DNA from: Bacteroidales bacterium
GTDB taxonomy: Bacteria; Bacteroidota; Bacteroidia; Bacteroidales; F082
Assembly (NCBI GenBank): GCA_023229135.1
Contig: JALNZT010000006.1
Coordinates: 1,996-65,995, forward strand
Length of the DNA: 64,000 nucleotides
Reading direction: 5' to 3'
The notes under the pieces were generated by a model that worked only from the letters and a program-made list of their open reading frames with translations, was not told the origin of the DNA and made no database searches. Made by a program: the position numbers and the translations under genes. Each line of letters begins with the position of its first letter. Positions within the stretch are counted from its first letter, which is position 1. Below are positions 1 to 64,000 of the stretch, in pieces.

Positions 1-1034
1 TGAGTGGCTTCGCCAACTGTGCCGTTTAGCATCACAGGGGTTACAGGCGACTCGGTATCTCCCAGGTTTAGGCCTGCTTTTTTTAATCCTTGCTGTAATG
101 CATTTACGATTGTCCAAAGTTTTTCGCGCAGTTCAGGCTGCGTACGAATCAGGTCAAGGCGCTTTAACGCACCAATAACCATTGGCATAGGCAGCGATTT
201 TGCAAAAATCTGCGAACGCATATTGTACATCAGGTATTTTATCACGTGATGATCACCGGCAATAAAAGCACCAATTCCGGCCATGGATTTGGCAAAGGTG
301 CCAAAATAAAGATCAACTTCTTTCTGAACGCCGAAATGCTCATCAGTGCCGGCGCCGGTAGCTCCCATCGTTCCGAAGCCATGAGCATCGTCAACCAGCA
401 ACCTGAAATTAAATTTTGATTTTAGAGCAACAATTTCTTTCAGTTTGCCTAAATCGCCCGACATGCCATAAACGCCTTCGGTAATAACCAAAATGCCGCC
501 ACCACTTATCTCCGTCAGTCGTTGAGCGCGTTTTAGCTGGGTTTCCAGGTTTTCGATATTGTTGTGCGGATACACAAAGCGTTTTCCAAAATGTAAGCGC
601 ATTCCATCAATAATGCAGGCATGTGCTTCTGAGTCGTAAACAATGACATCACGGCGGTCAACGATTGAATTAATCACCGAAACCATGCCTTGATAACCAT
701 AGTTGAGCAGGTAAGCCGATTCGCGTTTCACGAAAGCTGCCAGCTCTCTTTCAAGTTGTTCGTGATAGTTCGTCTGACCCGACATCATCCTGGCACCCAT
801 TGGGTAAGCCATGCCATACTCTGCAGCACCTTCGGTATCTGCTTTGCGTACTTCCGGGTGATTTGCCAGCCCGAGGTAGTTATTCAAACTCCAGATTAGC
901 CTTTCTTTGCCCCTAAATATCATTTTATTGCTGATGTCGCCTTCCAGTTTTGGAAACATGAAATAACCTTCTGCCTGATCGGCATATTGGCCTAAAGGGC
1001 CTAAATTAACTGAACATTTATCAAATACATCCAC
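1..1034 (-). CDS. PLP-dependent alpha-oxoamine synthase family protein (8-amino-7-oxononanoate synthase / 2-amino-3-ketobutyrate CoA ligase-like); C-terminus outside window
   Basis: Absent from the ORF track because it runs off the left edge. My reverse-strand translation from GTG at 1034 reads VDVFDKCSVNLGPLGQYADQAEGYFMFPKLEG..WSLNNYLGLANHPEV..LLVDDAHGFG..GTFAKSMAGIG, which includes the PLP-lysine region of this family. An in-frame TAA lies just upstream of the GTG. Confidence 0.8.
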   Translation of the reverse strand, partial: MDVFDKCSVNLGPLGQYADQAEGYFMFPKLEGDISNKMIFRGKERLIWSLNNYLGLANHPEVRKADTEGAAEYGMAYPMGARMMSGQTNYHEQLERELAAFVKRESAYLLNYGYQGMVSVINSIVDRRDVIVYDSEAHACIIDGMRLHFGKRFVYPHNNIENLETQLKRAQRLTEISGGGILVITEGVYGMSGDLGKLKEIVALKSKFNFRLLVDDAHGFGTMGATGAGTDEHFGVQKEVDLYFGTFAKSMAGIGAFIAGDHHVIKYLMYNMRSQIFAKSLPMPMVIGALKRLDLIRTQPELREKLWTIVNALQQGLKKAGLNLGDTESPVTPVMLNGTVGEAT

Positions 1035-1320
1035 TTCTGTAAAGTTTTAGTTTTAGCCTGCAAAGGTAGTAAATATACTGATTTCAAAGGCCTGCTTTAA
1101 TTGCTTCACAGGATACTTTTTTTTGGGACAGTCAGGCTGCCTCATTTTATTTTCTTTAACATTATTTTACTCCTTTCGATGTACTAAACAAAATGATTAT
1201 ACGTTAGATAGACTGATTTTTTATAGATAGTGCCAAACAGCTAAACAATAGGCAAATGACAATAAAAACTCAAAATAAAAATCCTTATTTTTCGATGCTA
1301 ATTTTATGTAATTTTGCCCC

Positions 1321-2121
1321 ATGATAAAAAAACTGCTTTTTTTGGTAGGCATAATAGGCTTGACAAGCCTGTATTCATGCGGTAAATATCAAAAACTTAT
1401 CAAAAGTACGGACAATGAAGCCAAGTATGAGGCAGCGATTGATCTTTTCGAACGGAAAGATTACAGCCGTGCCTTAGAGCTTTTCGACCTATTGCAGGCA
1501 GCATATCGGGGCACAGCAAAAGGCGAAGACATTAGCTATTACACAGCCTATTGCTACTATCATATGCGTGATTATACCGTTGCCAGCTACTACTTTAAAA
1601 GATATGTGCAGTCGTATCCACAATATGCCAGGGCAGAGGAGTGCTTATATATGAATGCTTACTGCTACTATCTAGATTCGCCCCGAGCAAGCCTCGATCA
1701 ATCGAATACTTACCTCGCAATAAGTGAGTTACAGCTGTTTGCAGATACCTATCCAAACAGTGAAAGGGTGGCTGAAGCCAATCAGTTAATTGATGACCTA
1801 AGAGAAAAGTTGGAGCTTAAAGCATACAATATCAGTGTAATGTACTATCGCATGCGCGATTATATGGCAGCAATAACTTCTTTTGAAAACCTCATGAAAA
1901 ACTATCCCGACACGGATCGTAAAGAAGAAATTTTGTATTATATGTCGCTAGCTTACTATGAATTTGCAGAAAATAGCGTGCTGGAAAAGAAAAAGGAACG
2001 CTATGAGGCAGCGGTAGAAACCTATAATAATCTTTTGTATTTATTCCCTGAAAGCGAGCACCTGATTGACCTTGCTCAATTGGATGCAAAAGCCAGAAAA
2101 CGTTTAGAATCGTATCAATAA
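1321..2121 (+). CDS. bamD: outer membrane protein assembly factor BamD (TPR lipoprotein)
   Basis: 266-aa ORF with lipoprotein signal LFLVGIIGLTSLYSC and TPR-like repeats (YEAAIDLFERKDYSRALELF). It sits in the bamD-rpoZ-coaBC neighbourhood typical of Bacteroidota. Confidence 0.8.
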   Translation: MIKKLLFLVGIIGLTSLYSCGKYQKLIKSTDNEAKYEAAIDLFERKDYSRALELFDLLQAAYRGTAKGEDISYYTAYCYYHMRDYTVASYYFKRYVQSYPQYARAEECLYMNAYCYYLDSPRASLDQSNTYLAISELQLFADTYPNSERVAEANQLIDDLREKLELKAYNISVMYYRMRDYMAAITSFENLMKNYPDTDRKEEILYYMSLAYYEFAENSVLEKKKERYEAAVETYNNLLYLFPESEHLIDLAQLDAKARKRLESYQ

Positions 2122-2128
2122 TAATTTT

Positions 2129-2461
2129 ATGGACTTTAAGAAGATCAAAACAGAAACTACTGCTGTTACACGGCAGAAAGACCAGTTTTACGAAGGAACT
2201 GGAAATATTTACGAAACAGTTGCTATTCTTGCCAAGCGAGCCAACCAGATTTCGGCAGACCTGAAAGAAGAACTCAATAATAAGATTGCGGAATTCGCCT
2301 CTTCATCCGATAACCTGGAAGAAGTGTTTGAAAACCGGGAGCAAATTGAAATTGCTAAATTTTATGAACGCCTGCCTAAACCTACGCTCATTGCTGTGCA
2401 TGAATTTTTGCACAACGAAATCTATCACCGCAACCCACACAAAGAAAGTAGCGACTTTTAA
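2129..2461 (+). CDS. rpoZ: DNA-directed RNA polymerase subunit omega (long Bacteroidota form)
   Basis: 110-aa ORF. The segment NIYETVAILAKRANQI resembles the omega core helix (NRFDLVLVAARRARQM in E. coli). Its position between bamD and coaBC also fits. Confidence 0.65.
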   Translation: MDFKKIKTETTAVTRQKDQFYEGTGNIYETVAILAKRANQISADLKEELNNKIAEFASSSDNLEEVFENREQIEIAKFYERLPKPTLIAVHEFLHNEIYHRNPHKESSDF

Positions 2462-2472
2462 TCTATTTTTGC

Positions 2473-3687
2473 ATGCTGAAAGGTAAAAAAATTCTTATCG
2501 GAATTACTGGAAGCATTGCAGCTTATAAAATTCCGCTGCTGGTACGCTTGCTGGTGAAACAACAAGCTGAGGTGCAAATTGTTATGACGCCTTCAGCCCA
2601 TGATTTCGTTACGGCACTCACCTTATCAACGCTTAGCAAACGTCCCGTTTTATCCAAAGCTTTTGACCCCGAAACCGGCCAATGGGACAGCCATGTGGAG
2701 CTGGGATTGTGGGCCGATTTGATGCTTATTGCTCCAGCTTCTGCCAATACCTTGGCGAAAATGACACAGGGTTTGGCGGATAATTATTTGCTTACCGTTT
2801 ATTTGTCAGCACGTTGTCCTGTATTTTTTGCACCGGCCATGGATCTCGATATGTATAAACATCCGGCAACACAGCAAAATGTAAAATCCCTTGTGCAACG
2901 CGGTTACCAGCTTATTGCACCTTCTTCGGGAGAGTTGGCAAGCGGCTTGTGCGGCGAAGGCAGGATGGAAGAGCCGGAACAGATTTTTGAAAGAATCAGA
3001 TCGTATTTTGCTAAAGGACAGCGGTTTAAAGATAAAAAGGTGTTGGTTAGTGCCGGTCCTACTTACGAAGCCATCGATCCGGTGCGTTTTGTAGGCAATT
3101 ATAGCAGTGGCCGCATGGGCGTTGAGATTGCCAAAGCTTTTGCTGCCCAAGGTGCTTCCGTTACCTTGGTTTTAGGTCCGGTAAGTATCGTGCTCGATTT
3201 GTCAGGGGAAATTGATGTGATTCCCGTTACTACAGCACAAGAAATGTTTGATGGCTGCATGGCGTTTTTCGCACAGGCGGATATTGCTGTTATGACCGCT
3301 GCCGTTGCGGATTACAGGCCTGAAGAAGTGTCAGAAACAAAAATTAAAAAGCAGGCAGACGACCTCACTATAAAACTGGTTAAGAACAAAGATATTTTAG
3401 CTACAATGGGTAGTCAAAAGCGTGAGGATCAGTTTTTAGTTGGTTTTGCGCTGGAGACAGACAATGAAATTGAAAACGCGAAAAAGAAACTACATACCAA
3501 AAAGCTGGATTTGATCGTTCTTAACTCACTGTCGGATGCCGGAGCAGGTTTCGGTCATCATACCAATAAGGTTAGCTTTATTGATAAATCAGGTGAAACA
3601 AAGCCTTACAGCTTGAAATCAAAAACTGAAGTAGCTGAGGATTTGACGGATACTGTTTTTGCGAAAACTAAGAATGTAAATAATTGA
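2473..3687 (+). CDS. coaBC: bifunctional phosphopantothenoylcysteine decarboxylase / phosphopantothenate-cysteine ligase
   Basis: 404-aa ORF with the N-terminal flavoprotein motif KKILIGITGSIAAYK and a C-terminal ligase half (VSAGPTYEAIDPVRFVGNYSSGRMG). Confidence 0.92.
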   Translation: MLKGKKILIGITGSIAAYKIPLLVRLLVKQQAEVQIVMTPSAHDFVTALTLSTLSKRPVLSKAFDPETGQWDSHVELGLWADLMLIAPASANTLAKMTQGLADNYLLTVYLSARCPVFFAPAMDLDMYKHPATQQNVKSLVQRGYQLIAPSSGELASGLCGEGRMEEPEQIFERIRSYFAKGQRFKDKKVLVSAGPTYEAIDPVRFVGNYSSGRMGVEIAKAFAAQGASVTLVLGPVSIVLDLSGEIDVIPVTTAQEMFDGCMAFFAQADIAVMTAAVADYRPEEVSETKIKKQADDLTIKLVKNKDILATMGSQKREDQFLVGFALETDNEIENAKKKLHTKKLDLIVLNSLSDAGAGFGHHTNKVSFIDKSGETKPYSLKSKTEVAEDLTDTVFAKTKNVNN

Positions 3688-3716
3688 GATTAAGCGCCAC
3701 TAAGCTAAAACTATTT

Positions 3717-4622
3717 ATGTCGAAAAAAGTATTATTGTTTATTTTCAGTTTATTGCTGCTTTTGCCTGCAGCTAAATCTCAGGAATTTTTGGCAGACATC
3801 CGCGTAACCACGCCAACTATTGAAGGGACAGACAAACGTGTTTTCGAGGCTTTGCAATCGGCTTTATATGATTTTGTGAATAACCGGAAATGGACCAATA
3901 TCAATTTTAAAAATCAGGAACGCATTGAGTGTTCTATATTGATAACCATTAAGGAACGCGTTTCGTCTGATGAGTTTAAAGGCACAATAAATTTGGTGCT
4001 GAGGCGTCCGGCTTTTAAATCATCCTACAATAGTGTGTTGCTAAACTATATTGACGAGAATTTCCAGTTTCGCTATATTGAGTCGCAACCGCTTGATTTT
4101 ATTGAGAATACCTATAGCTCAAGCCTTACCTCAACGGTAGCTTTTTACCTTTATTATTTTTTAGGACTAGATTTTGATAGCTATTCGCTTTACGGTGGCG
4201 ATCCCTTTTACCGGGTAGCCGAAGCCATTGTTAACTCAGCACAAAACGCCCAGGAAAGAGGCTGGAAAGCCTTTGACGGAAACAGAAATCGCTATTGGCT
4301 GGTAGAAAATATGACCAATCCCGCTTATCGTCCTCTCCGTCAATTTTCTTATGAATATCACCGACTTGGTTTAGATATCATGTCAGAAAAACCTGACGAA
4401 GGCCGCGCTGCCATTGGCCAAAGTCTCACTTACTTGCAGCAAACCTGGAAAGATCGGCCAAACCTGCTGACTCTACAACTGATTTTTGATGCTAAACGTG
4501 ACGAAATCATCAATGTTTTCTCTCAGGGAAGCCCGCAGGAAAAAACCAAAGCGGTAAATATCATGCGTGAAGTTGACCCGTCTAATGCTTCTAAGTATGA
4601 GAAGATTTTGGCACCGAATTGA
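3717..4622 (+). CDS. DUF4835-like secreted protein; its 3' end is the insertion hotspot
   Basis: The track ORF starts at TTG 3684, overlapping the coaBC stop. ATG 3717 gives the signal peptide MSKKVLLFIFSLLLLLPAAKSQ. The family name is recalled from the conserved coaBC-DUF4835-recN neighbourhood and has not been verified by search. Confidence 0.65.
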   Translation: MSKKVLLFIFSLLLLLPAAKSQEFLADIRVTTPTIEGTDKRVFEALQSALYDFVNNRKWTNINFKNQERIECSILITIKERVSSDEFKGTINLVLRRPAFKSSYNSVLLNYIDENFQFRYIESQPLDFIENTYSSSLTSTVAFYLYYFLGLDFDSYSLYGGDPFYRVAEAIVNSAQNAQERGWKAFDGNRNRYWLVENMTNPAYRPLRQFSYEYHRLGLDIMSEKPDEGRAAIGQSLTYLQQTWKDRPNLLTLQLIFDAKRDEIINVFSQGSPQEKTKAVNIMREVDPSNASKYEKILAPN

Positions 4623-4764
4623 TGCTGGTTATTAGCAGGAATAATCTGTTGTGGTGTTGTTCGTAATGCTTTTGAATTTAATTTACGAAAATTAAAGCAT
4701 GAAAACTTGTATTTTTTTCATTGCAGAGAGTGTTAGTGAAAATCAATAATAACCAAAATCCATA

Positions 4765-6561
4765 CTAGAGTTTTGAAACCCCAAGGTAAACGGTCTCATC
4801 GTTCCTCATGATGCTAAAAATCATGATTTCACCTGAATCATTTCGGCTAATACTATAAGGTGTTGTCTTGAGAGTATTATAGGTCTCAGGAAAAACTTTT
4901 ATTAATTTGGTGTTGCTTGTTCCAACAGTTGTTTGAGAAATATAAAAATAGCTTCCATCAAAAATAATACTATAGACCAAATCATCTTTTACTATGAAAT
5001 CTATGACTTTCTTGTTCAATACTGATCCTAATTCCGTAAAATACTCAAGAGATATTTCTTGTAATTTAACTGAATCTTCAGGTGTACTCCAAGCTTCAAA
5101 AATCGTTGTTACCCGACTATTCCGCTCCATTTGTGAAGATAAGGTATATAGCTGTCCAATATAACTGTCCATCAAATAGAAATTACTATCTACACCTTTT
5201 TTTATTATTGGTTTAAAAAATGAATAACCGGTTTTGTGCTGTTTGTGCCAAACGGGGAGTGATCCTACTGTTGAAACAAAGTTACCACTGAGGTCGAACA
5301 TATTCAATGCCGGAGTTTGTTGATAAAAATTTTCATTAAACGGATTATCGCTTTCACTCTCAGGAGTATCACCTGTGCCTGTTATGGGCCATCCTGTTTT
5401 CACTGGCAAGTATATTGAATTCTCAATAACGAAAAAATTCGTGTGACTAAACCCTTTAATCTTATTTATGGCCTCTTCTTCAAAAGTCACTTTACTCCAT
5501 TCGCCATTATTATGATCAGTATCTATTTTTCGATGAAAGATTACGGGTTTGTTCTTATAACCTATGCTTTCGTTTTCTCTATCTTCATAAAATAAATGAG
5601 GTAAGGATGCTGTACAAAAGACACTTCCACTGCTCATTATTGATTTAAGAAACATGGTATGCAAAACATTGGTAGCTTTCAGGTAATCCACAAGCATTGA
5701 AGGTATATCATCTTCAATAAACAATCTGTCGTTGAAAGAAGAGTCAGGTGTGCTGGCATTAACTTTAAAAACTGAATCTTTCAATATGTAATGGATTGAT
5801 TTATCAGTGAGGTGATCGTCAATTGTAATATGTTGCATATCATCAGAAATGGAAAAGTTCATTATATCAGACAAAATGAATTCGGATTGGTCAATGAGGT
5901 ATTGCTTATAGTTAAGCATAAACTCAGGCTCATATTTAATATTTGGATAATCTTTAAAGGATGCTGAGAATTGAAGCGCAGTACTTTTTTCTTTCAAGAT
6001 TGGCTTATCGGATTTATCGTCTATTATAAAACTGCTGTCTGATTGTTGAGGTTTTTCAAAAGCCTGAAAATAGGATTCAGCAATTTCCTCCTTGTATTGG
6101 AGGCCAAGTAAAGCATCAGATTTTAATAAAACACCCCTTTTGGTGTCAAACTTCATTATGTATGGAACCTGAACTCCACTTGTAGAAAACTTGAAATTGT
6201 CAAATAATTCATCATTGGGTTCAATTACAACAATCCTTGAAGCACCGTAATTCTTCTTTTTAAGGTAGTCTAATGCAGCAAGTTGGTATGGGTAAACAAC
6301 TATTAGTAAGGTTTCCTCATCATTAATTATACGGGATATATCTTTAAAAAATGGAGCTATTGCCCCTTCGCATCTCGGGCAGTTGCCAAGAGGGAGAAGA
6401 ACAGCATACAAATCACCTGCGGGAATATCGCGCTTACTAAACCAATCGCTCAACTTTGGCTCTGTTTCATTAAGCTGTTCCACTTGATGTAGGGCTTGCT
6501 GCTGTGCAAAAGCTTGGATGACAATTAATGACATGACTAAAAAAGAAGTTGTTGTTTTCAT
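4765..6561 (-). CDS. secreted protein with an N-terminal thioredoxin-fold-like CPRC domain and a large C-terminal domain of unknown function
   Basis: 598-aa ORF with signal peptide MKTTTSFLVMSLIVIQAFAQQ. It has a CxxC motif (LPLGNCPRCEGAI) and a later VPYIMKFD segment resembling the cis-Pro loop of TlpA/ResA-type redoxins. I recognise nothing in the C-terminal roughly 400 aa. Confidence 0.55.
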   Translation of the reverse strand: MKTTTSFLVMSLIVIQAFAQQQALHQVEQLNETEPKLSDWFSKRDIPAGDLYAVLLPLGNCPRCEGAIAPFFKDISRIINDEETLLIVVYPYQLAALDYLKKKNYGASRIVVIEPNDELFDNFKFSTSGVQVPYIMKFDTKRGVLLKSDALLGLQYKEEIAESYFQAFEKPQQSDSSFIIDDKSDKPILKEKSTALQFSASFKDYPNIKYEPEFMLNYKQYLIDQSEFILSDIMNFSISDDMQHITIDDHLTDKSIHYILKDSVFKVNASTPDSSFNDRLFIEDDIPSMLVDYLKATNVLHTMFLKSIMSSGSVFCTASLPHLFYEDRENESIGYKNKPVIFHRKIDTDHNNGEWSKVTFEEEAINKIKGFSHTNFFVIENSIYLPVKTGWPITGTGDTPESESDNPFNENFYQQTPALNMFDLSGNFVSTVGSLPVWHKQHKTGYSFFKPIIKKGVDSNFYLMDSYIGQLYTLSSQMERNSRVTTIFEAWSTPEDSVKLQEISLEYFTELGSVLNKKVIDFIVKDDLVYSIIFDGSYFYISQTTVGTSNTKLIKVFPETYNTLKTTPYSISRNDSGEIMIFSIMRNDETVYLGVSKL

Positions 6562-6598
6562 TTTATTTATTATTTAGTTAGACAAGTAATACTAAATC

Positions 6599-6640
6599 AA
6601 GGTTGCTGTGCTACTTTATTGTCAGAAGCACAGCAACCTT
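6599..6640 (-). terminator. perfect 14-bp stem hairpin between the small-protein genes and the 598-aa gene
   Basis: aaggttgctgtgct (6599-6612) pairs with agcacagcaacctt (6627-6640). On the minus strand it is followed by gatttagtatt. Confidence 0.5.
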
Positions 6641-6647
6641 GTACCGC

Positions 6648-7028
6648 CTATTTGAAATTAATGCGATCACCAAGTATAAACTCAGGCGCGTGGCTTTCAT
6701 TGAGGTTCGTAAGGTCTATTTCACTCACTTGTAATAATTTAGCCATGGTTTCATTGCCATCAGCATCGTAAAACGTGACTGAAACGAAAGGAGGTTCATT
6801 ACCATCACTATTCGTAATGTAATCCCATATCTCTTGCCAGGAAACAGAAATAGAAGCACATTTATTAAATGCAAAGCCAGGGCATATTTTAATGTTGCCA
6901 TTATTGATTTCAGCGCCTGCCTTGCCGTAAATAGGAACTTCTACACCGTAAGAATAATTCGTTGCAAATGCGAATAAGCATATCAAGAGATATTTTGTCA
7001 TTGTTGATGAGACGAATTTTTTCATCAT
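6648..7028 (-). CDS. small secreted Cys-containing protein, paralogue of 7025-7357
   Basis: 126-aa ORF with a signal-like N-terminus (LLICLFAFATNYSYG). It shares YGK[GA]G..IKICP..C[AS] motifs with its neighbour. Its start overlaps the upstream stop (ATGATGA). Confidence 0.7.
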   Translation of the reverse strand: MMKKFVSSTMTKYLLICLFAFATNYSYGVEVPIYGKAGAEINNGNIKICPGFAFNKCASISVSWQEIWDYITNSDGNEPPFVSVTFYDADGNETMAKLLQVSEIDLTNLNESHAPEFILGDRINFK

Positions 7029-7357
7029 TCAATTAGTTTAATTTTAATAGATTCACCTTGAACACCACCTTCAGGACTTATTTCAGGCAGCATAAAGACT
7101 CCAATATCATCTTTGCTAATCACAATGATGTTGCCATCAACTCCATTTATTTTTAAGTCATCGATGTCAATTGTTAAGGTCGCGCATAGCGCAGAACTAG
7201 CTTCAGGGCAAATTTTAATAGTAGTGCCTCCACTGCCATGGTCTCCAGACACACCGCCCTTTCCATATACCTTTAGTTCCGCAGCTTCGGTTGATTGAGT
7301 AAAAAGAAATGCTAAAGCTGTAAATGCTATAACAGTTAAACTTTTAAACGTTTTCAT
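7025..7357 (-). CDS. small secreted Cys-containing protein, paralogue of 6648-7028
   Basis: The track ORF 7025-7429 has an implausible N-terminal extension into the leader hairpin. The internal ATG at 7357 gives MKTFKSLTVIAFTALAFLFTQSTEA followed by AELKVYGKGG..IKICPEASSALCA. Confidence 0.7.
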   Translation of the reverse strand: MKTFKSLTVIAFTALAFLFTQSTEAAELKVYGKGGVSGDHGSGGTTIKICPEASSALCATLTIDIDDLKINGVDGNIIVISKDDIGVFMLPEISPEGGVQGESIKIKLIE

Positions 7358-7448
7358 TTTTTTTAAGTTTAGTGGTTTGTAAATATGGTAAGTAACGAAG
7401 AACGCCATCTCAATAAAATATAACATCATTGAGACGGCCCACCTCGGC

Positions 7449-7999
7449 CGAACTTATTCTTCCCCAGCCAAAAGATGTATTTAGTTGTGCAATATGGCAC
7501 AAATTGTCTATCAAATAAAAGTGTGTAGTAAAGCTCATGACAACAAGCTACATCAAAGGATACTAACCGGGCTAAACCACCATGCCTTGCTTTTGCGGGG
7601 GGGGGTAAAGCCATATTGTTCAGGATACCAGAGCGAACTTATCAGCTGCCTACGCTTTAAAGCACACAACTTAAAGATTGCGGTTAGAAAAGACCTAAAA
7701 AAACGGATAGTTTTCATAAGCTGGTTTTGAGGCTTCAAGTATAAGTACAATAAACATAAAGCACAACTTTTTTTTTGCGATTTTGCAATAAAAAAAACAA
7801 ATATTTTTTATGTTACTGAAATTCAATTGAATAAAACTGTTTTTTAAGCTTGATAAATTCTAAAAGGTGGCTGAGAGAGCTTATATTAACTAAATGCGCT
7901 GGAAAAAATGGGAGCAAAACTCAAGCTCTATAACTGATTATCAATGCCAATAGAGACGGATTTAGGGAGGCACGGATTGCAAATCCGCGCCAGCGGGTG
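7449..7999 (-). repeat. promoter/leader module copy A (heads cassette A)
   Basis: It aligns by eye along its whole length with 17736-18270, 24793-25358 and 26807-27299. It contains a G9 run at 7597-7605. Confidence 0.9.
7736..7766 (-). promoter_or_regulatory. Bacteroidota-type promoter in module A (TTG-20 nt-TATACTTG)
   Basis: The minus strand reads agTTGtgctttatgtttattgtactTATACTTGaagcc. This is one mismatch from the TAnnTTTG -7 consensus, and copies D and E match it perfectly. Confidence 0.45.
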
Positions 8000-8065
8000 A
8001 ATATTATGCGTGAGGTTGATCCGGCTAATGCTTCTAAGTATGAGAAGATTTTGGTGCCGAGGTAA
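8000..8065 (+). pseudogene. displaced 3'-end fragment of the DUF4835 gene
   Basis: aatattatgcgtgaggttgatccggctaatgcttctaagtatgagaagattttggtgccgaggtaa is colinear with 4557-4622. It encodes NIMREVDPANASKYEKILVPR* versus NIMREVDPSNASKYEKILAPN* in the gene. Confidence 0.85.
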
Positions 8066-8082
8066 TAGTTTTTTATTCAATC

Positions 8083-9381
8083 TCACGTTTTGTCGAAAAG
8101 AATATGCTTTAATGGTTGTAATACTCTATGAAACAGGCGAATATCGTTTGTGATTATCTCAGCAGTACCTTTCAGGCGTTGTTTGAAAACAAAGGTTTTA
8201 CCATAGCTGGTTTTTAAACCTGCCGGAAAATTTACTGTTGCATAGTAAACTCCCTCGTCAGGTATTTCAGAAATATGCGAGATTACGCCTTCGAGCATGC
8301 CATACTCCATATAAGGATAATTATCCAATCTGATATTTACTTTTTGACCCGGTTCAACTTTGCCGGCTCCTTCGGCTGGTAGCAGTAGCATTCCTTTTAG
8401 CGCTCCATGCGAATCGGGTAATATGGTAAAAACCGTTTCATTAGCATTCAGGTTCTGATTTTTTGCCCAATACTTAGTAAAAACACACTTGCCTGACTGA
8501 GGTGTTCTTAGCACATATTTTTGCTCCCAGATTTCCAATTGCGCCTTCAGATTATTTCCGGCTTCAACAAGTGCTGAATACAAACTTTCGTGTTGTTGTT
8601 TGTCCAGCATTTTAAACTCTGCAATAGTACTTTGCATTTGACTGATCTGTATTTGAATATTAGCCATGTTTGTTCTGATACTTTCAAAAGCCAGTTTTCT
8701 GTTAAGGTATTGGCTTTGGGCTTTTTCAAGTTCCTGCTCCGGAATTACCTGCTCATCAAATAGTTTTACATAGCGTTTATAGTCTTTTGAGGCTAATTCA
8801 AAATCACTTTTCAAGGTTTTAAACTGCTCATTAGTAAAGTCATATAATGTGCGGTAGTCAATTAATTGAAGCTGTGTTGTATTGATTTTGTTATTATAAT
8901 AGTCTATTTCCCTATAACTTTGATAGGCATGCTGTGCCGATGTAAATGCTGAATAATAAACCTGAAGCTCACCCAACTTACCTAAGCTAATAGGAATATC
9001 CCATTTATTCAAGCTATCATTTGCCTGCCATTGGCTACTTAGCGTGTTTAAATGTTTTTTAAGAACTACAATTTCTGAATAATCGGCAGGATTTTCCACC
9101 AGTCCAAGAACTTGATCTTCATGTACTTTCTGATTTTCTATAACAAAAAAAGTATCTATTTTACCACTTACCCTGGCCTTAATCTCAGTCGGTGGAAGGT
9201 TTCCGGTAATTTCAATACTTGCATGTACTACATCAGGATATTTAAAAAACCAACTCGCTGTTATAAATAGCGCAATAATGACAAAAAATACCGAGATGCC
9301 CCAGCTCACAAGACTTCCCGGGGTTTTTCCCAGTATTTCGTCAATTTCGCCTGTGCGTATGTCTGTCAGATTTGCTGGCAT
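8083..9381 (-). CDS. HlyD-family membrane fusion / secretion adaptor protein
   Basis: 432-aa ORF with one N-terminal TM segment (VSWGISVFFVIIALFITASWFF) and a long coiled-coil middle. It lies directly downstream of the C39 ABC exporter. Confidence 0.8.
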   Translation of the reverse strand: MPANLTDIRTGEIDEILGKTPGSLVSWGISVFFVIIALFITASWFFKYPDVVHASIEITGNLPPTEIKARVSGKIDTFFVIENQKVHEDQVLGLVENPADYSEIVVLKKHLNTLSSQWQANDSLNKWDIPISLGKLGELQVYYSAFTSAQHAYQSYREIDYYNNKINTTQLQLIDYRTLYDFTNEQFKTLKSDFELASKDYKRYVKLFDEQVIPEQELEKAQSQYLNRKLAFESIRTNMANIQIQISQMQSTIAEFKMLDKQQHESLYSALVEAGNNLKAQLEIWEQKYVLRTPQSGKCVFTKYWAKNQNLNANETVFTILPDSHGALKGMLLLPAEGAGKVEPGQKVNIRLDNYPYMEYGMLEGVISHISEIPDEGVYYATVNFPAGLKTSYGKTFVFKQRLKGTAEIITNDIRLFHRVLQPLKHILFDKT

Positions 9382-9456
9382 GGAATATACTATTTTTAAC
9401 TGTTTATTTACGCTTATGAATTTTCGTTCAGTTTTTTCAAATCTAATGTTTATTGT

Positions 9457-11664
9457 TTAGTTTCCAAGTTCTAGTTGATTTTTGACCAGTTTGTAATAGC
9501 TTCCCTTAAGTTTTGTCAATTCCTGGTGCGTGCCTTGTTCGATGATACTACCTTTTTCCAGCACTACAATCTGATCTGCATTTTTAACAGTGCTGAGCCT
9601 GTGGGCAACCACCACAACAGTTCGTCCTTTGAAAAATTCATTCAGGTTTTCCATGATCACTTTTTCGTTGTTGGCATCCAGCGCATTAGTCGCCTCATCA
9701 AAAAAAATAAATTGAGGGTCTTTATAGACTGCCCTGGCAATTAATATACGCTGTTTTTGTCCTTGACTAAGTCCAACTCCTTCCTGACCGATCATGGTAT
9801 TAAAGCCAAGTGGTAGTGTTTCGATATGTTCCAATATATTGGCAACCCGAGAAGCATGTAGTAGCTTACTGAAATCCAACTCGTCTTCGCTGATGCTGAT
9901 GTTGCCGGCAATGGTATCAGAAAAAATAAAGCCATCCTGCATTACAGCACCCACTTTGGAACGCCAGACACTGGCAGAAAGATTATCCACCCGAAATGGG
10001 CCTATACGTATTTCACCCGCCACAGGCTTGTAAAAGCCCAAAAGCAGTTTGAGCAAAGTGGTTTTTCCACTTCCCGATGTGCCTACAATTGCTGTTACTT
10101 TGTTTTGAGGGATTTTGAGGTCTAGCGCGTTAAGTACCAAAGGCGAACGAGGCCCGTCATACTGGTATGAAACGCCACTTAACAAGATGTCCTGTTCTGT
10201 GTCAAGTTCCCTTATTTTTACATTCATCTTATCGGCCGGTTCTTCATCTTCACGCAGGTGTATTTCACCCAATCTTTCAAGACTGATTTTGGCGTCTTGG
10301 GCAGCACGTACAAATCCTATCATTTGGTCAACCGGGGCATTCATCATACCAATGATGTACTGCACGGCCATCATCATACCGAGCGTCATCTCGCCTTTTA
10401 CAACCGCGTAAGCCGCCATAAAGGTGATGAGTATATTTTTTGACTGGTTAAAAAACGTTGCCCCGGCCTGTTGGTACTGGTTGAGTGCTAAGCCTTTTAT
10501 ATTTACGCGAAACAACCTGGCCTGTATTTTTTCCCACTCCCATCGTTTCTGTTTCTCGCAGTTGTTAAGTTTAATCTCCTGCATACCAGTAATCAATTGT
10601 ATCAGGTTACTTTGATTACCGGCCATTTGCGCGAAGCGTTTAAAATCCAATTCGCGGCGTTTTTTCATAAAGACCAGCACCCAAAGGGTATATAAAATGC
10701 TTCCGGCAAGGAAAACGAGTAAGATGCCCACATTATATACGCCAAGCACGATGGCAAATACAGCAAGGTTCACCACGGCAAACAAGATTTGCAAGGAAGA
10801 GGCTGTCAAAAAGCTTTCGATACGGCTATGATCACCAATGCGTTGCATCAGGTCGCCAATCATTTTGCTGTCAAAATAGCCCAGGGGCAGCTTCATCAGC
10901 TTGATCAGGAAATCGCTTATAAGCGAAATGTTGATGCGTGTGCTGATATGTAGCAATATCCAGCTACGAATAAACTCAACGGCTGTCTGGCCAAAAAATA
11001 AAACCAATTGCGCTATCAGCACTAAAGTGATAAAATTGAGATCACGTGTGTTGATACCCACATCTACTACTGCCTGGGTGAGGAATGGAAAGATAAGCTG
11101 TATGATACTGCCCAACAGCATGCCCAATATAAGCTGTACTAAAAGTTTGCGGTGCGGGCGCAAATAGGAGAACAAAAACCGGAAGTTTTTTTTGTTGACT
11201 ATTTCTTCTTCGTTGGTATAGAAATCCGGTGTGGGTTCCAGCAACAGACAAACGCCCATGTCCTCGTCTTCGTTTTTAGTGCTTACCCAGCCTTTTAGGA
11301 ATTCTTCCCTGCTATACGTAATAAGCCCGTGCGCAGGATCGGCTACTTTTACTTTGTCTTTTTTCTTCCCGCTAATCTCATATACCACCACAAAATGCTG
11401 CTGTTTCCAGTGGGCGATGCATGGTAGCGGGACTTCGTTAGCCAGCTTGTCGAAGGTGATTTTTACACCCATAGTTCTGAAACCGATTTTCTCGGCTGCA
11501 TCGCTGATGCCGAGCAAGGAAACCCCTTCACGGTTAATATGACAATACTCCCTTAGCACGGGCAAACTGTGTCGCTTGCCGTAGTGTCTGCTAATCGCAT
11601 CCAGGCAGGCCGGGCCACAGTCGCGGGCGTCGAGTTGGGGGGTGAAATTATATCTCACTTTCAA
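9457..11664 (-). CDS. peptidase C39 domain-containing ABC transporter (double-glycine leader cleavage/export)
   Basis: 735-aa ORF. It has the N-terminal C39 Cys motif PQLDARDCGPACL, six-TM region, Walker A GTSGSGKTTL, ABC signature LSQGQKQRI and Walker B IFFDEATNALD. Confidence 0.93.
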   Translation of the reverse strand: MKVRYNFTPQLDARDCGPACLDAISRHYGKRHSLPVLREYCHINREGVSLLGISDAAEKIGFRTMGVKITFDKLANEVPLPCIAHWKQQHFVVVYEISGKKKDKVKVADPAHGLITYSREEFLKGWVSTKNEDEDMGVCLLLEPTPDFYTNEEEIVNKKNFRFLFSYLRPHRKLLVQLILGMLLGSIIQLIFPFLTQAVVDVGINTRDLNFITLVLIAQLVLFFGQTAVEFIRSWILLHISTRINISLISDFLIKLMKLPLGYFDSKMIGDLMQRIGDHSRIESFLTASSLQILFAVVNLAVFAIVLGVYNVGILLVFLAGSILYTLWVLVFMKKRRELDFKRFAQMAGNQSNLIQLITGMQEIKLNNCEKQKRWEWEKIQARLFRVNIKGLALNQYQQAGATFFNQSKNILITFMAAYAVVKGEMTLGMMMAVQYIIGMMNAPVDQMIGFVRAAQDAKISLERLGEIHLREDEEPADKMNVKIRELDTEQDILLSGVSYQYDGPRSPLVLNALDLKIPQNKVTAIVGTSGSGKTTLLKLLLGFYKPVAGEIRIGPFRVDNLSASVWRSKVGAVMQDGFIFSDTIAGNISISEDELDFSKLLHASRVANILEHIETLPLGFNTMIGQEGVGLSQGQKQRILIARAVYKDPQFIFFDEATNALDANNEKVIMENLNEFFKGRTVVVVAHRLSTVKNADQIVVLEKGSIIEQGTHQELTKLKGSYYKLVKNQLELGN

Positions 11665-11715
11665 ATCAATTCTTGCTTAAGCATTTACTTGCCTTTCTCC
11701 AGAACAACATCATTA

Positions 11716-12996
11716 TTATTCAGTCTTATCATTATCTTGCCATGTTTTTTTAACAGGATCGTAATTACAAAGATTCATAATACCAAAGTAAAGCTCATAA
11801 CTAGATATTGGCTGACATAAATATCGGTATACACAATTTTTACAGGGTTCAACTTTTGCCCTTGTTAAATACCAGGAGCTATCTTCTATCGTATGAGCGT
11901 TGCGCAATATTTCAATCAGTTTGTTGCTTTTTATATTGCCAATATGAGGCATGTTCAAATTAGCATGAACATCACCATTGGGAAGAATAAATAACTTCCC
12001 AAAGCTTAAATGGTTTATAAACAATCTGGAGGCAATTTCACGATGAGTTAATGACTGATTCTCAACATCTGCCTTGTTACTTTTTATCACTTCAAATAAA
12101 GCATTTGACGTTGAGTTATCTATGAATGGGATCAATTCATAGGTAATGCCTTGTGTAATAAAAATTTGCTCCAAGTCTGAAATATCATTCACATCACGAA
12201 TAATTATCTTAAAAACTATTCTTGAGATGGAATCCTCATTCATCGAGAAAAAGTCAAATAATAACTTACGTTCGGTTTTGAAATCGACCCATAAAATAAA
12301 TTTTAAGTTCTCTGTATAAGTAAGTGTTTTATTATCTAATAATTCTATTACAGCGTCAGAGATATAAGCATTATAATGAACAAAACAATCCTTAAAAAAA
12401 TCGCACGTATCCTTTATTTTCTTTAGTGAAATCTCATTTCCATACAATTGAACTTTTCTAAGGCCCGGAAAAGCTTCACCCCTAAAAAAACGTAAAACCA
12501 AGTTACTACTTTCATACTGAGCCTCATTTAGGTTTATGATTGGAGCATTGATTTGTTTACTACCCGACGTATTAAATGCTGAATCAGTAATGTTTGTTGA
12601 GGAATCTCCGTAATATATAAACACCTCTTTTAGTGAATATCGGAGGTTCAAAGTTTGCCATGTTTTATCATTATTTATGTTATTAACATCGAAGTTCAGT
12701 TTTGGCGCAAAAGGCAGGATTAAAGGACGATAATGACTTTCAATTAAATCCCCGTGAAAATAATCTCTGCATAAAACTATGAATGCTGTGATTTCATCGT
12801 CAATCAACTCATTTTCATCCAAAAGGGTAATTCTATTAACATCATCTTTGAGTAATCTCGAAATGAATTCAACCCCTTTTATTCCTTTAAATAGAAAGGT
12901 AGAAGTTATACTATTAATCGTATTATGTAGCAAAATTTGATTATCAATGAGATCTGAATGAACATAAGGTTCAAGATAAAAAAAGGAATTAAGCAT
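11716..12996 (-). CDS. pseudo-rSAM protein (SPASM-like Cys cluster, no CxxxCxxC), partner of the radical SAM maturase
   Basis: The track ORF extends to 13086. ATG 12996 (MLNSFFYLEPYV) overlaps the rSAM stop as ATGCTTAA. The C-terminus has CKNCVYRYLC..C, and there is no radical-SAM Cys triad. This matches my memory of the GG-Bacteroidales pseudo-rSAM family. Confidence 0.7.
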   Translation of the reverse strand: MLNSFFYLEPYVHSDLIDNQILLHNTINSITSTFLFKGIKGVEFISRLLKDDVNRITLLDENELIDDEITAFIVLCRDYFHGDLIESHYRPLILPFAPKLNFDVNNINNDKTWQTLNLRYSLKEVFIYYGDSSTNITDSAFNTSGSKQINAPIINLNEAQYESSNLVLRFFRGEAFPGLRKVQLYGNEISLKKIKDTCDFFKDCFVHYNAYISDAVIELLDNKTLTYTENLKFILWVDFKTERKLLFDFFSMNEDSISRIVFKIIIRDVNDISDLEQIFITQGITYELIPFIDNSTSNALFEVIKSNKADVENQSLTHREIASRLFINHLSFGKLFILPNGDVHANLNMPHIGNIKSNKLIEILRNAHTIEDSSWYLTRAKVEPCKNCVYRYLCQPISSYELYFGIMNLCNYDPVKKTWQDNDKTE

Positions 12997-14476
12997 AGCG
13001 CGTTTTTCTCCATATTTCTGAGTAAACATCAGTAAATGCCTCAAAGAATGAGTAGTAATCCCTAAGAAGATCAATGTGATCTTCATTTTTTAGATGGGAA
13101 CATTTTACTGTTTTATCTTCCTTTATTATATTTAGAAACAAACATTCTTTGCATAGGTTGACTCGATAACAGTTATTGCATTTCCCTTTTAATTTTTCAA
13201 AGTGATTATTATACATCATAACAATCTTTTCATAATCTAAAAATACTTTTCCATTTTGAACATTACCTAATGAATACTCATGCGCAATGGCTTCGCAGGG
13301 CAGTATTTTTCCCTTTGCTGTGACAAACATTCTTTTGCTAAACGGATTGCAGGTGCCAGTAGGAAGAAAATTGCCCTTAGTATTGTAATTAAATAAGTCA
13401 TCAATTGTAGAAAAATGGTTATTCGTATAGTTTCTAAGAAACATGTTATAGCTCAAAGATTCACCTGAGGAAAGAAAACACTTTTTATGCTCTGATTTAT
13501 TAAGATCGTAATTATGACCATCGTAATTGAATTTTTTTCCAACTAATAGCGGATTTACCTCGGTGCCGGCAATTGATTTTTTGAATTCTCTCCAAATAAA
13601 TTCCTGAATAGAAATGAAATCATTTCTGTCGTGTAGTACCGCATTAAAAAGTACATTTTGTTCAAAAAATGAAGGGTAGTTCCTCTTAACCAAGTGGATG
13701 TTCTTGAATACAACCTTAAATGATTCTTTGTTATTAGGAAAAAGTCTGTAGCTATTCGCAAATGAGTCTCCGTCAAGACTAATAGTAAGCGCAAAGTTGT
13801 TTTTTGCAATGAATTCAATGTGTTGGTTTAACAAAACACCATTAGTTGTCATGTTAAACCTAAAGTTGAGGGGAGTGTTTTTGCTCAATTCTTCAATATA
13901 GGAAACTAATTCCTCAATGAAAGGAAAGTTCAATAACGGTTCGCCACCAAAAAATCCGATGAATATTTCTTTTTCAAGATTACTGTTAACTTTACTAAGC
14001 CACTTTGGTATTAAGTATTCTATTACTGCTTTAGCATTAGCAATACTTAAATCAAGATTATTCCGTGAATCATGAGTGTGATAATTATCTCCATAAAAGC
14101 AGTACTTACACTGGAGATTGCATCTTTCAGTAATTTCAAACACTAGAGCGCGTAAGTTTGATAACTCATAGTTAATATCGGAAGGCTTTAGTCGCCCTCC
14201 AATAATTTGTTCGTTGCTAATAGTATTAAAAAATCCGTTTTCTTTTAGGAACTCAAACTTACGTTTATAGTATATATCTGCTTTCTCCTTTGTCTTAAAA
14301 AGTAAGCTATCAGATTCGTCTTGATTTTCCTCAGTAATGGACCTATTGTTTGTTGCGTTGAAATCTTTTAGTTTTATATACCTAACTACCATTGGATTCA
14401 TATAAATAATATGCTTCTTATAAAAGCTAAATAAGTATTGATTATGTTTGGTAGTGAATAAATTAAAATCAGGCAT
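12989..14476 (-). CDS. radical SAM/SPASM domain peptide maturase
   Basis: 495-aa ORF with the radical SAM triad ITERCNLQCKYCFYG. SPASM motifs are GTCNPFSKRMFVTAKGKILPCEA and CNNCYRVNLCKEC. Confidence 0.9.
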   Translation of the reverse strand: MPDFNLFTTKHNQYLFSFYKKHIIYMNPMVVRYIKLKDFNATNNRSITEENQDESDSLLFKTKEKADIYYKRKFEFLKENGFFNTISNEQIIGGRLKPSDINYELSNLRALVFEITERCNLQCKYCFYGDNYHTHDSRNNLDLSIANAKAVIEYLIPKWLSKVNSNLEKEIFIGFFGGEPLLNFPFIEELVSYIEELSKNTPLNFRFNMTTNGVLLNQHIEFIAKNNFALTISLDGDSFANSYRLFPNNKESFKVVFKNIHLVKRNYPSFFEQNVLFNAVLHDRNDFISIQEFIWREFKKSIAGTEVNPLLVGKKFNYDGHNYDLNKSEHKKCFLSSGESLSYNMFLRNYTNNHFSTIDDLFNYNTKGNFLPTGTCNPFSKRMFVTAKGKILPCEAIAHEYSLGNVQNGKVFLDYEKIVMMYNNHFEKLKGKCNNCYRVNLCKECLFLNIIKEDKTVKCSHLKNEDHIDLLRDYYSFFEAFTDVYSEIWRKTRYA

Positions 14477-14492
14477 AAATTATCTATTATCG

Positions 14493-15752
14493 TTAATAAT
14501 GATTGTTAATAAACTCCCTAATGTAATCATTTAAATCTGATCGTTTTATCTTTAATACTTCCTCGATACAGTTGTAGAAATCTTCTTCATTGTCAGCTTC
14601 ACACAGATAAAGTTCTTTTACTTTTTCGTAGCCGCCCTGGCGGTATGCAATGTCAACAATTGCTGCATGAATGGTGTAAATAAAAGGCGTTTGCATTTCA
14701 TCATCTTTGTAATGCTTTAAACTTTCAATGTATTTACCATCCAAAGGATAGCCAAACGTTAAATAGCCATCATCATTATAATAATAGCAAACAAGACTCC
14801 CGGAAAGATCAATCCAGGGGTTGGTATTTAGATAATGTTTGAGTCTGTAAATATGGAATAGGTAGTTTTTTGTTAATACCCCACCAAAGTAGGTAGCGAT
14901 CCCTTCCTCAAAATAAGTGGTTTTTTCTTTTTGGAAAAAGTTAAGTAACAGATGTATTATTTCATGAAGGTCATCTTCACCAGTTCCACCAGCTATAATA
15001 ATATTATTAGCTGATAGTGCCATAGCTTCTCTATTACTCAATCCGGAAATAAAATCTGTATCATAGTGTTGCACACCAAACAATATTGCAGCATCAGTTA
15101 GATTATCAGCTAAAACGTATGTAATCGAATCATTGAATTCAATTCCGAATCCATCTTTGAAAGTTTGTATTTTGGATTGCATAGCGATAGCCTTTTCAGT
15201 ATTAAACACATAGTCGCGATCATAATAGAATCTGATTAAACCAATTCTTTTTGTTTCTAACATATTCTTATGATGTGAGAAAGCATTGGTAAGCTTAAAC
15301 TCTCCATTGGCTTGTTTTTTTATTGGGACAGTGATCATGTATGAAGGGATTCGCTTCCACATTTCTTCAGGATAGGCCAAAAACATGGCTCTTAACTCAA
15401 ACAAACTTTCCTCCCGTTTGATAATGCCCAATAAATATTCCTTTTCCATTGGGTAAAAAACGTTTCCACTAGCCCTTTTAAAAGAATAAAATAAATCCGG
15501 GAATTTGTATTGATCAATTTCGTTTTGATCCCAATATTTATGTAATTCCTCAGGAAACTCGTTTAATATGTAGCTTTTTTTTGCACTGTGATAATTAAGC
15601 TCGTCAAGGTAGCTTTCCCATAAATCATAAATTTCTGTAAATCCGGTGAATGTTGTGTCAACGAATGGACTAATTATTGTTTCCGGTCGTGTTTGTGTTT
15701 GGCTGCTAAGAGAAATCAATAAACCGACAAATAGTAAGAATATTCTTTTCAT
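14493..15752 (-). CDS. secreted HExxH (gluzincin-like) putative zinc metallopeptidase, paralogue 1
   Basis: 419-aa ORF with a signal-like N-terminus MKRIFLLFVGLLISLSSQ and the motif LHEIIHLLL...YFEEGIATYFGG (HExxH plus a downstream Glu). Confidence 0.6.
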   Translation of the reverse strand: MKRIFLLFVGLLISLSSQTQTRPETIISPFVDTTFTGFTEIYDLWESYLDELNYHSAKKSYILNEFPEELHKYWDQNEIDQYKFPDLFYSFKRASGNVFYPMEKEYLLGIIKREESLFELRAMFLAYPEEMWKRIPSYMITVPIKKQANGEFKLTNAFSHHKNMLETKRIGLIRFYYDRDYVFNTEKAIAMQSKIQTFKDGFGIEFNDSITYVLADNLTDAAILFGVQHYDTDFISGLSNREAMALSANNIIIAGGTGEDDLHEIIHLLLNFFQKEKTTYFEEGIATYFGGVLTKNYLFHIYRLKHYLNTNPWIDLSGSLVCYYYNDDGYLTFGYPLDGKYIESLKHYKDDEMQTPFIYTIHAAIVDIAYRQGGYEKVKELYLCEADNEEDFYNCIEEVLKIKRSDLNDYIREFINNHY

Positions 15753-15785
15753 ATTTATAATTCATTAAGAATAACACCAAATAGA

Positions 15786-15820
15786 AGTTAAAATCCTGTC
15801 TAAATAGCAGGATTTTAACT
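15786..15820 (-). terminator. hairpin immediately after a precursor gene
   Basis: agttaaaatcctg (15786-15798) pairs with caggattttaact (15808-15820). On the minus strand it is followed by ttctatttggtgttattc. Confidence 0.55.
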
Positions 15821-15832
15821 CCTAATCAATAG

Positions 15833-16030
15833 TTAATATTCAAGATTATTCTTTGGGCCAGTTATTCCTGCACTTTGCCGGTTTGACTGTGTTTGGTCAT
15901 GAATTGAGCCCGGATCACCGCAATCGCAACTGCAACTGCAAGCTGGTGTAGAACCTCCACCACCCTGATCTCCACCTTTAATGTGGTTTAATGAATCTTG
16001 GGTCATTTTGATTAATTTTAGATTTTTCAT
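15833..16030 (-). CDS. RiPP precursor peptide with a double-glycine leader and CxCxCxC core
   Basis: MKNLKLIKMTQDSLNHIKGG | DQGGGGSTPACSCSCDCGDPGSIHDQTQSNRQSAGITGPKNNLEY. It lies next to rSAM, C39-ABC and HlyD genes. Confidence 0.85.
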   Translation of the reverse strand: MKNLKLIKMTQDSLNHIKGGDQGGGGSTPACSCSCDCGDPGSIHDQTQSNRQSAGITGPKNNLEY

Positions 16031-16111
16031 ACTTTGAATTGTTAAATTGTTAATAATCGTGATAAACTATAAATAAATTGTAAAGCCGAACATAAAAAGT
16101 CAGGCATAAGC

Positions 16112-17371
16112 TTAATAATGATTGTTAATAAACTCCCTTATGTAATCATTTAAATCTGATCGTTTTATCTCTAATACTTCTTCAATGCAATTATAGAACT
16201 CCTCTTCATTGTCAGCTTTACAAAGATAAAGTTCTTTTACTTTTTCGTAGCTGCCCTGGCGGTAAGCAATATCTACAATTGCTGCATGTATCACGTAAAT
16301 AAAGTTAGACTTCATTTCTTTGTCACTAAAGTATTGTTTTATAAATGAATCGCTGGCAGGTGGATTCCCAAAATGGATATTGTTGTTGTCATCTTTATAA
16401 TATGCAGACAGACTGCCTGAAAGATCAATCCAGGGATTTTCCGATAAATAATTCTTTAATCTGCTGATGTGAAAGGGGTATTCATGCGTTAAAGAACCGC
16501 CAAAATATGTAGCAATTCCTTCCTCAAACCAATGATAAGAGCTTCTTTCTCCTAGTTTGCTAAGTAATAAATGAATAATCTCATGGAAATGATCCTCCCC
16601 GATTCCGCCGCTTATAACCATATTATTAGTTTTCAGGGCTCTGGCTTCATACATATTCAAGCCTGTCAAAAAATCCATATCAAAGTGTTGCACACCAAAC
16701 AATTTTGCAGCATCAGTCATATTGTCTGATAAAATATATGTAATTGAATCATTAAACACAATTCTAAATCCCTCTATAAAGGCTTGTATTTTTGATTGCA
16801 TTGCAAGTGCTTTTTCTTTATTGAACTTGTAGTCGCGATCATAATAGTACCTGACTAAACCAAGTCTTTTTGTCTGTAGCTTAGATCTGTAAGATGTGAA
16901 AGCATTGGTAAGCTTAAAACCCCCATCAGTTTGTCTTTTCACTGGGACAGTGATAATGTATGAAGGGATTCTCCTCCACATTTCTTCAGGATAGGTCAAA
17001 AACATGGTTCTTAATTCAAATAAATTCTCCTCCCTTTTAACAATGCCCAATAAATATTCCTTTTCCATTGGATAGAAAACGTTTCCGTAACTTCTTTTAA
17101 AAGAATAATACAAATCTGGAAAATCATATAACTCTAACTCCTTTTGATCCCAATATTTGAGCAGCTGGTCTGGAAACTGATTTAATATATAACTGTTTTT
17201 TGCGCTGACTTTGTTTAAATCATTCAGGTAGCTTTCCCATAAATCATAAATTTCTGTAAATCCGGTGAATGTTGTGTCAACGAATGGGCTAACAATGGTT
17301 TGTGGTCGTGTTTGTGTTAAGCTACAAAGAGAAATCAATAAACCGACAAATAGTAAGTATATTCTTTTCAT
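16112..17371 (-). CDS. secreted HExxH (gluzincin-like) putative zinc metallopeptidase, paralogue 2
   Basis: 419-aa ORF colinear with 14493-15752. It has the motif FHEIIHLLL...WFEEGIATYFGG, and the last roughly 50 aa are nearly identical to paralogue 1. Confidence 0.6.
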   Translation of the reverse strand: MKRIYLLFVGLLISLCSLTQTRPQTIVSPFVDTTFTGFTEIYDLWESYLNDLNKVSAKNSYILNQFPDQLLKYWDQKELELYDFPDLYYSFKRSYGNVFYPMEKEYLLGIVKREENLFELRTMFLTYPEEMWRRIPSYIITVPVKRQTDGGFKLTNAFTSYRSKLQTKRLGLVRYYYDRDYKFNKEKALAMQSKIQAFIEGFRIVFNDSITYILSDNMTDAAKLFGVQHFDMDFLTGLNMYEARALKTNNMVISGGIGEDHFHEIIHLLLSKLGERSSYHWFEEGIATYFGGSLTHEYPFHISRLKNYLSENPWIDLSGSLSAYYKDDNNNIHFGNPPASDSFIKQYFSDKEMKSNFIYVIHAAIVDIAYRQGSYEKVKELYLCKADNEEEFYNCIEEVLEIKRSDLNDYIREFINNHY

Positions 17372-17402
17372 ATTTATAATTGATTAATAGTAATACCAAA
17401 TA

Positions 17403-17441
17403 GGAGTTAAAATCCTATATAAAGAGTAGGATTTTAACTCC
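17403..17441 (-). terminator. hairpin immediately after a precursor gene
   Basis: ggagttaaaatccta (17403-17417) pairs with taggattttaactcc (17427-17441). It is followed on the minus strand by a T-rich stretch. Confidence 0.55.
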
Positions 17442-17451
17442 TTTTCAATAG

Positions 17452-17649
17452 TTAATACGCAAAATTATTCCTAGAGCCAGTTATTCCTGCACTTTGCCGG
17501 TTTGAATATGTTTGCTGATATGTAGTGTCGCCAGAACCACAATCACAACTGCAACTGCAAACTGGTGTCGAACCTCCACCTCCCTGTTCTCCACCTTTAA
17601 TATGACCTAATGAATTTTGGGTCATTTTGATTAATTTTAGATTTTTCAT
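17452..17649 (-). CDS. RiPP precursor peptide with a double-glycine leader and CxCxCxC core
   Basis: MKNLKLIKMTQNSLGHIKGG | EQGGGGSTPVCSCSCDCGSGDTTYQQTYSNRQSAGITGSRNNFAY. Confidence 0.85.
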   Translation of the reverse strand: MKNLKLIKMTQNSLGHIKGGEQGGGGSTPVCSCSCDCGSGDTTYQQTYSNRQSAGITGSRNNFAY

Positions 17650-17735
17650 ACTTTGAATTGTTAGACTGTAAATAATTGTGAGTAGTTAAAAGTGAATTGT
17701 GAAGCCGTCCTTAAAAGAAAGACGGCACAATTCAA

Positions 17736-18270
17736 TCGAACTTATTCTTCCCCAACCAGAAAATATATTTTGTCGTGCAACAAGGCACAAATTGTTTATC
17801 AAATAAAAGTGCGTGGGATAATTCATGACAACAGTCTGCATTAAAGCTATCTAGCCGGGCTATACCACCATACCTTACTTTTGCGGGGGGGGGGTAGGAT
17901 AGCAGAGCAAGCTAATCAGCTGCGTACGCTTTAAAGCACACGGCTTGAGGATTGCGTTTAGAAAAGACCTAAAAAAACGGATAGTTTTCATAAGCTGGTT
18001 TTGAGGCTTCAAGTATAAGTACAATAAACATAAAGCGCAACTTTTTTTTGCGATTTTGCAATAAAAAAAACAAATATTTTTTATGTTACTGAAATTCAAT
18101 TGAATAAAACTGTTTTTTAAGCTTGATAAATTCTAAAAGGTGGCTGAGAGAGCTTATATTAACTAAATGCGCTGGAAAAAATGGGAGCAAAACTTATGCT
18201 TTACAACTGAACATCAATGGCAAAAGAGACGGATTTAGGGGGGCACGGATTGCAAATCCGCGCCAGCGGG
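17736..18270 (-). repeat. promoter/leader module copy B (heads the complete rSAM operon)
   Basis: It aligns with copies A, D and E. It has a G10 run at 17885-17894, and its upstream end abuts a truncated gene at 18270/18271. Confidence 0.9.
18010..18040 (-). promoter_or_regulatory. Bacteroidota-type promoter in module B (TTG-20 nt-TATACTTG)
   Basis: Same sequence context as module A, about 355 nt upstream of the precursor ATG at 17649. Confidence 0.45.
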
Positions 18271-18841
18271 GAGAAATCTTATTTCCATACAATTGAACTT
18301 TTCTAAGACCTGGTAAAGCTTCATCTCTAAAAAAACGCAAAACCAAGTCACTATTTTTATACTGAGCCTCATTTAGGTTTGTGATTGGAGCATTGATTTG
18401 TTTATTACCCGACGTATTAAATGCTGAATCAGTTATGTTTGTTAAGGAATCTCCATGATATATAAACAACTCATGAAATGTATTTCTAAGGTTCATTGTT
18501 CGCCAGGTTCTTTCATCATTGAGATGTTCAAAATCAAAATTGAGTTTAGGGGCAAAAGGCATGATCACCGGCCGATAATCGCTTTCGATTATATCACCAT
18601 AATAATATTCCCTACATATTTCTATGAATTCCCTGATCTCACTATTAACCAATTCAAATTCACTTAATAGAGCAATTCTGTTAACATCATCATCGAGTAA
18701 TCTTTTTGCAAAACCAACGGATTCTTTATTTCTAAATAGGTAAAGAGAAGTTTTGTGACTTAAGGTATTATATAATAGAATATGGTTATCAATCAAGTCA
18801 GCATGAACAAATGGTTCGATATAGAAGTAGTTGTTAGGCAT
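18271..18841 (-). pseudogene. 3'-truncated pseudo-rSAM gene (only the first ~190 codons remain)
   Basis: From MPNNYFYIEPFVHADL.. to ..LRKVQLYGNKIS it is colinear with 11716-12996. It then reads into leader module B (PRWRGFAIRAP..). Its start overlaps the rSAM stop as ATGCCTAA. Confidence 0.85.
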
Positions 18842-20318
18842 AACGTGTTTTTCTCCAAATTTCTGAATACAATTCTGGCAAAGCCTCAAAAAAAGAATAA
18901 TAGTCGTTTAAAAGTCCCTTGTGACTTTCGTTATTAAGGAAAGAACATTTCAATGATTGCTCATCATTTAGCATGTTTAGAAACAAACATTCTTTACATA
19001 AATTGACTCGATAACAACTATTACATCTACCTTTCAGTTTCTCAAAATAGCCATTGTACATTTTGACTATCACTTTTGGTTCCAAATTTACAGTTCCACC
19101 TTGAACGTTTCCAAGGGCATATTGATGAGAAATAGCTTCGCATGGAAGTATTTTGCCTTTTGCTGTTACAAACATTCTTTTGCTAAAAGGGTTGCATGTT
19201 CCGGTTGGAAGGGAGTTCGAAATGGCATTGAAATTATACAAATCGTCTATCGCTGCAAAATGATTATTTGAATAGTTACGCAAAAACATATTATAGCTTA
19301 ATGACTCGCCCGAAGACAGAAAACATCTTTTGTGCCCAGATTTCCTAAAATCATAACTATGTCCATCATAATTGAAATTGTTTCCTGTCAACAAAGGGTT
19401 AACTTCAGATCCTTGAATAGATTTGTTAAACTCTCTCCATGCAAATTGCTGTGTTGATATATAATCATTCCTATCATGCAGAACTGCATTAAATAGCACA
19501 TTACGTTCAAAATAATCAGGATGCTTTTCCTTTACCAAACGTAAGTTCTTAAAAACTATGTCAAAAGATTCTTTTCCATTCGGAAAAAGCCTGTAACTAT
19601 TTGCAAAAGCCTCACCATCCAGGCTAATAGTGAGAGCGAAGTTGTTGTTTGAAATGAAATCGATGTATTTGTTTAGCAAAACACCGTTTGTTGTCATATT
19701 AAATCTAAACGTTAAACCGGTATTTTTGCTTACTTGGTTAATATACAAAACAAACGCTTCAATAAAACTAAAGTTCAACAAAGGCTCACCGCCAAAAAAA
19801 CCTATAAAAATTTCCTTTTCAGGATTTTTATTTAACTTACTAAGCCATTTTGGAATAAGATAATCAACTATCGCTCTGGCATCTAAAATATTCAAATCAA
19901 GATTCATCCGCGAATCATGTGTGTTATAACTATCTCCATAGAAACAATATTTACATTGTAGATTACATCTTTCTGTGATTTCAAATACAATTGCCCGTAG
20001 GTTTGACAGTTCGTACTCAATATCAGATTCTTTCAGGCGACCACCAATTATTTGTTCATTATCAATGTTTTCAAAAAATCCGTGTTCCCGAAGAAATTCG
20101 TATTTCTTTTTGTAATATACCAACTTATCATTTTTGTTTTGATTTACTAAGTTGGCTGTTTCTTTTTTATCTACCAATTGATTTTCATTGTTTTGCATTT
20201 TGAGTTTTTGATCGTGTGTCAAACTACTCATTAAGGGATGAAAATTAATCGAATACTTTTTATTAAAGCTAAATAGATAGTTATTGTATTTAGTTGAAAA
20301 GGTAGTGTAATCAGGCAT
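18834..20318 (-). CDS. radical SAM/SPASM domain peptide maturase (second copy)
   Basis: 494-aa ORF with ITERCNLQCKYCFYG, GTCNPFSKRMFVTAKGKILPCEA and CNSCYRVNLCKEC. It is colinear with 12989-14476. Confidence 0.9.
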   Translation of the reverse strand: MPDYTTFSTKYNNYLFSFNKKYSINFHPLMSSLTHDQKLKMQNNENQLVDKKETANLVNQNKNDKLVYYKKKYEFLREHGFFENIDNEQIIGGRLKESDIEYELSNLRAIVFEITERCNLQCKYCFYGDSYNTHDSRMNLDLNILDARAIVDYLIPKWLSKLNKNPEKEIFIGFFGGEPLLNFSFIEAFVLYINQVSKNTGLTFRFNMTTNGVLLNKYIDFISNNNFALTISLDGEAFANSYRLFPNGKESFDIVFKNLRLVKEKHPDYFERNVLFNAVLHDRNDYISTQQFAWREFNKSIQGSEVNPLLTGNNFNYDGHSYDFRKSGHKRCFLSSGESLSYNMFLRNYSNNHFAAIDDLYNFNAISNSLPTGTCNPFSKRMFVTAKGKILPCEAISHQYALGNVQGGTVNLEPKVIVKMYNGYFEKLKGRCNSCYRVNLCKECLFLNMLNDEQSLKCSFLNNESHKGLLNDYYSFFEALPELYSEIWRKTRYA

Positions 20319-20332
20319 CCTATAGCTGGTGT

Positions 20333-21583
20333 TTAGTAATTCGTATTTATAAAATTTCTCAAATATGTATTCATATCAGCTCGCTTTATCTTCAATACTT
20401 CTTCAATACAGTTGTAGAATTGATCCTCGTTATCAGCTTTGCAGAGAAATAGTTCTTTTACTTTTTCGTACCCACCATCTTTAAATGCAATTTCGCATAA
20501 AACAGCATGGATCATATACTGGAAATTATAGCTTGACTCTAAATCCCTAAACTGTAAAATTTCTTCATTCTCTTTCTTTAGCATCTCATCTTCAAGATTA
20601 TTAATACTTACCTTTGAATGACCAAAAAAGCTCTGAGACAAATCAATCCATACATTTTGGTCTAAGAATGTTTTAAAACGTGGCATATGCTCTTTATATG
20701 TATAACCAACATGCTCACCAAAATATGTAGCAACACCTTCCTCGAATAAAGCATATTTCCCTCTTTCATAGTTGCTTAATAAAATATGAATTATCTCGTG
20801 AAAGTAGTTCTCTCCACCGCCTCCAATGTAAACCATGTTATTTAAAACCGTGTAACCTCCTTGAATGGTGTTTGAAACACTACCATAGTCGAAATAATTG
20901 TAATCAACACCAAACAATTGTGAAATATCGGTCGTCCTATGTGATAAAACATAGTTGATAGGTTTTGAGCATTGGAGGTTAAAACCCTTTTTAAACTGCT
21001 CAATTTTCAAGCCTAATAAAGCTGTAAGACTATCATTCAATATATATTCCATTGGATAATAATATTTTATGCTATTAGGTAATTCTGTTTTTACAATACT
21101 AGAATGATGATTGAAGGCATTTTCAAGTTGGAGTCCATTCTCTGTCTTTCTAACATATATGGTTAAAAATGCCGAGGGGAACCCTCTAAATGGGGATTCC
21201 TCTGATGTTTTGAACATCGTTTTAATTTGGTACAGGTCATCTCTCCGATTGGTTATGCCTAGAAAATATTCAGTATCGTTTGTATACCATACATTTCCTT
21301 TAGACCGAAAATACGCATAGTACAGATCGGGGAAGTCAAACATAGAATTATCTTTTTCAGACCAATAGACTTTTAATTGCTCTGGCATATCATCTAGGAG
21401 GGCACCATTTTTAAGGTTTACAACATTTAATTCATCCATATAACTTTTCCAAAACTTAAAAACCTCCTTAAATTGTGGAGGTATCGTATCAGCAAAAGGA
21501 TAGATTTCAATATTTCTTTGTATTTGACCAAAAGAGATATGAAATGAATAGAAAAGGAATAGAAATAGAAGTGTTTTTTTCAT
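20333..21583 (-). CDS. secreted HExxH (gluzincin-like) putative zinc metallopeptidase, paralogue 3 (more divergent)
   Basis: 416-aa ORF with signal-like MKKTLLFLFLFYSFHISFG, the motif FHEIIHILL...LFEEGVATYFGE and a conserved C-terminal block GGYEKVKELFLCKADNEDQFYNCIEEVLKIKRAD. Confidence 0.6.
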   Translation of the reverse strand: MKKTLLFLFLFYSFHISFGQIQRNIEIYPFADTIPPQFKEVFKFWKSYMDELNVVNLKNGALLDDMPEQLKVYWSEKDNSMFDFPDLYYAYFRSKGNVWYTNDTEYFLGITNRRDDLYQIKTMFKTSEESPFRGFPSAFLTIYVRKTENGLQLENAFNHHSSIVKTELPNSIKYYYPMEYILNDSLTALLGLKIEQFKKGFNLQCSKPINYVLSHRTTDISQLFGVDYNYFDYGSVSNTIQGGYTVLNNMVYIGGGGENYFHEIIHILLSNYERGKYALFEEGVATYFGEHVGYTYKEHMPRFKTFLDQNVWIDLSQSFFGHSKVSINNLEDEMLKKENEEILQFRDLESSYNFQYMIHAVLCEIAFKDGGYEKVKELFLCKADNEDQFYNCIEEVLKIKRADMNTYLRNFINTNY

Positions 21584-21643
21584 TTTTGAATTACCCTTAA
21601 TACCTTTATTAATAAATAATTAAGAAATGTTAAAACTAAAAGA

Positions 21644-21712
21644 TTAAGGCTGTATATTATAATTCAAATTCATACTGTTGATGAAAATAGTGAGCATAAG
21701 ATACAGCCTTAA
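21644..21712 (-). terminator. 12-bp stem hairpin (large loop) after the third precursor gene
   Basis: ttaaggctgtat (21644-21655) pairs with atacagccttaa (21701-21712). Confidence 0.35.
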
Positions 21713-21722
21713 ACTAAGTCAA

Positions 21723-21926
21723 TTATGTTGGATTAGCTATTGACTTCATTGTTGAGTGATTAGTTGCACTTGTGGTTGTTGACCTATTCATATTATATGT
21801 TGTATCTTCACCACTACAACTACATGTACAGCTACAAGCTGGGGTTGTACCACCTCCGCCTTCTTCACCACCTTTGATTTGACTTAATGCATTCTGAGAC
21901 AAATTGATTAATTTTAAGTTTTTCAT
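21723..21926 (-). CDS. RiPP precursor peptide with a double-glycine leader and CxCxCxC core (divergent tail)
   Basis: MKNLKLINLSQNALSQIKGG | EEGGGGTTPACSCTCSCSGEDTTYNMNRSTTTSATNHSTMKSIANPT. Confidence 0.8.
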   Translation of the reverse strand: MKNLKLINLSQNALSQIKGGEEGGGGTTPACSCTCSCSGEDTTYNMNRSTTTSATNHSTMKSIANPT

Positions 21927-22007
21927 CGTTTGAAAAGTTTAATTGGAAATAATAATAACTAGAAAATGAGGGTACGCCGTCAATTAATTAATGACGGCAA
22001 TCATCGA

Positions 22008-22090
22008 TCGAACTTATTCTTCCCCAGCCAAAAGATATATTTTGTTGTGCAACACCGCACAAACTGTTTGCGAAATAAAAGGGTGTGAGC
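22008..22090 (-). repeat. partial promoter/leader module copy C (only the precursor-proximal ~80 nt conserved)
   Basis: tcgaacttattcttccccagccaaaagatatattttgttgtgcaaca..aaataaaag matches the low-coordinate end of copies A, B, D and E. The sequence from 22090 to about 22345 is unique and contains a G6 run at 22159-22164. Confidence 0.75.
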
Positions 22091-22440
22091 CTGATCGTGC
22101 ATGCAAGCAACAAGCTGCCGGATGATGCCTGTAAGACTCTTCCACTCGGTATTTATTAGGGGGGTTAATGGCTTGTATATCATAATTATATAAAGATTTG
22201 GTCATACAAACAACCAAGCATGCAAACAATTTGTTTGGGGCAGATAAACTTGGTGGGTAGGTGCTGGCTGATCTCATGGCTTTGTTTTCGGCTTTAAAAC
22301 TAAAAACAACATTTTTAGAAAGCAAATATTTTTTTGCATGATGTTTCTTTTCTTAATGGAGCAAATTTCTTAATCCGGCTGTTTATAGGGCATTGCAATG
22401 CTATTTAAAATGGATATAAATTGAGAAGTAATGTTTTCAG

Positions 22441-22681
22441 CCATACAGGGCAGCGGCACTTCGTTAGCCAGCTTGTCGAAGGTGATTTTTACACCCATAG
22501 TTCTGAAACCGATTTTCTCGGCTGCATCGCTGATGCCGAGCAAGGAAACCCCTTCACGGTTGATATGACAATAATCCCTTAGCTTGGGCAGGCTGTGTTG
22601 CTTGCCATGATGCCTGGCAATCGCATGCAGGCAGGCAGGGCCACAGTCGCGGGCGTCGAGTTGGGGGGTGAAGGGGAACAT
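22441..22681 (-). pseudogene. 5' fragment of a C39-peptidase ABC transporter gene (~80 codons)
   Basis: MFPFTPQLDARDCGPACLHAIARHHGK..KITFDKLANEVPLPC matches the N-terminus of 9457-11664. The DNA is near-identical by eye to 11425-11664, and the similarity stops abruptly near 22441. Confidence 0.85.
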
Positions 22682-22819
22682 CTTTTTGCGGTAATAATTT
22701 TTTTCAAGTATAATTTATAAGTTGATAACTATTCTAAAGGCTTTGTTACTTTTACTACCTCAACCTTTTTGCTCTTTTTATTAGTTATATGAATCTTAGC
22801 TAAAGTATATAAATTTGAA

Positions 22820-23770
22820 TCATTGATTAAGTTCTTTTTCATATAATAAATTTGCAATGTATTCATCAATTTCAGGATAACAATGTTCATATATCTCATC
22901 ATATTGCCCACATGGATTAAAATCTATAAACCAAAGTAATCCTGATTTGTCAACCAGTAGATCAATTACCGCAAAATTCGTCTGTAATAATTTGCAAAGG
23001 TTAAAAATGGACTGTTGTACTTCCTCACTTAATTTAGTTCTTTCATAGAATTCGCCGCTATTGGATTGATGACGGGAATCAACATGCCCCCTTATTTTAT
23101 GACTGTATTTTACGGCGAAAATTTTACGCTCCACGCACAGTAGTCTGATTTCTTGATCAAAATCAACTGCCTCTTGAAAAAAAGAATTGCCAAAATAATT
23201 CTTCAATTTGGAAACTTCGTATTCTTCAATAAATGTATGATACAAACTATTCTCTGAATCCATGAACAGAACATCACTAAATGGTTTACAGACAAACTTA
23301 TTGATTCCTGTTTCTATCAAGACTGATTTTTTATATGTGACATACGATTTAGGAATGCGTAAGGCTACAGATTTTGCTGCTAATAAAACTTCTAATTTAC
23401 CAATATTATGTATATTAGGATTACCTATGCAATAATGCCTTTTCAAAATAACTTTGGAAAGAAATACTTCCAAAGCTTTTTTTTCCTCAGCAATGAAATC
23501 TATAAAGCTTAGGTTTTTATCATCATTTATAAAAAGATACGAACCAAAGTTGCCACGTCTAAACCAAAAAACATCCTTTGAATCAATTTTTCTTTCAACT
23601 CCATCATAATAAATGTTTATGCCGGTCTGATTCAACATATCTAAGTTAAAGCTAAATCCCAAATAGTTTTCATCAAGATTTACTCTTAACACGCTAGTAT
23701 TGCATTTACGCAGGACATCAATTACTCTACTTGTTGGCTCATCATTAGCCTCAGTTAAAATAAATATCAT
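22820..23770 (-). CDS. ATP-grasp peptide maturase-like protein (MvdC/MvdD-type architecture)
   Basis: 316-aa ORF. The N-terminus MIFILTEANDEPTSRVIDVL resembles microviridin-type ATP-grasp ligases. The C-terminal FAVIDLLVDKSGLLWFIDFNPCGQYD resembles the ATP-grasp Mg-binding E/D-x-N-P-x-G region. Confidence 0.6.
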   Translation of the reverse strand: MIFILTEANDEPTSRVIDVLRKCNTSVLRVNLDENYLGFSFNLDMLNQTGINIYYDGVERKIDSKDVFWFRRGNFGSYLFINDDKNLSFIDFIAEEKKALEVFLSKVILKRHYCIGNPNIHNIGKLEVLLAAKSVALRIPKSYVTYKKSVLIETGINKFVCKPFSDVLFMDSENSLYHTFIEEYEVSKLKNYFGNSFFQEAVDFDQEIRLLCVERKIFAVKYSHKIRGHVDSRHQSNSGEFYERTKLSEEVQQSIFNLCKLLQTNFAVIDLLVDKSGLLWFIDFNPCGQYDEIYEHCYPEIDEYIANLLYEKELNQ

Positions 23771-24471
23771 CGTATATCTATAAGTTCTAGTCTGGTTGTT
23801 ATACCATTAATCTCATTTTCAATAAGAACAAAACCATAATCTTTGTTAAATAAAAATACTGAGTACCCTGTGCCCAACTTTGATTGTGAAACAGCAGTAA
23901 CTTTACGGCACGCAATTTTTATCCCTTGATAAATTATAATGGAATCACCAACAATCTTATATCTTGATATTATCTTTGTTTTTTTTGGTATGTTCCATCC
24001 TTCAAAAGCTGTTAAAGTTTGTTTCCATTTAAAATTGATATTCTTTCTTAATCTAATCTCAGGAAATGGGAGTAGTTGATGAATTTCATTTTCATTTGCT
24101 CTGGGCGGGTGTATTTCATAAGATTTCTTATTTTCAGTAGCAAGAGTCTCCTCCCATGTATAGTCTATTTTTTTATTTAGAGAATCTAAGCTTAAGAAAT
24201 ATGTGTATCTGACCAGAGTTTGATTAAACTTTGGTTCGGGCTGTACTGTCAGCAAAATGAAAAACTTACGAATTATGCCTGAAGAATCAGCATAAACTTC
24301 TTCATACAAATATTGTTTTCCAGGGTTTAAGATCCTGTTATCATCGTTTGGGTTATTTCTTGCTGAGAAGCAAAATGAATTCAGACTTAACACACATGCT
24401 AAACACAACAAGATGTTAATAAGCAAGCGGTTATGACTACCGCTTGCCTTGAAAAACCTATTCGTTAACAT
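23767..24471 (-). CDS. hypothetical secreted/membrane-anchored protein in the ATP-grasp cassette
   Basis: 234-aa ORF with the hydrophobic N-terminus LLINILLCLACVLSLNSFCFS. Its stop overlaps the ATP-grasp start (ATGA). I recognise no motif. Confidence 0.6.
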   Translation of the reverse strand: MLTNRFFKASGSHNRLLINILLCLACVLSLNSFCFSARNNPNDDNRILNPGKQYLYEEVYADSSGIIRKFFILLTVQPEPKFNQTLVRYTYFLSLDSLNKKIDYTWEETLATENKKSYEIHPPRANENEIHQLLPFPEIRLRKNINFKWKQTLTAFEGWNIPKKTKIISRYKIVGDSIIIYQGIKIACRKVTAVSQSKLGTGYSVFLFNKDYGFVLIENEINGITTRLELIDIR

Positions 24472-24473
24472 TT

Positions 24474-24683
24474 TTAGTTTGCATTGATTTTAATTACTAT
24501 GCCTAAAATTTTACGATCGGTACGTTGAATATTGTTATGCATATAGTATGTTTTCTTCCCAAAGATACCATCAACTTGTATATCCTCGTCTGTCTCAATA
24601 TAATCTGTAATTATATCGCTTTCAGAAGTGCCTCCAATAACATTATCCATATCTGTTTTGTCAATGAAAATTACTTTTTTCAT
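24474..24683 (-). CDS. candidate RiPP precursor with a GG leader and Thr/Ser/Asp/Glu/Lys-rich core
   Basis: MKKVIFIDKTDMDNVIGG | TSESDIITDYIETDEDIQVDGIFGKKTYYMHNNIQRTDRKILGIVIKINAN. It is the first gene after leader module D and lies two genes upstream of the ATP-grasp enzyme. Confidence 0.6.
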   Translation of the reverse strand: MKKVIFIDKTDMDNVIGGTSESDIITDYIETDEDIQVDGIFGKKTYYMHNNIQRTDRKILGIVIKINAN

Positions 24684-24792
24684 AAAATAATATATTAATT
24701 TAGTTGATTAAAACCTAAAATTCTCCAACGGTATAAATCTATCCGTGAATAAAGCCGTCCATCCAATGGTTTTGGTAGACGGCCCACCTCGG

Positions 24793-25358
24793 TCGAACTT
24801 ATTCTTCCCCAACCAATCCCGAAAGCTTTCGGGAATATTTCGTCGTGCAATAAGGCACAAATTGTCTATCAAATAAAAGTATGTAGTAAAGCTCATGACA
24901 ACAAGCTCCATTAAAGGCGGCTAACCGGGCTAAACCACCATAGTCTTGCTTTTGCGGGGGGGGGGGTAAAGCCATGTTGTTCATGATAACACAACAAGCT
25001 TATCAAACGTGTACACTTTATAGTACACAACTTAAAGATTGCGGTTAGAAAAGACCTAAAAAAACGGATAGTTTTCATAAGCTGGTTTTGAGGCTTCAAA
25101 TATAAGTACAATAAACATAAAGCGCAACTTTTTTTTACGATTTTGCAATAAAAAAACAAATATTTTTTATATTACTGAAAATCAACTGAATAAAACTGTT
25201 TTTTAAGCTTGATAAATTGCCAAATGCGGCTGAGAGAGCTTAGATTAACTAAATATGCTGGAAAAAATGGGAGCAAAACTTATGCTTTACAACTGATTAT
25301 CAATGGCAAAAGAGAAGGATTTAGGGGGGCACGGATTGCAAATCCGCGCCAGCGGGTG
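24793..25358 (-). repeat. promoter/leader module copy D (heads the ATP-grasp cassette)
   Basis: It aligns with copies A, B and E and has a G11 run at 24956-24966. It carries an extra small hairpin insertion cccgaaagctttcggg at 24818-24833. Confidence 0.9.
25097..25127 (-). promoter_or_regulatory. Bacteroidota-type promoter in module D (TTG-20 nt-TATATTTG, perfect TAnnTTTG)
   Basis: The minus strand reads gTTGcgctttatgtttattgtactTATATTTGaagcc. Confidence 0.5.
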
Positions 25359-25516
25359 TTTGTAGTAAACGGCGCTTTCCCTAATATTATAGATTTATTG
25401 TTTTGACCAATTGTTTGGCAAGTCCAATTATCACCAGCAACTTGTGCAAATATAAAATTATTAACAACCAGAAAAAAGATTAGTAAAATAGGTTTGAAAT
25501 TAAATTTTGTCATCAT
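25280..25516 (-). pseudogene. truncated ORF running into leader module D
   Basis: MMTKFNFKPILLIFFLVVNNFIFAQVAGDNWTCQTIGQNNKSIILGKAPFTTN is followed, from 25358 downward, by the same module-encoded tail (RWRGFAIRAPLNPSLLPL) seen on the truncated pseudo-rSAM gene. Confidence 0.6.
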
Positions 25517-25517
25517 T

Positions 25518-25829
25518 TTATTTTTTTGAAATAGTTATAATTTTTATTTGGCTGAATTTGTTATCTTGCCAATTACAAGTCCATTTAGCATCTAATAATT
25601 CATATTCAACATTTACAATTAAACCATCTACTGAAAATTCAGATTCTAATTCAATAGGTTTATACATAGTATCTTTTATCAATAAAAAGTATCCGCACCC
25701 ATCCATTGCAGGATTTCCCTCGAATAATATCGTGGCCTTATCCTTTAATGTTGTGATGTTATTTTTATCGCAACTACTTAGTAGTAATAGGGTTATTAAA
25801 AAAAAACATGTTAACTTTATATACTTCAT
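25518..25829 (-). CDS. small lipoprotein, unknown function
   Basis: 103-aa ORF with the lipobox LLLLSSCDKNN. Confidence 0.65.
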   Translation of the reverse strand: MKYIKLTCFFLITLLLLSSCDKNNITTLKDKATILFEGNPAMDGCGYFLLIKDTMYKPIELESEFSVDGLIVNVEYELLDAKWTCNWQDNKFSQIKIITISKK

Positions 25830-25970
25830 GATTTCAGGGTTTTAGTTAATAATATGACTAACCTTCAGAAGGCCGTTTATAGCATCTTGTATTACAATTT
25901 CATTTAATTATTTTTTCTTGAAAGAAAATTGTGATAGGAATAATTATCAATATTGTCAAAAATAGATTTT

Positions 25971-26381
25971 TCATTTTTCTTCGATTTTAGTTAAAATTAA
26001 ACGATTATAAGTATAATCAGCGGGTGCAAATGTTTTTTGACAAGTTTCCGTAACATATCCGGAAAATTTCACTTGTATAATTTCTCCTGATACTAATTTT
26101 GATTTTAGTGTATCAGACAAAAAATCTTCATTACATAATATATAGGCATGTACACAATTAATACAATTAGGCACTGTATAACCAAACCAAAATTTATTGT
26201 TATAGAAATCGTCCAAGCTATCCAATTGTATTTTATAACTCAAACTTCCATATAGTGGTTCAGCATCAGGAATTGTATATTGTATTATGCCATTGCAACC
26301 GCATTCATCTTTTTTATTTGTTTCTTTTTTGCAAGCAACAAATAACGTAAATAGTGTAATTAATAATAATAGTTTTTTCAT
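25971..26381 (-). CDS. small Cys-rich lipoprotein, unknown function
   Basis: 136-aa ORF with the lipobox LFTLFVACKKE and several Cys pairs (ECGCNG, PNCINCV). Confidence 0.65.
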   Translation of the reverse strand: MKKLLLLITLFTLFVACKKETNKKDECGCNGIIQYTIPDAEPLYGSLSYKIQLDSLDDFYNNKFWFGYTVPNCINCVHAYILCNEDFLSDTLKSKLVSGEIIQVKFSGYVTETCQKTFAPADYTYNRLILTKIEEK

Positions 26382-26441
26382 TTTTAAATTAATTTTAAGT
26401 GCTTAAATGTTATCACTTATGGAAAAAGCACATTCATAATG

Positions 26442-26655
26442 TCAAGAATATCCCAGAACGTCTTCATCTGTATTATAGCCACAACCATCTGATAAACAGC
26501 CGTCATCAATTAGATTAGCTGTGATAGTTTTTCTATTATTTTTGTAAATACCCAGCCTGAAATCATAGTCTAAGTATATCCCTCATTCTCAGTATTTAAT
26601 TCTGAATGGTTTAAATTGTCTATTTTTACTTTCTTAATATCTAATTTTTTTTCAT
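26442..26655 (-). pseudogene. possible decayed leader-peptide gene interrupted at an A8 tract
   Basis: ATG + A8 + TTAG gives MKKN*. With one extra A it would read MKKKLDIKKVKIDNLNHSELNTENEGYT. A third frame continues as GIYLDYDFRLGIYKNNRKTITANLIDDGCLSDGCGYNTDEDVLGYS*. It occupies the position of the first small ORF after leader module E. Confidence 0.3.
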
Positions 26656-26806
26656 GCTATTTATTGTTAAATTATTAAATTCTATAACGGGTTCATTATG
26701 ACTGATTTATGCGTAAAAAACGATTTTGACAATGAGAACCCAAAACCTTATAATATAAAAACATGTTTCGCCGCTACTTTATTCTATATAGTTGCGGCTA
26801 ACTCGA

Positions 26807-27299
26807 TCGAACTTATTCTTCCCCAACCAGAAAATATATTTTGTCGTGCAATAGGACACAAATTGTCTATTGTATAAAAGTGTACAGTAAAGCTCATGAC
26901 AACAATCAGCATTAAAGGCCGCTAAGTGGGCTAAACCACCACACCTTACTTTTTCGGGGGGGGGGGGTAGGATAGCAGAGCGAGCTAATCAGCTGCGTAT
27001 GCTTTAAAGCGCACAGCTTGAAGATTGCGGTTAGAAAAGACCTAAAAAAACGGATGGTTTTCATAAGTTGGTTTTGAGGCTTCAAATATAAGTACAATAA
27101 ACATAAAGCGCAACATTTTTTTTTACGATTTTGCAATAAAAAACAAATATTTTTTATGTTACTGAAAATCAACTGAATAAAACTGTTGTTTAAGCTTGAT
27201 AAATTCTAAAAGGTGGCTGAGAGAGCTTAGATTAACTAAATATGCTGGAAAAAATGGGAGCAAAACTCCAGGTTTACAACTAATTCTCTATTTCAAAAA
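26807..27299 (-). repeat. promoter/leader module copy E (heads the lipoprotein cassette)
   Basis: It aligns with copies A, B and D and has a G11 run at 26956-26966. Its upstream end joins a DUF4835-gene fragment at 27300 instead of the hairpin end of the other copies. Confidence 0.9.
27083..27113 (-). promoter_or_regulatory. Bacteroidota-type promoter in module E (TTG-20 nt-TATATTTG)
   Basis: Same context as module D. Confidence 0.5.
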
Positions 27300-27440
27300 A
27301 GACGAAATCATTTATATTTTCTCACAAGGAAGCCCGCAGGAAAAAACCAAAGTGGATAATGAGGCTCGCCAGTCAGGGCGCAACAAATTGGATTCGCCTC
27401 AGAGTCGCACCCTTACTCTTCACCCTGACTCTTAAAAAGC
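27300..27440. repeat. direct repeat 1 flanking the FtsX permease gene (begins with a copy of DUF4835 nt 4500-4559)
   Basis: gacgaaatcatttatattttctcacaaggaagcccgcaggaaaaaaccaaagtggataat is colinear with 4500-4559. It then continues gaggctcgccagtcagggcgcaac..., which is shared with 30162-30285. Confidence 0.85.
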
Positions 27441-27485
27441 GAAACTTTAGTTCCATACTTCTATGCACCATGTAAGGAACTCTTT

Positions 27486-29876
27486 TTATTTATTTCCTTT
27501 CAAATGTTTTATTGGACTGGTATTTAGTGTTTTGCTCAGCACGAAATAGCAAATCAATACTATAAAAGCTAGCATGCTGGTCGAAATAGCAAAGAGTACA
27601 AGATAGGAATAGGGAAGTGCTTGGTCAAACATTTCGTTAAACCTTGAAGTCAGCTCACCGGAAAATGGTATGGAAAAAACTATTACAATCGATATCATCA
27701 GCACGAAGTATTTTGAAAAATCTTTTATAATTATAGTATCAGGAGCGCCATAAACCCGTTTTACGGAAATATTGTATTGGTTTTCGTTCAAGAAGTATAA
27801 GGTTATACCTGTCAAACCAATTAACGCAATAGCTGAGATTATAACTGTAAAGAACAATATGAAGTTACGAAGTCCGATATCCTTTTCATACAAGCTATCA
27901 AGTGCTTCATTGAATGTGTTGCTACTAAACAACCTATTTGGCAAAACCTTTGAAATAATATCGTGTATGGCTTGTGTTTTTTCGGGAGAAACCTCATGAT
28001 GGAACCGAATCGCCATTTGCCGCGTTGTCATTTCGTTTGGATAAAAAATCATTGGCGATATCTGTTTATGCAGGCTGTGAAAACGGAAATTTTCAACAAC
28101 ACCCAGCACAGGCAAACCAGCAATTCGCTCCTCAAGTGGATTAGCAAATCCAAAAACATTGGCTGCTTTCCTGTTGATAAAAAGACCATGCGTTAAGGCC
28201 ATATTATCTGACAAATACAGCGAATCACCATCAACAAAAAGGCCATAAGTTTCAAAAAAGTCGTTGTTCACACGGTATATTTCGCATACCACTGATTTTG
28301 TTCTGTCATTATCAGGTTTTAAATCCTTTTGTGCGGAAGCATTCGAAGGTGGAAGTAGGATTCCACCTGTAACAGCTTTAACCATACCATAGTCTAATAG
28401 ATTCGATTTCAATTTGTTGTAGTCCTTTCTGCTGATATTTGAATCAAAGTATATATTGAGAATATTAGCTGTTTTATGGGTTGAATGCACGGATAAACCG
28501 TAATTCAATTGACGGTAAATATGGATTGAAAAAGTGAGCAGAACAAGGGAAACGAAAAATTGCACCCCTACAATAACATAAATACCAAACTTTCTGCCGA
28601 CTTGCTGCTTACTTTTTCTATGAATGGCTTCAATAGGTTTTAGGGCAGAAACATAAACACTTAAATAAACGGTAGAAATTGCAATTATTACAAACAACAA
28701 TATGCCAAGCCAAATAAAATACTCCCAAAGTTTATTCGTATGTACGATCACTTGTGGAAGCAGATATCCATCCAGAAAATTTTGATATAAAGCGTAATAC
28801 AATACAATAAATGGCGTTGTGAAAACTGCCAGAATCAAGGCTTCAGCAAAAAGCTGTCTAGCCAAACTTATATGGCTGGCACCAAAAACCTTACGAATGC
28901 CTATTTCGAGATGACGTTTTGCTGTAAGATTGGTTTGCAGCAATATGTAATTGAACGAAGTAAGTAACAAAAGCACCAAAATTGAAACGCGGTAATATTT
29001 TAAACTAAGGATATCCCCTTTTTCAATAAAATCATTTTTCACATTAGCCGAATAGTGAAATATATCTTCAAAACGCTGAAGCAGAAGGCTGTTTTCCGGT
29101 CGCGTATTTTTATAGGCATCTTTTGTTAAGCGGCTAAATGAGGTAACAAATTCTATTTCGCTAATATTTCGTTCTCTTTTGAGTAAAAAACACACATTAT
29201 CATCCGATAAAGAGTTTAGAAGATTATCCCGGTCGTAGCCATATTCATATACTAAGATGTCTTGGTGAAAGCTTAAATCACAAACAAAACCCGGTCGGTA
29301 GGTATTGTTCCACACGATATCCTCAAAAACACCTGAAACAATAAAGTCATGTCGCTTGTCCTTTAGCTTCATTGTAAACACTTTTCCAATAATATCTGAA
29401 GTGCCAAAATACTTATGCGCATTAGACTTCGAGAGTAATATATTTCCTGGTATTAGTTTTAAAGTTTCAGAACCAAATAAATTTTTAAAATTTAGTAATT
29501 TCATAAAATTGCTGTCAGCTGCATATACTTCCTCTTCAACCATCCCGACATCATCAATCATGCCATACATTTGGCCAATATTATTGGGTAGTTTTACGAA
29601 TCGTGAGTAGGCTGAAAAGTGCGGTGATTGCTTCAAGGCCATTTCAAAAAGGGGGTAAGGTACGGCAGGCTGTTTGAATCCGCTTTCATACCTGCTTATA
29701 ATCCGGTAGAGCAATTCGCTGTTTTCGATGTTTTTATTGTAGCTCATTTCGTTGATAAGCTTGAGCGATAGGGTGAAAATACCGAACAGGCCAAGGCTTA
29801 AGCCGAGAAGTGCAAGCAATGCGATAACTTTATTCCTGAAATAAAAGTTAAAGAAAGTTTTAATTAGGCCATTCAT
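27486..29876 (-). CDS. FtsX/MacB-like ABC transporter permease (two FtsX-type TM bundles)
   Basis: 796-aa ORF with an N-terminal TM, a large extracytoplasmic domain and a TM cluster, the whole arrangement repeated twice. This is the typical ~800-aa Bacteroidota ABC transporter permease. No ATPase gene is adjacent. Confidence 0.75.
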   Translation of the reverse strand: MNGLIKTFFNFYFRNKVIALLALLGLSLGLFGIFTLSLKLINEMSYNKNIENSELLYRIISRYESGFKQPAVPYPLFEMALKQSPHFSAYSRFVKLPNNIGQMYGMIDDVGMVEEEVYAADSNFMKLLNFKNLFGSETLKLIPGNILLSKSNAHKYFGTSDIIGKVFTMKLKDKRHDFIVSGVFEDIVWNNTYRPGFVCDLSFHQDILVYEYGYDRDNLLNSLSDDNVCFLLKRERNISEIEFVTSFSRLTKDAYKNTRPENSLLLQRFEDIFHYSANVKNDFIEKGDILSLKYYRVSILVLLLLTSFNYILLQTNLTAKRHLEIGIRKVFGASHISLARQLFAEALILAVFTTPFIVLYYALYQNFLDGYLLPQVIVHTNKLWEYFIWLGILLFVIIAISTVYLSVYVSALKPIEAIHRKSKQQVGRKFGIYVIVGVQFFVSLVLLTFSIHIYRQLNYGLSVHSTHKTANILNIYFDSNISRKDYNKLKSNLLDYGMVKAVTGGILLPPSNASAQKDLKPDNDRTKSVVCEIYRVNNDFFETYGLFVDGDSLYLSDNMALTHGLFINRKAANVFGFANPLEERIAGLPVLGVVENFRFHSLHKQISPMIFYPNEMTTRQMAIRFHHEVSPEKTQAIHDIISKVLPNRLFSSNTFNEALDSLYEKDIGLRNFILFFTVIISAIALIGLTGITLYFLNENQYNISVKRVYGAPDTIIIKDFSKYFVLMISIVIVFSIPFSGELTSRFNEMFDQALPYSYLVLFAISTSMLAFIVLICYFVLSKTLNTSPIKHLKGNK

Positions 29877-30161
29877 TTTGAAAAGGTATTTAGTATTCTA
29901 TTATACAAATTGAACTTTTCCGATACCATTATGGGGCAAGATGAATTTTTAACTCGAAGCTGGTACTGTAATATAATGATTGGCTGTTTCATAGCATGTT
30001 AATTAAAGTACGATATTACAAAATTATCTTTTCAAAAGCAAGCAACGAATTAGGTTCGTATTTTAAAAAATAGAGGAATATTATGTAAAAGGCTCAATAA
30101 ATTGCTATTGCTCCTTGTTTAAGATGTGTTTAATTGACTTTCAAGGGTAGGCGACGAAATC

Positions 30162-30285
30162 ATTTATATTTTCTCACAAACAAGCCCGTAGAAAAAAACC
30201 AAAGTGGTGAATGAGGCTCGCCAGTCAGGCCGCAACTAATCCGGAAACGATAAAATTCGCACCCTGACTTCAAAGCAATAAATAT
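30162..30285. repeat. direct repeat 2 flanking the FtsX permease gene
   Basis: gacgaaatcatttatattttctcacaaacaagcccgtagaaaaaaaccaaagtggtgaatgaggctcgccagtcaggccgcaac... is colinear with 27300-27440 apart from a ~24-nt internal deletion. Confidence 0.85.
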
Positions 30286-30354
30286 TCAGCTCTAAGAAAT
30301 ACCATTTACCATTGACAAAAAATCTCGTACTTTTGCTGCTAAACACGCGCTTTC

Positions 30355-32013
30355 ATGCTACAAAAAATTTCAATTTCCAATTATGCTTTAATCGAGGCAC
30401 TTAACATCAGCTTCGGGAATGGATTTACGGTAATCACCGGGGAAACCGGTGCCGGGAAGTCTATTTTGTTGGGTGCGCTGGGCTTGGTTTTAGGCAAAAG
30501 AGCCGATGTGAGTGTATTATTCAACAAGGATGAAAAGTGTATTGTTGAACTCAGTTTTCAACTTGAAAACGACAGCCTGAAACCACTTTTCGAAAGTTGG
30601 GATTTGGAATACGACAACGAATGCCTGATGCGGCGTGAGATAAGTCCTAAAGGAAAATCCAGGGCGTTTATCAATGATACGCCGGTAAATCTTCAGCAGA
30701 TGAAAACTCTTGGAAGTCAGCTTATTGATGTGCATTCCCAGCACGATTCTTTATTGCTGGTTGATCAAAACTATCAGTTGAAAATGCTGGATACTTTGAT
30801 AGAAGATCAATCGACAATTAAACAGTATAAATCGCATTATCAGGAATATATAAAACTTAAACACGAAATAGAGCAGCTTAAAAGCGAACTAAGCAACAAC
30901 CTGGCTGAAATGGATTTTTTGCGTTTTCAACTCGACGAACTCGAAGCGGCTAATTTGGTTGAGTCTGAGTTTGACGAATTGCAGCAAAGGCTGCTGATGC
31001 TCGATCATGCAGAAGAAATTAAAACTTCGCTGGTCGAAATAAATGGGATGATGCAGCAGGACGAACAGCCTGTTTTGCCGCAGCTTATGCAAATTAAACG
31101 ACAGCTCGAAAAATTACGAAAATATTTACCGCAAGCCACAAGCCTCGACGAACGCCTCAATAGCGTTTTGATCGAACTGAAAGATATTTCCTTTGAAACA
31201 GATCAGTTGGAAGCCGATGTGCAATTTGATCCCAACGAATTGGAACAGGCTTCAATACGCATGGATTTGATAAATCATTTGATGCACAAACATCATATCA
31301 AGGAATTTGATGAGCTACTGAAATTGAAAGTTGAGCTGGCCGAAAGATTGTCAAGTATTGATAGTTCTGAAGATTTGCTGACGCAAAAAACAAAGCTTTT
31401 CGATAGCAAATTAAGACTGCTCCAAACGCTTGCTGCCGATATTCACAAGCAAAGGCTTGCCGCTGCAAAACCTTTTGAGCAATCGGTTTCTGCCTTGTTG
31501 AAGCAGCTGGGAATGCCTTATGGGAGTTTCAAGATTGATTGCGCCCTCACCTCAAGCGTTTCGGAATCGGGTAGGAGTCGGGTACGTTTTTTATTTTCGG
31601 CCAACAAAGGCATTGCCGAAGCTGAAATTGATAAGGTAGCTTCCGGTGGCGAGCTTTCCAGGTTGATGCTCGCCATCAAATGGATGATAGCCGGCGCAGG
31701 ATTTGTTTCTACGGTAATTTTTGATGAAATTGATACCGGTGTTTCGGGTGAGGTGGCTGCTAAGGTAGCCCGGTTACTGAGGCAAATGGCTGAAAAAGTG
31801 CAGGTGGTCAGCATAACACATCTCCCACAGATTGCCAGCAAGGCTGATGCGCATTTCTTTGTTTTTAAGGAAGACGCTAAAGAGCGGAGTTTTACAAATA
31901 TGCGTCTTTTAAACCAGAATGAACGTTACGAGGAGGTAGCTAAAATGATTAGCAATGATGCTGTTTCTGATGTGGCTTTGCAGGCCGCCAAAAGTCTTTT
32001 TGAAGTTAATTGA
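30355..32013 (+). CDS. recN: DNA repair protein RecN
   Basis: 552-aa ORF with the N-terminal Walker A VITGETGAGKSILLGAL, a long coiled coil and the C-terminal SGGELSRLMLAIK..VIFDEIDTGVSG. Confidence 0.95.
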   Translation: MLQKISISNYALIEALNISFGNGFTVITGETGAGKSILLGALGLVLGKRADVSVLFNKDEKCIVELSFQLENDSLKPLFESWDLEYDNECLMRREISPKGKSRAFINDTPVNLQQMKTLGSQLIDVHSQHDSLLLVDQNYQLKMLDTLIEDQSTIKQYKSHYQEYIKLKHEIEQLKSELSNNLAEMDFLRFQLDELEAANLVESEFDELQQRLLMLDHAEEIKTSLVEINGMMQQDEQPVLPQLMQIKRQLEKLRKYLPQATSLDERLNSVLIELKDISFETDQLEADVQFDPNELEQASIRMDLINHLMHKHHIKEFDELLKLKVELAERLSSIDSSEDLLTQKTKLFDSKLRLLQTLAADIHKQRLAAAKPFEQSVSALLKQLGMPYGSFKIDCALTSSVSESGRSRVRFLFSANKGIAEAEIDKVASGGELSRLMLAIKWMIAGAGFVSTVIFDEIDTGVSGEVAAKVARLLRQMAEKVQVVSITHLPQIASKADAHFFVFKEDAKERSFTNMRLLNQNERYEEVAKMISNDAVSDVALQAAKSLFEVN

Positions 32014-32118
32014 TTTAATAAAAAATCACAACATACAGAATATCAATGTGATGACAAAAGCAATGATATTTCATTAATTCTTATCTTTGCCGCCAGCTAA
32101 TTAAAAAAAACTCACATC

Positions 32119-32973
32119 ATGGCATACAATCTTTTAAAAGGTAAAAAAGGAATTATTTTCGGTGCTCTCGATCACAAATCTATTGCCTGGAAAGTAGCAG
32201 AATTAGCCCACGAAGAAGGGGCAGTCTTTACATTAAGCAATACGCCAACGGCTTTGCGTTTCGGCGAATTGGATGAATTGGCGGCAAAAACCAATTCTAC
32301 GGTAATCCCTGCCGATGCTACTTCGGTAGATGACCTGACTCATGTTTTTGAAGAAAGCATGAAAGTGCTGGGTGGCAAAGTGGACTTCGTACTCCATTCC
32401 ATTGGGATGTCGCTCAACGTACGCAAGAAAAGGGTTTACAATGATGTGGATTATAACTACTTAAATAAAACGCTTGATATCTCGGCAATTTCATTTCATA
32501 AAATGCTTCAGATAGCTTTTAAACTGGATGCCATCAATGAATGGGGTTCGGTTGTGGCACTTTCCTATGTTGCCGCTCAACGCACCCATTATGGTTACAA
32601 CGATATGGCCGATGCCAAGGCGCTGCTGGAATCCATCGCGCGTAGCTTTGGTTATATTTATGGCCGCGACCGTAGAATCCGTATCAATACAGTTTCGCAG
32701 TCGCCTACCATGACTACTGCGGGGGGTGGCGTGAAAGGAATTGACGGACTGATGGATTTTACAAACAGGATGTCGCCTTTAGGTAATGCCGATGCAGCAG
32801 AATGCGCCAATTATTGTATCACGCTTTTTTCCGATTTGACACGAAAAGTAACCATGCAAAATCTTTTCCACGATGGTGGCTTCTCGAGCATGGGCATGAG
32901 CTGGAAAGCGATGGAGATGTATAACAAAAGCTTTGAATGCGATTGTAACGACGAAAAACTTATCACGGAATAG
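32119..32973 (+). CDS. fabI: enoyl-ACP reductase (NADH), FabI type
   Basis: 284-aa SDR with N-terminus LLKGKKGIIFGALDHKSIAW and a mid-protein Y-x6-K region (YNDMADAKALLES). Confidence 0.85.
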   Translation: MAYNLLKGKKGIIFGALDHKSIAWKVAELAHEEGAVFTLSNTPTALRFGELDELAAKTNSTVIPADATSVDDLTHVFEESMKVLGGKVDFVLHSIGMSLNVRKKRVYNDVDYNYLNKTLDISAISFHKMLQIAFKLDAINEWGSVVALSYVAAQRTHYGYNDMADAKALLESIARSFGYIYGRDRRIRINTVSQSPTMTTAGGGVKGIDGLMDFTNRMSPLGNADAAECANYCITLFSDLTRKVTMQNLFHDGGFSSMGMSWKAMEMYNKSFECDCNDEKLITE

Positions 32974-33001
32974 TTTGTAACAAGTTAACAGTTCAATGCT
33001 T

Positions 33002-33035
33002 AAACCTCAAATATTTCCGAAAATATTTGAGGTTT
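33002..33035 (+). terminator. perfect 15-bp inverted repeat downstream of fabI
   Basis: aaacctcaaatattt (33002-33016) pairs with aaatatttgaggttt (33021-33035). There is no clear U-tract. Confidence 0.45.
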
Positions 33036-33526
33036 AATAGACCTTATAATGATTGAAATCGTAATTAGGCGGAATTTAAGATTTTTTGGATTGTTAAGGC
33101 ATTTTTCTTTTGCATAGCCGTAGCTATGGAAAATGGTAGCTATGGAAAATGAAAATAACGAAAGCAAGCGGAAAAAGATAAATTGTGCCATACGATTTTA
33201 GTTGTTATGAGGTCTAGTAGTTGTTCTGTCTTGTTTTTTTTTGACCTTTTTATGATAATATCACCCTTTCAGGGTTTTTTTGACGCTTAGTATTTCAGGT
33301 ATTATAATAATGCCAGCCTTTCAGGCTTGATTCAAAGATGTTGGTGGTTTTTTTCTTTAAAATAATCGAGTTGATACCATAGCTACCAAGCTTCATATCA
33401 TCACAGGTAAATCGTTTATGCAAAGATTGCGGTGCGCCACATCTTTTTTATAAAAACATCTTTCTCCACATTTTCTTTTTCACTTTCCACTTTTAGTTTG
33501 TAACTTGTGGCGGAAATTAACCAGCC

Positions 33527-36500
33527 ATGAAATCAAAGGCTTTTTTGCTGCTTTTTTTACTGCAACTCCTTTTGCAGCCCCTGTTAGCGCAAGATATTAC
33601 TAAAGACAGCCTGCCTCCACGGTGGGAAATATCCGCTGATTACTTTGCACGGTTTACCAAATTTTCTCCTGTCAATTTTCGCGAAATCGGAACTGTAAAT
33701 GATATTGTCCAGGATCGTACCGGCTTTATTTGGCTGGCCGGCGAAAATGGTCTTGGCCGTTTTGATGGCTATGAGTTTAAGATTTATCAGGCTGCTGAAA
33801 GTGAAAACAGCCTTAACGGCAGCCTGATTAGCAGCCTGTTAGTAGATCCAAAGGGTGATTTGTGGCTTGGCCATTCGGGTGGATTATCACGCTACAATAA
33901 GACTGCTGATAATTTTGTAAACCTTTTTGGTGCTTATACGCCTTTCGGGACTTATGCTGACAGCAACTACGTGCGCGCCCTGCTAATGGATGGCGACAGC
34001 TTGATTTGGTTTGAAACTGTCGATGGCTGGTTGCATTCGTATAACTTTGTAAATGAGAGTTATAAAAAGCACGCCAAGCATAGCGCGATCGATCAGCATT
34101 ATTACTTTTATCATGCCTTAGCCCGAAGTATGGATGGCGAATTATACGTAGGCGGCAGGGGAGTAGGGCCTTATGTCTACGATGAGAAATCCGGGAAATT
34201 TGAGATTTTGCCTGTTGATAAAAATGACCTACCTGGTTTTAAGCGTGAGTCTGATGTATCCTTAATTCTGCCTTTTAAGAAAGCGCAAACCTGGATTGGC
34301 AGCCTGGAAGGCCTCTATCTATTCGATAGAAAACGTAATTATTTTGAAATGTATTTTCAAGGTACGGTCTATGATTTTATTTGCGACAGAAATGGCCATC
34401 ATTGGCTGGGAACAGCTAATGGTGCTTTAAAAATAGATATAAAAACCGGTCTGGCTACTCATTATCAGCTTGACAATAATGATCCGGGATCGCTTGGTGG
34501 AGAACGAATTTTTGTTGTGTATGAGGACCGGAGCGGACGCCTGTGGATGGCACATGAAAATGGGGTTTCAACCCATCTTCCTCAGCAAGTTGGATTGAGT
34601 TATATGTTTCATGTTCCCGGTATTGAAAACACGCCGGCTTCTTCACGCATTACCAGCCTGGCCAAGAAATCTGATGATGAAATCTGGATTGGCACTGCCG
34701 ATGAAGGACTTGATTTGATGATGCTGCAAAATATGCAGTTTCAGCATTTTCATCCTGATAATCATTCAGGAGTTTTATCAAAACAGATTAGAAAACTTGT
34801 AAATCATCCTGATGGTACGCTGTACATCGCCTATTGGGCCGGAAAAGGCTTTGGACGCTATTTCAGTGAAAAAAGACTGTTTCAAAACTTTAGATTTGAT
34901 ACTGTAGGATTGACGCAGGACTGGTATAACGATTTTGCTTTTGATAAGGAGGGCGATGTTTATCTTGGTTTTTGGGGTGGCCCGGGACTAACACTTTTTA
35001 GTCATAAAAAGGGCAAATTTGATAAAGTGCTTGCCGGTAAACTTCCTGATGCGTATAATGCCAGGCTGATTACCAGTTTGATTAGCGCCGACAATCAGCT
35101 TTGGATTAGCACCTCTAACTCAGGTTTGATTCGCTACGATAGCGAGAAGGATACAGCAGTTTCGTACTACGCAGAAATTAACCCTAATGGGGGCATTGAT
35201 ACCGATTTAGTGTATGATGTTGCCGCAGATTGCGATAGAAATATTTGGGCAGCTGCTCAGGGACTATACCTATATGATCGCAAACTTGATCGATTTGTAA
35301 AAGTGTCCGGAGGCGTACGTTTTAATCAACTGCAAACCTATAGAATCAGTGCTGACAACCAAAATAACTTATGGTTGCTAACTTCTAAAGGACTGATGAA
35401 ATATGACGCAAAAAACGGGATTACAACGGATTACAGTATGCTTGTGGATATTAGTTTCAATTCAAACCAAGCCGCTATTTTACAACTCGATAGCACAAAA
35501 ATACTCATCGGTGGAGCCAATGGAATGGCCTTGATTGAAACTGATAAACTTGGTTTTAAGCACCGTTTTCCAAAGGTTTTTTTAACGCATCTCGATGTTT
35601 TTAATGAAGTTTATATTCCGTTTATACACAATTGTGAAGTCGTTAAGCTGGCATATAATCAAAACTTTTTCACCATAAATTTTGGTACAGACTGCTGGGA
35701 ATCATCTAACCTTTATACCTATTACTACAAACTGGAAGGCTTTGATGACCGCTGGCATAGTTTAACGTCTGAACAGCGTTCTGTTTACTTCACCAATGTT
35801 CCGGCGGGCAGCTACCTGTTTAAAATGCGTACCGGCGATGCTTATGGCAACAGAGGCGAGCAGGAGGCCAGCCTGAAAATTGAAGTTGTTGGTCCCTGGT
35901 GGAAGCAGTGGTGGTTTATCACTTTTGTAGCCATGTTCGTAATTTCTATTGTCCTCATGCTCTGGATCGTACGCCTACGCGATGTGAAAATGAAGTTGCT
36001 AAATATAGAGCTGAATCAAAAACTACTTCGTCTGCAAATGAATCCGCATTTTATTTTTAACTCACTCACCTCTATTCAGAGTTATATTTATTCCAATCAA
36101 AAACACCTCGCCGGACAGTATCTCTCCGATTTCGCTCGTTTAATCAGGCTGATTTTAGAAAATAGCCGCCATGAACGCATAAATCTCGAAAAAGAAATTG
36201 AGACGATCAGTTTGTATATGGAACTCCAACAATTGCGCTTTACGAATAGGTTCAGTTTCGAGGTTATCGTGGATACTGCCATTGACAAAGAAATAACTTT
36301 CGTTCCTCCCATGATGGTGCAGCCGTTTTTGGAAAACGCCTTGGAGCATGGCCTTAAAAATAAAACCGATGGCATCGGTAGAATTCAGGTGAAGTATTCG
36401 CTGCTTAAAAACAGTCTGCAATATGAAGTAAGAGATAATGGCGTTGGGCTTGCTATGGCAGCTCAGCAGAGCAAGTTGCACAAAGGCGAATCCCTTTCCA

Positions 36501-36658
36501 TAGCGATATGTAAGGAAAGGTTACAACTGATAGAAAAACAATCAAATATAAAGATTAATTTTATTATTGAGGAAATTATAGAAAACGGTAGTGTGAAAGG
36601 TACACGTGTAGTGTTTAGCGTTCCGCTAACTGGAAAATTCACAGGACAAACCAATTGA
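33527..36658 (+). CDS. sensor histidine kinase with a large periplasmic beta-propeller-repeat/Y_Y_Y-type domain and a LytS-type kinase core
   Basis: 1043-aa ORF with a signal peptide and repeated W..T..GL..YD propeller-like units. One TM (WWFITFVAMFVISIVLMLWIV) is followed by LRLQMNPHFIFNSLTSIQ (LytS/YehU-type His box) and an HATPase N-box (FLENALEHG). Confidence 0.8.
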   Translation: MKSKAFLLLFLLQLLLQPLLAQDITKDSLPPRWEISADYFARFTKFSPVNFREIGTVNDIVQDRTGFIWLAGENGLGRFDGYEFKIYQAAESENSLNGSLISSLLVDPKGDLWLGHSGGLSRYNKTADNFVNLFGAYTPFGTYADSNYVRALLMDGDSLIWFETVDGWLHSYNFVNESYKKHAKHSAIDQHYYFYHALARSMDGELYVGGRGVGPYVYDEKSGKFEILPVDKNDLPGFKRESDVSLILPFKKAQTWIGSLEGLYLFDRKRNYFEMYFQGTVYDFICDRNGHHWLGTANGALKIDIKTGLATHYQLDNNDPGSLGGERIFVVYEDRSGRLWMAHENGVSTHLPQQVGLSYMFHVPGIENTPASSRITSLAKKSDDEIWIGTADEGLDLMMLQNMQFQHFHPDNHSGVLSKQIRKLVNHPDGTLYIAYWAGKGFGRYFSEKRLFQNFRFDTVGLTQDWYNDFAFDKEGDVYLGFWGGPGLTLFSHKKGKFDKVLAGKLPDAYNARLITSLISADNQLWISTSNSGLIRYDSEKDTAVSYYAEINPNGGIDTDLVYDVAADCDRNIWAAAQGLYLYDRKLDRFVKVSGGVRFNQLQTYRISADNQNNLWLLTSKGLMKYDAKNGITTDYSMLVDISFNSNQAAILQLDSTKILIGGANGMALIETDKLGFKHRFPKVFLTHLDVFNEVYIPFIHNCEVVKLAYNQNFFTINFGTDCWESSNLYTYYYKLEGFDDRWHSLTSEQRSVYFTNVPAGSYLFKMRTGDAYGNRGEQEASLKIEVVGPWWKQWWFITFVAMFVISIVLMLWIVRLRDVKMKLLNIELNQKLLRLQMNPHFIFNSLTSIQSYIYSNQKHLAGQYLSDFARLIRLILENSRHERINLEKEIETISLYMELQQLRFTNRFSFEVIVDTAIDKEITFVPPMMVQPFLENALEHGLKNKTDGIGRIQVKYSLLKNSLQYEVRDNGVGLAMAAQQSKLHKGESLSIAICKERLQLIEKQSNIKINFIIEEIIENGSVKGTRVVFSVPLTGKFTGQTN

Positions 36659-36660
36659 TT

Positions 36661-37416
36661 ATGAGACCAAAAGCATTGATAGTGGACGATGAGGAAAGCG
36701 CCAGAAAAGCGCTTGCGAATATGCTGGAATATTATTGCAAAGAAATAGAAGTAGTAGCAACCGCAGCTAATATTTCCGAAGCTTATGACCAGATCAAAAC
36801 ATTAAATCCGGCAGTGGTTTTTTTAGACATTCAAATGCCCGGCGGCAATGGGTTTGATTTATTGAAAAAATACCGCCAAATACCTTTTAAAGTAATTTTC
36901 GTTACGGCCTACGACCAGTTTGCGCTCAGAGCCCTCAAGTTAAGTGCTATTGATTACCTGCTTAAACCACTAAGTCCGCGCGAGTTGATAAAAGCTGTAG
37001 AAAAACTTGGGCAGCAGTTAGAGGTAGAAGAGCGTTTTGATCAGCAGCTTAACGCTTTGGAAGACAATATGAAGACCGAAAGACGGCAAAAGAAAATTAT
37101 TCTTAATACTTCCGGTAATATGTATGTGCTTCGAGTAGACGATATTATCAGATGCGAAGCCGACGAAAACTATACGCGTATTATCGACCTTAAAGGTAAA
37201 GCAATTTTGGTCGCAAAAACCCTTAAAGAATTTGATGAATTGCTTTCGCCCCTTGGCTTTTGCCGGATTCACCAATCGCATCTGATAAACCTCGATCATG
37301 TACTCAGTTATGAAAAAGGTACAGGAGGCATGATTGTGCTATCAAACAAAGAGCGGCTTCCTGTATCGGGCAGGCGAAAGGATTTTTTCCTGAACAGCCT
37401 GCGTAACCATTTGTAG
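36661..37416 (+). CDS. LytTR-family response regulator
   Basis: Receiver domain (ALIVDDEESARKAL..VFLDIQMPGGNGFDL..KP) plus a C-terminal LytTR-like domain (IIRCEADENYTRI..FCRIHQSHLINL). I prefer ATG 36661 over the TTG at 36655. Confidence 0.88.
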   Translation: MRPKALIVDDEESARKALANMLEYYCKEIEVVATAANISEAYDQIKTLNPAVVFLDIQMPGGNGFDLLKKYRQIPFKVIFVTAYDQFALRALKLSAIDYLLKPLSPRELIKAVEKLGQQLEVEERFDQQLNALEDNMKTERRQKKIILNTSGNMYVLRVDDIIRCEADENYTRIIDLKGKAILVAKTLKEFDELLSPLGFCRIHQSHLINLDHVLSYEKGTGGMIVLSNKERLPVSGRRKDFFLNSLRNHL

Positions 37417-37537
37417 CTTTTCAAATACTAACTCAATCATAGCGCTTAATCAGTTTTTGGTTTCAATTGTCATTTTAAATTGACTTTAAGGTGTTTGCTG
37501 TTGTAGATTGCTGCATATCACTTAAAATCATATCCAA

Positions 37538-37957
37538 ATGAAAACAAAAAACGTACTTTTAGCACTCGGTCTTATGCTGATGGCAGTTGTCGTTACAACC
37601 TCCTCATGCAAAAAGAAAGACGATCCGGAACCGGCTCCAGCTCCAGCAGCTTATACGCCGTCTTTTTCTGCCACATCAATTGCCATTGATGCAACTACTA
37701 TCGATTTTTATATCACCTGCGTATCAGATGATTATGAATTGATTAAAGTAGAAGTAAAATCTCCTGGCGCCTTGCAGGACGACACTTATCTGGGAAATGC
37801 CATGCTGTTGATTAGAGGAGAACCGATCACTTTTCCCAATTATTTTCTAAGAACCTCCGGAAACTGGACTTTTATTGTTACCGGAACCATCAGGAGCGGT
37901 GCTAATATTGGCACTTCTTTTACGGTCTCATGCAGTGTTAGTGTAGGCGGTAAATAG
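37538..37957 (+). CDS. small lipoprotein, unknown function
   Basis: 139-aa ORF with lipobox VVTTSSCKKKD. Confidence 0.6.
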   Translation: MKTKNVLLALGLMLMAVVVTTSSCKKKDDPEPAPAPAAYTPSFSATSIAIDATTIDFYITCVSDDYELIKVEVKSPGALQDDTYLGNAMLLIRGEPITFPNYFLRTSGNWTFIVTGTIRSGANIGTSFTVSCSVSVGGK

Positions 37958-37997
37958 TTATTTAGGTTCGTTTTTTCATCTGTTGAATGATACTAAT

Positions 37998-38459
37998 ATG
38001 TCAAAATTTTATATGCTTGCTATTTTGGCTTTCCTATGTTTAATTGAGGCATGCGGTCATCAATCAACAGATGAAAATTTCCCTTCTGACGTTGTCTTTT
38101 ATATGGAAATAAAGGATGGCAGCGGTAAACAAGTTAGTTCTAAAACAATCGAGAAATATCAACTTCTTGATAATGCCTTAAACCTCAGTGTGCTTAATGA
38201 TGAATTGGCAGGCAAGGTTATTTTTAAAATTTCGCTCGAACCTTTTTCAGGATCGGCAACCTACGAACTGGGGCCAAACCATAAACACAAATGTGAGCTT
38301 ATTGTACAAGGATCAACCGATGAATTTTACAAATGTACCTCCGGGACTTTTACCGTGGAAAAAGCTGAGGAAAAACAGTTAATAGCTGATTTCGAAATTG
38401 TGGTCGAAGGCTTTTACAACAAAAAAATCATTCATGCCCAGGGAAGGGTACGTTTGTAG
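37998..38459 (+). CDS. small lipoprotein, unknown function
   Basis: ATG 37998 gives MSKFYMLAILAFLCLIEACGHQ (lipobox). The track start at 37983 is a TTG. Confidence 0.6.
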   Translation: MSKFYMLAILAFLCLIEACGHQSTDENFPSDVVFYMEIKDGSGKQVSSKTIEKYQLLDNALNLSVLNDELAGKVIFKISLEPFSGSATYELGPNHKHKCELIVQGSTDEFYKCTSGTFTVEKAEEKQLIADFEIVVEGFYNKKIIHAQGRVRL

Positions 38460-38483
38460 TTTTCTCGTTTGATGTGAGCAGCT

Positions 38484-38507
38484 GAAGCCGGCCTAATGGT
38501 CGGCTTC
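38484..38507 (+). terminator. hairpin gaagccg-N10-cggcttc followed by a T-rich stretch
   Basis: It lies 25 nt after the stop of 37998-38459 and is followed by gctgtttatatt. Confidence 0.5.
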
Positions 38508-38680
38508 GCTGTTTATATTAGTAAATAAACAGAAGGTTTTTTTAGACAAAAGCAAAATTGCTTAAAAACTAAAACATTTCGATATCAAAGGGCATAAGCA
38601 ATAACCCATGGTATTTTTTAAAGCAGGAGGCTAAAAAATATATTCTATATTAAAAAAAGTCAGAAAAATAATGTTTTATC

Positions 38681-39361
38681 TTAATTATAATTTCGTCTTG
38701 ATTTTTTTGTGTCTAATTGCTGATTTTCAAAAGTCATAACTTGATTTCCTTTGGACTCTGGATATGTTAACAACATGGTTTGTGCACAATTTAATTGGCC
38801 GTTGTATGTTTCATCTGTTGGGGTAAACAAGTATCCACTCAATTGTAAAACCCTTATTGTATATGATCCCTTTGGTATGTAATATAGCGATTTTGATGTT
38901 CCACCATCCATGTCAAGTATAAAATCACCATTAACATAAACTCGATAAGGATTACTTGATTTATTCGTAAATTTTAGAATTCCTGTGCATGTAAGAATTA
39001 CATTGTGAATGTTGTTTATGTTTTTCGTTAGAGGAGAAGTAGTCGAAATGGAACCATTAACATTGTTATAAAAATGTTTTTCAACAAAAAAATAATACTT
39101 AATATCCGTCAAATCAATAAACCTTACTACACCTGCATCATTTGAGATTTGAGTTTCCCCAATTTGATCTGTTATGTTTTCCCAATCGTCCTTTGAAGAG
39201 TATAATTCAACCCGCGCATCAGTTACTATATTTCCAATGTCGTCCCTTATAATAAGCTCTAAACTTGTTGTTACTGGTAATTTTTCATCCTCTTTTTTTT
39301 TACATGAACTAAGGGTAGTCAGACCAATCAATGCTGCTAGTATAAGTGTGAATTTTTTCAT
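38681..39361 (-). CDS. lipoprotein with a carboxypeptidase-regulatory-like N-terminal segment, unknown function
   Basis: ATG 39361 gives MKKFTLILAALIGLTTLSSCKKKE. The segment LELIIRDDIGNIVTDARVELYSS resembles CarboxypepD_reg-type beta-sandwich starts. Confidence 0.55.
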   Translation of the reverse strand: MKKFTLILAALIGLTTLSSCKKKEDEKLPVTTSLELIIRDDIGNIVTDARVELYSSKDDWENITDQIGETQISNDAGVVRFIDLTDIKYYFFVEKHFYNNVNGSISTTSPLTKNINNIHNVILTCTGILKFTNKSSNPYRVYVNGDFILDMDGGTSKSLYYIPKGSYTIRVLQLSGYLFTPTDETYNGQLNCAQTMLLTYPESKGNQVMTFENQQLDTKKSRRNYN

Positions 39362-39566
39362 AATTAAAAATGGTTGTTTCAATTCAGTAAAATTAGAGCG
39401 TAAATTTATGAATATTAATCTTATTGAGCTAAATGTTTTCTAAAACATTTTGGTTTTAACAACGATTTATCAAAAACTCAACAACCAATAGTCATAATTA
39501 TCATATAGAGTTTAAAGCCCTACTTATGATAGCACATAATTGTATTTTTGCATCCAAAGAAAAACG

Positions 39567-40340
39567 ATGGATTTGGAACAAGATCAGCTGCGCGAATTTT
39601 TGGATGCTAAAGTGAAGCAGTATAATAGACCATTTTTTATCGAATCGGATCCCATTTCTATTCCGCACCGCTTTCACACGAAAGAGGATATTGAAATTGC
39701 CGGATTTCTAACGGCAATAATTTCCTGGGGTAACAGGGTTTCTATCCTGAAAAACGCTTCGCGAATGATGGATTTAATGGGTAATAATCCGTATGATTTC
39801 GTGATGAATCACCAAGAAACTGATCTCAAACGAATGGAAGGTTTTGTGCATCGCACCTTCAATTCCAGTGATTTAATTGTTTTTATTATTGCCTTAAAAC
39901 AACTATACGCCACCCAAAATGGTTTGGAAGGCATTTTCAATACCTATAAAACAGAGGATTCTTTGCAGCCTGCAATTCATCATTTGAAGCAGCTGTTTTT
40001 CACAGTGCCACACTTGCCCCGAACGCGAAAACATGTTTCGGATCCTTATGCTGGTTCAGCTGCAAAGCGCATCAATATGTTTTTGCGCTGGATGGTGCGA
40101 AGTGACGATGCCGGCGTTGATTTTGGAATCTGGAAAACGATTTCGCCAGCTATTTTATCCTGTCCACTCGATGTGCATTCGGGCAATGTTGCCAGGAAGT
40201 TAGGCCTGCTGAGCAACAAACAAAACAACGCCAAAGCCGTACACGAACTTGATCAGGCATTGCGCCAATTAGATCCTGATGATCCTGTAAAATATGATTA
40301 CGCTTTGTTTGGTTTGGGGGTTTTTGAGAAGCTGAGGTAG
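39567..40340 (+). CDS. TIGR02757/DUF2400-family protein
   Basis: MDLEQDQLREFLD..FIESDPISIPHRF..ISWGNR motifs, as I remember them for this widely conserved Bacteroidota family. The track start at 39540 is a TTG. Confidence 0.6.
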   Translation: MDLEQDQLREFLDAKVKQYNRPFFIESDPISIPHRFHTKEDIEIAGFLTAIISWGNRVSILKNASRMMDLMGNNPYDFVMNHQETDLKRMEGFVHRTFNSSDLIVFIIALKQLYATQNGLEGIFNTYKTEDSLQPAIHHLKQLFFTVPHLPRTRKHVSDPYAGSAAKRINMFLRWMVRSDDAGVDFGIWKTISPAILSCPLDVHSGNVARKLGLLSNKQNNAKAVHELDQALRQLDPDDPVKYDYALFGLGVFEKLR

Positions 40341-40367
40341 TTGCTACAAAGAAAAAGGACAATAGCT

Positions 40368-40658
40368 ATGGATACTAAAAGTTGGAAGGACATAAAAGAT
40401 AGCGTTTACGGTGAAAAAGGAACTGAACGCAGAGACGAACTGGAAAGAGATTTTGAATCTTTTAAAATTGGTACGCTAATACGAAAAGCCAAGGAAGAAA
40501 AAAAGCTAACGCAAGAGCAACTGGGTGATTTGATTGACAAAAAGCGAACTTATATCTCCCGTGTCGAAAATGATGGAAGCAATATCACCTTGAAAACCCT
40601 TTTCGATATCGTTGAGAAAGGCCTTGGAGGAAAGGTGAATATTTCAATTGAGGTTTAG
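40368..40658 (+). CDS. XRE-family helix-turn-helix transcriptional regulator
   Basis: IRKAKEEKKLTQEQLGDLIDKKRTYISRVENDGSNITLKTLFDIV is a classic HTH_XRE pattern. Confidence 0.75.
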   Translation: MDTKSWKDIKDSVYGEKGTERRDELERDFESFKIGTLIRKAKEEKKLTQEQLGDLIDKKRTYISRVENDGSNITLKTLFDIVEKGLGGKVNISIEV

Positions 40659-40731
40659 CTGGATAGCTTAATTCATTGAATGTTAATGAAATAATCATTG
40701 CTCTTATTTTTTGTTTTACAAGAAGATTACC

Positions 40732-41295
40732 TTATTCTTCCTTTATCAAATCCGTATTCAGCTTCAGGATCACAATATTCGGCTCGTGTTTTTTAAATCT
40801 TTCAGTCACTTTTTTAATCAAATTCCTGCCCGGAATTCCTGTGTAGGTTGCCCAGTAAATCACGGCAACGGCTTGCGAATTTTCAAGTTTTGGTATAGTT
40901 GTTTGTATCAGTTCAAGCTCGTCCTGAAGCCGGTAACTGCTGTCGATAGCGGTGATGTTTCGTGGTGGAAACTGTGTTTCAATGGCCGTATTTTTCAAGC
41001 TGCCTTCGCAGGAACTGTATTGAAATACCAATTGTCCGTCAGCATCAAAAAGTTTGCATTGTATAGGCCGAAAACCGGCTTCCCAACCCGGCTTGAAAGG
41101 CTGGCTTTTTAGTAGTTCAAAAGCTTCAGGTTTTATAAACACCGTGTTTGTGGTGTCAATATCATGTTTCTGCAAATACGCCAATACTTCTGTTCTGGTC
41201 TTTTTTTCCGGATTTTTAATGCCTAAAATAGAAGCGCAACTGCTGAAAATAGTGAGTAAAACGAAATACAGAGCAAGGCGTGTTATAGTTTTCAT
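40732..41295 (-). CDS. lipoprotein, unknown function
   Basis: The internal ATG at 41295 gives MKTITRLALYFVLLTIFSSCAS. I regard the overlapping plus-strand ORF 40711-41112 as a shadow ORF. Confidence 0.6.
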   Translation of the reverse strand: MKTITRLALYFVLLTIFSSCASILGIKNPEKKTRTEVLAYLQKHDIDTTNTVFIKPEAFELLKSQPFKPGWEAGFRPIQCKLFDADGQLVFQYSSCEGSLKNTAIETQFPPRNITAIDSSYRLQDELELIQTTIPKLENSQAVAVIYWATYTGIPGRNLIKKVTERFKKHEPNIVILKLNTDLIKEE

Positions 41296-41486
41296 TTCCG
41301 TAATGTTTTTCGGTTCATGCGGGTTAACAATAGCTTGCATAGCCAGCTCAAATGTAGTAAAAAATAATCACGCTTGCCTATTCTTGAGAAGCCTTGTCCT
41401 GAAATATGTTTATGGGTTTACTGGTTCACGGTATTAGACTTCTGAACTCGTCAACTCTTGAATCCGTAAACTTTTAAATAATTCAC

Positions 41487-41518
41487 AAAAAAAACCTTCC
41501 ACTTTTCAGGGGAAGGTT
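41487..41518 (-). terminator. rho-independent terminator after the oxidoreductase operon
   Basis: The minus strand reads aaccttcc-cctgaaaagt-ggaaggtt followed by ttttttgtg. Confidence 0.7.
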
Positions 41519-41540
41519 TGGGGTTTGGTTTTTGGTTACA

Positions 41541-42095
41541 CTAATTTAATTCGTGAAAGGCTTTAACATTTTTAAGTCCACTATTGATTGCGTCTTCATT
41601 TAGTGGGATTAGTTTGTGGTAGCGTTCGGGCAATGATTCTTTCAGGCCCAGAATTACATTTTCCATTTTCACAATGGGTTTTATCTTCAGGTAGGCACCT
41701 AACACTATCATATTGAATATTTTAGCATTCCCCATTTCGGAGGCTAAATGAGAAGCTTCAACCTGGTAAATATTGATGTCCTTTCTTGTAGGATGTCGGA
41801 TGATTCCGTTGGGGTCGTACAACAAAACGCCACCTGGTCTGACAGACTTTTCAAACTTATCCATTGATTGCTGATTAAGTATGATAGCGCTGTCAAAGAT
41901 TGTTAAGATGGGCGAGCTGATTCTTTCATCACTAACGATAACGATAACGTTGGCAGTTCCGCCACGCATTTCAGGGCCGTAACTGGGCATCCAGCTCACT
42001 TCCTGGTCTTGCATTATACCGCTGTACGCCAGTATCTTACCCATTGAAAGAACACCTTGTCCACCAAATCCGGCTATGATTAATTCTTCTGTCAT
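41541..42095 (-). CDS. 2-oxoacid:ferredoxin oxidoreductase, gamma subunit
   Basis: 184-aa ORF with the N-terminus IIAGFGGQGVLSMGKILA typical of gamma subunits. It is the last gene of a four-gene delta-alpha-beta-gamma operon. Confidence 0.85.
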   Translation of the reverse strand: MTEELIIAGFGGQGVLSMGKILAYSGIMQDQEVSWMPSYGPEMRGGTANVIVIVSDERISSPILTIFDSAIILNQQSMDKFEKSVRPGGVLLYDPNGIIRHPTRKDINIYQVEASHLASEMGNAKIFNMIVLGAYLKIKPIVKMENVILGLKESLPERYHKLIPLNEDAINSGLKNVKAFHELN

Positions 42096-42121
42096 TTTGT
42101 AATTTTTTAAAAATTCAACAA

Positions 42122-42907
42122 TTAAATCAACTTACCGTCAACTTTGATGTCGCCTAATGGGAAGAAAGGAAACATATTTTCTTCCATCCATTTATTGGAG
42201 TCGTTCGGGGTCATTTTCCAGCCTGAGTTGCAGTTGGAAACAATTTCCACGAAAGACACGCCCGGCTTTCCGTCGCGCTGATTTTCAAAAGCCATTTTAA
42301 TAGCTTTTTTGGCTCTTCTAACAAAGCGTGGGGTGTGAACAGCATGTCGGGTAACAAAATGGGTTCCCGGGAGTTGTGCAACCAGTTCTGTTATTTTCAA
42401 TGGATTTCCCATCGTTTTAACGTCGCGGCCATAAGGTGATGTGGACGATATCATACCTGGAATGGTAGTTGGAGCCATTTGGCCTCCGGTCATCCCGTAG
42501 ATTCCGTTATTGATAAAAATAATTACAATATTTTCGCCACGGTTGCAGGCATGAATGGTTTCGTTGGTGCCAATGGCAGCCAGGTCGCCATCACCCTGAT
42601 AGGTGAAAACGATTTTGTTGGGCCAAACACGTTTTATGGCAGTGGCAACTGCGGGAGCGCGTCCGTGAGCAGCCTGCTGCATGTCGATATTCATAAATTC
42701 GTAGGCCAATACCGAGCAGCCCACTGGTGCTACACCTATAGTGTTTTCTTCCATACCCAGTTCCTCAATAACCTCCATGACAATGCGATGTGCTGTTCCG
42801 TGGCCGCAACCAGGACAATAGCTCAATACATTGTCGGTCATGAGTTCTGTTTTGACATAAACCCTGTTTTCGGGTTTAATGATATCTTCTAATGTGATCT
42901 CAGCCAT
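42122..42907 (-). CDS. 2-oxoacid:ferredoxin oxidoreductase, beta (TPP-binding) subunit
   Basis: 261-aa ORF with CPGCGHG and the GDGD..A.G TPP motif (YQGDGDLAAIGTNE). Confidence 0.88.
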   Translation of the reverse strand: MAEITLEDIIKPENRVYVKTELMTDNVLSYCPGCGHGTAHRIVMEVIEELGMEENTIGVAPVGCSVLAYEFMNIDMQQAAHGRAPAVATAIKRVWPNKIVFTYQGDGDLAAIGTNETIHACNRGENIVIIFINNGIYGMTGGQMAPTTIPGMISSTSPYGRDVKTMGNPLKITELVAQLPGTHFVTRHAVHTPRFVRRAKKAIKMAFENQRDGKPGVSFVEIVSNCNSGWKMTPNDSNKWMEENMFPFFPLGDIKVDGKLI

Positions 42908-42910
42908 AGC

Positions 42911-43996
42911 TTAACCTCCTATAATTTTTTGTTCCATTGCCTCTAATACTTCTTCCGGCGTATGCACGATGCCGCCATATCTTCCATAGTGCTCTACTTT
43001 AGCACAGCCTTTCACGGCTAAATGCACATCTTCAACCATTTGTCCGGCACTCATTTCTACGGCTAAAAAGCCTTTCATGCCTTTACTGCACATTTCTTGA
43101 ATTTGTTTAGTAGGGAAGGGGAACAGTGTGATTAGTCTGAAAAGACCTACTTTTAGTCCTTTAGCACGTGCCAGCCTTACTGCTTTTTGCGCAATGCGGG
43201 CACTTGAACCGTAAGCTACAAAAACATATTCTGCATCTTCGCAATCGATCAGCTCAAAGCGAACTTCCTTTTCGGAGATTTCCTTGTACTTCTTTTGAAG
43301 CTTGATATTATGCTGCTCCATTTCATTGCTATCCAGATAGAGGGAAGTAATGATACGCCTTTCTGTGCCATGCTTTTTGCCTGTTGTGGCCCAAGGATAT
43401 TTTTCTTTGATTTCTTCTTCTGTAAGCCGTGGAATGGGTTCAAAAAGCTTAACTTTTTCCATCATTTGGCCGATAACGCCGTCTGACAGAATCAAGACAG
43501 GGATACGGTATTTAAAAGCCAAATCAAATCCATCTCTCACAAAATCAGACATTTCCTGCACTGATGCTGGAGCTAATACGATTTGCCTGTAGTCGCCATG
43601 GCCACCGCCCTTAGTGCTTTGGAAATAATCGGCCTGCGAAGGTTGGATTGTTCCAAGTCCCGGGCCGCCACGCACCACGTTGGCATATACACAGGGCAAT
43701 TCCGCTCCGGCAATATAAGAGATTCCTTCCAGCTTCAGGCTCACGCCCGGACTCGAGGAAGAGGTCATAACTTTTTTGCCGGCACCAGCTGCACCGTAAA
43801 CCATATTGATAGCCGCAATTTCACTTTCGGCCTGTAAAACCACCATTCCCGTTCTTTCAAAAGGCTTTTCTGCCATCAGGTATTCAATTACCTCTGACTG
43901 GGGGGTGATAGGGTATCCAAAATAAGCGTCGGCTCCGGCTCTTATGGCGGCTTCGGCTAAGGCTTCGTTACCCTTCATGAGTTTTAATTCGCTCAT
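42911..43996 (-). CDS. 2-oxoacid:ferredoxin oxidoreductase, alpha subunit (VorB/KorA-like)
   Basis: 361-aa ORF with MKGNEALAEAAIRAGADAYFGYPITPQSE. Confidence 0.88.
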   Translation of the reverse strand: MSELKLMKGNEALAEAAIRAGADAYFGYPITPQSEVIEYLMAEKPFERTGMVVLQAESEIAAINMVYGAAGAGKKVMTSSSSPGVSLKLEGISYIAGAELPCVYANVVRGGPGLGTIQPSQADYFQSTKGGGHGDYRQIVLAPASVQEMSDFVRDGFDLAFKYRIPVLILSDGVIGQMMEKVKLFEPIPRLTEEEIKEKYPWATTGKKHGTERRIITSLYLDSNEMEQHNIKLQKKYKEISEKEVRFELIDCEDAEYVFVAYGSSARIAQKAVRLARAKGLKVGLFRLITLFPFPTKQIQEMCSKGMKGFLAVEMSAGQMVEDVHLAVKGCAKVEHYGRYGGIVHTPEEVLEAMEQKIIGG

Positions 43997-44029
43997 TATG
44001 CTATTTTTTTATTGTTTGACAATGTACTG

Positions 44030-44254
44030 TTAAGGTCTTAGCCTGTAAACAGTAATAACACCATCCGGACAAACGATGGCACAGTTTGAACAACCGGTAC
44101 ACGCCTCTGGATCTTCCATATAGGCGTAATGATATCCTTTGCTATTCACTTCATTTGCCAGTGCGATAACATCGGTTGGGCAGGCCGGAATACATACTTC
44201 GCAACCCTTACATTTCTCGATATCAACCACTATGGCTCCTCTGACTTTTGCCAT
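44030..44254 (-). CDS. 4Fe-4S ferredoxin-type delta subunit
   Basis: 74-aa ORF with two CxxCxxCxxxCP clusters (CKGCEVCIPACP, CTGCSNCAIVCP). Confidence 0.9.
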   Translation of the reverse strand: MAKVRGAIVVDIEKCKGCEVCIPACPTDVIALANEVNSKGYHYAYMEDPEACTGCSNCAIVCPDGVITVYRLRP

Positions 44255-44453
44255 TATTATTATTTTTAAGTTAGATAATTCAACTGCACGAAATTAAGCT
44301 TTTAAGATGATTATTTGACGGTTTGAAGCTTCTGAACGTCCTGATTTGCTTAATTTATAAACAGTTTAAATAGTAAGCTCGTTTTGGCGTTCAGATCAAT
44401 TATTTACTTTGAATAAATGGTGAAAACAGCACTTTTTTTAACCTTCAAAGAAC

Positions 44454-45770
44454 CTACTGTTTATGATGTTCATGAAACAGCTTTAAACGTTCTTCGAGTG
44501 CATCCATCTGATCCATTCTGATTAAGGAAGTGCAGGCACGAATGCCTTCGTGGCGCTCGCTTCCGGTGATGTCTAATGAAATAGCACTGATGCCGTAATA
44601 GATCATTTTTTCCAATAAGTCAACACCCGAAAAGCCAGGATAGGAATAGGTGAAATAAAATCCGTCCGCAATGGGCTGATCTTCGTCCATGTCATAAACA
44701 ATGCTGAAGCCGTTGTCGGTAAAAAGTTTTTTCATTATTGCAGCTTTCTCTCCGTAAATCTTCACTTCTTCCACAAAGTTGAGGCTGCCACTATTTGCGG
44801 CTTCCAACAAGGCTGTCAGTGCATATTGTGCTGAGTGTGAAGTGCCTGAGCTTAAGGGGTATAAAGTACCAAAAACCATAGTATGACCAAATAAATCATT
44901 GCCATAAAAGCGTTTCAAATCCGGGAATCGGCGGTTGAAGAGGGCATCGGAAATCACCATCATACCGATACGTTCGCCTGCATAGCTAAATGCTTTTGAG
45001 CTGGAAATGAACAAGATATAATTATCAGTATAATTAGCTACTGAGAATTGATAAGGAGGCTGGCCTGGCTTGCTTAAATCTCTGCGGAAATCCATGCCGA
45101 AATAGGCCAAATCTTCCATGATTACTACGTCATATTTGTTGGCCAGCTCGCCAATAATTTGAAGCTCTTTCTCTGTGAAGCAAATCCAGGATGGGTTGTT
45201 GGGATTGGAATATAAAACCGAGTGAATGTTACCTTTGGAAAAATAACTTTCGAGTTTTTCGCGTAGTTTCTCACCGCGGAAGTTATATACGTCAAATGAC
45301 TCATATTTGAGGTTGAGCACTTTATGCTGTTGCATATGCACCGGAAAACCGGGATCGATAAACAGCGTGGTATCGCGCTCTTTGTGAATTCTGCTCAGCG
45401 TGAGAAAGGATGCAAAACCACCCTGCATGGAACCTACTGTTGGCAGGCAACTGGCCGGGTTTACATCAACATTCATAAAGTTTTTTACAAAACTGCTGAT
45501 CTGTTGTTTTAGCTGTGGGATTCCTTGGATATCAGGGTACTTTGCGGCAACGCCATTTTGAAGGGCTGCAATTTGTGCCTCGGTGCCAATTTTTGAAGGA
45601 GGAAGCCCGGGAATGCCCATTTCCATGCGGACAAACTCAACCTCGCTGGCTTGTTCGATGGTATCAATTAATCTTTTGATTTCTCTGATAGAGGCTCCAC
45701 CAATACTGCTCAGGCCACTTTCTTTAAATTTATCCTGAACGATTTGACTTGGAATGGGAGTATTTTTCAT
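44454..45770 (-). CDS. PLP-dependent aminotransferase (class I/II)
   Basis: 438-aa ORF with a SSSKAFSYAGERIG region containing the PLP lysine context. Confidence 0.75.
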   Translation of the reverse strand: MKNTPIPSQIVQDKFKESGLSSIGGASIREIKRLIDTIEQASEVEFVRMEMGIPGLPPSKIGTEAQIAALQNGVAAKYPDIQGIPQLKQQISSFVKNFMNVDVNPASCLPTVGSMQGGFASFLTLSRIHKERDTTLFIDPGFPVHMQQHKVLNLKYESFDVYNFRGEKLREKLESYFSKGNIHSVLYSNPNNPSWICFTEKELQIIGELANKYDVVIMEDLAYFGMDFRRDLSKPGQPPYQFSVANYTDNYILFISSSKAFSYAGERIGMMVISDALFNRRFPDLKRFYGNDLFGHTMVFGTLYPLSSGTSHSAQYALTALLEAANSGSLNFVEEVKIYGEKAAIMKKLFTDNGFSIVYDMDEDQPIADGFYFTYSYPGFSGVDLLEKMIYYGISAISLDITGSERHEGIRACTSLIRMDQMDALEERLKLFHEHHKQ

Positions 45771-45978
45771 ATAAGATAAGGTTTTATCGTGTGATTAAAA
45801 ATGTAATTTTAGAGGTATGCCAGTAGTAATCTTCTGTTAAAATATTCACAAAAGACTTTTGGTCAAAATTAAGGAATTTGTTTCAAACTTTCGCATCCGA
45901 TTTTACTCAAATGCTTATTTAAAATGATTTTAACCAAAACGGTGTAGGATGTCTTAAGAAATTTTTATTTATCAAGCC

Positions 45979-47238
45979 TTAAAAAAAGTAACTGGCAGAT
46001 AGCAACAGCCTGGCATTGTTAACGCTTTGCTTGTCGGAAAAATAAGATTTATTGTCCTTTGTGCCGTATGTGGCAACAGTATATTCCATTTCGGCGCCTA
46101 GCTCGAAAGCACCAGGACGATACGAAACTCTTGGCACGATGCGGCTTACAGACTTGATGTCGTCATTGCGACCATAAAAAATTCCACCAACGGCTTGCGT
46201 TTTCTTGTAGGGCAGATTTTCGGTGTAGCCCGCAAAAATAGAGAAATTCCAATTTTCATACTGTCTCAAAACCTGCGTCCAAACAGAGAGTAAGGGTGTT
46301 GCTGCAAAATCTTTTGTGTGTGAAACGCTGTCGATACTATGCTCATAATAACCACCAAGCATCAAATGGTCGCTCAGGTTATGACCATAAAGCGCAGCAG
46401 TTTTCACCGTCCAGTTGTTTTGCTCATATTTTCCAAAAATTATGGCGGAAAAACTGTTGACAACGGCATCAGAAACGTACTGACGTTCATTGAAGACAGT
46501 GGTTTTTTCAGGTTTTATTTTTTTGTAATCCACACCTGTCCCCACGATAAAGTTTTTGGTCTGATACTGTAGTTGCAAGTGCAGGTTAGGCAACTTAGCA
46601 TCGCGCATATATACAGAGCTTGCGCCTTGCGGGCCACTGCTCACAAAATCGCGCTGTGAGGCAGCTGACGCAATCAGTTTAAGTTTATTTTTGGTAAATG
46701 TTACACGAATTTGATTGTGCCTCGAAAACGGGTGAAAAGGTGCGCCGGTATTGAGGTTGAAAACCATAGGCCGACATTCAATCGTGTTGATGGGATGCCA
46801 GTATTGGCCAGCCAAAACAGCAATATTCTCCCACTGTAATTGTATGTACGCCTCGCGCAATCGAAAACTATTGTTATCAAAACTTGATGCACCGCTAAAA
46901 TCACCTTCTATAACTGCAAATGGTTTTGCGCCAAGCACTTTTGGGCCTTGGATTGTAAGGCGTAGTCGGCTGGTCATCGAAAGCTGGTTGAAAACGCCAC
47001 CAGCGTTTACATCGTTGCCATCGGCATCTAAAACACGTTTTTTAGGATAAAGACTAAGCATATGCTCCCGCGATTCGACAATTTGGCGGCTGTCTGCAAA
47101 CAGTTGTGTGCTGACAAAACCATGCAGGTCGATTTTTATTTTAGTGCTGTCGTCTTTTTGATTTCCGAGAGCAGAAGAACATGGGAAAAGCGTGATTCTA
47201 GCCAATAAAATCAGCACAGCAAATGTTTTGTAACTCAT
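45979..47238 (-). CDS. outer-membrane beta-barrel (porin-like) protein
   Basis: The internal ATG at 47238 (MSYKTFAVLILLARITLF) overlaps the upstream stop as ATGA. The sequence has an alternating beta-strand pattern and ends in aromatic ...LLLSASYFF. I reject the longer track ORF (to 47412). Confidence 0.6.
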   Translation of the reverse strand: MSYKTFAVLILLARITLFPCSSALGNQKDDSTKIKIDLHGFVSTQLFADSRQIVESREHMLSLYPKKRVLDADGNDVNAGGVFNQLSMTSRLRLTIQGPKVLGAKPFAVIEGDFSGASSFDNNSFRLREAYIQLQWENIAVLAGQYWHPINTIECRPMVFNLNTGAPFHPFSRHNQIRVTFTKNKLKLIASAASQRDFVSSGPQGASSVYMRDAKLPNLHLQLQYQTKNFIVGTGVDYKKIKPEKTTVFNERQYVSDAVVNSFSAIIFGKYEQNNWTVKTAALYGHNLSDHLMLGGYYEHSIDSVSHTKDFAATPLLSVWTQVLRQYENWNFSIFAGYTENLPYKKTQAVGGIFYGRNDDIKSVSRIVPRVSYRPGAFELGAEMEYTVATYGTKDNKSYFSDKQSVNNARLLLSASYFF

Positions 47239-47933
47239 GCAGGAGTTTCTTTTTTTTGTGTAGCAAAACTCAATATCACTCCCAAAGCCACGCCCAGTGC
47301 GGCAGCAAATAGCACCTGATAATCGGGTGGCAGCAAAAAGGTGATGGTGTGAGCCGGAATCCAGAAAAGTGGAAGTGTTTTTTTGAATACGAAATTCCAT
47401 TGGGTATCCCAATCGAGTTCCCTGAAAATTTTGCGCACATCAATCGGACTGAATAAGCCGCTGACAGTTCCACCATTTTGGATAATGTGCGTATCCGTAA
47501 CTTTATGTGTGGTCATCATCACAGGCGCATAAGTCAGGTTCATAGCAGTGCTGATAGAAAAAGCCACCAATAATGCCGACCAGCTAAAGCCCGTAGCCAA
47601 AGCAGTTTGCGCGTTTTCTAAACCGAGGTAGGTTAGCAAAATGGGTGTTCCGCTGGCAAAAATCATAAAGGCCATTTTGATGGTAAATCCAAGGAACCCC
47701 CAAACGATGGCGCGCGGAATTAGTCCAAAACCTTTTCGGTTGTATTGGCCTGTTTTGATGCGTAAAGCCAGCGATTCGCCAAAGGTTGAAAGCAGTGCAA
47801 ACTTTACAAAGCTCATCCACATACCGTGGCTGGCATTGAGGTTTTCGTAGCCGGTTTTAAATCCGGGAATAAACACAAAGGCGGCAATAACAGCGGCTAT
47901 CACCAGCAATATAATCCAATCTTTCAGTTTCAT
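47235..47933 (-). CDS. polytopic membrane protein, unknown function
   Basis: 232-aa ORF with about six hydrophobic segments. It is co-operonic with the acyl-CoA synthetase and the porin. Confidence 0.6.
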   Translation of the reverse strand: MKLKDWIILLVIAAVIAAFVFIPGFKTGYENLNASHGMWMSFVKFALLSTFGESLALRIKTGQYNRKGFGLIPRAIVWGFLGFTIKMAFMIFASGTPILLTYLGLENAQTALATGFSWSALLVAFSISTAMNLTYAPVMMTTHKVTDTHIIQNGGTVSGLFSPIDVRKIFRELDWDTQWNFVFKKTLPLFWIPAHTITFLLPPDYQVLFAAALGVALGVILSFATQKKETPA

Positions 47934-47939
47934 TAGCGG

Positions 47940-49997
47940 CTATTTTTCTATTCTGATACGGGCATCCACTGCAACCACATCTTTGGCATTGCCCAAAAGT
48001 GGGTTCATATCCATTTCAGCAATTTCCGGCGCTGCCGTTAGCAATGCTGATAGGCGAACCAGGATATCTCTCAGCTTTTCTTCGTTGATACCGGCCTGAC
48101 CGCGTACTCCATGTATTATAGGATAGCTTTTGATCGATTGAATCATATTTTTAGCCTCATCAGCCGAAAGAGGCGCCAATGTAGAAGCCACATCTTTAAG
48201 CACTTCTATAAAAATTCCGCCCAGGCCAAAGAAAATTAGGTGGCCAAAATTGCCTTCTTTGCTTGCGCCGGCAAACAGCTCAGTGCCCTGCAGCATAGGC
48301 TGCATCAGGATGGATGTGGTGTCTTTAATTTTTATCATCCGATCGAACTCCGACCGCACTTGTTCTTCTGTTTTGATGCCCAGCACTACACCGCCAACAT
48401 CAGATTTATGTACGGGACCAATTACTTTCATCACCAGCGGGAAACCAAGTTTTGAAGCGGCTGCGATAGCTTCTTCGCGGGTTTTGGCAACGGCTTCACC
48501 AGCACGGGAAATTCCGGCAGCATCTAACAATCGGCTCACTTGCTCGGGGCTTAAATAGCCTGATTCGCAACTTTCTATAGTTCTGCGAATTGTCTCTGTG
48601 TCAATATCAGTAAGGGTTTCTGCTTTTCCAGCGGGTTTAGCAGTTTTGTAAACTTTGGAGAGTGCTCTACCCAGATTCACCTCGTCAGGGAAGTTAACCC
48701 TACCTTTCGATAGGAAAAATTCTACCTCTTTAGCAGCTGTTAGCGTGGAAGGCAAAACAGGGAAAAGTGGCTTTTTAATGCTATTCATCTTTTGATGAAG
48801 CACCTCATACACATCGAAAATCTCGACCAATCCTGGTGTGCCGAAAATAACAACTATCGCGTCGATATCGTCAAAATCTTTGTCGCAAGCATCGATGATA
48901 ATGCCAAGCTGTTCGGCTGTTCCTGTTGCCAGAAAGTCGATAGGATTGGCAACAGAGGAACCAGGGAATAACTTTTCTTTCAGCAATTCTGCTTTTTCTC
49001 CGCTGATGGTGGGTATTTCAAGGCCTCCTTCAGAAAGTGCGTCGGTAAGCATCACGGCGGGACCACCGGCATGGGTGATGATGGCAATACGTTTGCCCTG
49101 CATTTCGGGATGCATAAAAACGGAGGCTACCGAAATCAGCTCTTCGCGTCCATAACACCGCACAATACCTGCTTTTCTGAAGAGTGCATCTACGGCCGTA
49201 TCGGAACTGGCCAAAGCACCAGTATGTGAGGAGGCTGCACGGCTTCCGGCTTCGCTGCTCCCGGCTTTGATGGCGGCAATTTTACAGCCTTTTTGTATCA
49301 GCGAACGGGCATGTTTTAGCAGTTTTTGTGGGTTAGAAATAGTTTCGATATAAAGCAGTTTCACCGTAGAATCCTTCTCTGCATCAAAGGTTTCATCCAT
49401 ATTTTGTAGGATTTCTTCCACACCCATTTGCGCTGAATTACCCACACTGTATACGTTGGCGAAGCTGAGTCCTTTAGGGATTCCGGCTTCCATAATAAAG
49501 CAGGCTGTAGCGCCTGATCCAGTGATGAAATCGCAACCTTTCGGGTTTAATTTTGGAATGGGTTCGATGAAAATACTGTGGTGATGCGGTGTTAAAATTC
49601 CTACGCAGTTGGGACCAATTAGTGCGCCATTTACTTTGTTGATGCTGGCTACAATACGATCTTCCAGTAGCTTTCCGGCTTCACTTTCTTCACTAAAACC
49701 AGCCGAAATTATGATAAAAGCACGGGTATTATTATCGGCTATCAATGCATCAACCAAATCGGGGATATATTTTGCTGCAATAGCGATTACTGCCAAATCT
49801 ACGTTGGGCATATCTTTGTTAGAGGAATAACTTTTGATACCCTGGATACTCGTCTCTTTGGGATTCATTACATAAAGTCCACCCTCAAAACCTCCGTCGA
49901 GGATATTTTTAAGGACTTTACCACCGGGTTTTTGAATATCATTGGATGCGCCAACAACTACAATACTTCTAGGATGCGTTAATGCTTTGTTAATCAT
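47940..49997 (-). CDS. acetate-CoA ligase family protein (ADP-forming acyl-CoA synthetase, fused alpha/beta)
   Basis: 685-aa ORF with the CoA-binding N-terminus PRSIVVVGASNDIQKPGGKV and a succinyl-CoA-synthetase-like middle. The C-terminal ATP-grasp domain includes FPLVMKVIGPVHKSDVGGV. Confidence 0.85.
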   Translation of the reverse strand: MINKALTHPRSIVVVGASNDIQKPGGKVLKNILDGGFEGGLYVMNPKETSIQGIKSYSSNKDMPNVDLAVIAIAAKYIPDLVDALIADNNTRAFIIISAGFSEESEAGKLLEDRIVASINKVNGALIGPNCVGILTPHHHSIFIEPIPKLNPKGCDFITGSGATACFIMEAGIPKGLSFANVYSVGNSAQMGVEEILQNMDETFDAEKDSTVKLLYIETISNPQKLLKHARSLIQKGCKIAAIKAGSSEAGSRAASSHTGALASSDTAVDALFRKAGIVRCYGREELISVASVFMHPEMQGKRIAIITHAGGPAVMLTDALSEGGLEIPTISGEKAELLKEKLFPGSSVANPIDFLATGTAEQLGIIIDACDKDFDDIDAIVVIFGTPGLVEIFDVYEVLHQKMNSIKKPLFPVLPSTLTAAKEVEFFLSKGRVNFPDEVNLGRALSKVYKTAKPAGKAETLTDIDTETIRRTIESCESGYLSPEQVSRLLDAAGISRAGEAVAKTREEAIAAASKLGFPLVMKVIGPVHKSDVGGVVLGIKTEEQVRSEFDRMIKIKDTTSILMQPMLQGTELFAGASKEGNFGHLIFFGLGGIFIEVLKDVASTLAPLSADEAKNMIQSIKSYPIIHGVRGQAGINEEKLRDILVRLSALLTAAPEIAEMDMNPLLGNAKDVVAVDARIRIEK

Positions 49998-50091
49998 GTC
50001 TTTAATTATTGTTTATTTATTAACAATATCAAAAGACAAAAGTAGCAAATTGGCTGGAGGTAGCGGCGTTAAAGCGGTATTTAGAATCAAT

Positions 50092-50127
50092 ACAAAAAAG
50101 GCAGGTCAAAAAAAGATTGACCTGCCT
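50092..50127 (-). terminator. rho-independent terminator after the DAK2-DegV gene
   Basis: The minus strand reads aggcaggtcaa-tcttttt-ttgacctgcct followed by tttttgtatt. Confidence 0.75.
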
Positions 50128-50150
50128 TTACGAATTTTTTGGCGTATGTT

Positions 50151-51944
50151 TTATTCTAACATAACGGAAAGTGCTACTACGCCAATGCCAGTATTTGTGA
50201 CGAGTACGGGCGAAGCTTCCTGAATAAACACGGGTTCTTTTCCGCCGGTTAATTCTTTTACTTGATCGGCATACCATTGGGCTGTTTCCAAGTTGTCGGC
50301 ATGAGAAATGGCATAACCCCATACTTTTTTATCGCCGACAAATCGGGTCATTTCTTTCATCACCATTTTCATGCTCGCCTTTTCATTGAGCGGTTTCCCA
50401 AAAACTTCTGTTTTGCCATGTGGTTTAACTTCCACAATCGGCTTAATACCTAAAAGTTTACCCATCAGGCCTTTCGAATAGCTAACGCGACCACTTTTTA
50501 CCATATATTTCATGGTTTTGGAAGTAACAAGGATGCGGGTATTGTTGGACCATTCCGGCATTTTTTTAACAATCTCGTCATGATCCATGCCACTTTCGAT
50601 AGCCATTGCTGTACGTAAAACGATCAAGCCCAGCGCACTGGTAAGTTTTTTGGTGTCAACGACATCAATTTTTTTACCGCTTTCGTTGTGAATTTTACGT
50701 GAAGCATTTAAACTGTTTTGCCAGGTTCCACTCATGCCCGAGCTGATGTGCGCGCTAATTATTGATTTGTAATGCGTTGATAAATAGTTATAACGGTTTA
50801 CAAATTCGCTGATGGTGGGCTGAGCTGTAGTAGGATAAACATCAGAGCTTACCAATTTATGGAAAAACTGTTTCGGCTGCATTGTAAGGCGGTCGAGGTA
50901 GAAGTCTTGTCCGAAATGTACGGTCAGCGGAATTACCTGAATCTGGTATTTTTCGATGATATCCATCGGCAAGTCGCAGGTGGAATCGGTAATCAGGCCG
51001 ATATCAAACTTGCGGTTGGAAGCCAGATCATTTTGCAACACCATATCATCTACCTTTTTATAGGTGATGGTGCCAAGAGGTGCAATTTTTTCAAACAGCT
51101 CCCAAGGCTCATCGGTGTGAATGTGAATGCGAACCTTTTTCTCGGAGCCGGCAATTACCATTGAATCGCCAAAGGGCTTCATAATTTCGTCGAAAGTCTC
51201 GCGCTTCAGGTTTTCACCGTTGATCATCGCCTCTGTACAATATCGGAAGGTGATTTCTTCGTGATTGATAGAATCTATTGCTTCGGCGATTTCAATTTTT
51301 TGGTTTTCAAAGTTTATGGCAATCTGGCCATTTTTGAAATAATCGAACATGCCTTCCAAAAATACCACAAAGCCTTTTGCGCCGGCGTCCACCACATTGC
51401 TTTTAGCCAAAACGGCCAAGGTTTCTGTGGTCATTTTCAACGATTCCATGGCTTTATTTAAGCCATCCAGTAACAGACGGATAAAGTCGTCAAACTTATC
51501 TTTGAGCAGGTAAATATACTCAGCCCAGTCTTTAATCACAGAAATCATTGTGCCTTCGATAGGATTGGCAATGGCCTCGTAGGCATAGCGTACAGCGTTT
51601 TTCATGTACTCAGCGAACGCAGATACTGTAAGGGTTTCTTCTTCTTTAATTTCATTGCTGAAACCATAAAGAAATTGCGCAAAAATGATTCCCGAATTGC
51701 CTCTTGCGCCCGTCAAAGCCGCATCGGCAAGCGCCATAGCGGTATATTTTAAATTTTGTTGGGGCTCTGCTGTGTTTACAATGCTGCGCATTGTTGAGGC
51801 AAGATTTGTGCCCGTGTCTGCATCAGCTACCGGAAAAACATTGATTTTGTTGAGCAGTGTCTGGTTTTCAAAAATACGCTGAGCGCCGGCCATAAAGCTA
51901 TGATATAGCTGGAAGCCGTTAATTTCAGTTATTTTACTTTCCAA
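50151..51944 (-). CDS. DAK2 (DhaL-like) domain fused to a DegV (fatty-acid-binding) domain
   Basis: 597-aa ORF. The N-terminal half has VFPVADADTGTNL (DAK2 motif). The C-terminal half has IGLITDSTCDLP..IQVIPLTV (DegV start). Confidence 0.75.
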   Translation of the reverse strand: MESKITEINGFQLYHSFMAGAQRIFENQTLLNKINVFPVADADTGTNLASTMRSIVNTAEPQQNLKYTAMALADAALTGARGNSGIIFAQFLYGFSNEIKEEETLTVSAFAEYMKNAVRYAYEAIANPIEGTMISVIKDWAEYIYLLKDKFDDFIRLLLDGLNKAMESLKMTTETLAVLAKSNVVDAGAKGFVVFLEGMFDYFKNGQIAINFENQKIEIAEAIDSINHEEITFRYCTEAMINGENLKRETFDEIMKPFGDSMVIAGSEKKVRIHIHTDEPWELFEKIAPLGTITYKKVDDMVLQNDLASNRKFDIGLITDSTCDLPMDIIEKYQIQVIPLTVHFGQDFYLDRLTMQPKQFFHKLVSSDVYPTTAQPTISEFVNRYNYLSTHYKSIISAHISSGMSGTWQNSLNASRKIHNESGKKIDVVDTKKLTSALGLIVLRTAMAIESGMDHDEIVKKMPEWSNNTRILVTSKTMKYMVKSGRVSYSKGLMGKLLGIKPIVEVKPHGKTEVFGKPLNEKASMKMVMKEMTRFVGDKKVWGYAISHADNLETAQWYADQVKELTGGKEPVFIQEASPVLVTNTGIGVVALSVMLE

Positions 51945-52329
51945 TGCTTGAGGTGTTAATGAATACTTAAATGCTTTTAAAAAGTTGATAACACGATAGT
52001 TAGATCAAAATTGATGAAATTTTTCGCGACTAAATATTCCTATAAGTGGGGCAAAGATAACAAAAGATTAATTGGTGGGTGATTTTGTGAACTTTCGAAA
52101 GACATGGTTACAATCGTTTTGAGTAAATAGATTGACAATCAGATTATTGTAATTATTCGTGTTGATAAGTTTTTTTGTTATTTAACATTTAAAACGCTTT
52201 AAACCAATATATTAAACTATTAATTCGCTTATGCTGTTTATTTGCACTTCTCAGTCAAGGTGCGACTATCTTGCGACAACCAACAGTCGCGCCCTGACGT
52301 ACAACCACAGCGCCCTGACCTATATGTAC

Positions 52330-55272
52330 TCACCCTTCCCGTGGATCTTTTTTTACGGGCATACGCGCCATTTTTTGCACTTCCAGCGTGGGATAACCAA
52401 ATTCCTGCACGATTTTACCCAGCAACAAATATATTCCTGCACCCTGAAAAGGATACTGTTTGAGCGTAGGTGGAAAATGCACGGTATCAAACAGCTCGCC
52501 TTTATAATCCATAAAAGTGCCAAAGTGCATCAGCTCGCCGCGAACGGTTTTCACGTATTTTATAGTTACCAGTTTGCCTAACATTCGTTTGTTTTGGCCG
52601 CTATGTTGCAGCATTTCTTCGGCAAACACCTCGCCCCTGAATTTGGTGATCAGCATCTCGAAATCTGTCATGCTCACCGGAAAGCCAATCAACTCAATTT
52701 CATCGTAAGCATCTTCAAGTGGTTCTGTATCAAGGCTTGGAAGCTGATATTGCCGTGCCTGTTCTTTAAATAGCAAAGCGGGTTGGTCGGTATTGTGGCT
52801 TTTCTTGCGATACAGGTGCGCCTCCCAAAGTAGGCCGGGTTTGGGCTGTCCCGTAAAAGCAAAAGCACCGATTCTGATGAGCAGGATAAGCTGTTCCATG
52901 CCGGGCTTTACACGATCTATAAAATCTTGTAAATCCTTATACTTTCCGCGTTTATCGCGCTCGTCAATGAGTTGGCGCACTAGCTTTTCCTCAGCGCCAG
53001 CTACATGCACAAACCCGATATATATGGTGGTTTCGAGTAGTGAAGTATTGTAGCGGCTGTAATTTACGCAGGGCAAATGGATAAATCCACCCTGACGGCG
53101 GGCTTCGTTAAAATAGACCCAGCTGTGGTAAAATCCACCAAAGTTATTGATAACGGCCACCTGAAATTCAAGTGGAAAATGTGCTTTGAGATACAGGCTT
53201 TGAAAGCTTTCCACTGCGTAAGAAGCCGAGTGGGCTTTGGAAAATGAATAGCCGGCAAAGGATTCAATTTGTCGCCACACCTCTTTTATAATAGCTTCGG
53301 GATAGCCGCGCTCCCTGCAGTTGCTAAAAAACCGTTCTACGATTTCTTCAAACTCATTTTGTTTCCGCTTTTTACCGCTCATAATGCGCCGCAGCACATC
53401 GGCATCGGCCAGATCCAGGCCGGCAAAATGATGACAAACCTTAAGCACATCTTCCTGATATACCATCACGCCATAAGTTTCCTGTAGTTGTGCCTTCATC
53501 ACCGGATGGATATAGTCGAAACTGTTGGGATGGTGAAAGCGTTGAATATATTCGCGCATCATGCCCGACTTGGCCACGCCTGGGCGGATGATAGAGCTGG
53601 CGGCCACCAGTGTGAGGTAGTTGTCGCATTGCAGCTTGCGCAAAAGGCCACGCATGGCCGGACTTTCAATATAAAAGCAGCCGTTGGTTTCGGCACGTCG
53701 CAGCTGGTCTTTCACCTTAGGATCGTCCTTAAATTGCTGCACCTGATGCACATCAATGGTGATGCGGCGGTTTTCTTTGATGATGTCGGCGGCTTCTTTG
53801 ATATGTCCGATGCCGCGCTGGCTCAGTATGTCAAGCTTTTCGTAGCCCAGCTCTTCGGAAACGTACATATCCCATTGGGTGGTAACAAAGCCTTTAGGCG
53901 GCATATCGAGGGCTACATAATTGGTGATTGGTTCCTCAGAAATGAGTATGCCACCTGCGTGAATGCTGCGCTGGTTGGGGAAGTCAACGATTTGCTGTGC
54001 CAGTTCGTGGATGTGTTGTGTGATTTTGTTGAGGGTGTGGTAGCGCACAGGATTGCTGACCAGCTCATCAATTTCTGCTTTGGGCAAACCATGAACTTTG
54101 CCTAATTCTCTGTAAATAGATTTCCCCCTGAAGGTGGAAATAGTGCCTAAAAGTGCGGTATGTTTATGGCCGTAACGCTTGAAAATATAATCAATCACCT
54201 CATCGCGTTCTTTCCAGGAGTAGTCGATGTCGAAATCGGGCGGACTGCTGCGCTTGGGATTTAGAAAACGTTCAAAATACAAATCCAGCTCAATGGGATC
54301 CACATCGGTGATGCGCAGGCAATAGGCCACAACGCTGTTGGCGCCGCTGCCACGTCCCACGTGATAAAAACCGCGCGACATGGAATAGCGGATCACATCC
54401 CAGGTGATAAGAAAATAGGCTGAAAAACCCAGCTTGTCGATGATAGCCAGCTCGTCTTCAACGCGTTGCTGCGCAATGGTATTTTCGTGTCCATAGCGAT
54501 AATGCAAGCCGTCGTAAGCCAGTTTGTGCAGCAGCTCTCGATCATCAGAAGCCTTTCCGGTGAAGGTCTTTTTGTTTTTGATGGTGTTGAAATCAAAATC
54601 TATCTCGCAATCGTTGAGTAGCTTTTCTGTGGTTTTGAGCAAGCCCGGATACAAAGCAAAAGCGGCTTTTAGCCGGAGTGGCAGCTGCATAAACTCATCA
54701 GCGGAAGCAAATTGGTCAGGATTTAGCTTGCTTAACAAGCTGTTGTGGTCGATGGCACGCAGATTTTGATGCACATACCAGCTTTTTTCGTCGCTGAAAG
54801 TTACGGGCTGCATCAGCACCAGCTTTTCCTGCTTAAAACGCAAGTCGGAATTTAAAAGCCTGGCAACCTGCGACAGCCGAACTCCCAAAAACTCATGCCC
54901 GCGCAGTTGTCCTGCTTTTTTGCTTCCTGCTGGATAAATCACATAAACCTGCTCAAAATCCGGTGCTGTTTCCGGGTAAGGTTCTTTACTTAGGTTGTGT
55001 TGGGTGAGCATCTCGTTCAGCTCCCTGAAACCAGCGTTGTTGATGGCCAACGCTACATATTGTAATTGGTCGCCATTGCGAAATTCCACGCCGGCAACTG
55101 GCCTGATACCTTGCTTGCGGCATTCGCGCACAAAATCGACCATGCCCATGCTGTTGTTGATGTCGGTGAGTGCCAGTGTTTGCACGCCTCTTTCTTTGGC
55201 CTGGCTCACCAAGGTTTCAACAGGCAGCGTGCCATAACGAAGGCTGTAATAGCTGTGGTTATTGAGATACAT
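52330..55272 (-). CDS. DNA polymerase III alpha-subunit family protein, short (~980 aa) DnaE2-like form
   Basis: The PHP domain starts MYLNNHSYYSLRYGTL..ALTDINN. The polymerase core has GRGSGANSVVAYCLRITDVDP and PDFDIDYS. I prefer ATG 55272 over the track start at 55314. Confidence 0.8.
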   Translation of the reverse strand: MYLNNHSYYSLRYGTLPVETLVSQAKERGVQTLALTDINNSMGMVDFVRECRKQGIRPVAGVEFRNGDQLQYVALAINNAGFRELNEMLTQHNLSKEPYPETAPDFEQVYVIYPAGSKKAGQLRGHEFLGVRLSQVARLLNSDLRFKQEKLVLMQPVTFSDEKSWYVHQNLRAIDHNSLLSKLNPDQFASADEFMQLPLRLKAAFALYPGLLKTTEKLLNDCEIDFDFNTIKNKKTFTGKASDDRELLHKLAYDGLHYRYGHENTIAQQRVEDELAIIDKLGFSAYFLITWDVIRYSMSRGFYHVGRGSGANSVVAYCLRITDVDPIELDLYFERFLNPKRSSPPDFDIDYSWKERDEVIDYIFKRYGHKHTALLGTISTFRGKSIYRELGKVHGLPKAEIDELVSNPVRYHTLNKITQHIHELAQQIVDFPNQRSIHAGGILISEEPITNYVALDMPPKGFVTTQWDMYVSEELGYEKLDILSQRGIGHIKEAADIIKENRRITIDVHQVQQFKDDPKVKDQLRRAETNGCFYIESPAMRGLLRKLQCDNYLTLVAASSIIRPGVAKSGMMREYIQRFHHPNSFDYIHPVMKAQLQETYGVMVYQEDVLKVCHHFAGLDLADADVLRRIMSGKKRKQNEFEEIVERFFSNCRERGYPEAIIKEVWRQIESFAGYSFSKAHSASYAVESFQSLYLKAHFPLEFQVAVINNFGGFYHSWVYFNEARRQGGFIHLPCVNYSRYNTSLLETTIYIGFVHVAGAEEKLVRQLIDERDKRGKYKDLQDFIDRVKPGMEQLILLIRIGAFAFTGQPKPGLLWEAHLYRKKSHNTDQPALLFKEQARQYQLPSLDTEPLEDAYDEIELIGFPVSMTDFEMLITKFRGEVFAEEMLQHSGQNKRMLGKLVTIKYVKTVRGELMHFGTFMDYKGELFDTVHFPPTLKQYPFQGAGIYLLLGKIVQEFGYPTLEVQKMARMPVKKDPREG

Positions 55273-55880
55273 AATCAGCAGCTTTTGAGCGTGAAACAAC
55301 AGACCGTAGAGCAAATAGCGGGAGAGGAGTGGTGAGGGATTTTCGGTAGCGGTTCATTATGAGTAGGAAAGCGGATAAATGATTAATATTGCGTCAAAAA
55401 TAACGATGTTAAGTTAATCATTTAAAAAAAGCTGTCAAGTAGAAATACGTTTTTTTTTGATAAAAACGGCTATCTCAATAGAAACCAAGCCTTCTGAATT
55501 TGTAAAAATTTTAGTAAAAAGAAAACAGGAAAATGCCGGCAACTAAAAAAAGTAATGCCAGAGTGTAATCTCATACTGAGAACTCCTGTCCTATCGTGAT
55601 CTAATAATGTCGCGACTTATCACGAAAGTAGAGCATGAGCGTCACGCAGGGAGGAGCTTCCTGTATGGGAAAACCTATGAACCCGTAAACTCTTAAAACT
55701 CTACGACAATTTTATTTAACGAACGAAAACTGCTAACAAACTGAATGTCTGTTGATAGGGTAGGAGCTTAGAATCTCATGCTTTATCAAAAAACCAACAG
55801 AATTGAAAGTGACAAGAAATTCGTTGAAGCAGAAAGACTTAAGAAAGAAATTGATGCGCTCGAAAAGTAATAAATACATA

Positions 55881-56897
55881 TTAAACGCCTGCCTGCCTGA
55901 AGCTTACAAGTTGTTGCTGCTGCTCATCCCACAAACGTAATTTTAGGGTATGAAAGCTATTCATCAAGGTTACAGGAACCAACTGATGAAAAGCCTCGTT
56001 TTCGTTGTGACAGCGTTCCAGCTTGTAGTTCGGGATTTTCGAGCTCAGGTGATGGATGTGATGAAAGCCAATATTTCCAGAAAACCATTGCAGCACTTTG
56101 GGTAGTTTCAGGTAAGAAGCACCGGTAATCGCTACTGTGCTGTAGTCCCAAACATCGTCGCGGTACCAATGCACATCAGGGAATTGATGCTGCACATAAA
56201 ACAAAAATACGCCTGCGGCAGCGGCAAAATAAATTATTCCGAGCTGAATCAGCAAAAAGGCCTTCAAGCCGATAAGCCAGCTCACGCCTAAGAAGAGTGC
56301 CAGCAATCCGAGATTGGTTAAATAAACGCTGATACGTTCGCGGCGGCTAAACCCCTTGCGGGCAAAGCGGTTACTGACCAAAAACATCAGCGGAGCTCCC
56401 ACCAAAAACATGATGATTGGATTGCGATAAACGCGGTACCAACGCTGTTTTCTTGGTGATAATTCCTTGAATTCTTCTACCGTTAAAGTCCAGACATCAC
56501 CAACGCCACGTTTGTCAAGGTTTCCGGAAGTGCGGTGATGAATCAGATGCGCATGGTGCCAGCGGTGATAAGGCGTAAAAGTGAGTACACCCAAAATAAC
56601 ACCAACAATATCATTAGCTATTTTTGACTTAAAAAAGGCGCCATGTCCGCAATCGTGGAAAATGATAAATAAGCGAGCCGTGAATCCGGCGGCCAAAACA
56701 ATTAACGGAATTATCAATAAAAAAGAAAACTGGATGAGATAGGCCATCGCTACCCAAAGGCCAATATATGGAAGTAAAGTATTGATAATCTGCCATATAC
56801 TCTTGCCAATGGCGGGGGTGTTATAGTTTCTGATAAGTTTAAGCAAAAACTTAAAGCCCACTTCTTGATGTGGTTGTGGTTGCATATTTTTCTGCAA
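55881..56897 (-). CDS. membrane fatty-acid desaturase
   Basis: 338-aa ORF with three His boxes: HDCGH, HRWHHAHLIHH and HHIHH. Confidence 0.85.
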   Translation of the reverse strand: MQKNMQPQPHQEVGFKFLLKLIRNYNTPAIGKSIWQIINTLLPYIGLWVAMAYLIQFSFLLIIPLIVLAAGFTARLFIIFHDCGHGAFFKSKIANDIVGVILGVLTFTPYHRWHHAHLIHHRTSGNLDKRGVGDVWTLTVEEFKELSPRKQRWYRVYRNPIIMFLVGAPLMFLVSNRFARKGFSRRERISVYLTNLGLLALFLGVSWLIGLKAFLLIQLGIIYFAAAAGVFLFYVQHQFPDVHWYRDDVWDYSTVAITGASYLKLPKVLQWFSGNIGFHHIHHLSSKIPNYKLERCHNENEAFHQLVPVTLMNSFHTLKLRLWDEQQQQLVSFRQAGV

Positions 56898-57123
56898 AGG
56901 TAAGTCGGTTTGGGTTTACATATCGAAGTATAAGCATATTTAAATATTTTTTAACAAGATTTATGCTCCTATCATTGCGGGAATTTTACAATTCGTGCTG
57001 TGATTTTTATCCTAATTTCTGAATTAATTAGATTCCTAATAATATAAGGAGTAAAAAACTGATGATTTCGGCAGAACCTCTATTTTTGCACACACCGAAA
57101 TACTACTTTCGTTTTTTTAAATT

Positions 57124-58506
57124 ATGCAAACAGCTAACTCACAGCACAAACGCTACGCCATCATTGATGTTGAAACCACCGGTTTGAAAGCCGGTCAGGA
57201 GAAGATTACCGAGATTGCGGTGGTTATTCACGATGGAAAGCAGGTGTTGGACACTTTTAGCTCACTTATAAATCCGGAGAAAAATATTCCTTACCGCATC
57301 ACACAGCTCACGGGCATCAACGATCAGATGGTGGTGGGCGCACCCAAATTCTATGAGATTGCCAAGCAATTGGTTGAACTTACCGACGACACCATTGTGG
57401 TGGGGCACAATGTGAGTTTCGACTACCGCTTTATTCAGGCTGAGTTTAAAAGTCTGGGTTACGATTTTAAGCGTCAAACTCTTGATACAGTAAGACTTAG
57501 TCGAAAATTAATTCCCGGGCAGCCTTCTTACAGCCTCGGAAAGCTTTGCCAGTCCATCAACATCAATATCGAGAACCGTCACCGTGCTCTTGGCGATGCC
57601 TTGGCTACTACCAAGCTTTTTGAGCTTCTGTGTAGCATGGAGGCTGAGCCGGAAAAGCTTAACTTGAAAGGAACAAACGCCAACCTGAGTCATTCGTTGA
57701 TTGAAAAACTGCCCGAATCGCATGGCGTATATTATTTTTTTGACCACAGCGGCAAGCTGATTTACGTGGGCAAATCGGTAAATATTAAGTCGCGGGTGTT
57801 GCAGCACCTGAGCAACAACGGCACCCGCCGCGCTATTGAGATGAAACAGAATATTGCTGATATTGATTTCAAACTCACCGGCAACGAATTGGTAGCTTTG
57901 CTGCTGGAATCAGACGAGATTAAGAAGCAAAAACCGGTTTATAACAGGGCACAGCGCCGGGCATTTTTTAATTTTGGGCTGTATCATTTTGAAAATGAAG
58001 CCGGTTTTTTATGTCTCAAAGTGGCCAAGACCATTGATAAAATACAGCCACATTATACCTATGCTTCGGCTGCCGAGGCGCGTTCGCATCTCTTTATGCT
58101 GAGCGAGCGTTTTCAGCTTTGTCAGGGCTTAAATGGTTTATACCCAGGCAACGGGCCTTGTTTTCAATTCCAGATTGGGCAATGTTTGGGTGCCTGCTGC
58201 GGACAGGAAAAGCCCGAAACTTATAACCAGCGCGTGCAGGAAGCCTTGGAACGCTATCATTTTGATTATGAGAACTTCTTGATAGTTGAACAAGGCACAT
58301 CCGAAGAGGAAAAAGCGGTGGTAAAAATTCAAAACGGTATTTACAGAGGATTTGGTTTTGTACCAACGGAAATGCTGCAAAACGGCTTTGAGTTGGCCGA
58401 TGAATTTATCCGTGTTTATCCTGACAATCGTGATGTGCGCCAGATTATTCAAAGCTATATGCGGAAGCATCCGAAGCTAAAAATCATTCCTTTCGATCAG
58501 GTTTAG
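57124..58506 (+). CDS. DnaQ-like 3'-5' exonuclease domain fused to a GIY-YIG nuclease domain
   Basis: YAIIDVETTG..GHNVSFDYRF..HRALGDA gives the ExoI-III motifs. These are followed by HGVYYFFDHSGKLIYVGKSVNIKSR (GIY-YIG). Confidence 0.8.
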   Translation: MQTANSQHKRYAIIDVETTGLKAGQEKITEIAVVIHDGKQVLDTFSSLINPEKNIPYRITQLTGINDQMVVGAPKFYEIAKQLVELTDDTIVVGHNVSFDYRFIQAEFKSLGYDFKRQTLDTVRLSRKLIPGQPSYSLGKLCQSININIENRHRALGDALATTKLFELLCSMEAEPEKLNLKGTNANLSHSLIEKLPESHGVYYFFDHSGKLIYVGKSVNIKSRVLQHLSNNGTRRAIEMKQNIADIDFKLTGNELVALLLESDEIKKQKPVYNRAQRRAFFNFGLYHFENEAGFLCLKVAKTIDKIQPHYTYASAAEARSHLFMLSERFQLCQGLNGLYPGNGPCFQFQIGQCLGACCGQEKPETYNQRVQEALERYHFDYENFLIVEQGTSEEEKAVVKIQNGIYRGFGFVPTEMLQNGFELADEFIRVYPDNRDVRQIIQSYMRKHPKLKIIPFDQV

Positions 58507-58592
58507 CAAGCTTTTCTAAACGAAAGAACTCACCAAAAAGCTTGATTTCCAAATTATTTTAGCTTTTTCGCCACTGCAATCCAAAATTATAG

Positions 58593-58600
58593 TATCTTTG
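58593..58600 (+). promoter_or_regulatory. possible -7 box TATCTTTG upstream of the RRM gene (implies a ~200-nt 5' UTR)
   Basis: It matches the TAnnTTTG consensus. No convincing -33 TTTG is seen. Confidence 0.35.
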
Positions 58601-58802
58601 CAGCGATTTCATGATTTGAGAATTTGCGATTTCGTTACTTATTTGATCTTTCGTTCAATTTTTCGTTACCCGCCTTGTTATTAAATCCTGATATTTTATA
58701 GATGTTACCAGTTGGTTGTGTAAATAGTTCTGTCAAATCTTGGCGAATTTTGTTTCTGACAGCAGGTTACAGATTTTTATTACTCATTTTAATTTTATTT
58801 AC

Positions 58803-59069
58803 ATGAACATTTATGTAGGAAATCTTGATTACAACATTAACGATCAAGATCTTGAACGTTTTTTCGCGGAATATGGTACCGTGGAATCAGCAAAAATTAT
58901 CATTGACAAATACAATGGCCGTTCCAAAGGTTTTGGATTTGTAGAGATGAGCAATGAGGAAGAAGCACAAAAAGCCATTAAAGAGCTTAACGGTGCAACC
59001 CTCGAAAACAGAGAAATGGTAGTTAACGAAGCACGTCCAAAAACGGAAGCACCCCGCCGTCGTTACTAA
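58803..59069 (+). CDS. RNA-binding protein (RRM domain)
   Basis: MNIYVGNLDYNI (RNP2) ... KGFGFVEM (RNP1). ATG 58803 lies inside the longer track ORF. Confidence 0.9.
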   Translation: MNIYVGNLDYNINDQDLERFFAEYGTVESAKIIIDKYNGRSKGFGFVEMSNEEEAQKAIKELNGATLENREMVVNEARPKTEAPRRRY

Positions 59070-59087
59070 TCAATCTTAAAAACTTAA

Positions 59088-59143
59088 AGCGGTTGGGGGC
59101 TGTGTAAAATATTGCAATAGCCGACCAACCGCTTTTTCTTTTG
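59088..59143 (+). terminator. rho-independent terminator after the RRM gene
   Basis: agcggttgg (59088-59096) pairs with ccaaccgct (59125-59133), followed by ttttcttttg. Confidence 0.65.
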
Positions 59144-59184
59144 ATTATTAAAATCGTATTTTTCACTAAATCTAAATTATATAC

Positions 59185-59637
59185 ATGGCAAGATCACAGG
59201 AATCAATGAACAAAAAAGCTGTAAGACAGAAGAAAGAAAAGAAACGTAAAGACAAAGAAAAACGTCGCCTGGAAAGCAAAGATCAGGAGAGTAGCAGCTT
59301 TGATGATATGATTGCCTATGTTGATGAATTTGGAAATATCACCGATACGCCGCCCGATCCTAACCAGAAAAAAGAAGAGATTGATCTTGATTCTATTGAG
59401 GTGAGCGTGGCCAAGAGCGACCCTAACGATAAGCCCGACCTCGTGCGCAAAGGCATTGTAAGTTTTTACAACGATGCCAAAGGCTTTGGATTTATTCGCG
59501 ACTTGGAAACAGACCAAAGGGTTTTTGTGCATACCTCAAACCTGTTAGAAGAGATTAAAGAGAATAATATGGTGAAGTTCGAGATTGGCAAAGGGCCAAA
59601 AGGGCCAACTGCCATGGAGGTTTCCGTAGTTCGCTAA
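59185..59637 (+). CDS. cold-shock domain protein with a Lys/Glu-rich N-terminal extension
   Basis: The C-terminal KGIVSFYNDAKGFGFIRD..VFVHTS is a CSD RNP1/RNP2 pattern. The N-terminal ~85 aa are highly charged. Confidence 0.85.
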   Translation: MARSQESMNKKAVRQKKEKKRKDKEKRRLESKDQESSSFDDMIAYVDEFGNITDTPPDPNQKKEEIDLDSIEVSVAKSDPNDKPDLVRKGIVSFYNDAKGFGFIRDLETDQRVFVHTSNLLEEIKENNMVKFEIGKGPKGPTAMEVSVVR

Positions 59638-59727
59638 AATCACCCATTTCTTTTAGCTAAGCTCAACGCTACGAAAATGCGTTAAATATGCTACTTTTGT
59701 TTTTGGAAAACCTTGAATTCTAAAACG

Positions 59728-61005
59728 ATGGGAGTGTATTACGCGCCAATCAAACCAGGCGATATTTATTTTTTACGCTTTGAAGCAGATAAGGCCTTCT
59801 TGGCTGATCGTGCGCTTTCATTTGATCAACTCGGACTGGCTGTTTTGCTAAAAACCTTTGAATCAAAGGCTTGCTGGCGTATAAGGGTAACACGCTACAA
59901 AACCGAAACGGCCTGTCTGCACGCCGAAATTCTTTCTTATTTTGCCAATAGCCCGGCATTGGATGAGCTTCCCGACGAGGAAACCAACGCGGCGCTAAAC
60001 CGTGTGGAACAAGTTAAGTTTCGGCATATTGATACCGACGGACTGCTGAAAAGTGCTGCCGGAAACCGATTGCCACGGATTGCGGTGCGTGGCATTTCAG
60101 AGATAGATGACGATGTCGACGAAGAAACGCAAGAAGAACTGCCGTTAGACAAATCCGATGACCAAAAAGCGACTTTTCAAATTCTTCAGAAACAATTTGA
60201 AGTGCCGATCAGTGCACTAAGGTTTCAGCTAGGCGCGGTGAGTTTTAACCATCAGTTTAATTTTTTTGATGAACCGGTAAGTTTTCTAATCCATAACTAT
60301 GAGCTGCGTGAAGAGTTTGATGCTGTAAAAAATTACTTCGCCAATGTGCTGAAAACCAATAATATTACTGTGATTGCAAAGCTTGAATTACACAACGACA
60401 CACTCACGGTTTTGGAAGCCAATTCGCCTGAAATCAGTAAAATTGACAAAAAACTTATCGAGAGTTTTCGTTTTGAGTTTGTGGCCGACATGAAAAAGAA
60501 AAAGTTTATGATCGACATCGACCAGTCGCTGTTTACCATGGACGAGCTTTTTGCCGCCTATGCAGATGATGGGTTCAATTCTAACACCTTTTTTCAGAAC
60601 GAACAGGATTTGATGGATAGCTTGCTGCAAATAACCGACACCAAACATTATCGCAACCTGCGCTATCTTTCCAGCATTCATGCGCATCATATTATGAAAC
60701 TGCGCTTTGTATTGCAGCCCTTTTCATTCGTGTTTTTGGTAGAAGGCGAAAAACAATATCACCTGATTTGGGAAACCCTCGACACCGAGGAAGCCACTTA
60801 TGTGTGGCATGCCGACAAAAACTTGCCGGCTTTGAAACAAAGTGCGCGCAAGTTGGAAGATATTCTGAGCGTGATAAAAGCGCAGGGTAAAATCGCTTAT
60901 ATCAACAGCAGTGAAGACCCTTTCCGACGTATTTACCACGATTATTCTGAGCTCGTTGACGGCTTCGTAAAATGGAAAGCCGAGCTGGAGCAATACCTGA
61001 GTTAA
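59728..61005 (+). CDS. hypothetical protein
   Basis: Long ORF with unbiased composition and no motif I recognise. ATG 59728 follows the TTG track start. Confidence 0.5.
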   Translation: MGVYYAPIKPGDIYFLRFEADKAFLADRALSFDQLGLAVLLKTFESKACWRIRVTRYKTETACLHAEILSYFANSPALDELPDEETNAALNRVEQVKFRHIDTDGLLKSAAGNRLPRIAVRGISEIDDDVDEETQEELPLDKSDDQKATFQILQKQFEVPISALRFQLGAVSFNHQFNFFDEPVSFLIHNYELREEFDAVKNYFANVLKTNNITVIAKLELHNDTLTVLEANSPEISKIDKKLIESFRFEFVADMKKKKFMIDIDQSLFTMDELFAAYADDGFNSNTFFQNEQDLMDSLLQITDTKHYRNLRYLSSIHAHHIMKLRFVLQPFSFVFLVEGEKQYHLIWETLDTEEATYVWHADKNLPALKQSARKLEDILSVIKAQGKIAYINSSEDPFRRIYHDYSELVDGFVKWKAELEQYLS

Positions 61006-61142
61006 GTTTTTATATAGATGTCGGAAAGCGAAACAGGATTTGAGTTTGTTTGCCTTCTTTTATTTCTATTTCACTTGATGTAGATGACCTCCGGCCTTTC
61101 CACAAAACTGTCTTATCTTTGTGCCTCAAAATGATTATCCGC

Positions 61143-63107
61143 ATGAAGCTTTCGATTGTAATTGTAAACTACAATGTAGAGCATTTCCTCGAGCAATGTT
61201 TGTACTCGGTGCGCAAGGCTGTCAAAAATTTGGAAGCTGAGGTATTTGTGGTCGATAACAATTCTGTGGATGGCTCCTTGCGTATGCTGCGCGAAAAATT
61301 CCCAGAAGTTATTCTAATTGACAACAAAGTTAATGTAGGTTTTAGCAAGGCTAATAATCAGGCTATCAGGCAATCGAAAGGTGAATATGTGTTGTTGCTC
61401 AATCCTGATACCGTGGTGGAGGATGATACTTTTACCAAAGTGCTTGACTTTATGGATGCACATCCCGACGCGGGCGGCCTGGGTGTGAAAATGGTTGATG
61501 GCAAAGGAAATTTCTTGCCCGAGAGCAAGCGCGGACTGCCAACACCTATCACTGCTTTTTACAAGATTTTTGGTTTTGCGAGCCTTTTTCCGCGCTCAAA
61601 ACGTTTTTCGAAATACCATTTAGGTTATCTAGATAAAAACCAAACCCACGAAGTTGATGTGCTTGCCGGTGCTTTTATGCTTATGCGCATGTCAGTACTC
61701 GACGAGGTTGGCCTGCTCGACGAGGCTTTCTTTATGTACGGCGAAGATATTGACCTGTCCTACCGTATCACGCTGGGCGGATATAAAAATTATTATTTCC
61801 CCGAGACGCGCATCATTCATTATAAAGGTGAAAGCACCAAGAAAAGTAGCGTAAATTATGTGTTTGTTTTTTACAATGCGATGATCATTTTTGCTCGGAA
61901 GCATTTTAGCCAGAAACGGGCCTCTACCTTTACTTTTTTAATCAATATCGCTATTTATTTCAGGGCTGCAATGGCTATTGGAGCGCGTTTTATCAAGCGT
62001 GCCAGGCTGCCTTTTGCCGATGCGCTTTTCGGCTTTGCCGGATTGCTGGCTATCAAAAATTATTGGGGAGAGTTTACCATTTATCGCGAAGGCGGCGACT
62101 ATCCGCTGGTGCTGGTGACAGTTGTGCTGCCCGCTTATTTGCTAATCTGGTTGCTGTCGGTGTTTTTCAGCGGAGGCTACGACAAGCCATTTCAGATTCC
62201 CAAAGCATTGCGCGGACTTGGCATCGGCAGTTTACTGATTTTGGTGCTTTATGCGCTGCTGCCCGAAAACTTACGTTTCTCGCGTGCTCTGATTTTGCTC
62301 GGAATGCTTTGGCTGGGTGCTGTTGTTAGTATCAATCGTTTTGTGGGCTACATGCTCAAGGCAGAAGGTTTTACTTTTGGTGGCGATCTGAAGAAACGTT
62401 TTTTAGTGATTGGCCATGCCGATGAGGCAATGCGCGTTGATAGCCTGCTGAAAAGTACTGCCATTAAACCTGATTTTATTGGCCTCGTGGAAACGGATTC
62501 GAAGACTACGCTACCCGATGAATTTATAGGACACATTTATCAGGTGCCTGAAATGATTCAGATTTATGGCATCAATGAAGTGATTTTTTGCTCCAAAGAT
62601 ATTCCACACCAGCTTATTATCGATAAAATGGTTGACTGGCACGCTGCCGGTGTTGACTACAAAATTGCACCCGAAGACAGTCTTTCTATCATCGGAAGTA
62701 ATTCGATAAATACACGTGGTGACCTTTATACAATAGGAATTGACGCTATTGATTCGCGTAGTAACAGGCGCAGCAAACGGCTGTTTGACGTGGTTTCAGC
62801 AACTTTGAGTATAGCTTCCTGGCCGCTTACTTTATGGTTTGTAAACAAACCTTTTGGATTTCTTGCCAATGCGCTTTTGGTACTTTGGGGCCGTAAAACC
62901 TGGGTAGGTTATTGTGGCAGCAATAGCGAAGCTGGGAAGCGGCTTCCTGTCATTCGCAAAGGCGTGATTTGTCCGGGATCAGTGTTCAAAAACTTCCGTG
63001 AAACCGAAGAAATGAACCAACGCATCAACCTTTTCTATGCCCGAGATTATAACGTTTGGAAAGATTTTGGGTTGTTTTTCAGAGCTTTCCGGAAACTGGG
63101 CAGCTAA
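61143..63107 (+). CDS. family-2 glycosyltransferase fused to a polytopic membrane / sugar-transferase-like C-terminal region
   Basis: MKLSIVIVNYNVEHFLEQCL..VVDNNSVDGS..LLNPD (GT2 DxD region). Several TM segments follow, and there is a KRLFDVVSA segment reminiscent of bacterial sugar transferases. Confidence 0.7.
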   Translation: MKLSIVIVNYNVEHFLEQCLYSVRKAVKNLEAEVFVVDNNSVDGSLRMLREKFPEVILIDNKVNVGFSKANNQAIRQSKGEYVLLLNPDTVVEDDTFTKVLDFMDAHPDAGGLGVKMVDGKGNFLPESKRGLPTPITAFYKIFGFASLFPRSKRFSKYHLGYLDKNQTHEVDVLAGAFMLMRMSVLDEVGLLDEAFFMYGEDIDLSYRITLGGYKNYYFPETRIIHYKGESTKKSSVNYVFVFYNAMIIFARKHFSQKRASTFTFLINIAIYFRAAMAIGARFIKRARLPFADALFGFAGLLAIKNYWGEFTIYREGGDYPLVLVTVVLPAYLLIWLLSVFFSGGYDKPFQIPKALRGLGIGSLLILVLYALLPENLRFSRALILLGMLWLGAVVSINRFVGYMLKAEGFTFGGDLKKRFLVIGHADEAMRVDSLLKSTAIKPDFIGLVETDSKTTLPDEFIGHIYQVPEMIQIYGINEVIFCSKDIPHQLIIDKMVDWHAAGVDYKIAPEDSLSIIGSNSINTRGDLYTIGIDAIDSRSNRRSKRLFDVVSATLSIASWPLTLWFVNKPFGFLANALLVLWGRKTWVGYCGSNSEAGKRLPVIRKGVICPGSVFKNFRETEEMNQRINLFYARDYNVWKDFGLFFRAFRKLGS

Positions 63108-63196
63108 ATTTGATCGAAAAATATTAATGCTTCAGCTCACGTGTTTTTTTATACCTTTGCGCCCTCTTAAACAGTACAAATAATTCTCTTTTCCAT

Positions 63197-64000
63197 TATG
63201 CTCAGCAGAAGGCATCTCAGAGTCAAAGTTCTCCAGGCAGTTTACGCTTATTTTCAGTCCGGCAATCAGGATTTATACAAGGGCGAAAAGCAATTGATAC
63301 TCAGTATCAATAAATTATATGAGTTATTTATCTGGCAGCTGTCCTTTTTAATTGAGCTGAGTCGCTTTGCCGAAAACAGGATGGAAGAGAACAAGAAAAA
63401 GCATTTCCCAACAGCAGAGGATCTCGAACCTAACCTTAGGTTTATTAATAATAGAGCACTTAAAAGTCTGAATGATAACAAAGATTTTAAGCGCTACGAA
63501 AATCTTTACAAAATCAATTGGAGCGAAGGTCAGGAGGTGGTCAGGAAGTTTTATAACCAGCTGCGCGAAACACCGGAATATCAAAAATATATGCATTCAG
63601 AGGTCAATGATTTTGAGGAAGATAAGAAATTCCTCATCCTGTTGGCCGAACGCTATTTTGCTGACCAGGAATTGCTGGAATCTTTTTATGAAGAAAAATC
63701 CATCTATTTTGTGGATGATTATCACTTGATTTCTTATCTGATTATCAAGTTTTTTAAAGGTATGAACGAAGATTTCAATGAGTGGACGGCCATGCCGGAT
63801 ATCTTAAAAACGGCCAAAGAGGAAGATAATGAAGACCTCGACTTTGTGAAAAAACTTTTCAGAAATACCCTTATCAAAGGCGAAGAATATGCAACGATGA
63901 TTTCGGCTACCACGGCCAATTGGGAACAAGATCGTATCGCCGTGATGGATATGCTGATCTTGAAAATGGCACTGGCCGAGATTTTCACATTTCGATCTAT
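63197..64000 (+). CDS. nusB: transcription antitermination factor NusB (long Bacteroidota form); 3' end outside window
   Basis: Own translation from ATG 63197: MLSRRHLRVKVLQAVYAYFQSGN...NWEQDRIAVMDMLILKMALAEI. The frame is open to the window edge and absent from the ORF track. Confidence 0.8.

Follow-up and report, generated by a model that had tools for sequence, protein, structure and literature searches.

A compact, probable graspetide-type operon in a multi-cassette peptide island of uncultured Bacteroidales, with proposed cross-linking, export and partner roles

The question raised by this locus is whether three adjoining genes of an uncultured Bacteroidales bacterium, the ligase family of which is annotated only as "hypothetical protein", produce a side-chain-cross-linked peptide. 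Protease inhibitors and constrained peptide scaffolds are increasingly drawn from graspetides, and mining for these currently depends on curated models of the ligase and on core patterns already known. The window (the whole stretch of 64,000 nucleotides that was analysed) had been given a first-pass annotation as a cassette of a GG-leader peptide, a secreted protein and an ATP-grasp enzyme, and all of these elements were confirmed on the minus strand. The locus is likely to be a compact graspetide-type RiPP operon within a multi-cassette peptide island, for which cross-linking, export and partner roles are proposed below. The cassette is a real, conserved unit, and its product in uncultured Bacteroidales is most likely a side-chain-cross-linked peptide of a new kind. 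With its chemistry predicted from sequence, it would represent a novel graspetide family equipped with an equally novel accessory protein, adding a branch to an established natural-product class but no new principle.

The unit consists of three minus-strand genes: a 69-aa double-glycine precursor peptide (24683-24474, supported by the ORF call and by homologues), a 234-aa exported protein of no known family (24471-23767), and a 316-aa ATP-grasp ligase (23770-22820, identified by matches to maturase models). The middle gene starts 2 nt past the precursor stop, and the ligase ATG overlaps the stop of the 234-aa gene as ATGA (4 nt). No minus-strand terminators were predicted inside the cassette, although the terminator scan carries little information. 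The order of peptide, ~230-aa protein and 316-aa ligase is found again in every related locus, and all three ORFs are full length when set against their homologues. A SPASM maturase gene is absent from the cassette: the interval from leader module D to the C39 relic holds just three genes, and the same applies to L001-L026. The taxonomic range of the unit covers uncultured Bacteroidales only. GTDB species genomes contributed just two loci (one on a partial contig binned as Acidaminococcaceae) and no added taxa.

The precursor reads MKKVIFIDKTDMDNVIGG, followed by TSESDIITDYIETDEDIQVDGIFGKKTYY... Its double-glycine leader spans residues 1-18 (24683-24630) and its core residues 19-69 (~51 residues). 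Over 12 sequences from three clades the residues G17, G18, T26, Y28, E30, T31, E33, D38, K44, T45, R54, D56, I64, and N67 are invariant, with the caveat that position 38 aligns as variable if P0189 replaces the L023 peptide in the alignment. The core had been described as rich in Thr/Ser, Asp/Glu, and Lys. The invariant core positions fall exactly in the Thr/Lys and Asp/Glu classes: the candidate nucleophiles T26, T31, K44, and T45 and the acids E30, E33, D38, and D56 are kept down to 34-45% ligase identity. The precursor contains no Cys. It lacks the microviridin TxKYPSD-type core motif, as had been noted before, and the PFFARFL-type leader helix of microviridins is also absent from its short leader. 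For a graspetide the core is long, and its C-terminal end is a conserved hydrophobic strand (RTDRKILGIVIKIN), features which could mean a small folded protein in place of a compact macrocycle. AF2 modelled the precursor with low confidence (pLDDT 54), predicting four beta strands, too weakly for ring partners to be read from the model.

Precursor homologues form 13 clusters; no homologue was found without the ligase, and wherever context could be recovered the ligase gene accompanies the precursor. Viewed from both sides, the pairing holds throughout: each locus recovered for the 9 ligase clusters has both genes, as does each locus that could be recovered for the 13 peptide clusters. They are found together in L001-L008, L011, L012-L016, L023, L025/L027, and L026. 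In L024 only the C-terminal end of the precursor is seen beside the ligase, and in L009 the precursor lies 4 kb away from it. Absence of the small ORF from homologous loci, a possibility raised in the first-pass annotation, was thus looked for and not seen. The precursor gene is under strong purifying selection (dN/dS 0.05-0.10, synonymous sites saturated), and constraint is stronger on the core than on the leader (dN 0.10-0.14 vs 0.19-0.26). Because the arrangement recurs in related loci and the peptide dN/dS is this low, the cassette ORFs are not chance.

Comparison of the core with published graspetide precursors, which had been suggested earlier, gave no match in the supplements of two surveys (Makarova 2022, PMC8939145, and the accessible part of the table of Carter 2026, PMC13097080). 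Motif strings of the peptide, the ligase, and the middle protein likewise did not occur in these supplements, within the same part of the Carter table, nor in the other literature searched. A likeness of the core to predicted precursors of Lewinella persica (cluster2540, ...TxYxGEDG...TTRKRVIYIN) was seen by eye only; the peptide profile does not score these, and the likeness was rejected as a sign of homology.

The ligase is matched over its full length by four maturase models (TIGR04192, TIGR04187, TIGR04185, and TIGR04184; E 8.5e-33 to 1.5e-16). The best of these is TIGR04192 (114 bits, 8.5e-33), and the other full-length matches reach 76 bits for TIGR04187 (SAV_5884), 62 for MvdC and 60 for MvdD. 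RimK (TIGR00768), with a cutoff of 143, scores 22 bits and covers residues 189-297 only, so the clustering with RimK/GshB-type housekeeping ligases that had been put forward as a check was not seen. The MvdC/MvdD-like N-terminus described before corresponds to the MvdD pre-ATP-grasp domain (PF21068) at residues 1-104, and the ...FIDFNPCGQYD motif is present as stated. The best solved relatives are CdnC (7mgv; 2e-7, residues 3-312) and MdnC (5ig9), and the relevant PDB matches comprise only CdnC, MdnC, AMdnB, and MdnB. Residues K162, E207, D270, N285, and Q289 are invariant across the ligase clade and the grasp-with-SPASM enzymes, and R209 and R233 are nearly so. In the ...E-x-N... motif, Asp (D283, FIDFN) stands where Glu is usual.

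Despite these matches, the ligase is under every curated family cutoff (TIGR04192: 114 vs 230; MvdC: 62 vs 425; MvdD: 60 vs 475). An exhaustive profile search found three close representatives at 525, 378, and 254 bits, and then TIGR04192-type neighbours at 156. Against TIGR04192, scores are 88-90 bits for P0030 and P0031, which are members of the clade, and 161-345 for the tested neighbours. The ligase belongs to a tiny clade with a sharp score drop to the grasp-with-SPASM enzymes. Weak matches to RimK, YheC/D, and R2K were also recorded. The 316-aa protein is a predicted graspetide synthetase, which would form macrolactones or macrolactams. Four marks of a graspetide locus are present: a homologous synthetase with a pre-ATP-grasp domain, retained ATP-grasp residues, a core with donor and acceptor side chains, and co-occurrence of precursor and ligase. 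A fifth, side-chain macrolactone or macrolactam links in the product, is predicted.

The 234-aa protein has homologues in 22 clusters. An N-terminal signal sequence is seen in all aligned homologues, and the motifs WEETLA, HPPR, LPFPE, and I-N-IN are invariant. No motif had been recognised in it at first reading, and searches against Pfam, NCBIfam, and PDB sequences agree in giving no match; a PDB sequence-profile search and Pfam scan over all 16 middle-protein homologues found none either. Its AF2 model has a pLDDT of 70.5, falling below 50 in the conserved WEETLA...HPPR region. The best Foldseek matches (3fzx and 2in5) have E-values of 1e-4 to 1e-3 with TM-scores of just 0.34-0.41, so the modelled fold appears beta-rich and weakly LolA/YmcC-like. 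A second, diverged ligase lineage (L029) also has a homologue, encoded upstream of the ligase. Orphan homologues occur in L017-L022, where both peptide and ligase are missing, as is typical for immunity genes. No copy is present in the distant ligase clade (L009, L011), so the protein is not essential to the ligase reaction. Its role is probably either immunity or binding, or extracytoplasmic maturation.

Identity of the 234-aa protein with the "cluster 23" lipoprotein of Makarova, which has conserved His/Arg, was considered and ruled out: cluster 23 is a DQ..R-motif family of unrelated sequence. An hhalign comparison with a TPR-containing protein of L009 gave 0.3% probability, the L009 protein being taken as cluster 23/DUF6624 type from a DQ..R-like motif while Pfam gave weak TPR matches only. 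Cluster 23 is equated with DUF6624 by the present analysis, and in L005 DUF6624 is carried by a different gene.

Downstream of the ligase lies a relic of a C39 exporter (22681-22370, minus strand, 103 aa; Peptidase_C39, PF03412, 2.8e-19, residues 2-82). The fragment had been placed at 22441-22681; it is real, and its ORF is slightly longer. Its DNA at 22440-22672 has 91% identity to 11414-11646, the 5' end of an intact exporter gene. The relic consists of the N-terminal 78 residues of the exporter followed by unrelated sequence, and the similarity stops after ...EVPLPC, ahead of the HW...HF segment of the full-length protein. The statement that the exporter survives only as a C39 fragment is correct for the cassette's own exporter. 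It does not extend to the island, which contains an intact C39 peptidase-ABC exporter (PCAT; 11664-9457, minus strand, 735 aa; Peptidase_C39, ABC_membrane, and ABC_tran) and an adjoining HlyD-like gene. This exporter is the only intact one of its kind in the island and is found 11 kb downstream of the cassette in the same orientation. The adjoining 432-aa gene (9381-8083, minus strand) is a putative HlyD-type membrane-fusion gene, judged from its position and from weak, sub-threshold Pfam matches to OEP and Biotin_lipoyl_2. The gene after the exporter in L001 has weak precomputed Pfam matches of membrane-fusion-protein type (HH_CzcB and Beta-barrel_AprE).

In L015, L023, and L024 a full peptidase-ABC exporter is encoded 134-138 nt past the ligase. 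The relic arrangement is common in other genomes (for example L001, L005, and L025), a sign that use of a single shared exporter is normal. Presumably the intact exporter at 11664-9457 serves the precursor as its leader-cleaving exporter. The invariant G17-G18 pair and the exporter in the locus assign the precursor to the double-glycine/C39-ABC type, with cleavage predicted.

The cassette is headed by leader module D (24790-25356, minus strand, with a 3' part reaching 24721). The module, named in the first-pass annotation, is real and is a repeat of ~570 nt (repeat families D1-D3), with further copies at 7432-7997, 17720-18270, and 26791-27343 and a partial copy at 21992-22165. Its 3' ~170 nt (24721-24890) contain, in this order, a conserved promoter-like box, GGGGAAGAATAAGTTCGA, and a hairpin. 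The precursor genes of L001, L005, L012, L016, L021, and L025 are preceded by a conserved version of this part. Per-copy folding found the hairpin in 15/15 copies with differing stem sequences, and the loop lengths also differ between copies. An Rfam scan of the whole window brought no family to threshold; the leader modules are therefore not a known RNA. In the five-copy alignment a 16-nt palindrome is inserted in module D alone, between the TATAT-like box and GGGGAAG. Because of this palindrome in the promoter-like box and the dead exporter of the cassette, expression in this genome is not assured. Truncated genes are found at cassette borders elsewhere in the island, including a 231-aa SPASM-partner fragment (18194-18889) that runs into module B.

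These features bear on the idea that this copy of the cassette is stored or silent within a recombining array, intact in sequence and not expressed or not exported. The C39 relic without everything past ...EVPLPC, the palindrome interrupting the promoter-like box of module D only, and truncated border genes such as the SPASM-partner fragment would all fit it. However, the three ORFs are full length, an intact exporter in the same orientation is present in the island, and the same relic arrangement is frequent in other genomes, L001, L005, and L025 among them, which together make a silent copy rather unlikely. It is more improbable still that the locus encodes an unmodified bacteriocin of the double-glycine (class II-like) kind with the 234-aa protein as its immunity protein, the ATP-grasp enzyme doing something else such as self-protection or acting on another substrate. 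A ~51-residue core with a hydrophobic C-terminal strand, an exported protein encoded directly after it, and homologues of that protein without a ligase are what such a bacteriocin locus could look like, but no peptide homologue was found without the ligase in the 13 clusters and the orphan copies of the exported protein are without the peptide too. The restriction of the invariant core positions to the Thr/Lys and Asp/Glu classes and the full-length homology of the ligase to macrocyclases that act on peptides also argue for modification.

The ligase could in principle modify the peptide by other ATP-grasp chemistry, such as RimK-like addition of an amino acid to a carboxylate or the C-terminus, so that no rings would form. 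Its position under all graspetide cutoffs, the weak RimK, YheC/D, and R2K matches, and the E-to-D change in the metal-binding motif are compatible with this. The RimK-type match, however, is confined to the C-terminal half at 22 bits, compared with 60-114 for the maturases, the pre-ATP-grasp N-terminus is typical of MvdD-type macrocyclases, and the nearest neighbours in the exhaustive search are all of TIGR04192 type. Ring-free chemistry is therefore very improbable, and the preferred reading is that of a graspetide-type operon.

In such an operon the ligase would spend ATP on activating core side-chain carboxylates (candidates E30, E33, D38, and D56), which would then be joined to side-chain hydroxyls or amines (candidates T26, T31, T45, and K44), giving up to four omega-ester or omega-amide macrocycles. 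The modified precursor would be exported via the C39-ABC transporter at 11664-9457 together with the product of the neighbouring 432-aa gene, and the leader would be cut after GG. The cassette's own exporter may have been truncated during stacking of cassettes. Outside the cytoplasm, the exported 234-aa protein most likely binds the mature peptide, as producer immunity or as a carrier; less likely, it completes peptide maturation. The formation of cross-links, the residues involved, the exporter used, and the role of the 234-aa protein are all inferred.

A broader hypothesis is possible, if tentative. The HPPR/LPFPE protein may define a novel type of graspetide partner that works outside the cytoplasm (immunity/binding or post-export maturation), recruited repeatedly by different ATP-grasp lineages and kept as an orphan by bystanders, and the cassette may be a unit of a recombination-driven RiPP array: a promoter-leader head with a covarying hairpin, an exporter-5'-end relic at the end, and chemically unrelated peptides sharing one exporter and one regulatory input. 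Because the ligase family slips under all curated cutoffs, is annotated as hypothetical, and comes from uncultured hosts, and the long core has 4 + 4 invariant donor/acceptor residues, the cassette is a concrete candidate for a new ring topology that could be tested at little cost. The exported partner and its orphan copies offer a route to the extracytoplasmic handling of such peptides by Gram-negative producers, and the stacked cassettes to how Bacteroidales diversify peptide arsenals around one exporter.

Among known systems, the closest are the grasp-with-SPASM systems of Bacteroidota, which pair a TIGR04192 ligase with a TIGR04193 SPASM protein ("branch 5" in Makarova et al. 2022, PMC8939145; "group 14" in Carter et al. 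2026, PMC13097080). They are the best-scoring family for the cassette ligase and its nearest neighbour in the exhaustive search, both occur in Bacteroidota, and both have MKK-type double-glycine leaders and C39-ABC exporters. In L005 a true grasp-with-SPASM cassette adjoins the homologous cassette. However, the cassette ligase scores 114 bits where the cutoff is 230 and has 25% identity to the L005 grasp-with-SPASM ligase. The cassette also lacks the SPASM protein, the LPL-type small protein, and the DUF6624/"cluster 23" protein, has the exported HPPR/LPFPE-motif protein, and encodes a precursor without Cys that is unrelated to the precursors tested. Rosaritide and corallotide (Carter et al. 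2026, PMC13097080) likewise have, encoded beside the ligase, a protein without known family that strictly co-occurs with it. The rosaritide partner is reported there to co-purify with its synthetase as a complex, whereas the 234-aa protein has a signal sequence, should act outside the cytoplasm, and is absent from the distant ligase clade.

The chryseoviridin and microviridin ligases (CdnC, 7mgv; MdnC, 5ig9; MdnB, 5ig8) align with nearly the whole cassette ligase, including the ATP-grasp motifs, and ATP-dependent omega-ester/omega-amide chemistry is inferred for the cassette as well. Unlike microviridins, the cassette has a single ligase, which stays at 62 and 60 bits for MvdC and MvdD (cutoffs 425 and 475), and neither PFFARFL nor TxKYPSD. 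The 234-aa protein has no sequence or confident structural similarity to characterised immunity proteins. Lipoprotein or periplasmic immunity proteins of LanI type are exported, are encoded inside peptide-antibiotic operons, and also occur as orphans in genomes without producer genes. The 234-aa protein resembles them in being exported, in its place within the operon, and in its orphan copies; an immunity role for it is putative.

Judged from its sequence, the cassette appears to work like a graspetide system, and it has each of the defining features of this class that computation can test. It lies on the minus strand of the window, which derives from an uncultured Bacteroidales genome. A precursor ORF (24683-24474, 69 aa), encoding MKKVIFIDKTDMDNVIGG and then a 51-residue core, is followed 2 nt past its stop by the middle ORF (24471-23767, 234 aa), which shares an ATGA overlap with the ATP-grasp ligase ORF (23770-22820, 316 aa). 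After a 138-nt spacer comes a 103-aa ORF (22681-22370) that encodes a C39 peptidase N-terminus (Pfam 2.8e-19). One of the window's five copies of a ~570-nt repeat lies upstream. The first-pass annotation had described these ORFs, their order, the ATP-grasp enzyme, the C39 fragment and the repeat, and all particulars proved correct, the C39 ORF being slightly longer than it had stated. A "MAG: Bacteroidales bacterium" has proteins identical to the ligase, the peptide and the middle protein, each labelled "hypothetical protein".

The HMM search of ATP-grasp RiPP maturase families that the annotation had proposed came out in its favor. All four NCBIfam models of ribosomal-peptide ATP-grasp maturases matched the ligase end to end (TIGR04192 grasp-with-SPASM: 114 bits; TIGR04187: 76; MvdC: 62; MvdD: 60), whereas RimK reached 22 bits over the C-terminal half only. 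Every maturase score is far under the curated cutoff (230-475 bits), hence the "hypothetical" label. Residues 1-104 form an MvdD pre-ATP-grasp domain (Pfam); among proteins of solved structure, CdnC, which aligns over residues 3-312, and MdnC are the closest. When the ligase clade is aligned with genuine grasp-with-SPASM ligases, five residues (K162, E207, D270, N285, and Q289) never vary, and R209 and R233 are nearly invariant; in the E-x-N motif Asp replaces Glu. The family is very small, with 7 clusters among 5.8 billion proteins and only 2 loci among 185,579 species genomes. When 1.84 billion representatives were searched exhaustively by profile, three close relatives emerged (525, 378, and 254 bits), after which scores fell sharply to 156 bits; the proteins under this drop are TIGR04192-type enzymes.

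At all loci recovered for ligases of 65-69% identity, a 67-69-aa peptide, a ~230-aa protein, and a 316-aa ligase occur in constant order and spacing. The more distant ligases P0030 and P0031 (45% and 34% identical to that of the window) also sit in loci with the three cassette genes, followed by a full exporter. The most distant ligase clade (P0006/P0007) lacks the middle gene and keeps a related peptide, which adjoins the ligase in locus L011 and in L009 is found 4 kb downstream, past the exporter. A peptide profile search yielded no more than 13 clusters, with a ligase alongside wherever context was recoverable. For the peptide gene of the window, comparison with five homologues gives a dN/dS of 0.05-0.10 with saturated synonymous sites, and its core is under stronger constraint than the leader. 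The residues invariant in all clades are G17, G18, T26, Y28, E30, T31, E33, D38, K44, T45, R54, D56, I64, and N67, which supply four potential nucleophiles and four acids. Graspetide ligases join residues of these classes. Co-occurrence and selection mark the precursor as genuine and as the partner of this ligase. Its core lacks the microviridin motif, as first noted, and has no match in the searched portions of the supplements to two published graspetide surveys or in the other literature searched. A Lewinella look-alike was rejected as statistically unsupported. In P0188, a peptide homologue from a Logan assembly, several otherwise invariant residues are lost together, with the changes E30Q, E33K, D38N, T55A, and R57C; this variant reflects either decay of the copy or sequence error.

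The middle protein carries an N-terminal signal sequence, with a Cys after the hydrophobic stretch in the window's clade and a classic ...ALA/Q-type site in distant homologues. Its invariant motifs are WEETLA, HPPR, LPFPE, and I-N-IN, and it has no sequence match in Pfam, NCBIfam, or PDB. The AF2 model is beta-rich (pLDDT 70.5), and its top fold matches are exported YmcC/LolA-like half-barrels at TM-scores of just 0.34-0.41. In locus L029 an evident homologue (hhalign 98.5%, E 2.5e-15) stands immediately 5' of another, diverged ligase, and behind that ligase come a small ORF and a SPASM-type protein. Homologues of ~50% identity also exist without peptide and ligase: one orphan type adjoins a secreted M14 peptidase, and a second stands behind an HTH gene, heading other peptide islands. 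Because the protein is exported, embedded in the operon, and has orphan copies, immunity or binding fits best as its role; post-export maturation is a possible alternative.

Identity with the "cluster 23" family, present in many graspetide loci (Makarova et al.) and equated here with DUF6624, was considered and rejected, the two being unrelated. A secreted TPR-containing protein pairs with the distant ligase clade in place of the HPPR/LPFPE-motif protein (L009:2578-3468, L005:12336-13238), so the accessory was swapped during evolution of the ligase family. Its DQ..R-like motif suggests a DUF6624-like, "cluster 23"-type protein; of the two, Pfam detects DUF6624 in the L005 protein only.

In the proposed mechanism the ligase would form at most four rings, through omega-ester or omega-amide bonds, from invariant Thr/Lys to invariant Glu/Asp, a shared exporter would cleave the precursor after G18 and secrete the product, and the exported middle protein, immunity or binding being its best-fitting role, would handle the peptide outside the cytoplasm. 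Homology, co-occurrence, and selection are established, while the rings, the choice of exporter, and the accessory role are predictions. The chief caveats are the sub-threshold ligase scores, a short leader that has no known recognition helix, a conserved C-terminal strand RTDRKILGIVIKIN that may be a recognition element or structural, and the palindrome in module D described below.

Full C39-ABC exporters lie 134-138 nt past the ligase in L015, L023, and L024, and the ancestral unit was therefore peptide, exported protein, ligase, and exporter. In the window, L001, L005, and L025 only a relic of the exporter remains, with the next cassette behind it. One intact exporter gene (11664-9457) closes the window's island together with a neighboring 432-aa gene taken to encode its membrane-fusion partner. 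The window's relic is 91% DNA-identical to this exporter gene at its 5' end and departs from the full exporter after ...EVPLPC, ahead of the HW...HF segment. Such 5'-end relics stand behind many cassettes (window 22370-22681; L005:2693-2947, 9086-9367; L012:6043-6282; L001:9138-9920; L025:10969-11382). Several end at almost one point (...EVPLPC), right after a stretch near-identical between islands, which suggests that cassettes were stacked or exchanged via recombination between the exporter 5' end and a head element.

This "cassette head", the 3' ~170 nt of the leader modules, is conserved in several Bacteroidales islands, where it lies 5' of RiPP precursors that are chemically unrelated (window, minus strand: 24721-24890, 21936-22105, 17664-17833, 7376-7545, 26735-26904; L001:6910-7079, 10157-10326; L005:3280-3449, 6884-7053, 9666-9835; also L012, L016, L021, and L025). 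It consists of a near-invariant box ...TTTGTGCGGTGTTGCACAACAAAATATATCTTTTGGCTGGGGAAGAATAAGTTCGA... and a hairpin whose pairing is kept in 15/15 copies despite differing stem sequences (-12 to -20 kcal/mol). It has no Rfam match and may be a promoter of the Bacteroidetes type combined with a structured 5' leader or attenuator. Unique to module D, which heads the graspetide-like cassette, a 16-nt palindromic insert TCCCGAAAGCTTTCGGGA (24817-24834) splits the promoter-like box between the TATAT-like box and GGGGAAG and may alter expression.

Homologous cassettes have differing neighbors, and therefore cassettes move as units: in L005 the cassette is flanked by one lanthipeptide and one true grasp-with-SPASM cassette, in L001 and L012 it precedes a radical-SAM/S41 peptidase cassette, and in L025 an IS66 element. 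A second case of gene truncation at a cassette border is a 231-aa minus-strand ORF (18194-18889). It corresponds to the N-terminal portion of a protein homologous to the 456-aa SPASM-domain protein (11716-13086; 84% DNA identity, 18273-18572 versus 12428-12727) and continues directly into leader module B at the module's 5' end. Contig L028 (JBFWIF010000099.1, 8 kb), binned as Acidaminococcaceae, carries the 3' end of the graspetide-like cassette's ligase (68% identity), and its ORFs have the sizes and order of the L005 grasp-with-SPASM cassette; the assignment is probably a binning error, possibly a transfer.

Elsewhere on the minus strand, region 12989-21926 holds three Cys-rich double-glycine precursors (21926-21723, 17649-17452, 16030-15833; cores ...TPACSCTCSCSG...), each with a 416-419-aa protein of no known family downstream, and two TIGR04148 "GG_samocin_CFB" radical SAM maturases (20318-18834, 14476-12989). 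These cassettes are of a known type and have their head element in common with the graspetide-like cassette. After modules E and A lie pairs of small proteins (25518-26381, 136 + 103 aa; 6648-7429, 134 + 126 aa) of no known family; they are not double-glycine peptides, and their N-termini resemble signal or lipoprotein signal sequences. An 88-nt direct repeat (27301-27388 and 30153-30240, 91% identity) brackets a 796-aa MacB/FtsX-type permease gene (27486-29876) at the island's upstream edge.

Of the 43 graspetide groups now catalogued by Carter et al. (PMC13097080), some have partner proteins or PCAT neighbors, and the portion of their table covered here contains no sign of this family. In membership tests the cassette fell outside the grasp-with-SPASM, microviridin, and RimK families. 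The class itself is known, and we rate as new the precursor family, the ligase clade under all curated cutoffs, and the exported accessory protein. The cassette is a good, cheap target for experiment rather than a conceptual surprise.
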